Positions 1 to 64,000 of a DNA stretch of 64,000 nucleotides are shown here, piece after piece. Each line of letters opens with the position of its first letter. The first letter of the stretch is position 1. The notes beneath the pieces were generated by a model, which searched no databases, had not been told where the DNA came from, and saw nothing but the letters and a program-made list of their open reading frames with translations. The position numbers and the translations under genes were made by a program. The stretch is from Paraspadella gotoi (taxonomy: Eukaryota; Animalia; Chaetognatha). The stretch is taken from positions 13,594,414 through 13,658,413 of the forward strand of contig CM119263.1 in NCBI GenBank assembly GCA_051294375.1. Reading direction: 5' to 3'.

Positions 1-424
1 TCGACTCTCTCCAACCCACCAGGGTGGGCCGATCCCCTAAATATAAGAGAGACCCGCGCCAGCAGAAAAAAAAAATTTAATTAATCCCGACGCGGAAGCT
101 GTTTTCCGACTGGTGACTACCGAAACTGTACAATACCCCGATGAACCAGTTTTCCACTTTCCTACTTTGCATTTTTTCCGGTTTTTCTTCCCTTTTTAAA
201 ACACAACCGACGAATTCAAAAAAGGTTCTGTCTTACCGAGTTCTCCTTTGGATTAAATTTTAGAGAAGGAGAGAGAATTTTTTCTTTCGCAGTGTTTTAG
301 ATCAGGTGTCCCGACTGGTCAGTTCGACGAAGGGGGGCGATTCCCCGTCTTCCTATTTCTCCGGCGCTGGAATATCGGCGCTCGGCCCCCGCGGCGTCGC
401 TTCTCGGCGTCGTTCGTCGCCACG

Positions 425-3229
425 ATGCTCGTCAATGTCCGGGTCCTTCGTATTTTCGCGATCCTCATCTCTTTCCTTCGATCCTTCGCTCGATCGGAGA
501 CGATGTTGTGGCCGGAGGACGCGACGCACGTCCTCGTGAAAGACGAATCCTCGGGTGAGTGGAAGCGATAATACGGATTTAAAAAAATTGAAGAATTAGA
601 GTGTCAACGGAGTAAAATATATAAAATACAGGGAGGTCCAGCTATTTTCGGAAAAAGTTTATGTACTTACAGCTCGAGAGATGGGGGAAAAAAAAACCAT
701 ACTCTTTCGTTCAATACCCAATTTGACCAAAAAATCGTCCCGTCACTGTCTTAATTTACTCCTTTTGCGTGACATGTTAAATTTTTTTCGCGCCCTTAAC
801 AAAATTGGAGAATTTATTCAGTTCTCCTGACTGTGAACCCCTAGCCTTTGAGGAATGGGAGGTGCTCAAGCCAGAAGTCAAACGCGTCTCCTTCATAACA
901 TAACCGTCCACTTTCTGAAAGCGGCCATAGACATAGTGGTAGGAATCGAGGCTTTTCTACCAGGCAGTAGCTTGCTTAGCCTTTTATGGGTGCTTGCAAA
1001 AGGTTTTTGTCCTTATAAATTTTTGCACTTGAACAAATTCATCTTCAATTACAGTCATATTTACCAATCCAAATGAATTGTTTAATATTTTCCTAAAAGA
1101 GCTGGACCTCCCTGTATAAAATTGGAGGTATTCCTTGACAACGAAATCGGGAAGCGTCTCTATTTACTTACTCAACTTAACATAATTTTACTAAATCAGT
1201 AAATATAAATTACGGCAACCTTATGCCGGAACCACTTTTCCGATCAATGATAAATTTCTGAAAATAATTTCTCCTGGTTTTTGAGTTGGTATAACAGAGT
1301 GGCCAACTGGGATCAAAGCCATAGCGACGAAAACGTCGTCGCCACAATAGATAAATTTTCAAGTTTTTTAATCGACTTTTAACGTCGAATTTAGAAATTA
1401 TGCATCTTTCACAATTCACAATTCACCTTATCTTTTCGTAACTTACTCTTTAGATTCTCCAATTTTTCGCGAATGGCGAGAGGCTAGACTCACCCGCTAC
1501 CTTTACAAGGTGCGTGATAGACGCGGTTCCAAATTCCGACACGTCTTCCTCCGTAGAGACAGACTCTACAAGGACGAGCAGATCCCCGTGACTTCACTCC
1601 CGATGGGGGAAAGGGTTCTTGTCAAAGTTTTGGTCAATGCACCTGGGAAGATTATCAATTTAGCCAGTGAGTATTTTGGGGGTGGAGGGATCAAGTCCCT
1701 GTTTTATGTTTGTTTGTTTTTTATCGTCGGATGTCATACAAATTTTTACATAATTTAAAAAATTGTAATTTTATCATTGTTTACACTTCATTTTACCAAG
1801 TAACAGATCATTTTACGTAATTTAAAATATTGTTCGAAGTATATATGACGCAAAAATTTTAAAAAAGAGCTTGTTACGGTGATACCCTTTGCGTCGAAGT
1901 CATGTTTCTGAATCTGTTACGAAAAAACGTTAAGAAATTCATACCGTAATTGGGATTTAATGTTTCTGTAACAAACTTTTCTGTAAAAAGCATTTATTAC
2001 AGTGTTAATTCGATTATATTCACTTCTCGAGTCGAATCTCGCTCCAGACGAAGAATGCTCCAACGAATGTTGGCTGTCGGGAGTCGTCGTTGCCAACTCC
2101 ACGGGGTCCCACACGGTCGCCGTCAACGAGTCCTGCGTTCCCGACACGCTGGTCAAAGAGTTGGAATTCGTTCGACTCAACCACGAGATTCGGTTACATC
2201 CGGGGAGCCCGCGTTTCCGATCAAGAGTGAGAAAATCGTCAAGATACGGAGGGTAGAAGACAGATTGCTTCAGCAGCTTGGATCACTCATGATTGCCTTT
2301 AGGTACCTGAAGATTGGATCTGTCGCGGGAAAACCGTCCGGTTGAACCTCTTCTACACCAAAGACGACGCCGACGACGCCGATCCGTGTCGCCGCTATTT
2401 CCCCAGCGTTCTCGACGGATTCTACTACGAAGCCAAAGCTCGGAAATCGGTGGCCTTCACCCCCGGCGCCCGCCCCGGCACCGGCTTCCCCTCCGACGTC
2501 TTCGTCGCCCGCGTCAACGAGACGACCTTCGACAAGATCGTCCGCGACGCCGCCATCGAACCCTTCGCCAGCACCAACAACAAGTTCGTCCTCGTCCGAC
2601 GCGACAACGTCTGGATGAAGGGCCTCGTCCAGCGAAATCTCGAGATCAAGGGAGAAATGACGGTCTTGTTGGCGGAGACGTCGGAGCTCTCTTCCTTTCG
2701 CTACGAAGACATTCGTCTCATGGACGCGTTAGTGGCGCATCCTTGCGAGCCCAGAGACGATGGCGTCTTTCTAGGGTCGCCCACTTTCTTCGCCATCGTC
2801 GGCGGTGCCGTCACCGTCGTCGTTCTCGTCGTCGTCCTCGTCGTTTTTTCCTTCAAGCGGAGAGCGCGTCGACGCGAAGACGCTGCCGCTGCCGCCGCTG
2901 CTGCCGTCGTCCTGCGGGACCTACCCACGAATAAACACTGGGACGTTTTCTTCTCCTCCGATCCGCGGATCAGCCACGCATACGCCGTCATCGACGGAGA
3001 ACTGGAAACGCCCGTCGGGGGGCAGTATGAGACTCCGGGTGCCTCGCCGGGACCGATCTATCAGGAAGTGGAGACCCTGGATGTCGGCCAAGACGTCGGC
3101 CTTGTCGGCGGAAGGGTCGTCAAGGCGACAGTCAGTAACCCGTATACCAAGAAACAAGTCGATCCCTATGTGAGTTATTATAATGTGTAGTAGTAATCTA
3201 GAAGAAAGAAAGAAATAAAGAAAGAAATA

Positions 3230-3321
<92 letters not shown>

Positions 3322-3894
3322 AAAAAAAATAGAAGGGGAAAAAAGAAAGGTAGTTTAAAGAAAAAAAAGAAAAAGAAAATTCAGTCGAATAAAAAAAAAA
3401 ATAACTTAAACAAGAAGTCAATCAAATTTTCCCCTAATCTATCCCTTCCAAAGCAAATCGGATCCATCCATCTCCTCCAAGATAAAGACTACTCTCACGT
3501 CTTGCGAAGTTCCCAAGAGAATCTCGCCGAGCGAATCAACTCGACGACAAAGAGTCGAGACGACGCGAGGACCGCGGAGTCCGGCTACAATCGCTTGGCC
3601 GACGCGGGACTCCAAGCCGACGCGGGCGACGACTTCGACTACGAGTTCGCTGAAGTCGTTGGCCGAGGGAAGATCGACGGGCCGCTGGAGGGCGGATACG
3701 GGGGTGAAGTCTTTCAGGGCCGCGAAGATGACAACGACAGTTATAAAAGATTCCCGTTCAACGGCGGCAACTTCGTCGTCGACTATCAACGGCGAGCGGA
3801 CGATGCGAGTCCCCCGGAATCGCCCGTCGATTTGGCGGAAAACGCCCCTTCTCCTCGCTACACTCCAGTGGCGAGGAAGACTGAAACAATTTGA
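425..3894 (+). CDS. Orphan type I transmembrane protein A (~609 aa): signal peptide, Tudor/SH3-like ectodomain repeats, TM helix, Tyr-rich tail
   Basis: Phase-consistent GT-AG exons 425-554, 1454-1666, ~2048-2226 (in-phase alternative acceptors at 1991 and 2003), 2303-3169, 3454-3894; 1830 nt in total. N-terminal MLVNVRVLRIFAILISFLRSFARS is signal-like. TM FFAIVGGAVTVVVLVVVLVVFSF is followed by KRRARRR. Sequons NST, NES, NET lie before the TM. C-terminus is TETI. Confidence 0.8.
629..1114. mobile_element. Tc1/mariner-type MITE in intron 1 of gene A
   Basis: Terminal inverted repeats CAGGGAGGTCCAGCT...AGCTGGACCTCCCTG (extending to ~26 bp with 2 mismatches). TA flanks both ends (627-628, 1115-1116). 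No transposase. Confidence 0.85.
3201..3330. repeat. (AAAG)n microsatellite in gene A intron 4
   Basis: Direct reading. Similar tracts lie near 6100, 34110, 52750 and 60970-61130. Confidence 0.95.
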
Positions 3895-4715
3895 TTGATG
3901 ACGGATGATGATCCTGATTGATGATGGCGATGAGAATGACGATTTTGATGATGATGATTATGATGATCATGAAGACGATGAACACAATGATGACGACGAA
4001 TCACTAGCTTTAAAAAAATATTCTCTGTGGCAAACTTTTTTAGCTCAATTTTTTTTTTCTCTGATGTCTTAACTTGTTTGTCTTTTCGTAAAAGAGAAAA
4101 TTTTAAGAGAGAAGCTGAAACCTTGTTTGCGCTTTAAAGCCTCCAGCGAAAATTTTCAGGACTGTGTAAAAACATCCAATGATAACTCTTTTTTTTTTGT
4201 TTAATGCTTATTACTTNNNNNNNNNNAAAGTACGATAGTATAATTTATATTTAAATTTTTTTTGTACTTGTACTGATTCAATATTTTTGTGAGTTCCTTC
4301 CCCGACTCGTTCACATTATCTTTTAAAAATTAATTTCAGCTTAAAAAAAGTTGTCATCAAGTTTTTTGCTAGATTCAACACAAGATCTTAATGACGTGTT
4401 CTGTAGCATAATTGGCTATACACGCGACCAAATACGACCAACGAAAGTTTCGGCGCCCAAGCTTCCCCAAAACCGGTTTTCAAAGCAACAGTTTTCGACG
4501 TCTCAAGTAAATTTGATTTTAATTCAAATTTTTTAATGCATTTCCTCCTCACATTTTGTCGTCATTGATTTTAAAAAAACTGAATGAAAATCAAGGGTCG
4601 ATATTGTCATTAATATTCGGGCGCCGATTTCCGTTCCTAATTTCCTCCGCTCTGACTTTATTCCGAAACTCGACCCGTCGCGGTCGGATGTCGTGACTCA
4701 ACTTTTTCTTCACTC

Positions 4716-4768
<53 letters not shown>

Positions 4769-5289
4769 TTCTCTCTCTCTCTTTCTCTTCTCTCCCACTC
4801 CTCCTTTCGAATCCAGTCAAATTACGATTTTCTCCCCTCGTCCGAACCGCAGAGTTGACCAGATTACATTTACGCAAACAAAATTCTTCTCGATTTTAAT
4901 TCGCTTAGCGGAGTTTTCGAGTTCTCCGATTCTAGGCCTCTCCAGAAATTCCCCCTTTGGCCCCCTTTTTTTTTAAAGGCCCGACCCCTCAAATTAGAAA
5001 TTGAATTCTCCGTCAGAATTCTCTATTCCCGCTCTTCCCTTTTTTTTCCTTTTTTTCGCGTCTCTTTCCTTCCATCCCAGTTCCCCCCCCCCAGAGTTTC
5101 TTCCAGTAAAACTTTGTAAATGTAGACGAAGAAACTGATTCCTTTTTTTTATAATAAAGGAAATGATCTCGTGCGAACGAAACTGGAAAACTTTAAACTG
5201 GTGGGAAATTAAGCGACGACGAGGACAACGACGACGACAACGAAGGAGATAAGAGTCGAAAAACATTGTTTGCCTTCGATTCCCGCATC

Positions 5290-6122
5290 ATGGAAGCTCC
5301 TCCACTTTTTCATCGTCGCGAAATGTTTCTAAAATTTTTCTCCCTCATTGCCGTCGTCGTTGCGACGATGACAATGACGGCGACGACGACAACGATAACT
5401 CAAGTCATCGACGCCAACCAAGGACAATCGATTCTCTTTCGTTACCGAACCTACACTGACGGTCACGTGCTTTACAAGACGGGCGAGATGAACGGATACG
5501 CTTACAAGTATAATATATATATATCTATTTGAATTGTTACTTTATCTTAAGCTAATTTACGTAATTCGACAGCAAAGATACATTCATAAACCAATATTTT
5601 TTGCCATGTGTTCACATTTAACCTCAGGATTGTCGACGAGTTTGACAAAACGTTCAACTCTTACGGCGAAGATCATCTCTACGCTCAGCATCAGGAAACG
5701 CCGGAACGTCTCGCCGATGGATCGTCCGTCATCGTCCAACATGTCAACGGGACTTGGCTCGAAGGCGACGTCGAGGCTTTCGATAACGAACTCGACACTT
5801 ATCGAGTCAAGGTGCTTTTATTATGACAAGAAAATTAAGAAAAGGGGGACGTTGGACTGTGAAGGATTACGGGTTTTATGTAGAATGAAAATACTACTGG
5901 ATGACTGAAAAGAATAACTTTTATATATTTTTTTCTTTCTTTCTTTCTGAGGCGACTTACCACCGGTCTCACTCTCTAAATCTTTCTCTCTCCTCTTTCT
6001 CTCCGAGCCAGTCTATCCACACGGTCACTTTGCCTTAGAAAGAGCAAAGAGGAAGGGTTTATAGAGATTAGAGAAAGACCGGTGGTAAGTCGCCTCATTT
6101 CTTTCTTCTTCTTTCTTTCTTT

Positions 6123-6154
<32 letters not shown>

Positions 6155-8104
6155 TCATGACTATTATAGATCAGAAGCCAACAATAGACATTAGATAGTC
6201 AACAAAAGCAGAAATGTCTCTCTACTTGAAATGAAAAACACTCCTCAATCTACATCCAATTAGGTGACCGGCTGCGACGGCGTCCGACGCGTCGTTCATT
6301 CGAAGACCCTCCGACTGTCGCCTAGCAACGCACGCTTCAACGAATCCGAAGATTGGAAGTGCGACGCTGGAACGAAGAGCCTCGTCTTTTATCGTCAGCA
6401 CATCGGGGAGGGGTCGTGCCCGACGCTCCGGCTGGGAAAGTTTGAGGCCGTCCAGTTCGTGGTGAGGATGACGCCGTCGTTGACGCTGCGTTACGAGGAT
6501 TTGCGAGTAGGCGACGACAAGCACGTCGCCCTCGATCGAAAGAAGAATGAGGTAGGTTGAATCCGGAACAATTCTGTACAATTAAATTCTGGTCGTCATC
6601 GCATATCCTTTCCTTTTTGTTTCAGTACGAAATCGACGACAGCGTCCTCTATCTCAACACCTTTAACAAAAATTGGTTCTCCGGCAAAATAATAAACTTC
6701 CGCCTCGTCCCCGGTTTTTATTTCTACACCATCCGGGCGGACGCCCCCGGACACAGCCGTAACTCTACAATCCGCCTTCACTCCAACATCCCTGCCTCTC
6801 TCATCCGACCCTTGAACTACACCGTGGCGAGTCCCTGCCACACCGTCTCTCCCACGCCCACCTTGACTCCCCCTCCGGGCGCCATCCCCGCCGGCGCCAT
6901 TGCCGCCATCGTCATCGTCGTTTTCATCGCCGTCGTCGGCGTCGCTTCTTTCGTCGTCTTCCGCTTCTACCGCAAATCGGAGCTGAAGCGGAAGTCGCGT
7001 CGAACCCGGATGTCGGTGATGGCGCGAGACGGCGTCGTTCATCGTCCCGATCCGAGACTGGTCCTCGACGCCGGCGTCCCCGTCTGGACGCCCATGGCCA
7101 CGCCACAGCACCCGCCAACGCCGCCTCCCGCCCGACGAAAGATTCCCCGTCAGGACAACGACGACATCTACGCGGAAATTCGGGACAACGACAACAACTA
7201 CGCTCTCGTCAAGTACGACGATGACTCAGGAAAGGACGACGACGACGACGCTTTCTCTGTAGCCAAGACCGACTCGCCCGGTTCCGGGTGGCCCCAAGAA
7301 GCCTACGACGTCCCCGATCGATCCGGCAGCCGATATGACATTCCCGGCGCCCTCGAAGGCTCGAGGAACTCCATCAACGCGATGATGGCGGCGCTCGCAC
7401 CGACGCGCCCGGAAAATTGGACGCCGACTTCCTTCGCCGACCGGAAGTTCGCCTCCATGGCGAATCTCGACACCTACGATATGGCGCCGACGCCGACTCG
7501 CGACGCCGTTCGCAAGTCAATCGACCAACTTAACTACGACGTCCCTTCCTGCAATCGGCCTCGGAGGAAGCCTCCCGGCGGCGTCGCTGAGCCCGAGTTC
7601 GCGACGACGCCGCGATCGCGGAGGCGGCGTCGCTCGCTGCAGGACGTGCGTCCGCCGCCGCTGCCGAGGCCCAACCCCCCGCCGCTCCCGAAGGCCAACC
7701 CGCCGCCCCTGCCCGATTCTAACCGAAAACCCAGGAAACTAGTGCGGAAGGAGTCGAACCTGTACGCCGAGATCGACTTTAAACGGACGGACACGCCGAG
7801 CGGGTCAATCGGCGCCGGAATTGGACAAGAATCGGCGCCGGGAACCCCGGGCGTTGGGCGCGCTCTCTCCAAGTACAGCCAAGTTATGAGGGAATTGGAG
7901 GAACCTGTAGATTCGATGAACGGCAATGACGGCGATGACGACGACGAGTTCGAAGAAATGAGAGATCAGATTTCTCCGCCGACGGAGATGGCGCCTCTGG
8001 TGGAAAAAAAGGGAGAGAAAGTCGGAAGGTCACAGACGGTAAATCATGGAAAGTCCACAGGCAAACCCCCCATCTACGCTCGGGTTCGGAAATCTGTGTC
8101 GTAA
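5290..8104 (+). CDS. Orphan type I transmembrane protein B (~722 aa), paralogue of gene A, with YDxP/IYA/PPPLP-rich tail
   Basis: Exons 5290-5507, 5628-5811, 6264-6551, 6626-8104; 2169 nt, phases consistent; alternative ATG at 5323. Signal-like MFLKFFSLIAVVVATMTMTA. TM AIAAIVIVVFIAVVGVASFVVF is followed by RFYRKSELKRKSRR. Sequons NGT, NES, NST, NYT lie before the TM. Shares Y.YK..D...F...D.LY and RL.P...RF...EDW.C...L.FY blocks with gene A. Confidence 0.85.
5948..6097. mobile_element. Small (~150 bp) inverted-repeat element inserted in a (TTTC)n tract
   Basis: TGAGGCGACTTACCACCGGTCT at the left end and its perfect reverse complement AGACCGGTGGTAAGTCGCCTCA at the right end. Confidence 0.7.
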
Positions 8105-8627
8105 ATATTTATATTTGTACTGTTGCGCTTTAAATACTTGTTTTTTATGGGTTTCATGTGGTGAACGTTCCGTGAATTATTTTATTTCGACATGCTTTAC
8201 AATTTCTTTAAAGTCGACACAACTCGTTTTAAACTTTTTTTATCATTTCACTGATTTACTTGCCTCTAGCACCAACAACCGCTGATGAACTGTTGGTGGA
8301 TTTTAGTCCACCATACTAGCTAAAGAAGTCCGAACATTTTGGATCTTATTTTCCTAGAACGCAACATTTCATCCTAAATTTTGTATTGAATTAATTTTAG
8401 GTTTAAAAATTAGGTTAAAGGTTAAGAATTATGGAAAGGATTAAGGTTGCAGGTTTGGTTAGTTGAGCGTTTGGGATTACTGTTAAGGATTAAGGTTTAG
8501 GTAGGGGTAGCCGCACTCAATGGGGTGAGTCAAAAATTTAGAGTACAAGCTCAAACAAAAATTTATACATTTTTAAGTATACTTTCAATATACAAAAAAT
8601 TTCTTATATGGTTCTATAGTCTATACC

Positions 8628-9000
8628 CTAGTAATTAATTTTTTAATATTTATTTATAGATAGGAAAGCCCAAAAATCTTTTTTAGAAATTGTATATTTT
8701 AAGACCAGATTCAGATAGCTTATTAAAAGTTGTCAACACAAAGTATATTTCTTTTTTAAATATTTTTATGATAAGTAGATCAAAAATAAGAAAAACCATA
8801 AAAAAATCGTCATCATCATCATCTTTTGATAATTTTATCATTTTTTTTAAATTTTTACTAAAAAAAATATAAGAATTTTTAAAAGCTGTAATTATATTTC
8901 TTGTTTAACTTTTTATCCTCTATCAGAATCCATTAAAAAATTTTAAGATTTAAAAAAAAAAATATTTCTTTTTATAGTAATATAATAATTTTAATTAGAA
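8628..9000. repeat. Dispersed AT-rich repeat, copy 1 (putative non-autonomous transposon)
   Basis: Co-linear similarity to ~41052-41400 (TAGTAATT...TATTTATTTATAGATAGGAAA...CAGATTC.GATAGCTTA...AAGTAT...GTAATTATATTT). Boundaries are approximate. Confidence 0.75.
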
Positions 9001-9310
9001 AAAATAATTTTTGATAAAAAATATTTTAATACTATAATCTATGCTCATGATAGATTATTTTAACGTTGTATACATTAGCATTTAAATTTTATCAGCTAAT
9101 TTCTAAAGAATACTACTAAATATAGCTCACTATAAAAATTAAAGAATATAAAATTTTTTTTTAGAAATTAATATTCACAATGTTCATATTTTGCTTTCAC
9201 TATGCTCGACTGATTAGGGTTAGGAATTAAGGTTTAAAACAATTAGGTTATGGGTTTAATAATTAACAAAGTTTGATTTTATTTTTGCAACGAATTTTAT
9301 TTTTACAAGA

Positions 9311-9351
9311 GCAGACATGTTTCGGCTTACAGTACGAGCCTTCATCAGCGC
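9311..9351 (-). ncRNA. Minimal type I hammerhead ribozyme motif (Penelope-like element type)
   Basis: Minus strand reads GCG-CUGAUGA-A-GGCU(cguacugua)AGCC-GAAA-CAUG-UC-UGC. It has the conserved core, a 4-bp stem II, a palindromic ACAUGU stem III, a GUC cleavage triplet and a 3-bp stem I. Confidence 0.7.
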
Positions 9352-9393
9352 ATATGAGTTGTGAACTTGATACAAGTTTTTAGTTAAAGAAAC

Positions 9394-9486
<93 letters not shown>

Positions 9487-9860
9487 TAAAGGTTTCCAAC
9501 AAAGAATTGAATAAGGACAGTGATCAGTGGTGAGGACAGATTTTTAGAAGGGTTTAATAATAAATTAAGATTAGCTATTAAGTTTAAAATAAAGTTCAGC
9601 AATTAAGGAACAAAAATGAGGCGCTCTAGGAAAGGAGAGCCAAATTTTGAATAGCAGAAAATTGATATTTCACATTCAGGTATTTTAATTTTTCAATCTT
9701 CATTCTTTGTCTATTTTTTTTTCCACAATTAAAAATTCAGAAATTTGTCGGGTTTTTTATAATTTTTTTTTAATCACTTCATAGAATTGAAAGAGCTCTT
9801 CTTATCTACAAAAACGCTATATATCGAATATCAATAAAATCATGACATTAATAACGACCC

Positions 9861-11737
9861 TCATTGAAATCGAGTCCCTTCCAATTTCCTGCCCGCGAAT
9901 CCAGATTTAAGGTTTGTGTCGATGTCCTCGCTCAACGAGTGAAGTTGGGAGATGAGGAAATCCAGTTTGGAAGCGGCGCCGGCATCTGAACCGGCAGAGG
10001 CGCCATCGGCGATGAAGGCGCGATCTTCCGGTGGCGACGAAATAAGCAAGGGTGTCGCTTCGGAACTTGCGATTGTTAGTACCTTGAACGTTCGCGGTTC
10101 TTGTTGTCGTTGTTGTTGCGACGTTCGTGACATTTCGCCGCCTTGGGCAATTAGCGAGACTTCGGGCGCGGAGATCGCTACCGGATATTTTAGGAACTCG
10201 TCTGGTTTTTCAATAGCCGCAAAAACGACGCCGTCCGAAACGGCGCGGTTTTCCGCTCCGCCGACGTCAACGCCGCTCCTTGCCTCGTTCTCGTCCGGCG
10301 CCGTTCGATCCTCTTCGATGTTCTTTTGTCCGAAGAGATCGAGGGATTTGGGGACGGCGCTTCGGTTCTCCCCCGTGTTTTTCCTCAATTCCGGCGTGGA
10401 ATACGAGGCGTCGCGCTTCCCCTTTAACGCTTTTCGTCGCTCGGGAGAGTCTTCCTCCATGGCGGCGTTGCGGGTTCGATCTGGGGAAAAGATAAAAGAG
10501 TCCTTAAATGTGAATCGCTTAACCGTCAATGGGAACTTGACAGTTCCATGATCTCTATTAAGTTGGTTAGATTAGTACATCACATGTGGGAAATAAAAAA
10601 CATACCTTCATTTAAGAGTAACATGAAATGGTTCAAAAGGGTCTTTATTCATAATAACTTGGTAGAAATACAAACATTTTAATCGATATAGATTTGACTT
10701 AATTTATTATTTTGTGGATGGTTACAACATTTGTAAAGGATATCCAAAATTTGTTTTCGAGAAATTAAGTTTTAATTTAATTCTAAAAAAATCAAATCTG
10801 CTCGATTCTTATGACCGCCAGAAACAGTCTAAAGCAACAAACACAGCGATGCTTCGTGGTAGTCAAAATCTTCGTAAATTATCTACATAATTGAATTACA
10901 TTCTTGAGTGATTGTTGAAAAAGCAAAAAGCGCGGTTTGAGTGAGTGTTAGCAATTGATAAAAGCCGTTGAGGAAATCGGGCAGCGCGAATCCAAGACTT
11001 CGCTTTCGAAGAGAAATTGAAACTGTAAACCTATATTTCTGAAAATCGGAGGACGCCAAAGGTTTTCTGGAAAGGGTGTAAAGCTTTTCGTGTTTACAAA
11101 ACAGTGAAAAGAAAGAGAAGAGTCGGTATTAAGTTGTTTTCTTTTTTCATCTCTAAAAATCGAGTTCGGCGAAATTTCGTTTGAAGATTCGCGTTTTGAT
11201 TTAGATTTGCCGGAATAAGAAACACATCTCGCCCGGAGTTGAACGCAAATCAAATCAAAACCCGCTAATTTCGCCACGAGATCACAGAGACAATTCACAC
11301 GACTCACGAGTGACTTTCTCGGCTCCGCCTCCGCCGTCATCGTCGGGCAGCGTCTCGTGGTGGTGATCCGAGTAGAGGGGGGTGTTGGTGATGTCGAATT
11401 CCACCTCCGACGCCCAACGCTCCTCCGTCGTCGCCGCGAGGTTCTTCAACTCGGTCTTTAAGCCTTTGTTGACCCATTCGGAGATCTTGAGGCTACAGGC
11501 GCAGATGAGCACGAGGATGACGACGAGCGGGATGATGACGTAACTGGCGTGCTTCGGCGGCGTCGGCGGCGGATCCGGCAGGACGGTCGGAGAAGAATCC
11601 GATTCCCGCTGGAACCGGCGTACTGAGGAACTGTTACCTGCGTTGTGCAATCCGTCGGGCAGGGGAAGAGTTGAAGTCGTTGTGATCAAACAAAATGAGA
11701 GGAAAACGAGTTTACGAATGAAAACAATCAGATGCAT
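9861..11737 (-). CDS. Orphan small type I membrane protein C (~349 aa)
   Basis: Exons 11737-11308 and 10480-9861, phase-1 GT-AG intron, 1050 nt. Signal-like MHLIVFIRKLVFLSFCLITTTST, then a ~40-aa Pro/Ser/Thr-rich ectodomain with an NSS sequon, TM YVIIPLVVILVLICACSL, and a long low-complexity tail. Confidence 0.7.
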
Positions 11738-12031
11738 TTCGTCGATGCGGCGGACCTTTTGGTTTGTTTCATTAAGTTCTTTTTTGTTGTTGTTGTAAAC
11801 CTCCAGTAATTAGCAGGTTCTTGACCGGTGTTCAGGCTTTTCTAATTCCTGCGTAATGTGTTTTCTGCTCTAAAATTGTTCTCGTTTTTGAGCGAACATA
11901 TAAGAGGATGCTATTATTCGGATCGAAAAAAAGAAATTAGTCGTCTTTCTTTATTTCTTTTTTTTTTCTTTTAGTTTTCGGTCTTCTTTGTTCGCATGAA
12001 AACGATGATATGAAGCACATTTTAAATTCTC

Positions 12032-12090
<59 letters not shown>

Positions 12091-12665
12091 CTTGTTGCTG
12101 TAAGTTTTTCTACTTTAGATATTTCGCCCTCCAGTGGTTGGTCGAGGGAGCAAATGTTACCAATTAGACCGAAAAATAACCACCGAACTCGTATTTATGT
12201 GTGAAATTCAAAATTTACAATATAAATTAAACTAAATTATTAATTAAGATCCTATATCAGTGTAAAAGCTGCAAACGATTCAATTTTTTGCGCTAAAAAT
12301 GATAAATTAGTTTCCCAGGGACAGGTCAGCCAATTGATTCAGGTCTGAAAAGTTTATCGATCCCTGCCTGTAGTGAATTCTTCATCCATCATTTTTTAAA
12401 ACCAAAAATCTCACCATAGCTGTCAAAACATTCGCTTTACGCTTTCATCCGCCTTGTAATTTAAACCATGGGTTGGTCCCTGTCGCTTACATTAATATCA
12501 CAAAATTCTCTGAAAAAAAGTTTCTAAAGTTTTTTATTAAAGAAAGTGAATAATTGAATGTGAGATAAACTGAGATTGCGGCACGTCATAAATTATTATC
12601 CTTGACTTGAGAGCGAAAGTTGCCCACACATGTGGTAAGTGCAATCCATTATCCTTGGAACAACA

Positions 12666-14493
12666 AGCCGAGATCAAAACGGCGATAGGTTAATTATTGA
12701 TCACCTTTCGAGAATTTTATTTTTTTCGAAATCAATTCATTTCTCTTTTCGTTTAAGCCAAGAAAATAATTAGTCTTCGTTTCTCAATTTTCTGACATGA
12801 TAAACTTTTATTTTGACCCGTAAGCCCGTGCACATCCATGATCGGAGGAGGCCTGTCTGCTCAATGTTTTCATAACGGCTATTTGACTCATCTTTCAAAA
12901 TCAAAAATGAAATAAAACGAGTTACAAAGAGAAGCAATCGCCGAATGCCACTGGGTTATATTAATACAATGATTGTCAATCGCTCATGAAAGCAACTAAT
13001 ACGCCGAGCAATGTAAGAAGGGTATGAAGAAAATTACGCTAAATGGTGGCAGGAACGCTTTAAAATTCGTAAATGCACGTTCAAAATAACCGTTTTTGAG
13101 AAGAAATAATCTATTTCATAAAAAAGACTTGCAGCAGTTCAAAGAAAAATGAAAACGTACCGCTTATGCATAATTCAAAAAAATTTTTGCGTCAAATCAC
13201 AGATATATGGCAATAATGGAATAAATTTTTAAAGCTATCGCTAACGCTCTATGCTCCGTGCCTTTGCAGCATGACTTGCATGCTATTGATCGCCTTCCTG
13301 TACGACAAGACGAATTCGGAGCGATATCGCAGGATGGAGCGATCCACCAGAAAGCGAGTTTCGCAGATTTCGCCGAACGAGGAAGAATCGCACTTGAGAG
13401 AAAAAAAAGGAAAACAGATTTGTATATTGTATATTGTATAATGCAATTGAGAGCGGATTGCGTTTGAACACGAGAGCTCACTTCTCTATAAATGTGATTG
13501 AGCGCGATCTCGGGTGAAACTCGCTGCGGTCGGACGAACTCTTCCGAAATCGGAAACGCCTCTACGGCGTCGGATTCCATGTGAGAGATTCTGAGGAGAA
13601 TACTGGAGACGTGAAGTAAGATGCACAACCTACCTACGGACGCATCTTGGACTAGGACCTTACCTCTGGGTGTCGACGAAGCATCGGATATGTTCGCGGA
13701 TCGGCGCGGTCCTCGAGTAAATGTCAGCGAAGGGAACGATGTTCCCGATCGGTCGACGATAGACTTGGGGATATTTGGCATCGGCGAAGACCGCGCCGAA
13801 GAAGCAAAACCCTAGAGAGAGATAGAAAGGAGAAAGGTTATTCAGAGAAGAGAGATAAAAGGTTAGAAAATAAAGGAAGGAGGAGAGAGGGAGCAACGAG
13901 AAAACAAGAAAATAAAAGCGTTGAGGAAAATTTTCCGATTCTAAAAAAAATGTTTACACAACGCCACCAATTAGAAAAATTGATCCTTTTTTTCACACCT
14001 GAAGACTTGTTGGGTGCCGTTTCCGCCAATTCCGAGAAGAGAGAATCGAATTGAGAAAAGTCCTGAGGAACCAAGAGTTCGTGAGCGGAGGAGAAGAGGA
14101 GGAAGGAGAAGTGATAGAGGCTCGTGTAGAAACAATCCAGGTAGGCGATGGCTGGAAGAAGTTGACAGGGGTCATTACAAGTGAAATTTAAAAAAAACGG
14201 ATTATAATTTAAGAATATTTTTATAGAAATGGTACTTCAAACCAATTTAACTCAAACTTAATCCACGTTTGAAAACTATTATGCTTTATCAGTAAACCTC
14301 AGTGAATCATTCAATCAGTCTGTTAATCATTTGTCTAACCTTGAGCCGCTTTATAGACTTTCTTCTCATCGACGGGCAGATGCCAGGGCAGCTCTTCCAC
14401 GAATCCTTCCTCGTCGTAGACTTGTAAGATCTTGTCGACACTCTCCGCGGTCATCAGATCCTCGCTGAGAGATCGAACTTGGACGATCACATT

Positions 14494-14550
<57 letters not shown>

Positions 14551-17509
14551 ATATGGTCAGGTTCTCAATATTCATTAAGGCGTAGTGAAAGTTACATACG
14601 AAAATTCTAAAAGTCAATTATGAACAACATACCATCAGTGAACATTAATTTGTAAAAAAAATTAATTTTATGTTTTTAATTTTCGCAGTTGGCTATATTT
14701 ATATATAGTACTATCCTTATAAAATCGAAAAATTTTAAAATAGGCTTTTCTTAATTTGATTGCAGATTTGAATTCCTCGTCAAAAGTTGATATAAGAAAA
14801 TATAAATCATTTTTAAAAATTCTTTCATTAAGTGGGTTAAAAATTAAAAAACTATATTTAATATATAAAAAGTTATTTTCAGCTTAAAATATAGCTTTTT
14901 CTAATTTTTGACCCACTTAATGAAGGAATTTTTCCAAAAGAGTTATATTTCTTTTTATCAACTTTTTATGACGAATCCAAATCTGCAAAAAAATTTTAGA
15001 AAAAACTGTTTTGAAATTTTAACATTCATTGGTTTAGTACTAGTATAAATATGGCCTACTCGTAAATTGTAAAATTTATTATAAATTTTTTTTATACATA
15101 AATGTTCATAAGTATAATGTTGTTCGTTCCTCACTTTAGAATTTACGATTAAAGTTAAACTTAGGAATTTTACTACGCCTTAATATTCATGTTCCTCCAA
15201 CATTACAATACAGAATGTTTAACTAACCTGTACTCCCAAGAGCTTGCTCATCTCGACGACCTGTACTATCTCCGACGCCTTCGTATTTCCGTCCAAAGGC
15301 GAAAGACAAACGGCGAACGTCTTTTGTTCGCCAATCGTCGCCGCCGGCTTCTTCCTCGAGAGGCGTTGGCGGTCGCGTCGGCACTCGGAGAGGAAGTTGT
15401 ACAGAACCCATCAAAGATCCCGAATCTAAGTTTAGATTGAAAAATTTCTTGAAATTACAAATAAAATTGAATATTACTAAGTACTGTGCTGAAACGAAAA
15501 ACAAACTCTTGCTTGAAATTTAACAAATCAAACGTGAGGTTTCTTACTAAAATGTCTTCAATAACAAAAGATCGGATTTTGATTTTCGAGCAAAGTACGC
15601 TCAAGGCCTTTGGTATATTTCGACTTGATTGAATTTTTTTTTGTTCTACAGTGTAAGAGTCGTTCGCTCACTGACATAAAATTTTTACATGTTTAGCCGA
15701 GATCAAAACGGCGATAGGTTAATTATTGATCACCTTTCGAGAATTTTATTTTTTTCGAAATCAATTCATTTCTCTTTTCGTTTAAGCCAAGAAAATAATT
15801 AGTCTTCGTTTCTCAATTTTCTGACATGATAAACTTTTATTTTGACCCGTAAGCCCGTGCACATCCATGATCGGAGGAGGCCTGTCTGCTCAATGTTTTC
15901 ATAACGGCTATTTGACTCATCTTTCAAAATCAAAAATGAAATAAAACGAGTTACAAAGAGAAGCAATCGCCGAATGCCACTGGGTTATATTAATACAATG
16001 ATTGTCAATCGCTCATGAAAGCAACTAATACGCCGAGCAATGTAAGAAGGTATGAAGAAAATTACGCTAAATGGTGGCAGGAACGCTTTAAAATTCGTAA
16101 ATGCACGTTCAAAATAACCGTTTTTGAGAAGAAATAATCTATTTCATAAAAAGACTTGCAGCAGTTCAAAGAAAAATGAAAACGTACCGCTTATGCATAA
16201 TTCAAAAAATTTTTGCGTCAAATCACAGATATATGGCAATAATGGAATAAATTTTTAAAGCTATCGCTAACGCTCTATGCTCCGTGCCTTGCAGCATGAC
16301 TTGCATGCTATTGATCGCCTTCCTGTACGACAAGACGAATTCGGAGCGATATCGCAGGATGGAGCGATCCACCAGAAAGCGAGTTTCGCAGATTTCGCCG
16401 AACGAGGAAGAATCGCACTTGAGAGAAAAAAAAGGAAAACAGATTTGTATATTGTATAATGCAATTGAGAGCGGATTGCGTTTGAACACGAGAGCTCACT
16501 TCTCTATAAATGTGATTGAGCGCGATCTCGGGTGAAACTCGCTGCGGTCGGACGAACTCTTCCGAAATCGGAAACGCCTCTACGGCGTCGGATTCCATGT
16601 GAGAGATTCTGAGGAGAATACTGGAGACGTGAAGTAAGATGCACAACCTACCTACGGACGCATCTTGGACTAGGACCTTACCTCTGGGTGTCGACGAAGC
16701 ATCGGATATGTTCGCGGATCGGCGCGGTCCTCGAGTAAATGTCAGCGAAGGGAACGATGTTCCCGATCGGTCGACGATAGACTTGGGGATATTTGGCATC
16801 GGCGAAGACCGCGCCGAAGAAGCAAAACCCTAGAGAGAGATAGAAAGGAGAAAGGTTATTCAGAGAAGAGAGATAAAAGGTTAGAAAATAAAGGAAGGAG
16901 GAGAGAGGAGCAACGAGAAAACAAGAAAATAAAAGCGTTGAGGAAAATTTCCGATTCTAAAAAAAATGTTTACACAACGCCACCAATTAGAAAAATTGAT
17001 CCTTTTTTTCACACCTGAAGACTTGTTGGGGCCGTTTCCGCCAATTCCGAGAAGAGAGAATCGAATTGAGAAAAGTCCTGAGGAACCAAGAGTTCGTGAG
17101 CGGAGGAGAAGAGGAGGAAGGAGAAGTGATAGAGGCTCGTGTAGAAACAATCCAGGTAGGCGATGGCTGGAAGAAGTTGACAGGGGTCATTACAAGTGAA
17201 ATTTAAAAAAAAACGGATTATAATTTAAGAATATTTTTATAGAAATGGTACTTCAAACCAATTTAACTCAAACTTAATCCACGTTTGAAAACTATTATGC
17301 TTTATCAGTAAACCTCAGTGAATCATTCAATCAGTCTGTTAATCATTTGTCTAACCTTGAGCCGCTTTATAGACTTTCTTCTCATCGACGGGCAGATGCC
17401 AGGGCAGCTCTTCCACGAATCCTTCCTCGTCGTAGACTTGTAAGATCTTGTCGACACTCTCCGCGGTCATCAGATCCTCGCTGAGAGATCGAACTTGGAC
17501 GATCACATT

Positions 17510-17566
<57 letters not shown>

Positions 17567-18708
17567 ATATGGTCAGGTTCTCAATATTCATTAAGGCGTA
17601 GTGAAAGTTACATACGAAAATTCTAAAAGTCAATTATGAACAACATACCATCAGTGAACATTAATTTGTAAAAAAAATTAATTTTATGTTTTTAATTTTC
17701 GCAGTTGGCTATATTTATATATAGTACTATCCTTATAAAATCGAAAAATTTTAAAATAGGCTTTTCTTAATTTTGATTGCAGATTTGAATTCCTCGTCAA
17801 AAGTTGATATAAGAAAATATAAATCATTTTTAAAAATTCTTTCATTAAGTGGGTTAAAAATTAAAAAAACTATATTTAATATATAAAAAGTTAATTTTCA
17901 GCTTAAAATATAGCTTTTTCTAATTTTTGACCCACTTAATGAAGGAATTTTTCCAAAAGAGTTATATTTCTTTTATCAACTTTTTATGACGAATCCAAAT
18001 CTGCAAAAAAATTTTAGAAAAAACTGTTTTGAAATTTTAACATTCATTGGTTTAGTACTAGTATAAATATGGCCTACTGCGTAAATTGTAAAATTTATTA
18101 TAAATTTTTTTTATACATAAATGTTCATAAGTATAATGTTGTTCGTTCCTCACTTTTAGAATTTTAATTAAAGTTAAACTTAGGAATTTTACTACGCCTT
18201 AATATTCATTTCCTCCAACATTACAATACAGAATGTTTAACTAACCTGTACTCCAAGAGCTTGCTCATCTCGACGACCTGTACTATCTCCGACGCCTTCG
18301 TATTTCCGTCCAAAGGCGAAAGACAAACGGCGAACGTCTTTTGTTCGCCATCGTCGCCGCGGCTTCTTCCTCGAGAGCGTTGGCGGTCGCGTCGGCACTC
18401 GGAGAGGAAGTTGTACAGAACCCATCAAAGATCCCGAATCTAAGTTTAGATTGAAAAATTTCTTGAAATTACAAATAAAATTGAATATTACTAAGTACTG
18501 TGCTGAAACGAAAAACAAACTCTTGCTTGAAATTTAACAAATCAAACGTGAGGTTTCTTACTAAAATGTCTTCAATAACAAAAGATCGGATTTTGATTTT
18601 CGAGCAAAGTACGTTCAAGGCCTTTGGTATATTTCGACTTGATTGAATTTTTTTTTGTTCTACAGTGTAAGAGTCGTTCGCTCACTGACATAAAATTTTT
18701 ACATGTTT
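12666..18708. repeat. Near-identical ~3.0-kb tandem duplication (12666-15694 and 15695-18708) containing GT92 exons 6-11
   Basis: Both units start AGCCGAGATCAAAACGGCG. Differences are almost all small indels. The second unit ends ~45 bp before the N-gap at 18753-18777. Confidence 0.95.
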
Positions 18709-20361
18709 TTACATGTTAAAAATTAAAGAGAATTTAAAGTGTTGCTAGTAATNNNNNNNNNNNNNNNNNNNNNNNNNATAAAAAAGGTTGCTATTTTTCC
18801 AAATTTATCATAGAATATATTGACAATTACCAAGCGTGACCGTCTCGGGAAGTTGAGGATCCTCTTTAATACCGTCCATGTATGGAATCGAACAAACAAA
18901 CATCCAGGCCCCGTAATGGAATCCTTTCTCGTATCGATTTCCTTGGGGTACATTTAAACAAAAATAGATAAAATCCTTTGCCTTGAATTAAATGGATTAA
19001 ATGGATTAAATGGATTAAACATAAATAACTAGTTATTTATGTTTAATCCATCTGGCTGGTTACTTCAAAGAAGTACTAAGAGATATAGATACTGAAACAA
19101 GTAATTTTGCTATTTTCATTGTCATGAAATTTTAAAATCAGCAATCTTGTCTCGTGATCTTGGACATGCTACGGTCGATTAAGGCCAAGAGCCCCTCCTT
19201 ACCCGGGACTTCGATGAGCGACGCCTGTTGCCCCTTTTGCGCGCTAAGCGTCGATTTGATGGGAAAGTAGCAGTTGACGGGTCGAATTCCTTTGGTGTTC
19301 ACGTCTTTGTGAATTAAAGCCAAAATCACGACGCTCGGCAAATTTCTGTTGAGGGATGAACCAAATAAGATGGTGATTTTTTGAAATGCATTTCAATCTC
19401 GATTCAGTAACCAATGGCAGGTTCTTCAATTAACACCGAAGATCATCGAATTACGTGACCGATGAGAAATGAACATTATAAGCCTCAACGCTCGTCTTTC
19501 CAATTGCCTTCCCGACGGCTCCGTCATTACCTTCTGCTGTCGTAAAAGGCTTTGTAGACAAAAACCTCGGGTTCGTCGTTGAGTTTTTGCCAAGAGGGCA
19601 GCAGCGCCGCGTTACGCAGCACGAGATTCCGTCGTCTCGCGGCGAAATCGGCGCTTTCCACGTCGTAGTCCGCTGAATGTGATTGATTGATTGATTGATT
19701 TAATTTATTCATTTATTTATAATATATTCATGCATTCAGCTAATTATTGAGTATAACTGATTTATTAATTAATTCTTTATTTTTTTACCGATTGATCGAG
19801 AGCTTGATGTGTTCATTAAATTATAGGATGAGTCATTGATTGATTGATTAATTGTTTGATTGGTTCATTGTTTTAAAAAAACCGTTCTCACCGTTTTCTT
19901 CCAACTGAACCATGAGTCTATTCGTGAGTCCTCGCTGTCGCCTCCTAACGTCCTTGACCGCCTCCAACACGTCCGGCTTCTTCGTTTCCCCCGCGATCTC
20001 CTTCCTCGATTTCGGATGTTTCTCTTTAACCTCATTTGCCGATCTTCTGTCGGATCAACGAATAATTAACGGAGGGAACACTGGATCAAATACGCTTTAT
20101 AATCACATTGAGAAACATGAGAAATGTTTTCGGTATTTAGTAGAATATCTTACATTCGCTCGCCTACCCCTTCAGCAGGCTCAGTCACTCCCATCCTACC
20201 TTAAAACCAGCTCAAACCGGTTCTAACCTGTTCTGCTGATTCTCGGCGAATTCGTAGGCGAATCTGGCGATGAAGATGGCGTCGACGAGGAGCACGACGA
20301 GGAGGAGTTTGCGGAAGTTGCTGCGCACGAAGGCGGAGGCGGAGCGGAAGAGGGAGGGCAT
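13249..20361 (-). CDS. Glycosyltransferase family 92 (DUF23/GALT-1-like) type II membrane protein, ~529 aa consensus; DxD motif degenerate
   Basis: Exons 20361-20228, 20046-19892, 19672-19531, 19345-19203, 18941-18831, 15425-15228, 14493-14340, 14151-13999, 13811-13664, 13590-13482, 13392-13249. Motifs: N-terminal anchor LLLVVLLVDAIFIA, WQKL..VFVYKAFYD.R, FAVCLSPL, VVEMSKLLGV, KILQVYDEEGFVEELPW, Q.AIAYLDCFY, NHIYR. Exon 6 is frameshifted in each of its two copies; the consensus of the copies restores the frame. Confidence 0.8.
14579..15179. mobile_element. ~600-bp foldback MITE with TTAA flanks (Kolobok-like termini); repeated at ~17595-18198
   Basis: Termini TTAA|GGCGTAGT...ACTACGCC|TTAA. 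Internal arms TGCAGATTTG...TTCATTAAGTGGGT and ACCCACTTAATGAA...CAAATCTGCA are reverse complements. Confidence 0.75.
19010..19051. repeat. Perfect 42-bp palindrome preceded by 9-bp AAATGGATT tandem repeats
   Basis: ATGGATTAAACATAAATAACT|AGTTATTTATGTTTAATCCAT. Confidence 0.9.
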
Positions 20362-23300
20362 GATAAGGTCGATGCTGCAGGTGGAGGTCGAGGAGGGACG
20401 CTGCAGGGTGATGACAAATGAGGAGGATCGACGCGAGAGCGAGTTGGGAGATTTCAATGAATTGAGATAAAAGAATGAGCTATGGACCAAGTCAGCGATT
20501 AGAATTACTGGGAAGGGGTCAAAATTTCGTGTCATCGAGTGGTTTTTGATGATATTCGAAGTGTGGTTTTAAGAAAATGATTTAATCTGAGTTTGAGTGC
20601 ATTTTTATTTTTAAAGAAATTCCGAAGAATGAACGACAGTTCTTAGAAACGCTCGTCGAATAGCGAGATTCGCTAAACAGGATCAACGTCAACGAAGCAC
20701 GCAAACCCAGAGGTTGTTTTTTTCCGGCGCTCGATACAAAGTCAAAATAATCTCATTGGCAACAAAAGAAAGATCGATGTGATCGGCGAGGTCGAACCGA
20801 CCAGAGTCGTAAAGTCAAGACGAGGTGAGTTGATGGATTGACGATCGAAGCTCCGAGAAATAAAATACACCCTTTTCAAAATTGTATGGCGAAGCCGCCA
20901 ATTTTGAAAAGACGATGAACTCAAGTTAAACGACGACGACGACGATGACGACCACCGGGGCGGAGGCGTCGACGATTCTCTAAAGCACACCCCTCTCTCC
21001 CCGCAAAAACAGGCTGAAAACCAGTTCACGTCAAAACGAAAGGAATTATCGCCGAATCTCCGAATTCGTTTCTTCGAGAAACCAGACGCCCAAGGGAGTC
21101 GACGGTTGAGCGAGGGATGGCGAGGTGACCGGGTATTTCCCGGGTTCGAAACCGGGATTTGACCAAATTGCTTCGTAATTTGTTTTGGTCGTTTTTATAC
21201 TGCGTTGTTTTTCTTCCTTTGAAAAATTAATTCGGGGCGAGACGGACGCCGTATTGCCGGATTGACCGGAAAGCCGAGAGTTGTAGCCTTCAGAAAACTG
21301 ACTTATCACAACGTCCTGCACGCCTTCCGGTCGGGCAACCACGCCAACCAGGCCGAGGAAGAACTCCTCTAAGCCGAAAGGAAAATATTTCGGTGGGTCT
21401 CCTCTCACCCCACCGTCCCTCCCTCTCTCCCACTGATCTTTTTTTTTTTAGAAAGAATTATGAAAAGAATATATTTTGGCGAAAGGCTTCGACGTTGACG
21501 ACCACGAGAAGGAAAAACCCTTCCTTTTTTTTTCCTAAAATTAGGTTGTTTTTTTTTTTCTCCTTTTTACGTTTGTTGCTTTTTTTCTTCAAAAGTTTTA
21601 TATCAAAGGTTTAAGGCTTATGTTTTTTTATTACATAAACAATAACTATTTAGATTAGTGGTCTTCAATTTTGTATTTTTTTATATTTTCTACTCATATT
21701 TTCCAACAATTTTATCGCTAGTTTACTAAATTTTATGCCCTTTCAATTGGTCCTCGGTCGGTTTGTTGAGTGAAAGGTTTTTGTCACTCATTTTCGCGAC
21801 ACGTACTACCCACGCTAGGCCCCCGCACTATTTGGTCCAAAAATGAGATTTTTTTATTCTCGACTTCGTGGCTCCGCAAATTTGATTTGTTTCCGACGCA
21901 GAAATGACTCACGCGTGGCAGCCGTTGCACCGTTTCCCCGGATCAGCAGGTAGCTGAAAGATGCAATGCTCGTTGTTGCAACGAGATAGGAGCGAACCAA
22001 TTTCCAAGCGTTTGTTTTGTTTCTGGTTTGCGAGTCATGGATGTAGTTCGAACAAGTAGGGGGTCGGAGAAAGGAATCCATGGGCATTGCGAGTTTACTC
22101 AGGCAGTCTTTTGTTCGGGAAAGCCGCATCAGAGAGGTTACGCGAAAAAAAAAATGATAACGCCGTAAAAACTAGGCAGATTATTCATTTTGCACTATTC
22201 CAAGGACTTTTGCATTTTTTCTTCCTATCAAATTAACAAATAGACTTTCATAAGCAGTGATTTTTTCACTGTAGTCTGTATCTATTCAACTAATTATTTA
22301 CACATTTAGATTTTCTTAAAAAAATATTTTTATGGAAAACGTTTTAAGTTTTATTCAATAGTAATTACAATAAAATCAAAGAAACAAGTCAATTCGTATA
22401 AATATATTAATAAAGGTAATGATAATTCACGCAACTACAGACGCCATACTGTTTATACAAAATCTTCGGAAAATAATTTATGAAGTACTTTTCAAAAAAT
22501 CTACTTCAACGCTAAGTATTAAAATATCGTAAAACACGACATAGCGATGTTTAGGCATATAATTATAAATAAGGCGCGCTTGCGAAAATCTATGTATTTA
22601 TTTAGGCGTAAACGGGTACGAGCAGCAGAAAAAAATAAAACAATGATTGATTTATTGCAGAAAAAAGTCGACATATTTTTTTCTCAAATAAGGACGTAAT
22701 TATTAATACAGTAAACTGTTTTTGTCTTGGGGGAAAAAAAATTTTATGGTTTCCTAAAAAAAGCTAGCGACGCGTCGATGAAAATGCACTTTTGGTGAAT
22801 TAATGAATTCATTCAGTTGTCAGTAGAAGCCTAGAAGGCTCTAATCTTTTTTATTTATGCGTAAAGTTTGTAAAAAAAGTCAAACCCAAGTTTTAAATTT
22901 TTCATTTAGTCAAATAGTTAACCAGTCAACTCTATCGGGTCAATAACGTTTTTTTTTTTAAAAATGATATGAAATGATATGACGTGAAATTTTTACGAAT
23001 CATAGGTTTTCAATCTACTAAGCAAAAAAGGCAGAGAGAAAAGACAACGAAAAACTTGAGGATTCGCCCGTATAACAATTTGGAATAACGAAAACCAAAC
23101 AAATGCATAATAATGTTAATCATAATACGCCCTACTAAGACTCAACTACTTATGTGTATGAGCTGGCCGGATATATTTCGAAACCGTCGGCGGAGACGTT
23201 TTCCTTCTGGTCTGGTTTATCATGTTAAAGATTATAGTTGTAATACTCTGTCGCCAATTAACACGCGGAAAGGAACCCGTGGTTATCTTGGTTCAATCAA

Positions 23301-23505
23301 ATTTGAAATTTTTCTACAATTTCCTTTGAAATTCTCCCTTCGATATTGTTTCGAACCATGTTTCAATACATCTCGTACAATCTTTAGAACAATTTTTTTT
23401 TTTACGTTTCAGGTCGAGAACAAAAACAAATTAGTCGAAAGTACATGTCTTGAAGCAAAGTTCCAAATGAATGTTTCTTATTTTTTATTTCTTATTTATA
23501 GAGAC

Positions 23506-26500
23506 TCAACCCTGCGCGTGCATTTTGTCGAGAATCGGGAGGATCATGTCGAACTTGGGTCTTTTCGACGGATCCTCGTTCATGCAGATGCGGATCAGTT
23601 TGGTCATGTGGGGCGATAGTCCGGGGGGAATTGGGAGACGGAGTCGTTCCAGCGCCACCTGAGAGGAAGACGAAAAATGAGACTTGAGACAAGTGGCGTC
23701 TCTTTGGGATTTCGTTTCATCAAGATCTTCAAAGTTGTGCATTGTGTGTTTTTTTTCATGAGGCTAATGAAAATAAACATTTTTCTCGGTTTTTACTTAG
23801 AAATATCATAATAAAANNNNNNNNNNGGGGCTAATGAAAATAAACATTTTTCTCGGTTTTTACTTAAAAATATCATAATAAAATGTCCGTCCTCGATTTT
23901 TCGTAAAGCCCTTCTTATTCCATATGAGCAATCCCAACATTTTTCCGGTTTTGTAACTCAATTTTCCCCGTGTGCCCATGTTTTTATGACATACTTTCAT
24001 GCCGATTTCCATGTTCGACAATCCGGCGAAGGGGACTTCCCTCGTCTGCAGTTCCCACAACAAAACCGCGAAACTCCACATGTCGGCCGCGCGAAGATTA
24101 ATGTCCGAGGGAGCCTTCTGCATCGCTGAAGAAAAGGAAAGAAAAAAGTTGCGATTTGGCTGTGACGAACGTTTTAAGAACCATCTGGATTCGGCAAAAA
24201 TATTCGATATTATATCTAGTCCAAACCGAGTGAAATGAAGCTGAAATTGCAATATGGGGTTAAAATAATGATTGAAATGCCAAGAGGTGGAACAAAATGT
24301 TTGAAGAAGAAAGAAATATAATGAATTTCTCGCGTTTGATTAAGTGAAACTTGGTTGATGTGATTTTGAAAGGCGTTTAAAAACATTCCGCATATAAAGG
24401 GGAATGACGTGAAATAAAATAAAGTTAAAGAGAAGAATGTTTTATAGAAGTAGTGAACAAAATGAAGGACAGTTCGTTCAAAAGACTTGTCTGGAGAAGG
24501 GGCAAAGAGGGTTCGGCGGGAAGAGAAAAAGCGTGAAACTGAAAAGAAGCGAAACAAAATTGATGGAGGAAGAAAGGACTCGGGAGATAAAGTGGCTCCA
24601 ACGATACTCAGCAGCTATTTTTAGAAAAGAATGGTTGGGCAATATTCATAGAATACTTTCGCTTCTACAACTAAATGGAGATTCTGTGTAGCAAACAAGT
24701 TAAAGACGGATGAAGCTGAAAAAGTAAAGCATTTTCCAACCTTATCAAGTTTATTTACTATAGATATATAAAAAAGGGAGAAAAACCCATTCCGTCAGTT
24801 CCCAAGATATAAAAATATAAACACACACATAAAAAGAAAATAGTGTTATACTATAAATTTCTAGGCGATATTTCCATTTATATCTCGATCCCATATTTTT
24901 TCGTGAATAATAAACGGGTTAAGCGCCTGAGACGAAGCTACTTCCTGGATTAAAAATGCATCCCAGAGCCATTTCGTGATAAACTTTAGGCAAAAAAAAA
25001 AGCGACGCCCCACTCGTCCGCTTAATCGCCCCACTTGCCCGCTTAATCGCCCCACTTGCCCGCTAAACCGCCCCACCCGCTTGACTTACCCTCCGGCGCC
25101 AGCCACGCGGGCGCGTAGTGTTTTCCTCTTTCCTGAAAGGAAAACTTGGCGTCGCCCATGTTGATCCGGGCCGTCAACTCCTCGTCGATAAGAACGTGCC
25201 TGCCAAAGTAACGACGAAAAGTAAACAAAAACCCTCGTTTCCCTAGCGACGTGCGACTCAGAAAAAGTGAATAGAACCCCTCGTAAACAAAACGCAGCTG
25301 GTGCGCTCTTTTGGGCTCTCCCCATCCTACACTTAAGGGGAAGGACCGAAAAAGTTTCAGAAAAATAAAAAAAGAATTATACTTGGTGGTTAAAGTAGGT
25401 TAAAGTGGTCACTTTTCAGTTTTATCCTTCTGTAAACTTTTAGCATTCATTAATACATAATCCATATACAAAGAATAAAATATACATAATATATTATTTA
25501 TCATAATTTTTTCCGGGAAAATACATGCGATGCAGTGAAAACGAGATCATCTCTGTGAGTAAAGATTCTAAAGTTGTAAAAGAAATTTCGATCTTATGTA
25601 TAGTATTATATGTATACAATATATATTATATAAGTACTTAATCTCTCTCTCTCTCTCTCTCCCTCTCTCTCTCCACGAACCGGGAGGTGAGTTGGAATCT
25701 TTGGATAAGGGGATCGAGCGAGTGGAGGAAAGCCATCCCGCCCGCGATGTCAATGGCCAACTTCAACGCCTGAGCCTGATCCACCAAAAGGCCTGCAAAT
25801 AGGAGACAATTATATCTCTACAGATTTGAACAAAAACATCCCATCCGTGGACTTTTCTACCGCGGCCAAGCACTGCGTGACGATCTCATTACCGGTTCCT
25901 TCGTGAAGGATGTTGAAGAGCGAGCCGTTGGGCATGTACTGACCGATCACCACCAGATTCGGGGGCTGCGTGCAGGCGCCGATTACAGGCAACACGTTTT
26001 GGTGCGAAAAAATCCTGGAAAACGTTTGAAAATAATTATTTTTATAACTCTGTAAACCTCGTAAACATTAAAGGATTTGCTGTAGTCAATATGAATTAAA
26101 CAACAGAACATATTAATCAAATCAATCGACATAAAAATGACCACAACCTCTCTCCACTCGCCTGAGTCTCGGGTATTCCTCCTGAAAGTCCCTGACGATC
26201 CTTTGGGTGATCTCGCGAATGTTGAGGATCTTCGCGGCGATGTCCATCTCCTGCCAACGACCCTTCCAGAGGTCGCCCGACGCGTTCGACGCCAGGCGAC
26301 CCTGCAGGTTGAGGCTGTTGATGTCGATGCCGGAGTGTCGAGAGAGAGTCGCGTCTTTGAAGGAGAGTGGATTTTGTCGGAGCGAAGAGTGAAAAAGGGA
26401 GAGGGGGTGGAAGTTTGGTGGAAAGGATAAAAAAATTGTTTTTAACATCGGGAAAATAAACAAAAGAATAATGCTTATCTCTCGGTTGAATAAATAAAAG

Positions 26501-26515
26501 GAAAGTTTAATGATA

Positions 26516-26605
<90 letters not shown>

Positions 26606-28288
26606 ACGTAAGTTTTGGCGAAAGTTTTTCAAATGTTTTATTGACATGAAGGGAGTTGTTGTTTTAACTAAAAAGATCGACATGCTATAAGCTAAGAATA
26701 AACTACTTTACGAAAAAAGGTAAACTTAAGGTAACAATAAAATGAATTTGTGAGGATGTATCGTTAATGGTCTTTACCTCCGAAAAAAGCTGAGGGCAGA
26801 AAAGCAAAACAGAAAGCGATTAAGCAGAATAAAGCGAATTAGTATTGCGCTGCTCTTAATTTTTAATGTTTAATTAGTTCGACATTTAGGGTCGAAATTA
26901 ATCCTATATCAAAAATATAAAATAGAAAAAATATAACAGAAAAGGAAAAAGGTCAATTAGGATTGGAAATAAAATAAATAAATAAATAATAAAAGGTAAA
27001 CAAACAATTCATTTTCTACCTCAAACAAATAACTCAACCAAAAGAAAGGAAAACAAACAATGTCGAGAAATAATTAATATGAAGAGGGACTGAGTGACAG
27101 AGAACATACGGATACGTCGGATATGCAATCAGTCAGAAGAAACGGCCAACAGACAGACAGACAGAAAGACGACATACAGACAGATGAAGGAGATAGCCAT
27201 CTAATTTTAGTAAAAAGAGACAAAAAAATTAAGATTTAAAGTAGATTAAGGGCAAGTGTGGGAAAGGCCTGTGGTAAGTCGACTTAACTGGATAAAACCA
27301 AATGTCAAAATATAAGAATGGACCCGGAATAACAAAGCGGACCTTCCCATCCCCGATAACATCCAATGCTCACTCGATCTCAATGTCTTCGTTCCCCTCC
27401 AGTTTTGATCCTTGAAGGCGATGACCCCACATCCTGCCCCAAGCGTTTACCGGCCTTTTCGGTGAGGGCGGCCTTGAGGCCCGGACGGGCGCGATCCAAG
27501 AGCCGTCTGCCCGTATTTGGTTGGCGATAGATGACAGGGCGCCCGTGGTGGACGAGGTTCTGCGATTAACGAGAAAAATGGGGATATAAGCGTTAAATTT
27601 AATACTAAATATAGAGAGATTTGAAATATTTTGAAATAAACTGAAATCTACATTTCGTTTTCATTTTTTGAACATTCGCAATTTAACCGGCCTCCAATAA
27701 CCAGCCCGTCGAGCACCTCGGCCAGCCTCTCGTGGCCCCAAAATGCGGCGTAGTGGACGGGAGTGTTGCCGTGTTCGTTGGCGGCGTTGACGGAAGCTTT
27801 GTTGGCGAGAAGAAGCGCCGCCACCTCCTCGCGTCCCAGCGACGACGCCAAGTGCAGCGGCGTGTCGTCGCCCATGTTCTGCGCGTTGACGCGGGCGCCG
27901 CGCTGCAGCAGCATCTCGCAGATGTTGAAGTGACCCTCGCGGGCGGCCCAGTGGAGAGGAGAGAATCCGTGGTCGTCGCTGAAAAGGAGGATAGAGTTAT
28001 TGACTATTGAGGAACTTGGTTTCTTGATTTATATTAGTTTTATTAATTGCTACACAGAATTTATCAATATTCACTTCCCTTCTATTAAGAACTTATTTTA
28101 AAAAATTTACATTTTATGTGACAAAAGATTTAAAATACCATCGTTTACTTAAATCTAATTGATTCGATTGATTTGATTTGATTTGATTTACGGTCTTACC
28201 CTTGATTCAAGTCATTTTCGATGTTGTCCAGCCAAACGCGAACGTGAAATGCGTTTCCTTCTCTCACCATCGAAAAAATGTCCTCCAT
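23506..28288 (-). CDS. ILK: Integrin-linked kinase (ankyrin repeats plus pseudokinase)
   Basis: Exons 28288-28200, 27978-27717, 27559-27374, 26354-26162, 26014-25893, 25792-25681, 25199-25090, 24125-23995, 23658-23506. Motifs MEDIF...[88 protein letters not shown]. Exon 3 carries several apparent 1-nt indels. Confidence 0.97.
23762..23884. other. Assembly gap with a ~55-bp duplicated overlap on both sides
   Basis: GGCTAATGAAAATAAACATTTTTCTCGG... occurs immediately before and after the Ns at 23817-23826. Other gaps are at 4217-4226 and 18753-18777. Confidence 0.9.
25004..25085. repeat. 21-bp minisatellite (~3.5 copies) just after the ILK exon 7 donor
   Basis: CGCCCCACTTGCCCGCTTAAT unit with variants. 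Confidence 0.85.
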
Positions 28289-28942
28289 GTTTGTTTTTAA
28301 ATGTTTGATATAAATTTTGTTGTTCGTCAACGTTTTTTTCAAATTCACGTTTTTATTTTATTTAACATCTTGATTTTAGATTTAACGAAGATTTTCGAGA
28401 TTACATCCCCTCCGCTCTCGTTTTATCTTGAATCATTACGTGCCGTTCATCTGCGAATTATTTAGAATGCATTTCATTTTGTAAATATTTTTTTAAAGAT
28501 GGTAAGTAGTAAGTAAGTAGTAGTAACAAACAAAAAATAAGTCACTATTTGATTAAAAAAAAAACAAAAAAACAGTGACCTAACGAGCGAACGAGCGAAC
28601 GAAAGGCCCCACGATCTTGAACTTCGTAGGATAAAATATTTTCACTCAATGATCACAGAAGCATAGGAATCGAGTATGTAACGCCATTAGGAAGAAACAG
28701 ATGCAAAAACAACAGTGATTTTCGAAAAAAAAAATGGGATTGATGAGTGTGATACATGGCTTAGACGTTCTAACTTTAAGTTCAAGTTTTGTGAATATTA
28801 GCAAATAACTTATTCCCAGTATATATTTTAGTGAAATAAAAACGGGTCATCGAGAAGAAAGCGAAGAGATTTCGAATCGACTTTCATGCAGAAATACTAA
28901 AACTCGGGTGGGCTGTAAAAACTTTGCAGAGGGAGAGAAAAA

Positions 28943-29019
<77 letters not shown>

Positions 29020-31173
29020 TCCGATTGAGCCAGTACGCCATTGTTTTCACTAGTGATGCAAGCCGGGGCCGTTTGAAGGCAGAGGGGCTTTTCGTGAGCC
29101 GGTCCGACACTACGAGTGCTGTGGACTACGATTCGTGAATGAGTGAATTAAGACGAATAGGGGAAGAAAGTTGAGGGGTGGGGGCTAAAATAAATAATGA
29201 TAGATAAGAGAGAAAAAGAGTATTCTAATATATACAGGATGGCAATTACGCTAAACGATTTTTCCTGTGACCAAAACATTTTTTCTCCTCAAAGATTACA
29301 TTTTTGCGTTAAAGAGAACTTACTGCGAACCGCTTACCAACTTCGATTTATATTATGTTATATTATATTATGAATTTTTACAGAAAGTAACAGAAAAACA
29401 AAATCAATTTTAGGGACTCAACATACGTTTTGACAGATCAATATTTATACTATATCGCAAACATGGGAGAACAAAACCACAAACAAGAATGCTTTTTAGG
29501 CGATTCAGATTATGAACATATGGTTTTATTTCGAATTCAACAAGGTTGATTCAGTACATACAGGAGCATCAAAAAAAAGCTAAGTCTAAAGACAAAACAA
29601 AGTTAAAGATTGCGTGAAAACTACCACTATAGACAAAAAAAGGTTAATTATTGAATAAAATATTTCAATCATTAAAAAGAATGCCACCCATATTGTGGTG
29701 ACTATTTTATTCTCTTCCAAAATCGACGATATCGAGGCGCCTTATGTACGTACAGAGAAAAAAGTTTTGATAAATAGTTTAATTAAATTTAGTGCTATGT
29801 ACTCTTTAAAACATCATTTATAACAATACCGTTACTCATGAATCGTGTTAGAAACAAAGGAACAAAACTAGTCGCTTTAATGTCCCGTGAGAAGTATTTG
29901 AGAACATCATTATCGGCTGAAATTCGTCTCCGAAAATTATAGAGTTTTATTAATTTTTAAATAAAATATTGATTAGGTGAGTAGAAAAGACGATCGCCTT
30001 GAGACGCCTGCTAGTGGCATTCGCTTTTCTCTCACCAGACGGCGCGGCGATCTTTAAGAAGTACTCCTCATCCGCAGCCGCAGCGGACCCCTCCGCGACC
30101 GCCGCTGTCGCAGCTCATCACCGCCGCCGACGCGGCGTCGCGGTGACTCAGAGAACGCGGTAACATAGCGCCACTGACGCCGAGTCGCCGATGACTGAAA
30201 AACCGCCTGTCCTGCCGAAAACTGGTCCTGGTTTCTCCTTTGATCTAGAAACAAATCGACGACGAAATCGAGGCGACTTCACGGTTTGTTTTTTTTTTTT
30301 GCCAAAAAAATTCCCGAGATATCCTTGGGGGAGTGGAACGGAAAGTCAAACAAAAAGTGGGCGAAGTTGTTTTGGAATTTCCAATTCCGCATCGGCTTCG
30401 TCCCCCGCGATGCGAAAATGTTGGAAACGCCGAAACGCGAATAGCACTATCGTCGTTAAAATTAAAAAAAAGGAATATTTTTTTATTTTTAATATCCGGT
30501 TCAATTTTTCGGCTTTTATCGACGCAGCACAAACATGAGGTTTTTATATAAAATATACTTATTCTATTCTTAAATAGTAGCTTTAATTAAACATTAATTT
30601 GAGGTAAAAATATTTGACACAATAACTGATTTTTCCTGATCAAACCTGAAAATTTTAATTTTGTAAAGAAAATTCGGTTATTAGTAATGACTGAAAACGT
30701 GACTATGGAAACCGTCAAGCAAACAAATTTCTCTTCCTCAAAAAAAATTTGTTAGTTTCTTTCTGATTCTTTTCAATATCGATGAATCCTCTTTTAATAT
30801 GATTAATAGCAAACGGAAGGGACTATTGCTAAAAATTTCCCATTCGTGGCAGAACTAAAATTTTTCTTGCCTTTATGAGTTTATTCTTAAACGCTTTACT
30901 TTTTTTAGATTAATATTCATATAATCTTTATAAGATAAACGTACAATTATTTTTATGATGTTCATGAGTTCAATCTTTGTTATTAATAAGTGTACATTTT
31001 GGTTTTTTTAACTATAACCGCGTTTTATTACTAAAGATTTAATTGTTTTCCTATTATTCCGATTATTCCGCGCTTCGTTCTGAATTAATAAAATAGCTTT
31101 TACGGTTTTTTTCAGGAATCTTTCTCTATAGTTACCGCATAACCTTTATGATAGGTTGTGCCATTTCTGTCTT

Positions 31174-31210
<37 letters not shown>

Positions 31211-31863
31211 TTCCGAATAAAAATCATAAGTGAAGAAGAAAAGAAAAACATATATATGCAATAATTTTTGTGTTTCGTTGTATAAATACTATACTATAAA
31301 TCAGTAGTGTAAGTTTGACCTCGTTTTCTTCTAAAGAGGTCCAGAAATTCGGCCTATAGGTCGTTCCCTCTTAAGAAGCGAACGATTCCTTCCATCCGAA
31401 AATCCTTGAAAAACCATTACCATAGCCGCGTTGGCTCAAGTCCGGAAAAACCTCGACTATCTTTCGCTTCTGTTTTTTACTGCCGTGTGGTTCCCCCTTT
31501 TTTTTGGTAGGGGAGGGAGAGGGGGTAGGGGTCGATCGTTCGTCAATCGCCGTGGCATCTCCGATGCCATCCACTCCCCCCTTTCGCGATTTTTTATCGA
31601 AACTCTACTGGCTGCTGACCGCCCGGCTCGTTTTCGGTTCCAACACGATTCGCCCCTTGTCAGAAAGAGAGGAGAGAGAGAGGAGAGAGAGAGAGAGAAG
31701 AGATGAGAGAGAGGAGAGAAGAGAGAGAGAGAGAGAGAGTAGACAACGTTGTCTCTGAGTCTCCCTGGAATCCTGTCCTCAGCGTAAACTCAGGCAATAA
31801 ACGGAAATCCTATCGCGTTTCGCGTGCGGTTTATGAAAAAAAAAGTAGCGGGAAGAAGAGAGA

Positions 31864-31952
<89 letters not shown>

Positions 31953-32602
31953 ATGGTTTCTGTCGCAAAATGAAAAAAAATTAAATGATGGGTTCATGGC
32001 CGCTGCGTTAATCGAAAATAAAGAAGGATTACTTTATTTCGTATGGATAGAAAGTATAGAAATTGCGATGCGAGATTTATTTTTCACCAGTCTCTCTCTT
32101 CTCAATATTTTTTTATAATCTTTCTTATTCAAGGTAGAAATTTGAATATTTGATTCCGATCCTTCAGATTTTCTGGGGTTTTTTTATCGCTGCGATTTGA
32201 GAGGCAAACTCGAGACCCCAGAAATCGACTTTCGTTTCTTGACTTTTTATTTAAGGTTGTCTTTAAAAAGAGAACAAAGAAATTCATTTATCGATTTGAA
32301 CAACTAACTTCTCCACTTCACTTTATCGAAACGATGGTAATCAAAAACCAAAAGAATCGACAGGTAGTCGAATTTATTCAGTTTAAATCAAACGAAAATA
32401 AATTATATTTGGTGTACAAGAAAAGTTTCCGCGTTGAATAATAATTTTGGGTTCCATTAAAAATAGCGATTTAATCGGGGTAACATCTCGCAATCACTCT
32501 TATCTCGGGCGTGATATTCTTTCATTATCTCCGTTGATCAAGTTTCCGCCCTCCTTTCTTCTCGTTACTAATCAACCGCGCCCTTCGTCTCTCTCTCTCT
32601 TC

Positions 32603-32673
<71 letters not shown>

Positions 32674-33955
32674 ACAATTTTTTCTTCTCCTCCTTCTTAC
32701 TTTCCTTTTTCCATCTAATCAAAGAACTTTTTTTCTTTTCCCCCATTTTTGTTTTCTTTGCCTATCTTATCATCTATATATCTATCTATCTGTCTATCTA
32801 GCGTCACCTCTTGGTTTCTTTAAATATTATTTTATCCATCTTCCCTTAAAAAATTCTTATCTCGCCTTGTTCGATTCCATTACTCCACAATTTCTCGTGA
32901 CCCCTCTTCCCTTTTCGATCTCTTTTTTCTCTATCTCTGGTGGAACAAAACTTGTCTTTCGGACTTTTTCCCCATTTTTTCTATTTTTCTTTTTCCCCAT
33001 TTTCTTTTTACCTCCATCCGTTCCTTTCTCAGCCAGACTCTTTCTTTCTCCCGGTTCCTGTTTCTCTTTCCCTCCCCCCTCTTTCGCTTCTTTGAACGGA
33101 GATCCTTCTTTCTTTCTTTCCTTTGCTTCTCCCTCCTCCGATCCCAGCCTTCTCTCGTCTCTCGGCCATCGATTCCAATTTCGCGTCTTCGCCTTTCGGG
33201 TCACGTGGCATTTTAATCCTGTACAATATCGAAACTTAGTCGCTCCCATTTCTTTCACATTTCCTCCTCTCCCTCCTTTTTCCTCCTTTTTCCTCCTTTC
33301 CTTTTTATCCACCTCCTTCTGTTTTTTTCTCTGCTTTTAGTTTCACCCTTGACATTTAGCCGTCATATCATATTTAATTTTATACACTTTTATCATTGTA
33401 TTCCTTGATATCTTCAAACGAAAGGCTTCTTTTCGCCAAGTTTCAACAAAGAAAAATTTAATCTATGTATTCTTTATCTACGTAAATTAAAAATTCCTCT
33501 GCAGCAGAGTCTACTTTCCTCTTTTTTTTTTTCTCCTTCTTCAGTTTCTGAACCAAATTTAGTCACAGGCCACACTATGACTCATACCGTTCGGCACTAT
33601 CTTTACGAGTTACGTCGTCGCGTGACGAACGATCAACGGAGAAACCGTTAGTAGGTTAGGGTCAAAACGTCCAGACAGAAAACGTCCATCGTAATTTTCT
33701 GATTCAAGATTATAACACGTGACGTGGCTGAGATTCGGTAAGGGGGGAGGGCAGGGGGCGCGCGCGGAGAAAAGGAAAGGCCGCGCGACATGGAGTGGGA
33801 AGACTCGAGTCTCGGGTCAAATTAGATATTTTTCTTTCTCCGGCGAAAAAGCGAAAGAAAAAAAACCCGATAGAGAGTGAAAGAGTCGCGATCTTCGAGA
33901 CGAGAGATACGCCCCCTCTCGTTAGTGAGATAGAGGGAGAGAGAGAGAAATAGCG

Positions 33956-34043
<88 letters not shown>

Positions 34044-34583
34044 AAACTAAAGGTTGAAGAGTATAAAATGGAGTGGGGTGTTGAATCGGTATGGGTAGTA
34101 GCAAGATAGAAAAAGAAGAAAAAGAAAGAAAGAAAGAAAAAGAAAGAAAGAAAGAAAAGAAAAGAAAGAAAGAAAGAAAGAAAGAAAGAAGAGAAAGAGA
34201 AAAAAAAGAAAGAAAGCCCTCCAACAGTCAGAGGTCTTGGCTGGGACGTGATTCGATGTCAGAGGAGAAGTCGATAGAAAACCATTTTCTCGGTCCGATC
34301 GGAGAATCGATCAGAAAAGCATTGCGCCAGAAGATGGCATTAGAGAGTGGCATTAGGAGATGGCATCGGGTGGTTTGCGTCCAAAGATAACATCAAGAGA
34401 TGGTATCTGTCGCAATTCTGACTCGCGCTCTGGATTAAGACTTTTCATCTCGACGGGTGAGTGACGCGGATTACTGTTTTTTTTTTAATACGAGGAGTTA
34501 CGCACGCGCGCGACCTCCAAGTTCATCGTACGATTTATAACTTTACCGATTTTCCCGTTTCCCCTTCTCATCTGTTCAATTTA

Positions 34584-34666
<83 letters not shown>

Positions 34667-36196
34667 CCTCTCTCTCTCTCTTTTCCTCTTATTCATTACA
34701 TCCGTTTTTCTCTACTTACATAATAAACCTCCTCCCTTTTCCTTCCCCTTTCCCAGTGTCTCCTATGTTTTGTCACAAGATATATCTTGTTATTCGCTTC
34801 CGTCTGCAAGCAAAACGCGCAACACGCAAGGCAAGCACAACCAAAAAAATTTAAAAAATAAAAAGTTCCCTTTGTGTTTCGCTTTCGTATTCAGTTTTCT
34901 TTTTCTTTTTTTTTTATCTGCCTTCCTCTCTCAGTTTCTCTCCTCCCTCTTTTCAATTTCTCTATTCGTAGTCTCTTTCTCTTTTCTCGTCGTTCTGTTT
35001 TCTTCCTCTCCCCTTCTACCCTTTTTAAATTTGCTCCCATCCCATCTCCTCTTGATTACGATTTCCAGTCCTGGATTCTGTTATTCTGTTTTTCAATATT
35101 CTCTTCATTCGGCACTATTGATGCGACGATAGATTAACTGAGAGGAGATAGGTTAAGCAGTTAAGTAGCTTAATTTAATCTGAAAATTTCATTTTTATAT
35201 CTTTTACTCAATGTACAAGATCTAGCCCCAAGCGAAATTTATTATTTACAATGTGGTTGTCCTTTCCTGACCTCTATTTTACTTGTAAACGGAATAATGA
35301 ATGAAAATAAATTTTTCTCGGCAACTTTCCAGCTATTTTTTTAAAATTTTACTGTTAAACAAAAAATAAGATTTAAATATCGAAAAATTTTAGCCTTTTG
35401 TGATTTATATTATCTGGGTTTCATTTATGTATACCAAAAAAAGTAGGAGTACTGTACAAAAGAAAATCAGTTGTCCTGAAAAATGCTTCCTTCTTTTTTT
35501 TATTTTATAATTTATCACTTTTAATTTATATTAATTTCCGATTCTTTTCATTCAGTCATAACTCCTAGGGAGGTTGTACTATATATTAATACCTTTTTAC
35601 CTGCAAAAAAATATATTTGACAATGAAATTAACTTATTTTTACAAACCGCTCCAAATTTTTTTTTCCATCATGCTACTACACCTCTACCCTTTCATTATT
35701 TATTTATTTGAATTCATATTTGTCTTTATCTGCTCAGTTCTAGGCTTCTTACGTTCCCTCATACACGTCCCCCTTTTTCTACCCACTTTTCTCATCTCCC
35801 CTTCGTGTTCCATTGCCATCACCTTCCCTCGTCGTCGACCTTGAAGCGTAACACGGTCTAAGCGCCATCTTGCGAGTCAGAAAAAAACGTGGGGGGGGGG
35901 AAGGCTAAAGAGTTTTTTTTTTCCTTGTGTATTCTATGGCAGAAAAAAAAGGGCGTAATTATTCCTGGTCCTCTCGAGAACGGAGAGGATGAAGGCGAGT
36001 AGGATGGGGAGGAAAGAAAACGCGCGTTCTCTCGCCGATTTATTCCGTCGTCGCGCCAAGCACTATGACCCTTTTTCCTCGACGCCAAGCACCATGACCC
36101 TTTTTTCTCGTTCCCTTTTACCATCTTGCACTTTCACTTTTTTTATATTTTCCTTCCTCGAGAGGCGGAAGCTTCGGCGGCGTTCCTCGTGCTCTT

Positions 36197-36281
36197 ATTG
36201 GCCTATGAGGAAATCGCTTCCTTTTCTCAAAAGCCGATTGGTCCAGTTGAAAATTGCTTACGATTCTTGCCCTGTCATTGG
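36197..36281. promoter_or_regulatory. Triple CCAAT (ATTGG) box, NF-Y-type promoter module; YY1-like GCGCCATCTTG at 35862
   Basis: ATTGG at 36197, 36237 and 36277 (exact 40-bp period), in the long ILK/UGCG divergent intergenic region. Confidence 0.5.
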
Positions 36282-36404
36282 TCAGAATGCCGGAATCGGT
36301 TACCCTCTTTTCCCCCCTTTCATTCTTTTTTTTACCATGAGTGTTTTTCTTTCTATTTTTATTTTTATCCCTTTCAAATCTCTGTCTCTCTGTCTCTGTC
36401 TCTG

Positions 36405-36465
<61 letters not shown>

Positions 36466-38018
36466 ACGGCGCCGCCCAACGCGTTTTTCGTGAAGCCGGC
36501 TGCTTGGCTTCTGCCCGCGCACTGTCTCTATCTCACTCGCGTTTGCGCGCGCGCACGTGCTCAGATCACAAATTTTGACATTTCCTTCGTCGCGGATTCT
36601 CGATTTTCTCTTTTCGCGTCGTTCCAATTCTCTACGGCTCTGCATCCGTTGTTGTTTTTAAATTCGGCGTTTTGATTAAAGCTGATACAATAATCAATAT
36701 ATTATACAAATATTTAACAAAAGTATACGAGTACGTGTGGTTTTCATAAATTTAGAAAGTTCTTCAAAATTTTTACGACATTTTGTCATGGCTCAAAAAG
36801 CTTCAACATTAAACTATTAGCTTAAATACGTACATGACTCTGTACCATTTTAATTATATATTTTTTTAATATTAATTTTTCATTTCAAAGCTCCACCAAT
36901 TGACTTAACTTTGTTAGAAGTACGAATTTTGGCATGTAAATTTCCAATTTCATTGGATCCAAGGTGTTAAACAATCCTTCCTTAAAAGGAATTCTAATCT
37001 CATAGGATTCATTTGGAAGAATCTTTATTAAGTATATATGCCGTAAATGTTTCACAGTGTTTTTTTTTTTCTTTTACGCGAATGATGCCAACTACTAAGA
37101 GTCGCGCGTCAATGCTAAAATTAATCAATTTTTCAATTAATGTAATTGCATTTGATCTAGAAAATTGAATCTCTCGTTCCCACCCAAAGGTTGATTACTG
37201 GCTTACCACACCCCGCAGGGAAAAAGGAATCGCTTGACTAAATTCCCGGTCTTCGTGATCGGCAAACTCAATATTTTTTTTTCAATCTTTGTTAACCGAT
37301 TTTTTAAAAAAAATTTTGTTCCTAAAATATAAATAATCACGAGCTTCGAAAGGAACAACTGAGATCAGGTTGTAGATTCTGGTCTTCAAATTCGTCTCGG
37401 AGCTTTTTTTCGAGGGCTTCCCACAGGATTGTTTCGTAGTCCCGCCGACGACCAAGCCGGTTGAATTAAAAAGGTTTTTTTCGTGAAATAAATTTTATCA
37501 CAAAAAGAGAACCTTTTAAATTTTACGAAAGGATTAACGACTACTCCCCCTCGATTGAATACTAGAAATACTGCGTACCCTGCGACAAATAATTGCATAC
37601 CGGATTTTGCGAACAATGAAGCATTTATTGAAAGAAGAAAACTTTGATTTGATTCAAAAAGCTTATCCAATTATTGCTGAGTCACGACGAGACGAATTTA
37701 CTGGCGATACAGACGGGTTTTTTAAGTGCGTCCGCGGTCTTTTGGTGATAAGACCCGTTTATCGATTGTCTGCTCCAGTTTGAAAAATAACGTAATAAAG
37801 TAAACTTCATTAAGGATTGCATGAATATGTATAACTTGACGGTACAACGACCAGGGGCCACGTTCGTATGCATACCTCCCACATCTTAATCCAGGCGTGA
37901 CGATGACTAGACTTCGAGAAAAGCGGCTTAAATAGAAATCAACCTTCACACGGATATTCTTCTCGCCTTTTCTCTCCCATTATTCACCTTTCTCTCTTTT
38001 CAATTCAAAAGACTTTCC

Positions 38019-38052
<34 letters not shown>

Positions 38053-38499
38053 TCCTCCTACTCTGCTCAAGGACGCTCGACGAGACGTTAAGCGCAAGTC
38101 TATTCCTAATAAGGCGAATATCTCTTTCTCCTTCAGTTCTCTCGCAAGATGCCGATTCGAGTCGTCGGCGTTTATCGGCGGCGCCGCATCTGCCGTAATC
38201 CTTGGATTAATTAATAGCTGCGTTAACCACGGAAATTATTAATCTCATAATGGCGTTCTCATTTTCCTGAATCCGCTTTCTCTTTGGCTGTATTGTTCAT
38301 CTCTGAGGAATTCCTATTTCGTTGCCAAAACAAAATTATTTACGGATGGTAGATCTTTTGTTTAATATTCGTGCGAAAAAAGAATTTCAACGTTTTTTTT
38401 TATTTTGGTCTATCCTATTTTACCAATATATGTACATGCATAGGTGGAAGAATTCCATGAAAAAGCCTATGCTCTATTTTATAGGGGCCTTAAAATATT

Positions 38500-38656
38500 G
38501 GGGATTAAATTTTACTTTCGCCTTTTAAAAAATTATTACCCAATTACCCTTACCATAAACCCTTTTAACCCTAACCACCCCTAAACCTAAACCAGCCCTA
38601 AACTACCCTTAACCCTAATCCCCCCTAGCCCCGGTCGGCGAAAGTAAATTTAACCC
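38500..38656. mobile_element. Small inverted-repeat element filled with degenerate TAACCC (telomere-like) repeats; related inverted copy at ~49685-49830
   Basis: Ends GGGATTAAATTTTACTTTCGCC and GGCGAAAGTAAATTTAACCC. Interior CCCTAA/TAACCC variants. The 49.7-kb copy shows AAATTTTACTT.CGC followed by GGGGTTAGGGGTTAGGG. Confidence 0.6.
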
Positions 38657-40246
38657 AAATCTATTTCTATTTTTTGTTTTTAAAATTTCTTTAGAAAATA
38701 TATAAATTCAAGTCCTCTGTTCCAATATCTGTTTTTCCCTTGATGAATGAAAGCGTCGTGCCTGACTTTGTATAATGCTTTTTTGACATTTTTTTTTTTT
38801 TTTGCATGATAAAATCGCTTAAAAATAGCGATTTGGAAACAAAAAGTTTGTTTTTTTTTATATTGGTTTCTCACTGTTTTCCAATTTTATTTTCAGATTG
38901 TGATAAATGCTAAATTGAATCCTTCCCAAAATTCCCTATCGCCTTTCAAACGCATCCTCGCAGCAAACCGACTCTACTCCCCAAATAAAAAAAAAATTAA
39001 ATTAAAAAAAAAAAAAACCCCAAGTGAACCACTATAACTTCGGTTTGTCGTAAACTTAAACGTTAACCGGTTAAGCTTCCCAAACTAAGTAATCGTGAGT
39101 GAAGCGAGATTTGGGTCCGAACCGTGATTTTTTTATTATTTTTTTTTATTATTTTCGCCGTTTGGACTTTTCTCTCCCACACGCGATTCCCGATCGCGAT
39201 TTCTCGGACGATCCCGAAAAAGGACAAGTGGACATAAAGACCGCGCACGCACAACGTCGTAGACCAGAAAGCATTTTAAATCCGTTCCAACGGCTTTCCG
39301 TTGTTTTTTTTCTTTTTTCCAAACACGGAGTATTTTCTTTTTCTTCGAATATTCTGGTGCGGAATTAACGTTTAGTTTCTTCATCAAAAACCTGTTTTTT
39401 CGGGTGAATTCGCTTTTAATTCAACGTCGACAACTTTTTTCATCGAATTCTAACGAATCCTGGTCTATCGTCGATGAAAATCAACCCGTGACTCGAACGT
39501 TCGAACATCGCTACCTTAAAACAAACCCTTGGATTCCTCACTTTTCTTTACCGCAAAAATTTCGTTTCTTTTATAATGTAAGAAGTATAAAAACCAAGTT
39601 CAGATTTTATATTTAACGAAAGATCCGAAGAAGCAATTTAACAAGATTTTTTTTTTTTCTGTCGTGGATAAAAATTTTTTTTCTTCTGGAAAACCAATGC
39701 AGACCAAAACCTGAAAACTGCGTGACAATCGAAATTTGAAAAGAAAAATCACTTTTTATCATCGTTTGACGAAATTCGCGGCGGTCATCAACGATCTCGT
39801 GTCGCACGTTCGCAAAAACAAAACGACGAAAAATATAAGCGTTCTCTTCCGTCACGTACAACTCACGGCAACGACGCCGACGTCATCACTAAAGGCGCGT
39901 CGGACCAGTGGACAGACTTCTCTCCTTACTGCTATGTCGTTTGCGAGAGAAACCTCTTCGCCGCCTTGACGTTTCTTGTGGGACGGCGTCTCCGAATTCG
40001 GCAAATATATTTTTCACGTCTCTCGAAAAGGGTCTACTGGTCAACTAATTGCATCGAAGAATGTCCGGAGTTTAGGTGAGATATGTTGCCTTGTCAGGTG
40101 GAGCTCGACAGGATTAATTTCTTAGAATTAAATTTTGATTTGTTTTAAATTTGTTAATGTTTTGGTTTCAGAGCAATTTACTTTCGTGACGCAAGTTCAC
40201 TCCAAGGTTGCTGGCGACGACGCTGCAGCCGAGGAGAAGAACGGGT

Positions 40247-43200
40247 ATGGCCCCAGGCCAACTTCCAGGTAAGCTTAATGTAAAGGTATTCAATAGATTT
40301 TATGGTGTTTTCCGTTAGTTACGTCATGAAGAATCTGTAATTAAAAGAAAAAATATTTATTATGCCTAAGGCTTTGTTCGAGACTATTCAATATTCTCTC
40401 GGCACTTTGACTAAAAGTCGTTCATTTTAGTCACAGACCCTAGATTATGCAAATTGTATCAATGAACCATTATAATTAAAATATTCTAATAAATAATACA
40501 TCTGTTTAAGTAAGAAAACAATAAAATGAATATTTATTAGGCAAAATTAGCGACTATAATTCCGAGGATCGTATATGCCGCGCCGTTCACTTTCTCCGTC
40601 TTTAAATTCGTTTCAATCGTAAATTATGTATATGACATACATTCTTTCAGATTATACAATTCTTGGACTTGCTGTGATATTTTTTATCGCGTGGTGGTTC
40701 CTTTGGTTTATACACATGGTGGCCATAATACATGCTTCAAGAAGATTATATAGGTAAGACGCTATTTTGCCCCAAGTTAAGTATAAATTTTTTTAACTGT
40801 AAGAAAAAAGTCTGAATTATGATATTATTTGTGTTGTTTTTTGTTATTCATTTTTAGTACACTTATTTTTTAAAGTTGTTAAAATATTATTTATGTACTT
40901 TAGCTTTATTGAACTGAATATCCTAATTAGGGCCAATCTATGTCCATTTGGGTATGTCGAAAATTTGATTTGGGTACCTTCTCAAATAAAGCTTCCGACA
41001 TTTCTGTGAAAACTTTTAATGGACCAAAATTTTCTAAAATGGCTTGAAGCACTAGTAATTATTTTTTTAATATTTATTTATAGATAGGAAATGTCAAAAA
41101 ATTGTACTTTTAAAAGCAGATTCTGATAGCTTACAAAAGTAGTCTACATAAAGTATAATTCTTTTTTCAATATTTTGATGATAAAGAGATCAAAATTTAT
41201 GAAAACCTTAAAAAATCATCATTATTATCATCAAACGATGATTTTAACAGTTTTTGCTAATTTTTGGTAATAAAACATCATTATTTTAGAAAGTTGTAAT
41301 TATATTTTTTGTTTAACTTTTTGAGTTCTATCAAAATCAATTAAAAGAACGTAAAATATCAAAAAAATGACATTTGGCAATAAAATAATTTTAATTAGCG
41401 ATTTACTCATGGTTTGGAAACTTTTTGCAAAAAAAAATTCTAACACAAAAACTAATACTAATAATGGATTTCTTTAATGCTGTTCCCATTAAAATTTGAA
41501 TTTGGTCAATCTCTCAATTTGGTCAATCAATCTCTCTTAAATTCTTAATAGGTCAAAGATGCTGTCCAGCAAAAATCCAGAAACACCTCTTCCAGGGGTC
41601 TCTATTCTCAAACCGATTACTGGGGTTGATCCTAACCTTTATAACAACTTAGAAACGTTCTTTCAAATGGATTATCCCAAAGATAAATACGAACTTTTGT
41701 TCTGTGTCCAGGTAAGGAACAAGTACTCGCCTCTAGTTCTTAACCGTGCGAATAGTGCGATATTTCAACTAAGTTTTACTCGTGCAGGAGAAAGAAGACC
41801 CGGCCATTGACCTCATTGAAAGTTTAAGAGCGAAAAATCCGCTCGTCAACTCCTCCCTTTTTGTGGGTGAGTCTTTTTATAGATTTTATAATCAAATTTA
41901 CTTAGATGTATCTCGTGAAGTAAAAGTTTACAAAACGTTCTCTATAGACAAAAAAAAAAAATTATGAACTATTTAATTCTCGAGCAAAAAAAGTCGTTCG
42001 TCTTCTTATTTTTAAGGATCGAAGGGAAAAAGGTCTAATTATCATTTATTATTTTTACCTCGTGAACTCCCGAAAATTTTATCGCGACGACGCCCAGCCT
42101 ACTTATTAAATTTGTTAAACGTGAAAATGATTTAAACCTCAGCGATATGTATTTTTATGGTGCCCCTTTCAGGTGGAGAGAATGTGGGTATCAACCCGAA
42201 GATCAACAACTTGATGCCAGGGTACAAGTCCGCCCGATTCGAGTATATGATGGTTAGTGACGCCGGGTTGCGCATGCTGCCGGAGACTTTGCTGGACATG
42301 GTGTCGTACCTCAACGACGTCACGGTGCTCGTCCATCAGCTGCCCTACGTTTGTTATCGAATGGGATTCGCCGGAATTCTAGAGGTGTTTGCATCATTTT
42401 CTTAGTTTTAATCTAATAATATAGTTTTTTCAGCAGACCGTCATTCAGTTCGAAATGTAACATACATTAAAAAAATCGATAATTTAACATTCTTAATAAT
42501 AAAGATGATTTTAAAAATTTACTGTAATATAAAATTTTTAAAATTGTCATAGGAAATCGATTGTATAAAACTTCTTTTCCATCCGTAGATGGTTTACTTC
42601 GGCTGCCAACAAGCCCGGATGTACCTGGTAGCGGACTTCTTCGGCTTCGCCTGCCTCACCGGGATGTCCTTCATCATCAAGAGAGAAATCGTGGAGGAGG
42701 CCGGGGGTCTTCAGGTTTACGGGAAGTACATCGCCGAAGACTACTTTCTCGCTCAAACAGGTTTCTTTTTTTTATCCGTGTCGGAGAAGCTTGATGTGGA
42801 AGGATGGAATGGGAACCGAGAATCGAAGATTTAAATCGATCGCTTTTTTTTTCTTCGTTTCTCAGTTCTTCGAAAGAACCTGCGCACGACGATCTCGTCG
42901 CTGCCGGCCCTTCAAAACTCGGGCATCTGCAACGTCCGCGCTTACCAAGAAAGGATGATCCGGTGGATCCGACTTAGGGTTCACATGCTGCCGCACCTGC
43001 TCATATTGGAACCCTGCCAGGAGTGTATCTTTCTTGGTAGGTATTCCTTCAAATTTGCTCTTGTTTTGGATACTTGATCAGTTTAAAAATTACAATTTTT
43101 TTTCTCTCATACCCCCTCTCTCACGTTCTTTCTTTTTGCGTCTCTTCTTTACCGCCTTCCTCTCTTTCTAAACCTCTTTCCTCCCCTTCATCTCACGCCT

Positions 43201-44998
43201 TCATATAGAATTTTTATACCCACTACATTTCTCTGCCCCAATTTTACTCTCCTTCATTTTCTTTTATTTTTTTCTTTCCATTTGTTTCCTTCTTTTCTCG
43301 CCTTACCTTGGTCTCCCACTTTTTCTCCCTTTCTCATTGTCTTGTTCTCCCTTTCCTCTTCATTTTCACTTCTTTTTTGCATCTACTTTAAGCCAAATCA
43401 ATTAAAATCCTTAATTATTAGAAAAAAAATTGTTGGTAGCGCATTATTTTATTTCGATTTTGCTTGCCTAGTAGATTTAGTAAATCGAAACCAAATTGCG
43501 GAAAACTTTTCCGAAAACTCTTGTCGATTCAGAAAAAACATATTCTGACGCTTTGCATTATTATTTTTTGTTTGTTTTTGTTTTGTTTTTTTGTTTTATT
43601 AACGTTAGTATGTACCTTATCTTTTAAAACTATAAAATTAAAAATATTCTTCATTAAAAATAAATGTAAGTCACAAAAAGTCAAATTAGTTATCTTTAAA
43701 AATTATTTATGGCTAAACCATAAAAGTTTTTTGATAATTTTTTAGGTGTTAAAAACTTATTCTGTAAGTTGAAACCAATTTGAACTATTTTTGTTTAATA
43801 AATTATCATACAAACTAAAACTTATTTTTGACTAGTCATTTGTAAAATTAATTTTTAGCCAAACTATGAACAATATAAGGAAAACTATTTATTCAGAGGT
43901 GAAGAAGAAAAAGAAGAACCGAAAGCCAAAGTAAAAAAAAAATTTATCATTCATTGGCATTTAAATCAGAAGAAAAAAAATTGTTTCCTAAAAGTTATAT
44001 TATTAGAAATGGCTGGAGATGGTGTAGTCGGAATAATAAAAAGTCCGTTTCCTACAATGGTTTTAACCAATTCGTAGTTTGGCTCAATTTGTATTATGGT
44101 ACAGGTTAAATTAATTTCGTAAGTAATAACTGAACAATATTGGAAAAAGCTCCTTTTTTTTTCTGAATACCACAAACGTAAGCGGAACCGTAAGTGGTAA
44201 CGAATCATTTTCAAACTATCTTATCCAACAACTTTCCTCCATTTCTCAGGCGTCCTCTCGTCGTGGGCTGTGATGATTCTCTTCGAGTGGAACTTTTTGG
44301 TGTTTTTCCTCATCCACCTCCTGGTCTGGTTCCTGCTCGACTATTTACTGGTCAAACTCGTGCAAGGGAGTCACTTGACGAACTTTTGCAAGAACGACTC
44401 CGGGGACTCTTCGAAGGACTCCTCCTCGTCGACGACGATGTCCGCAAACTCCTCGGCGCCTACGGGGAAATCCGGGGGAAAATCCCTGTGGCCTCCGGAT
44501 TCGTCGAAGCCGCGGTGTTCCCCCAAGGCATGCTGTTGCGGCTGCTGCCCTTCGGCGTCCACCGGGTCCTTCGACAGCGGCGGCGGCGTCGGAGTCGGCG
44601 TCGGCGGCTTAAAGACGCCGTCGGAGGTGTTTCGTTGTTACGACGACGCCTCCATCGGCATTCATCGACCTCGTCATGTTCGGTCGGCGTCGGCGACAAC
44701 GACGCGACAGCAGCAGCATCCGCTACCGCAGCAACCACAACATCCATCGCATTTCGCGCTTCAGTTTCGTCAACAGAACGAACAATCGACGGCGCGGACT
44801 CAGAACCGACTGTTGTTTCCGGTGTCCAAGTTCGACTTCCTCATCTCTTGGATCTTTCGCGAGTTCACCGTCATGTATCTCTTTCTCAAAGCCATCTCCA
44901 CGAATAAAGTCACGTGGCGGACGGGGTCTTACAGGCTAGAGTGGGGGGGCACGGCCACCAACGCCGATCCTCCTCTCAAGTCTGTCGTCATTGCGTAG
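40247..44998 (+). CDS. UGCG: Ceramide glucosyltransferase (glucosylceramide synthase, GT21)
   Basis: Exons 40247-40268, 40651-40753, 41552-41711, 41788-41866, 42173-42384, 42589-42760, 42866-43036, 44250-44998. Motifs [87 protein letters not shown]. Confidence 0.96.
41052..41400. repeat. Dispersed AT-rich repeat, copy 2 (UGCG intron)
   Basis: Similar to 8628-9000. Confidence 0.75.
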
Positions 44999-45122
44999 AT
45001 GAAAGAGGTCGTGAGAGGGGGATAATCCAGGGCCCCCCGGGGCCCTTTACCCTTTTCGTGGGATTTTTATTGTTGGTGATTCTACGGTCTTCTCTCTTCT
45101 ATCCATCAAAACTCCCTTCACT

Positions 45123-45206
<84 letters not shown>

Positions 45207-48200
45207 ATGTTCCTCTTGTTTTGAATAGCATCGTTACTCGCTTTCTCCATCATCACCGTTGATTGCTCTTTTGTTGACCGTTGATGAAAGCGAGACACCG
45301 GTAGCGTCGACCCCTCGATTTACCAATCCTCTTTCCAAAAAAAAAAACAACCATGCGCTCGCAGCCTGTCCACGGATCGACGATTCCTTTCCCTGCGCTT
45401 CTCATTTCGCGTTCGCTACCGAGGGAAAGAGGCTGCGCGCGAACCTTTTGGGGGGGAAATCGGATTGGGGAAAAATGAGACATTCGGCCAGTCCCTCAGC
45501 AGCGATCGAAATCCGCGCTGGGAGAAGAATAAGAAGATAACAAAAAAAAACCTTTTTTTAAAAAAAATTTAGTCTTAGTATAATTAACCAAAATCGAACT
45601 GCCATCTCATCTCGCCGCCCTTATATCGCTAGTATTTTTGTTGATTCGAGCGTTCGAAGGATTGGTCTTGACTCGACATCGAGAAGAAGGCTCAACCGTT
45701 TTGTGCCATGATACAAAATTAACCAGGATATTTGTAAATTAGACAGTTTTTTCAAACCGACCGTTTTTTTCTCCCTTTCATGAGTTCAATATCCGACGCC
45801 TCCGGGCGTTCGAATCTTCGACAGTTTAAAACTTTTTTTTTAATTCAATCTTACTCGAGCGTCGTTTTTGTGTGTGCATGTGCGTGTGTGTGCCATATTT
45901 TTTTTTATTCGTATAAAAGATTTATTGCAGAGATCGTCTATCTCGCGCTGCGATAATTAACCTACGTTAAATTCTTTTAAATTTAACATGGTCGAACTAA
46001 ACTAAATTTCGCGCATCTCTTTTTTTTTATATCTGGGTGGGAATCGCCAAGGTTGTGGCTCTCAGTACTTTGAGTACGCGACGCTTCAGTTGGTCACGTT
46101 TCATTTTTTTTTTAAATTCTGCTTAAAACTTCTTTTATTTTTCAATTGAAAAATCGGAAGGAATCCGCCTTTCACTCCCCAGTCATAGTATACAATTCTC
46201 TAGCTAGTGCAAAGAAAATACGTTATTCCGTCTTTCCTTGTCGCTATTTTTATATTTATTTTACGACGTACATGTTTCAACGCTATTTTCCGTTTTCCTC
46301 ATCGTAAAATACTAATAAAGCGTTTTTATAATAGTTTTAAATTCATCGAACTATATCTTTATGATATAAAAGTGTCCGATTTTTAACTAAATTAATGAAA
46401 TTTTTATGTTTCGATGGAAAAGAGGAATGTATTTGAATTCTATTGCCTCTTCATTAAAAACAAATCAATTTTTTTATCAAATAATCTGTTGGCATTTCGC
46501 GTCGGGGTATATTCTATACTGTTTTGATCATCCGCGTCGAATGATATATTTTCGAACACTGTCATATTTTTAATATAGTATGTACCCTCGATTGTAGGCT
46601 TTCGATTAGTTGAATTGAGCGATTTTTAGTTTTACGATTTACGAATTACCATTTACGATTTTTAGTTTTAACCATTTCTTAAACTTAATATAATGCCATG
46701 ATTCTCTGTACGCATTATCAAAAGTTTAAATTTGATTAAAGTTCTAATAATCAATTAAAACTTGTATTAAATGCGCGTTTTCAAAATGTGATCTTTTCAT
46801 TGTACGATTAGGAATATGTTACATTATAGGGGTATGGAACAATTGTTAGTGGTGATTCAAGGAACATGAGAAAATTAAATGTTTTAACTAGTCTCAGTCT
46901 CCCGAACATTTTTCTTTAAAATAAGAACTAAATTATTCGCTAAGTTTGAATTCACTAGTCTCACAGACCTATAATGCCATGATAGCGCTACACGATGTTT
47001 TAAATTCTTCGCTCACATTCCTTAACACATGCCAATCAATGATCACATTTTCAAAAAAAAAAATCTAAAAATTGGAAAATAACTTCTCTCATTTATTTCT
47101 TCCCTCCTTCCCATCCTGTTTCCTTTACACATCGTTGGGTTTATTCCTTGATCATGTGCAACTATAATAAAGAAATGTTTGATAAAGTGTCAAAATTTTT
47201 ACTCTCCTCCGCTGATTTTTTAAATATTTTAATTAGACAATTAAATCGTAAGACAGCTACACATCTTAAAGACCAAGAAAGTACAGATAACGATAGATCA
47301 GTAATTTAGTATAATTAAACGATTTTGTTATATTTACTTTGTCTTGCCCTATTTAATGACTTGGAGGGAAAGATGATGATGACGAATAACGATCAAGGGA
47401 GATCGAACAGCCCTCGCTCGAATGGCGAGCGCTGCCAGTTCGAGATCGTTCGAAGAAGAGATTATCGGTGATCGGGGTTTGGGGATTGTTACGAGAGGTC
47501 GGGGGCGGGGAGAAAGATATTCGGCTCGAATCGGGATGAATCCCAGGCCTGCGATCGCAAACACTGAACGAGATTGCTCGTTGATCTCACGGACAAGGAT
47601 GACGGAAAACCGCAATTAGCTCCGTTTTCGTTGCACCGCAGAACGTTGCCGAAACAGAAAAAAAAAACAACTGCTCTGTAGACATTGAACGTCGCTTTCG
47701 GAAAATGTTCGTCTCGTCAATTATATTATAAACTTAGATAATATTTTAGATTCTTCTCGCTCTCGCCGACGGCTCGGGATAAAAATTTCGATGGAAGTTT
47801 GAAAACATCATCGATTTCAGTGAAAATTTAAAAAAAGAAATAAACTGCTCGTTCTTTAATGTAAGCAGTGAAAGAAATTTTGGATTAAAAAAAAAAAAAA
47901 CCGCGAAGCAGAAACCGCATCTTCGGGAATTATTCTTTTTTTTTGTATTAATCAAACTTAAAGGTCGATTTCGTCCAGTATACAGTATAAAAACCACTCT
48001 CTAACATCAGAGGATTTTCGCACGGCAAATTAAAATCTTAAACGACGAGCCGGTCGCGTGAGTTAACAACAAACTTAAGACATTGTTTTACCCGACTACG
48101 CGAGGACACGTGGATCGACTTTAATCGTGAATCGTTTTTAGTTTGGTTCACTCCTTTCTCTGGGTAGATATCGGCGGAGGACTTCGGCTTTCAAATTACG

Positions 48201-48221
48201 AACAACCGAAATCGCGACAAG

Positions 48222-51200
48222 ATGGAAATGGAGGTGGAGGACGAGTACGTGACGGGAATGTCGGGCGCCACCAAGACGAGGGTCTTGCGGCGAAACTACG
48301 CCGCTGAGGGCGACACCATCACCCAACTCGGTTTAGACGTGAGTGGGGAAGGCTGGGCTACCGATACGTAGCTTACGTGGAAAGGCGGAGCTGTTTTCTT
48401 CGTAAATACAAAGTAATTTTTTTTTCTAATAAACTATTAAACAAATACATTTTTACGTAAATTTATAAACTCGTCTCACTCTTAGCCGAGAAATTCATTG
48501 AAAGAAGTGGCCAGTGGGCAACGATTTCACTCGCGACATAAATTTTCCTCTTGTCCTTGCCAAAAAGGGGAGCCGTCCATAATGAAGGGGATGAAGTTAA
48601 TGATGATCACTCCGCCTGATAAGCAGAGCACAGGAGTCAATTAGGGGACATCAACGGGAGAAGGGAGGAAAAAACTTGGACGGCCTCTCGGTTAAAAAAA
48701 ATATATGTTGGAGGTAACAAAAGTGACGACTAACGTGGCTGTTTTTTGCGGTTGAAAAACACACTAGTATCACTGCGCTGTAAAATATATTGTTGCCATT
48801 TCATATTACGCGAAGTTATTAATTATTTAATGATTCGAGAGAGTGAGAAAGAGGGATAAGTAAAACAATACAAAATAAAAAATAAATTTACCGCCGACTT
48901 ATTTACGACAAAACAAAGAGAAAAAGTTCCCGCCACGCCATGCCGTCCTAACGACCACGCTTAACACAAGTTCCCCGCATCTGGAAAATGGTTAATAGTA
49001 GTATGTTCTTGTTGTTAATTGATTTCGTTTTAAATTCAAGGCGCAACAACGAATGGAGCAGCGGAGGCAGGCGATGATGGAAGCGAGAGACGCGAGGATG
49101 AAGCAAGTCCAAAAGGATCAACGCGAGGTGAGAGCGTATTGGAGCAAAAAGGTGAACAGCAGCAGGATCGAATGGGAATTGATGAGCGAGAGAACTGAGG
49201 ACTGATTATTAACGATGGCATCGCGTGAAAGCTGTGAATACTGAATACTGAATAGAGCCAGAATGAATAATCGTTATCTTCATCGTCGTAGTTTGTTGTT
49301 GTTGTTGTTGAAATTGAATCATCAAGACGAGGGAGATAATCTTTTTCCCCATTTTTTTATAAAAGAAAAAAAAAGAAGGAAGGAAAAAAAAATGAGTGAA
49401 TAATAGTTTTCATTGATTAATTCCAGTCAGTGAAGTTTACTTAAATGACGGAAATGAAAATTGTTGCCACAAGTTTCTCGTCTCGGGAGGTTTGACAATT
49501 GTCCTTGATAGAGCGCATCCTTTTAAAGCAGTCGATGCGCTATTGTGAGGAGATGATGTGCCTTTGCTATAAGACAAATATTTAAGTCAATTAAGAATAA
49601 TTTAAAATATTAAGATAAAAGTTTTTACAGTCAAACTAAACTAAACTATAATAATAATTGCAAATATAATGATAAATTTTATTTGGCAAAATTTTACTTA
49701 CGCTGTCTGGGGTTAGGGGTTAGGGGTTAGGGTTAAAAGTAGTGGAAGGGTGATTTAGGGGTAGATTAGGGGTATGGGGTAATTAAGGGTTTAGGGATAG
49801 GGTAATCAGGTAATAATTTTTATAATTTTTTTTAGTAATATATTTTTTTTTATATTATTATTCAAAAAAAGCCAAAATCTCAAAAGAAAAGTTTACCTTT
49901 AATTAACTAATAATCCAAACAGAGGCGCTTATTCGGAGAAATAAACTTTTTTCCTTGATGGAGAATCGAAGAAAAAACGGCATCTGTGCCAAAATGAACT
50001 TTTTCTTCAGGATTTAAAATCATCCAGTAATTTCCCGAAGAATGTTTTGCTTCATTAAAAGCGATAAATTCTCTGAAAAAAATGTCTCTCTTAAACAACC
50101 GCGCGTCTTCGAGACGAATTGAAACTTACCGGCGAAAAAGAAGCGTCAATAGATTTAAAGATTTCCGAACTGAAGTGGGTAAAGTTTTTCAAAGGTTTCA
50201 GACGTTTTGAGTAGTTAAAAAAACGTAAAGTAAAGTAAACGTAAGTAATATATTATACGTTAAGCGATCAGTCCACAAAACATTTAAATAATTAAAATAT
50301 TAAAATTTTTCTTACCCCAATCTCCCACGACCCCCCTTTCTCTAAACCCGGCAGCAAGCGCTCAAAGATTCCGGTCTCCACCGAGAGACGTCCGTCTCCA
50401 GCGACGGCGTCGGCGCCGGTTCCGGCAGAGATCGGGATTATTCCATCGCCAGAGGGAACGACGGAAACCTCATCGACGTCCGCACAGTTTCTCACGCGCA
50501 ATACCGAGAACAGAGGGTGAGTGAGAGGGTAGGGAAACTTCGCTGCAGTTGAGTGAGGAAAAATGACATTTTTTGGGTTGTAGTCGCCGCTGTTGTTATT
50601 GTTGTTAAATGGCACGCGCAGTACATAGAGGGTGAAGCGTCATTTCAGCTATTTCTGCGGCTGTTGTTGGATCACACCATCGACACAGAGATCAGAGGGT
50701 GTGTAGGGAAGCTGCTGCTGCAGCTTTTGCTGCTGTTGTTATTTTTTGTTGTTGCTGAATCCTCGATTCCTGTTCAGCGGACATTACTATTTCTTTGTCC
50801 CGATAGTGACGCATTAATTGGAAAAACTAGTGGCATTCGGTGACAATTTCTTGTCTATCGTTAAGTACTCCGTGATTGCGCAGTGTTGCGGAGATGGTGC
50901 GCGCGTCGTCCGGCATTTTTTTTTTCCTTTTTCGAGAAAATCGGCTTGGCCTGTTGCGGCGGGTAATCTCGAAGATTGGCGCGAAAACTCGGGATCAAGA
51001 AGGATCAACAAATGGGATCAATAGAGATCGACGGGGGAGACGAATTTGGAATCGCCTCCAAATACATTCAGATGGAGCGAAATAAAAAGCTTTTTTTTTT
51101 CTTTTAAAAGGATTAATTTCTTAAGTAATGTGCATGTTTTTTTCGAAAGTTCATTTCTGACAACGAAATGTAAAAATCTCCCTCCGCATTATATTCTATA

Positions 51201-52748
51201 TTTTTGACGAACAAATACAACACGCAACCTAAAACAATATATTTATAAATATTTAATAAATCACAGTATAATATTAATTTAAAACCATTTAATATATATG
51301 TATTAGTTACAATACATTTATTTTCACGGTTAGGACAAAATCCACGAGCTGGAAGAGAAGTATCGAAAAGCGATGATCCAGATTGCTCAGCTGGACAACG
51401 AAAAGCAGGTGCTGTTGTACAGGGTAGATCTCTTCCAGGACAGGATGGAAGAGCAGGAGGAGCGGACGGCAGAGTACCAGCGCCTCAGCCGGGAGAAGAA
51501 GCATGAGCTGGACTATCAAAAGAGAGTTTACGCCGACCTGGAGAACGTGCTGACCTATCACAAGGCCATGCTCAAGCAACGAGACGACATTATAGCGGTG
51601 AGAACGCACTTGAACCACTAGTCTTATTCTATTTTGAAATAATAAATAGAAATATTTTATACTGATGGAAAATGATACGAAGAAGCAAGGGAAAGGCAAG
51701 ATGAGAACTTGTTATGTTTTTGTTTTGTGATAGGATGGAATGGTGATTGAACATTTTTTTGTCTCCAGAATCACGGATTCGTCTTCGTCGGCGGCGAACT
51801 CGTGGACGACGAAGAGGCGATCGCCGAAGGAAACGAAGGAGCGAAGAAACCCGGGGCCGCCGCCATCTTGACGCAAAAGGCGGCCGCCATGTTGGAAAAA
51901 TGTGGAGAGGGATCGTTGGAGGCGAGGCTGAGGTAATTGGATAAAAAACCTGTTATAATTTATATGGAAACGAACAAGATGCACCACAACCCATATTATT
52001 GAAAATAACGTCCAACGTTAGCGTTTCACGCTTCCTGAATATTTGTTTTCATTTTTTTTTTTTTTTTGCTCTTTCTTTTCTTTTATTTCTACATATTGGT
52101 TACCGATCCGCCGTTTTTCTTTCCCTTTTTCTGTTGCTTTCCCTACAGAACCCTCCCTACCTCATTTTCTGTCAACCTTCATTTCGTTTCCTTGTCTTGC
52201 TCACCAAATGCAAGCGCATCTTCGTTACCGCAATTTTTTGCTCCACGATCGTCATTGCCAACTGTCGTAAGCGCCTAAGCGCCCATTCTTCCCTTCCCTC
52301 TTTCCCTCGCTCCAGAAAATTCGCGGCTGAGAAAGAGGATCTCCGCGAGCAGATCCGCAAGTTAAAGGCGGACTTGGAGAGCGCTCGAGGGCGCGGCGGA
52401 TTCACGAGCCTCGAACCTTTCCTCAATCGGCACGACTCGGCCCACTCTAACATGAAGGAATACACCGATGCTGGACGTGAGTAGGGGGCGAAGAGGGATG
52501 CGGAAACAGTGAAGGGAAAAAAATGGCGGGAATATTTTAATTGCATTTTGGGGCGAGAGTGAAATAACCGGTTAGGGTTTGTTATAGTTACTGTACAAAA
52601 AGTCCCTCGAAGCCTGGAATCGGAGGTTGTTGAACTGAGACTGTGGGAAAATAAAGTGAAAATGTACTAAGAAATAATTTAACCTACAGATTCATCACGT
52701 GCTCATCGCAGAATTCGGACGGGAACGGATGAATGAAAAGAAGGAAAA

Positions 52749-52796
<48 letters not shown>

Positions 52797-53981
52797 AGAA
52801 AGAAAGAAAGAAAGAAGAAAGAAAGAAAAAAAAAAAACAGACAATAAAAAGTATTGCAAAGAAAAACAAGAATGAAAGCCAAAAAAAATATATATAATAG
52901 ATATAACATCTTTTTAAAACCATTTCAGGCGAACTACGAAAACAATTAGAATCGACGAACTCGGACTTGGAAAAGTCGCAACATCGAGTCTCGGCTCTGG
53001 AAGACACGGTAAGGCTGAGACGAGTTTCGACCCCCCTCTACCACCACCCTGTCAGATTTTACCCCCTCAATGCCCCCTGTCAGTTTCGGCCCCCTTTACC
53101 GCCCCCCTGTCAGTTTCGACCCCCCCCCTGTCATCGGATTGGATCATCGAACCTAATTTCTCTGTTTTGGCGACTCGACTCTTTTTTGTCATTTTTTCCG
53201 ATACGACCGAAAGCAGAAGGACGAAATGTTTTGAGTCTTCGGGGAAAAAAAGCAAGTTGCGTTAATTGGATTTGCTGTTTTCGCTTCCCGCGACTCCTCG
53301 CCCTGGGGAAAGGTTTACGTTCCTCGTTTAAGACCGAGGAAGCGAAACCCGATTTTCGGCCATGCTGATTTCGAAGTGTATTAACTCCTTGGACCCCCCC
53401 CCCTCCATCTCACAGACTTACAGAAATCAATGTTGCGATTCCGATGGTAGTCATTTCCATTTCCAATCAACTAATTAACTTTTTGCGTCATTTATCGACT
53501 CTTTCGCTTGACGCTCTTCGTTTCGCATTAATTCTGTTAGGTGGCGCGGCTCGAGGCTCAGTTGAAGAAGTACAGAGAATCGCGGGACTCCACGCCGTCA
53601 AAATACGATTACGTAAGCGAAAAATCAATTGTATTTGATCCAAATGAAATTCATTGCAGTGAGTTGATCCTGTTTTATACATATTGCCTCGACTCTAGAG
53701 TGAAATGATTTCGGGATTTTTTTTTTTGAGAATAACAGTTGAGATTGAGATAAATGCGAAGTCTTTCTCGTAATGAGAATAACAATAAATAGTAAGTATA
53801 AAATATAAATAAATGGTTGTCCAAGAACGGCTGAAAATTTTGCTTTTTTTAGATTTGGTTTTATTTAGTTTTTGTATTTTTTTTTTTCTTGACAAAAAGT
53901 ATGAGGGTCAAAAGGGGAGCGGTTTCTAATCAGCATGTGGCCGAGTCGACATGTGGCCTCAAGCTGGCGAATTTGTCCGGA

Positions 53982-54013
<32 letters not shown>

Positions 54014-54023
54014 CTCTCTCTCC

Positions 54024-54058
<35 letters not shown>

Positions 54059-56671
54059 CTATTTCCTCCCCTCGTTCCTTCCCTCCTTTCCTCCGTTTCA
54101 TGGAGATTTTCCATTTTCTTCGAGCGGATTTTCTGTCGAATCACGCGATCCACGTGACAGACGCGAAACGCGTCACGTGATCACCGCGGGTGCGTGTCGA
54201 GCAAGAAAATGACGCGGGTCGCCAGACGGAGAACCTGATTTGTCATATTAGTGTGGATATAAAAAATAAAACCTGCGTAAGCTACTGGCATATTAAATCA
54301 AAAAAAATATACTCATTTCGATTCGCAATTCAATTTGATTAGAAGTGACGTGGTTCTTCTGATTGAGTCTTCTATTCTTAGTCTTTCTCTACTATTCTAT
54401 CCCGCCTCTCTTCTTTGGTTGATCAGCTAATCCTTTTCATTGTCTCCTCAATTTTATTTGTCAATTCCTTCATTCGAGCCTTTAATTTTTATCATTCGTT
54501 CCATTCATTCCATTTCAACTTTCCAGTCGCGACGTCGGGTGGCGCCAGCACAATTAAAGCCGTTGTACGCGAGACAACGGATCAAACGGAACGCGAAAAA
54601 TTTTCAGACTCATAGAAATGGCTGGAGGCGATAAAGTCTTAGTCTTACCCATCCGACCGTTTCGCCTTACCCCCGTTTCTCCCTAAGACTCTCCGTTTCT
54701 GAAAATTAAAAACTTGAAATGTTTCTCCCTACTTTGCCCCACGGCTCACTCTCCCTTTTCCTCAACGATCTCTGCCTTTCTCCAATTCTTGCAATAAATT
54801 TTGTTCCACTTCTCAGCGTTTCCAATTCTTTCTCGGTGCGAGCACTCTGTGGTTGCGTTATATTGTCAGTCGTCTCTTATGTAAATATGAAAGTTGAAAA
54901 ATTACTTGTTTCACTATCTTTTTTTTTATTTTTTAGATTTAAAATAACTCATATTTATGATTTTATTTATTTGTTAAATATTTTTGTGTTAAATATTTAA
55001 ATATATTATTTTTTATCTGTTTGGGATGGCGACGTTAGTGTTGTCTTCTGGAAATAGAGGGTGCATCTACACAACACAAGGTTAAATTATTTTCTGTTGT
55101 ATTTATGTTTATTGCAGGTCTTAAAAACTGAATTAAGAAATGGTGTTTTTTTAATTAATCCAAACTATCTCCTATCATGATACACTTTTGAACATTTTTT
55201 TCCTGTCGAAGAAATCGAGTTCAACTCTACTTTCGCCGCAAACGGACCGCTCCGTATTTTGAATAAAATATATTTCCACTCCGGCACAATACAATTTGCA
55301 AATTCTAAATTTCATAATTTTTCAAATGATCTATTTCGATTTTAAAAATTACGAGTTTTTTAATTCCGGTGATAAAATGATTAAAATGATTAAAATTTAT
55401 TATGTGAATTATTATAAATATTTATAAATATAAATAAGTATAGATTTATTCTGCCTCGAATTCATTTGAAAGTAATTCGAAAGTTTTGTTCTCACGCGTT
55501 GTCCTTTTGTCCTCGCAACGAGAGCAGAACGTTAATAACTCGTTAAATTCCGCAACTTGTCGTTAGGGATCTTATTTATTTTCTTTCGCTCTTTTTCTCT
55601 GTCACAGACTCAGGCGGTTATTCGTTTTGCCGTTCTTGTTAAGACGTTAGTATATATCCGTTGGGTTCGAACGGTTCTTTTGCTATGTTAATTTTTGCTA
55701 TCCTTATTTTCGAAAAATCTATGATTGTTAATTAAAACTTTACGAACATCCTAACATCATAAACTTTTTTCATCATTTTTTTTTGTTTTTAGTTGTTGTT
55801 TTTTTTTTGTTTTGTTTTTTTTGTGTTTTTTTTTCTGGTGAATGAGCTCCCGGTCTTCTGCTCTGGCTTCAACCGATAGTCCTTAATAATTTCAATTTAA
55901 AAGAGAGAAACGAACGAACTACTCTTCTCGTAATTTAAGGAGAGAGTAGTTCTTCCATACTTCCCCTTTTCCAACCGCGAATGACACAAAAAAATATTTC
56001 AATCAGATATAAAAATATCATTAGTCGAAAAAACATTCGTTTACTAATCTAATCGATGTTTTTGTCGAAAACGTTAAAATTACAATAGAAATAACAAAAG
56101 AAAGAAAATTTTATATTATAAGATAGCCGCCGAAATGAGGGTCTTTTTGTCAATTCGAAGTTAGAATTTTTTAATTAATTTTCATTTAAAAACAGATGAA
56201 GATAAAATAAATGATTGTCTTTGTTTCATTCGATTGGACACAGGGTATCACTTTTTTCACTTCGTCCCATTAAAGTATCAACAATTTTACTGCGTGATGT
56301 AGAAACTGTCTGCAATGCGGTTGCAAAATGAAGTATCCATTAGCCAACCCCGCAACGTACAATTCCGTCTCCACGTTTTCCCGCCAAATCTCGCTGCGTG
56401 ATATTTCGGTCGAGTGCGGATTCACACCCCGCCGTCAAGCATTTCATGGTCTACTCCATCTCCCTACCTTCCAAGTCTGGGAAAAAGTATACCCTGTCTT
56501 CCTCACCGCACCCAAAGCCCACTTGCAAACCCTGCATTCCCCACCGCCACGGTTGCCCTCGTTGGAAAGCGGGAGGGCGAAGAACCGGGGGCAAAAACCA
56601 AGGAATTGTCCGGTGGACATAATCGTGACAAATGAGGTTTCGGACGAGCGGACTCGTTGGACGAGAAACGA

Positions 56672-56763
<92 letters not shown>

Positions 56764-57113
56764 GAATTTGGATGGAGAGAGTTGACCCGACGAAAGACAG
56801 GGGCGGGGGAAACGAGGGTCTAGTCTTATGACGAAGAAGAGGGGGTCGGGGTTGACCGGATGGGATCGGGAAGAGCGGCCTCGGAGGAAGAGGAGTTCGA
56901 TGACCCCCGTGAGAGACAGTGGCTGAGAGAAGTGGGAGGAGAAACGTAACCTCGTCGCAGAGAAATTCAATCGATCCATCATATTCGATCAAGAGAAGTT
57001 TAGGCTTGGGGGAACTTTTTTCTTTTTGGGTGCTCTCTCATTACTTGTGAGTGGGAGCGTGAAAGAAGGATGAAAACTGTAGGTAAAACGAGAGAGAGAG
57101 AGAGAGAGAGAGA

Positions 57114-57169
<56 letters not shown>

Positions 57170-58491
57170 AGGAGAAAGGAGAGAAGAAAACAACATTACT
57201 ACTTTTCATTTAGGCGTTTTTTATGATGTTGACTTATTTATTATTGGGCTAAAGTAAAGATCAAGCAGCTGTGATAAGTAAACTGAGTCGTGTCGATATT
57301 TACTGAGTTACTGAGTTCATAGCCTGACCAAAAAGTTTCAAAAATTATTAATTAAAAATTGAAAACGTTTATTTTATAAATTAAATTATAGTTTTTCCGC
57401 AAAACCTAAAGTTCACAAGAACACCTAAAACTTAACGCCGGTTTGAAGTCGCCCCCAAAACCATTTTGTTTTTGTTTACCCATCTTTCAGTCGAGTGACG
57501 CTAACGGTTACGCGTCATCGTCGCTTCGTCGGTCGTCGTCTCGGAGTCGCGCTACCACGCCCACCGGTGTCATTTATAACGGCGCCTCTTCCGGGTGAGG
57601 AGCAAAGCATTTCGCAAGTTTTTTTGTTTTTTTCTTGAGACACTTCAGCTTCCGTGATTCAGTAAAAACTTATAAGTCAGTTTGTAATTACATGTTTGAA
57701 ATCGTAATTTATTTTAAACGGAGAAGAAATATGAAAATTAGAAAGGAAGTCAGAATTTAATCATATTCAGAATATTATTCACGTATTCAATTTTCAATAT
57801 AGTTTCAATATACTCCCAGTATATTATTGGTCTTTTCATACAATTGAAAGTTTGAAACATTCTTTGAAACATTATACCACTTCATTGATAGGGAAGCCAG
57901 GTTCTCAGGGACCTGCTATGTCATTATCTTGTAAGAGTGATGGAGGCCTTAAACCACCAAAGCATGTCCAAAGTCAGGAGCAATATAGCTTATTTATTAA
58001 ATGAATGGATATTTTTTATATTGGTTGTACCAATTTCAGACAATATATTCAAGTATATTTAAGTAAAGATTGTATAATTAACAAAAAAATTACATTTAAT
58101 ATTTTTTTTTTATGATCTATGATCATGACATCTAGAGAGTATTTGATACGTATTAACGTTGTAGCGAAATAATTTTTAAATGAAAACACACAGATTTCAT
58201 ACTTTCCCTTTCTGCTTGTTTTCGAAACTTTTTTTTAAAACTGTTAAGTATTTATTTTATAAAACTAATATATCGCTTACCCCCAGCTATTCAAGCGTCG
58301 TGTCCCCAATCTACGAAACGAATAGAAGGTCAACGACATCGATTCTCTCCGAACTTCCGCCCTCCGGTTCGACGAGCGGCTTCCGTGACCGCAGCGCCGC
58401 CTCCAGCGTCTCCACTCTCCCCAGAAGCGATCGGCACTCGGCTTCGAGGACGTTCGGCGGTCGGAGCGCCAGTACGAGTCGATTCAAATAA
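48222..58491 (+). CDS. LRRFIP: Leucine-rich repeat flightless-interacting protein (LRRFIP1/2 family)
   Basis: Exons 48222-48338, 49041-49127, 50355-50516, 51334-51597, 51769-51932, 52316-52476, 52929-53008, 53541-53612, then probably 57491-57594 and 58287-58491. Motifs EARDARMK, ELEEKYRKAMIQIAQLDNEKQVLLYRVD, AAAMLEKCGEGSLEARLRKFAAEKEDLREQIRKLK, VARLEAQLKKYR. The last two exons are phase-consistent but less certain. Confidence 0.88.
53045..53135. repeat. Minisatellite of CCCCCTGTCAGTTTCG-containing units (~4 copies) in an LRRFIP intron
   Basis: CCCTGTCAG recurs at ~25-bp intervals. Confidence 0.75.
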
Positions 58492-60115
58492 TCGTGGAGC
58501 TCTTTGGAGAGAAGGAAAAACTTTCTAACGACTGAGCGCCAAAAGTCAAAAAGCATGTTTGCCCCGCTGTCGCTTTAACAGCTTTGGACTCTCGTGGAAT
58601 CTCACACGCTTTCTCTTCTCCCTTTAGCGTCATTTCAGGGCGATGCAACCTGTTAGTCATTTCAAGAAATCCTTATCCCCGAACAATAAATGACAATCGG
58701 AAGTTTTTGAATTTAGAGTTTTCATTTAATGACTGACTCATGAATATAAAAAATCTACGTTATAAATTTAAGGTGAAAACCATACAAATTTACACAATGT
58801 GATAGAAAAACGGCGATGATTGAAAATATGAAGAAATCTTAATCATCGAAGAACGGTCCCAAATAAATGGATTTATGGTTTCAGTTACTTCTCAGATATG
58901 ATTAGCAATCCTAACAACTTTCTAAATTTTTAGTGATTACTTATTTTCTTTTGACTTTGATATAAAATTTAATCTATAGCTGTTTTTCCCTAGTCTCCAT
59001 TGTTCAATTTTATAAAATGTAATTTAATTTTTTTTTGTTATTACATATGAGAAGCACATTCTTTCTCCTTCTTATCAAAACTTTCCGTCATGCTTAATAT
59101 GCAGTTTATTCAGTACATAGAGTCGTACTGGTACCAAGAAGCTTTCATTGCACAGTGCACGTAGCATTTTGATAATGAAAAAAATTAATTTAGCTTTTAA
59201 AAATGACTTAAAAATAATGTTTTTTTTTTAATTACAAAGCGTATTTTATGACAATTTTGTTAAGAATCTCAACATTTATTTCGATGCTCGTTATTTTTAT
59301 CTGTTCTGATCGAATGTGTACTTTGTTTGTTCGACATTTTGCAACGGCTCATGGTTTCTCTTTCGTTTCTTTTATGAAACAAAAATGACGAGATAAAACA
59401 AAAGACTGGAATTTAATAGAAAATAATTTCATTCAAGAGAGACATAGTGCCTTAGTGGAACCGTATACAACTTGAATTAAAATTTTCGTTCAAAAATAGA
59501 AAATTTAAAAAGATATTTTATTTAAAAAGTTACCCTTAAATGATGAATAAAATATTAAAAAATTCTTATTTAGTAACCGTCAAGAGTATTATGAAATTAA
59601 TACAACCAATATATTTTTTATTTTCCAGGTTTTTAATATATTCTAGTGCTCTAGTGCTCTTGTTATCATACTATTGACACATTAATTAAGTTTCAAACAG
59701 TTTTTACCTTTAGCAATGTCTAATTCTTCAATAAAAACTATTCGTCAGAGAAACGATAACAAACAACAAACTCTCTCTTGACTGAATTATGTATGTTTAA
59801 AAATTCCTCAAACACCCACGATGACAAATATCTTCTCTCAAGACGATCACCCATCGGCTTTGAATAATTCAAAAGTTAATTATGACAATGTTTTAATCCC
59901 TCGAGATCTTATTTTTTCGTTCGCCTTACTTGTGTATTTATTATAATTTCCCTTTCTCTTTTACTTGAGTCTTGACATCCTTTTAAAGTTTTTTTCAACC
60001 CGTTCACAGCTTTCTTCACACCTCGTTTCGGTTTTCGAGATGATTTATTCGGTGTCGGCGTCGATTGTTCTTCTGTTTTTCTCGTCATCTCTTTCTCTCT
60101 CTCTCTCTCTCTCTA

Positions 60116-60222
<107 letters not shown>

Positions 60223-60968
60223 ATATCTCTCTCTCCCCTCTCTCTGACAAACACATATTCTAAAAATTATTTTGTTTATTTTTTCTTTTCAAACTTTGAC
60301 GACGGAATCGTGAGACCACAGTTGAAGCTTCGCTATCTCTTAAAAATTGAAAGGTTATGGCGTGGAAGGCTCGGGTAGAGGGAGAAGGAGGCCCAGTTTG
60401 GTAATGAATTCTTTTCTTGTATGATATGCAAAGACGTCAGGTCATTTTCTAATTTTTACTTAAATTTGTGATCCTACATTATGCGTTTAATATTAGATTC
60501 TTAAGCTTTTTATTTCGAAATAAGTATTATAATTATACATACTTATTTCTAATAAAAAGCTTTCAAAACTAAACGACTGTTGGGCATAAAAATCAGGTCC
60601 AATATTGTGTTATAGTAGTTTTTATTAACTTGAAGAGAGAAATCTGACTTTACATCAGTCAAAATAATAGTATTTTCGCAAACAGATTTTTCTTTCTTTT
60701 TTTTATTTGAAAAAGGCGAGCACAACAGTTGTCAAGGTAAATTCTCTGATTCCATAACAACTATAAAAATGTCAAGATTTTGAGCGTCCGAAAACGAATT
60801 TTACAATCAACGTCGAACTTTCATCACATGGGAGTTTTTCCTTTTTTTTTATTTTTCTTTATGAATTATATTTCTTCCTGTAATTTTGAGTTCAGAAGTT
60901 GTCTACTAAGAGACGAATCGGCCGGTGGCAGGGGCATCTTGCCCCCAATTTCTTCTTTCGGCCAATGA

Positions 60969-61035
<67 letters not shown>

Positions 61036-61064
61036 TTTTCTTTCTGTGAGATTGTTCGTTCTTG

Positions 61065-61127
<63 letters not shown>

Positions 61128-62526
61128 TCATCTCGCTTCGAAATATATATAATCATGTTTCATTAATAAAAATGCCCGCTTTCTTTGATTTTTTTCTTTT
61201 AATTTCATAAAGAATCTTTTAATGGCCTTTTTAGCGCTTAAAGCATTGATTAAATACAGACATTATATTCTATTATTCCGACTCTTTTTTCCGATTCGAG
61301 AAGGATGCATCTAAATTCATAAAGGGATGGATTTGAGCTCCATCCATCAAAAGAGAATAAAAGAGGCGATATTCCTGTCGGCTGAGGCGCCGGCTCGGCG
61401 TGACGGTTCGGAGAGAAATCGGAACAGTAAAAAAAAAAAAATATGAAAAAAAGGACAAAAAGAAAATAGAAAGCGAAGAGTTATAACGATTGAAAGATAA
61501 AAATTACAAAGAATGTGAGGAGGAATTGTATATAGAACAATGACTTAATAAAACAAAAAAAGATTAACGGGATAGCCGGTAATGCCAGTAATTTACTCCC
61601 TTTGTTTATTTCAACCACTTTGCTTTTGTTAGGTTGCATATCTGCGGCGAGAATATACGATAAATCTTCGTGACCTTTTTTTTTTTCTTTAAACTAAAAA
61701 TTAAGTTGATTCTCAAATTTAATCACGTGACCTAAAAATGGTTATTTAGTGAATCAAAGCATAAGTATCGAAAATAATTTTTTTATTAGGTTCATTTTCC
61801 ATTTAGGCTCCAGTTTTCTTTTCTGCATCGTTGCGCGACTTTATACTCATGTGCAAAAAAAAACCAAAAAAAACGCGCCACTTTATAACTTAAAATACCA
61901 GATTCTCCCTAAAAATATTTAAAAATGATATGAGAAAAAGAAAGTTTTTTAAAAAAATGAAGCTTGTGTATAAATTTTATTATAATCGGTCAAGTGGTTT
62001 AACAGATATGATTTTTTAAACTTAAGTATTCCAAAACAAAAAGGGAAAATTGTATTTTCTTTAAAAGCTTCAGAATCATTGACCTTGTTTTCATCTGATT
62101 TTTTATTAATTTTAAAAATATTATCTACGGATCTGGGTCGATCCACTTGTCCAGCCATAATTCCAGATGACCAGTACATTTTTTTTTCTTTTTTAATCAA
62201 TTACAAATAACATAAAATATCAGAATAAAGAAGATTAATCGTAAATGAATCAAATTTCTTCACGTTTAATTTTTCTGTGATTTATTTCATTTTAAAAAAT
62301 CACTGCTCCTAAATGAATAGCCCGATTTTTATAAAACTTATGCCAAACTCTTTATCTTTCAATTTACTTATAAATTTGTAAAAAAAATCAAAATAGACAG
62401 GATATTTTTAAAGACTCATATAAAGTGGCTCGTTTTTTTTTGTTTTTTTTTTCTTTTTTGCACGTGACTGAAGAGTCATTCATCTTCTGGTCTTATCTGT
62501 CTGTCTGTCGTCTTCTCTCACTCTCT

Positions 62527-62611
<85 letters not shown>

Positions 62612-63764
62612 ACGCTTTCCATGGACGCGGTCCACTTGTTTGTCTTCCAACCGTCGAAAATCTTTTAGCTAATAAGCTTCCAGCGCCTCCCTGATTCGGC
62701 GGTGGGCCACGACCGGTGCGCGGCTGGCGGCGCGTCTGCAGATTTTGCTTCTGTCAATATGAGAGACAACGATCATTGCGACACATCGGCAAACACCGAA
62801 AAGGTCTGTTGCCTCGATGGAAAGAGAAGCAGTTGCAACCGACGCGCGCAGCAACTTTTGCAACGCAAACTACGAAATTTCGGCCCGCGCGATTTGGATT
62901 CGTCTTTTACGGGCCGTTAAGGGATCGAGAGGATTAGAAAGATTTTCTTTTTTCAAATCGCCCTCCCGGCAACTAATAACTCACCGGTTTTAATTGCTCA
63001 CAATAGAAAAAAAAAAAGAGAAGAAATTAGATTCTCACCGAGCGATTAATCGTAGTCCGTTTCTTTGGCGATAAGGGATAAGATTAGGATTTATTATTGG
63101 GTGGAGGAGGTTAGAAGAAGAAGGAAAGAAAAGAGAGAAGAGCAGGATAGTAGAAAAGATAGAAGACAAAGAAATAGGCGAGAGGACCTCTAAAAAAAAA
63201 AGAGAAGTGAAAGAACGGCTCAACGAAACCAAGAGAGAGAGAGAGAGAGGGGGGGAAGAGTCAAAATGAACGTTCAGTTTACTGAGAGAGGGGGGAATAT
63301 AGCCTTATAGGATACTTTGTTGACTCAGTCATTTCCTTTCCTCGACGAGGGAGAAAGCCTCTCGAAATGAACGAATAATGTCTGACTTTAGTGGGAGGGT
63401 CTGACCGGCCACCCGGGGTCAGACCGTCCTTGAGCTTGGAATTATATCAGAAATTTTGAGATTATTCTGATAAAAAGCTGTACTAGATAAACTTTTAACG
63501 GCTTTTAATCATATTGGTACATGGTAATCATTTTTTTCGTAAATACATAAATTGAAAGGAGTAATGTAAAAATATGGAACGTAAAGCTTGCAAGAAATAA
63601 ATTAATTCCAATCAGTTTACTTTTGAATCGTAGATATACAACAGTTAACTCAGCGATCGATAGATCAACTGCTGCACCCGTGATCCCGCGGGTTAATGTG
63701 AGCAGATTCTGAGAAAAACGATTTCGGATGAACCATTTGGTCAGATTTTTAGTTGCCACGGAGC

Positions 63765-63819
<55 letters not shown>

Positions 63820-64000
63820 GAGACCTCACGCGGTCCAAGTAAAAAGACGATTAACCTTTTAAGTAAAAAAAAACAAAAGCAAATCGGATTCCTCGTCCAC
63901 GAAAAAGACGAAGACGAAAACGACAACGACGACGAAGACGACTAAGACGAAGACGACGACGACGACCGCAGCCGGATGAGCCGCCGAGAGAGAAAATCCA

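What the first reader, a model, noticed from the sequence alone, without database searches (positions are those of the whole stretch)
425..8104. Tandem pair of paralogous receptors with apparent extracellular Tudor/SH3-like barrel repeats: candidate undescribed receptor family
Seen: two adjacent same-strand genes, each with a signal peptide, an ectodomain with N-glycosylation sequons and Cys residues, one TM with a basic cluster on its C-terminal side, and a long Tyr-rich tail. The ectodomains contain repeated ~50-60-aa units: KFVLVRRDNVWMKGLVQRNLEIKGEMTVLLAETSELSSFRYEDIRLM (A), LPMGERVLVK...CWLSGVVVANSTGSHTVAV (A), LADGSSVIVQHVNGTWLEGDVEAFDNELDTYRVKV...RRVVHSKTLRL (B), YEIDDSVLYLNTFNKNWFSGKIINF...YFYTIRAD...NIPASLIRPL (B). 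Established: this G/D-x-V-hydrophobic...W-x-x-G-x-V/I...Y-x-V...(I/L)R pattern resembles Royal-family Tudor/Agenet barrels, which are normally nuclear or cytosolic readers of methyl-Lys/Arg. Inference: a Tudor-like fold has been co-opted as a cell-surface ligand-binding module. I know of no standard receptor class with this architecture. The high divergence between the paralogues would fit a recognition or immune-type role.
Basis: partly seen in the sequence, partly recalled or inferred. Interest (0 to 1): 0.9.

Follow-up and report, generated by a model that had tools for sequence, protein, structure and literature searches.

The report
Receptors with extracellular Tudor-fold barrels
Two neighbouring spliced genes, likely of an invertebrate animal, encode related membrane proteins whose predicted outer part is a row of four small repeats, one of them confidently predicted to fold like the Tudor domains that normally work inside cells, which would make them an undescribed type of surface receptor that likely signals through tyrosine motifs in its inner tail.

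Summary
Both genes are real: spliced contigs of run X1 join all seven GT-AG introns. Gene A has a fifth exon at 3454-3894, giving 609 aa; gene B gives 722 aa. The ectodomains are homologous (z 6.7). Each holds four units, not two; 7 of 8 pass a leave-one-out test.

AlphaFold2, given only window sequences, folds unit A4 at pLDDT 86 into a five-stranded barrel. Its best matches are Polycomb-like Tudor domains (TM about 0.85, Z 9.7). The methyl-lysine aromatic cage is absent (4 of 24 positions), so these are Tudor-fold modules, not methyl readers.

No close relative was found. The search instead exposed a family of Tudor-repeat membrane proteins that keep the cage; its two named members are diatom proteins.

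Topology rests on hydropathy, charge, sequons and cysteines; surface location and ligand are untested. The tails are not Tyr-rich but carry SH2-type motifs. One haplotype comparison gives no sign of immune-type variability. Verdict: a new receptor-like architecture built on a known fold.

The parts
425..554 (+). Gene A coding exon 1: hydrophobic leader (aa 1 to about 25) and first strand of unit A1; transcript contig starts at 284
1454..1666 (+). Gene A exon 2: rest of unit A1 and first strand of unit A2
2048..2226 (+). Gene A exon 3: rest of unit A2 (Cys118, 122, 144; sequons N131, N141)
   Evidence: joint 1666/2048; Pfam Tudor_KDM3B E 0.079, below cut-off
2303..3169 (+). Gene A exon 4: units A3 and A4, TM segment, first part of tail
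   Evidence: joints 2226/2303 and 3169/3454
2318..2506 (+). Unit A3 (aa 180-242), the least certain unit; placed by homology to B3
   Evidence: fails leave-one-out; aligned to B3 with matching cysteines
2567..2719 (+). Unit A4 (aa 263-313): predicted five-stranded Tudor-type barrel without aromatic cage
   Evidence: pLDDT 86; Foldseek TM 0.82-0.89 to PHF19/PHF1/MTF2; VIA Z 9.7, rmsd 1.4, 53 aligned
2783..2854 (+). Gene A TM segment (aa 335-358), followed by basic cluster
   Evidence: hydropathy, charges
3454..3894 (+).
5290..5507 (+). Gene B coding exon 1: hydrophobic leader and most of unit B1; transcript contig starts at 5143
5628..5811 (+). Gene B exon 2: end of B1 and strands 1-3 of unit B2
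   Evidence: Pfam PTM_DIR17_Tudor E 0.074, Hfq 0.036, LSM12 0.077, all below cut-off
6264..6551 (+). Gene B exon 3: end of B2 and unit B3 (6360-6509); Cys138, 167, 186
6626..8104 (+). Gene B exon 4: unit B4 (6626-6811), TM (6887-6967), 377-aa tail with 3 YD[IV]P, 3 [IL]YA[ER][IV] and 3 PPPLP motifs
   Evidence: Pfam Agenet E 0.17, below cut-off

Best explanation
A and B are spliced, paralogous membrane proteins, likely single-pass surface receptors without an enzyme domain, whose predicted outer part is four repeats that are predicted (modelled for one, inferred for the rest) to be Tudor-fold barrels lacking the methyl-lysine pocket, and which would bind a protein or matrix partner and likely signal through tail tyrosines. 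Shown: splicing, full reading frames, homology of A and B, four cysteines at matching places, loss of the cage residues, tail motifs. Predicted: the fold of A4. Inferred: a leader and the basic cluster behind the TM put the barrels outside the cytosol; the four units arose by doubling of a two-barrel module (units 1 and 3 share a short hairpin, units 2 and 4 a long one); disulfides staple them into a compact head; ligand binding or clustering lets Src/Abl-type kinases phosphorylate the tail, which then recruits Crk/Nck-type SH2 adaptors (YDxP in B) and proline-binding modules (PPPLP), linking to adhesion or cytoskeletal signalling. My odds: non-cytosolic Tudor-fold array about 0.85; plasma-membrane receptor with phosphotyrosine output about 0.55.
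For: All 7 introns spliced in X1 contigs. A vs B ectodomain z 6.7, 39 of 127 aligned residues identical. Leave-one-out 7 of 8 units. AF2 on a window-only alignment: pLDDT 86, five strands with a short helical turn before the last. Foldseek top rows PHF19/PHF1/MTF2 Tudor, probability 1.00; VIA Z 9.7 and 9.5. All 5 Pfam hits that fall on ectodomain units are small beta-barrel families, each below cut-off. 3 of 7 hits among 1.84 billion proteins are tandem Tudor proteins. A Tudor HMM built without those seeds scores the B ectodomain at 20.9 bits, 0 of 500 shuffles. Positive-inside charge pattern. 3 of 5 sequons of A and 4 of 5 of B, and 6 of 6 and 4 of 5 cysteines, lie before the TM. YxxP motifs bind Crk-family SH2 domains in p130Cas (PMC12071665, passages).
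Against: Only 1 of 8 units has a confident model; the other four AF2 models of it scored 66-71, and I chose the fragment ends so that the alignment matched my own register. Units A3+A4 folded alone gave pLDDT 38.8. No Foldseek row reaches E 0.001. No Pfam hit passes its cut-off. 4 of 7 library hits are bacterial Ig-like repeat proteins, and all 7 are sums of weak repeats of at most 14 bits each. The seed-free Tudor HMM does not detect A (-0.3 bits, 41 of 500 shuffles). A3 fails leave-one-out. Short tyrosine motifs occur by chance and could not be tested for conservation because no orthologue was found. A has only one YxxP and no PPPLP.
Confidence: 0.55

Rival explanations
1. Same fold and topology, but the proteins work inside the secretory pathway as luminal cargo or sorting receptors, by analogy with TANGO1, and the tail tyrosines are sorting signals.
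For: The described animal case of a non-cytosolic SH3-derived barrel on a membrane protein is TANGO1, whose luminal domain binds collagen (PMC10119292, passages). Both tails carry YxxPhi motifs (6 in A, 5 in B) and B is proline-rich.
Against: No C-terminal KKxx signal and no dileucine motif. The repeated YD[IV]P and [IL]YA[ER][IV] motifs of B look like SH2 sites rather than sorting signals (recalled specificity, partly).
Confidence: 0.17
2. Immune or self/non-self recognition receptors under diversifying selection.
For: Tandem paralogues at about 30% identity in the best-aligned part; no detectable relatives; one ITIM-like motif in each tail.
Against: Gene A shows 0 differences in 993 leader and ectodomain bases between the window and the X1 contig, against 9 substitutions in 725 bases of 3' UTR; this is one comparison only. 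Only two copies in the window. No ITAM.
Confidence: 0.12
3. The barrels still read methylated amines (methyl-Lys/Arg or choline-type groups) outside the cell, as proposed for secreted bacterial chromo-like domains.
For: The closest structures are methyl-lysine readers. Bacterial secreted versions keep the cage (PMC5906684 section 8), and so does the Tudor-repeat membrane family found here.
Against: At the three positions matching PHF1 W41, Y47, F65 (PMC13087805; register taken from PHF20-type alignments) only 4 of 24 residues are aromatic, never more than 1 per unit, and 0 in the modelled unit A4.
Confidence: 0.05
4. Only some units are Tudor-like; the rest, or the whole ectodomain, is another beta fold such as Ig-like.
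For: 4 of 7 library hits are Ig-like repeats. A3 fails leave-one-out. 7 of 8 units were not modelled confidently.
Against: HMMs of those Ig-like repeats score at most 6.7 bits on either ectodomain; profile-profile E is 0.08-0.74 for them against 0.00019 for the Tudor repeats. Units are only 50-73 aa.
Confidence: 0.07
5. The repeats face the cytosol, as the Tudor domains of lamin B receptor or plant PTM do (recalled), so nothing was moved outside.
For: No dedicated predictor was run; the leader of A has a short hydrophobic core.
Against: Both genes keep an N-terminal hydrophobic leader; the basic cluster is on the C-side of the TM in both; cysteines and sequons are on the N-side.
Confidence: 0.04

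Closest known systems
Royal-family Tudor domains of Polycomb-like proteins (PHF19, PHF1, MTF2) and tandem Tudor/Agenet modules (53BP1, ADCP1)
   Same: Predicted five-stranded barrel of unit A4: TM 0.82-0.89, rmsd 0.7-1.7; Z 9.7; tandem arrangement.
   Different: Those are nuclear readers with an aromatic cage. Here the cage is absent, identity to the listed Tudor matches is at most 24%, and the domains sit before a TM segment with sequons and cysteines.
Secreted bacterial chromo-like (Tudor-like) domains (PMC5906684)
   Same: Non-cytosolic, tandem (2-6 copies), some with disulfide-type cysteines.
   Different: They keep cage residues and are often fused to peptidases; the paper contrasts them with intracellular eukaryotic versions. 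No sequence relative was found in prokaryotic genomes by a low-sensitivity scan.
MOTH domains of MIA, Otoraplin, TALI and TANGO1 (PMC10119292)
   Same: An animal SH3-type barrel moved to non-cytosolic space, given disulfides, stripped of its original binding site and turned to a new ligand (collagen IV).
   Different: MOTH derives from classical SH3 and occurs as one domain (copy number recalled). Here there are four units whose best structural matches are Tudor-type, and the tail carries tyrosine motifs.
Unnamed Tudor-repeat membrane family found here (P0002, P0006, P0015-P0034; Pfam PF21743), two members named as diatom proteins
   Same: Leader, tandem Tudor repeats, one TM near the C-terminus (22 of 22; leader in 15 of 22, the others look truncated). 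Weak profile similarity to B2 and B4.
   Different: Acidic repeats that keep the cage, tails of 23-111 aa, no detectable match to A. Common origin is not shown.
Non-catalytic receptors and scaffolds with phosphotyrosine tails (p130Cas-type YxxP arrays)
   Same: B has three YD[IV]P motifs and a proline-rich block, as in SH2/SH3 docking regions.
   Different: p130Cas is cytosolic with 15 YxxP motifs; no sequence homology is claimed.

Membership tests
Royal family (Tudor/Agenet) methyl readers | Five-stranded SH3-like barrel of Tudor type | tested here: met
   For unit A4 only, as a prediction: pLDDT 86, TM 0.82-0.89, Z 9.7 with rmsd 1.4 over 53 residues. Other units by profile.
Royal family (Tudor/Agenet) methyl readers | Score at or above a curated Pfam cut-off for a Tudor/Agenet family | tested here: inconclusive
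   12.8-13.3 bits against cut-offs of about 27, on exon-sized pieces only, since spliced proteins could not be scanned.
Royal family (Tudor/Agenet) methyl readers | Aromatic cage (PHF1 W41, Y47, F65 positions) | tested here: not met
   4 of 24 positions aromatic, at most 1 per unit, 0 in A4; positions; control family 99% and 100% aromatic at the two positions not imposed by my pattern.
Royal family (Tudor/Agenet) methyl readers | Binding of methylated Lys/Arg | not testable with these tools
   Needs a binding assay.
Secreted bacterial chromo-like domains | Non-cytosolic tandem barrels with cysteines | tested here: met
   By hydropathy, charge, sequons and cysteine placement; no dedicated predictor.
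Secreted bacterial chromo-like domains | Conserved cage residues | tested here: not met
   against PMC5906684 section 8.
Secreted bacterial chromo-like domains | Sequence relationship to bacterial members | tested here: inconclusive
   None among 7 hits or in the genome scan; sensitivity is low, as even A pieces do not detect B at library scale.
MIA/TANGO1 MOTH family or classical SH3 | Classical SH3-derived core with MOTH extensions and disulfide loop | tested here: inconclusive
   Weak sequence hits to SH3 domains cover two strands only (E 0.7-1.2); not among listed fold matches, which does not exclude it.
Tudor-repeat membrane family with diatom members (PF21743) | Leader + tandem Tudor repeats + one TM | tested here: met
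Tudor-repeat membrane family with diatom members (PF21743) | Match to the family repeat profile | tested here: inconclusive
   B 20.9 bits (0 of 500 shuffles), A -0.3 bits (41 of 500); profile-profile probability 47.6.
Tudor-repeat membrane family with diatom members (PF21743) | Cage kept and short tail (23-111 aa) | tested here: not met
   Cage absent; tails of 251 and 377 aa.
Ig-like or FN3 receptors | Beta-sandwich units of about 90-100 aa | tested here: not met
   Units are 50-73 aa and A4 is predicted as a five-stranded barrel; Ig-like rival HMMs reach at most 6.7 bits.

The most novel reading that the evidence does not exclude
An animal lineage has built a new class of cell-surface receptor from a chromatin-reader fold: four disulfide-linked Tudor barrels that lost the methyl-lysine cage and gained a new ligand surface, wired to phosphotyrosine signalling. 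Together with the cage-keeping Tudor-repeat membrane family of diatoms, this would show that eukaryotes moved the Tudor fold to the cell surface at least twice.
Probability: 0.5. Interest if true: 0.82.

Novelty: new variant of a known kind. Interest (0 to 1): 0.68.

Why it matters
Animal receptor ectodomains use a limited set of folds, and eukaryotic Tudor/chromo-like domains are described as intracellular in contrast to secreted bacterial ones (PMC5906684). A Tudor-fold ectodomain on a spliced, tyrosine-motif-bearing membrane protein adds a fold to that set and parallels the SH3-to-MOTH move. It gives a small, expressible pair of proteins for asking how a reader fold gains a new ligand after losing its pocket. 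The by-product family with diatom members keeps the cage outside the cell, which makes 'extracellular methyl-amine reading' directly testable.

Tried and rejected
No whole genome was held, so family size beyond the window is unknown; inside the window no further copy was found among 1582 six-frame pieces.

Word-indexed protein searches with the ectodomain parts of A exon 4 (lengths 507-2000) and B exon 4 (270-861) found nothing at E<=1. ESM Atlas gave no usable hit for A3-A4 or for P0006. Pattern scans of prokaryotic genomes, viral and metagenome contigs with A3-A4 found no relative. All of these are weak negatives.

NCBIfam gave only two sub-threshold rows. PDB sequence searches with window pieces or their alignments gave nothing below E 0.49. 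The single-sequence model of A3-A4 (pLDDT 38.8) and its Foldseek run were uninformative. Profile-profile comparison of the two halves of the ectodomains was not significant (E 0.11). Automatic alignment of all units was poor; I screened up to 330 sets of fragment ends against my anchors and used one close variant.

I did not fold with the outside Tudor repeats as alignment, because that would be circular. No complex job was sent. Run X1 is only guessed to be RNA ('no RNA holder listed'); runs X2 and X3 covered only low-complexity stretches. Classical SH3 and MOTH entries were not among the listed fold matches, which does not exclude them.

Earlier scan notes held nothing on this genome or these sequences. 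PMC2192828 gave no passage. My first model of gene A used a wrong acceptor at 2003 and lacked exon 5; it was dropped.


Full report
Gene models. The window is eukaryotic DNA with GC-rich exons and AT-rich introns. It also holds an integrin-linked kinase gene (E 1e-15 to solved ILK), so I take the organism to be most likely an invertebrate animal; that placement is an inference. No genome was held. Two contigs of run X1 cover the two genes and skip seven GT-AG introns. Gene A has exons 425-554, 1454-1666, 2048-2226, 2303-3169 and 3454-3894, giving 609 aa. Gene B has exons 5290-5507, 5628-5811, 6264-6551 and 6626-8104, giving 722 aa. Neither has an internal stop. X1 is only guessed to be RNA, but the missing introns show spliced forms. 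No intron position is shared between A and B.

Topology. Each protein has an N-terminal hydrophobic leader and one strong TM segment. The 15 residues after the TM hold 6 (A) and 8 (B) Lys/Arg, against 1 and 0 before it. Before the TM lie 3 of 5 sequons and 6 of 6 cysteines in A, and 4 of 5 sequons and 4 of 5 cysteines in B. Four cysteines sit at matching places in both, within two residues. This fits a type I protein with the N-terminal part outside the cytosol. No dedicated predictor was available, and plasma membrane versus organelle lumen is not decided.

Paralogy and repeats. The ectodomains align with z 6.7 against 1000 shuffles, 39 of 127 residues identical. By eye each holds four units of 50-73 aa. 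Pairwise support is weak: 9 of 28 pairs at p<0.05, uncorrected. A leave-one-out profile on hand-placed anchors recovers 7 of 8 units with 0 of 300 shuffles reaching the score; A3 fails. The spacing between the second and third strand is 9 in all four odd units and 12-16 in all four even units, which suggests doubling of a two-barrel module; the direct half-against-half test was only marginal (p 0.03-0.04 within each protein).

Fold. Pfam gives no hit above cut-off, but all 5 weak hits on ectodomain units are small beta-barrel families: Tudor_KDM3B, PTM_DIR17_Tudor, Agenet, Hfq, LSM12. Units A3-A4 folded from a single sequence failed (pLDDT 38.8). Unit A4 with a seven-row alignment made only of window pieces folded at pLDDT 86, with five strands and a short helical turn before the last; the other four models scored 66-71. 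Foldseek ranks PHF19, PHF1 and MTF2 Tudor domains first (TM 0.82-0.89, probability 1.00, E 0.006-0.02). The wide VIA search of 48,161 chains ranks PHF19 (Z 9.7, rmsd 1.4, 53 aligned) and MTF2 (Z 9.5) first, followed mostly by PWWP, Tudor, chromo-barrel and KOW domains. I chose the fragment ends to match my own register, but no outside Tudor sequence entered the prediction. A shared fold shows no function.

Cage. PHF1's cage is W41, Y47 and F65 (PMC13087805, passages). I placed the equivalent positions from PHF20-type alignments. In the eight units 4 of 24 such positions are aromatic, never more than one per unit and none in A4. So they are not methyl-Lys/Arg readers of the usual kind.

Relatives. 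A profile of window pieces against 1.84 billion proteins gave 7 hits at E<=0.001, all sums of weak repeats. Three are tandem Tudor proteins and four are bacterial proteins with Ig-like repeats (for six of them; P0001 judged from its repeat, shared with P0003). A Tudor HMM built without the seeds scores the B ectodomain at 20.9 bits (0 of 500 shuffles) but not A (41 of 500); the Ig-like rival HMMs reach at most 6.7 bits. Profile-profile E is 0.00019 for the Tudor repeats and 0.08-0.74 for the rivals. Two of the Tudor hits are themselves leader-repeats-TM proteins. Expanding them gave 22 proteins, 22 of 22 with a TM near the C-terminus and 15 of 22 with a leader; two are named, as Pseudo-nitzschia heimii and Nitzschia proteins. 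Their repeats keep the cage (99% and 100% aromatic at two positions that my pattern did not impose). No orthologue of A or B was found; these searches would not even link A to B at library scale, so range and origin stay open.

Tails. They are 251 and 377 aa with 12 and 10 tyrosines, so not Tyr-rich. B has three YD[IV]P, three [IL]YA[ER][IV] and three PPPLP motifs; A has one YxxP and one IYQEV; each has one ITIM-like motif; there is no ITAM, NPxY or KKxx. Phosphorylated YxxP arrays bind Crk-family SH2 domains in p130Cas (PMC12071665, passages). The role of the other motifs is recalled, not tested.

Variability. Between the window and the X1 contig, gene A shows no difference in 993 leader and ectodomain bases, one amino-acid change in the tail, and 9 substitutions in 725 bases of 3' UTR. 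For B, two synonymous tail changes and one 5' UTR change are itemised, but further unlisted mismatches are counted in the first and third pieces (6 and 1), so B is not a clean count. One comparison does not measure diversity, but it gives no support to an immune-type reading.

Mechanism. Most likely these are non-catalytic surface receptors or adhesion proteins. A compact, disulfide-linked head of four Tudor-fold barrels binds a protein or matrix partner through a surface other than the cage, and engagement leads to phosphorylation of the tail and recruitment of SH2 and proline-binding adaptors. Splicing, homology, cage loss and motifs are shown; the fold is predicted for one unit; location, disulfide pairing, ligand and signalling are inferred.

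Comparison with print. Kaur et al. (PMC5906684; passages and the whole of section 8) describe secreted tandem chromo-like domains in bacteria, in contrast to eukaryotic ones; I did not read its supplement S3, which lists architectures and could bear on novelty. MOTH domains (PMC10119292, passages) are the animal precedent, from classical SH3. PF21743 is classed among SH3-like Tudor families (PMC11836899, passages). Eight searches for extracellular, secreted or luminal Tudor/Agenet receptors, or for the diatom family, listed no description (listings and abstract starts only); the library lacks most subscription papers.

Verdict. A real feature: a new receptor-like architecture on a known fold. 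It should not be filed as a Royal-family reader, because the cage test failed. Interest 0.68.

Noticed in passing
proteins P0002, P0006, P0011, P0012, P0015-P0034: A family of single-pass membrane proteins, two named as diatom proteins, with mostly 3-8 PTM/DIR17-type Tudor repeats on the leader side, a kept aromatic cage and short tails. I found no description. A candidate extracellular methyl-amine reader, worth its own study.
   Followed up: partly
window 9861-11809, minus strand: A third spliced gene (joint 10480/11308) for a small single-pass protein with a leader, a short Pro-rich outer part and a long tail; no Pfam hit; no Tudor-like unit.
   Followed up: partly
window about 23000-28030, minus strand: Integrin-linked kinase gene in many exons (ankyrin repeats; kinase part matches solved ILK). 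Nearness to A and B is not evidence of a link.
   Followed up: partly
window 13197-14236 and 16308-17018: Two near-identical copies of a stretch with the same long frames, probably a repeat or mobile-element remnant.
   Followed up: no
window about 51300-53400: Exons with a weak LRRFIP match (E 0.004, below cut-off).
   Followed up: no
window 425-8104: The paralogues share no intron position, which could mean introns were gained after duplication from an intron-poor ancestor, or fast intron turnover in this lineage.
   Followed up: no
protein P0007 and its cluster (P0013, P0014): Eukaryotic proteins with 5-6 tandem Agenet/Tudor repeats score best against the eight-unit profile (34 bits); P0007 is a fragment without visible leader or TM.
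   Followed up: partly
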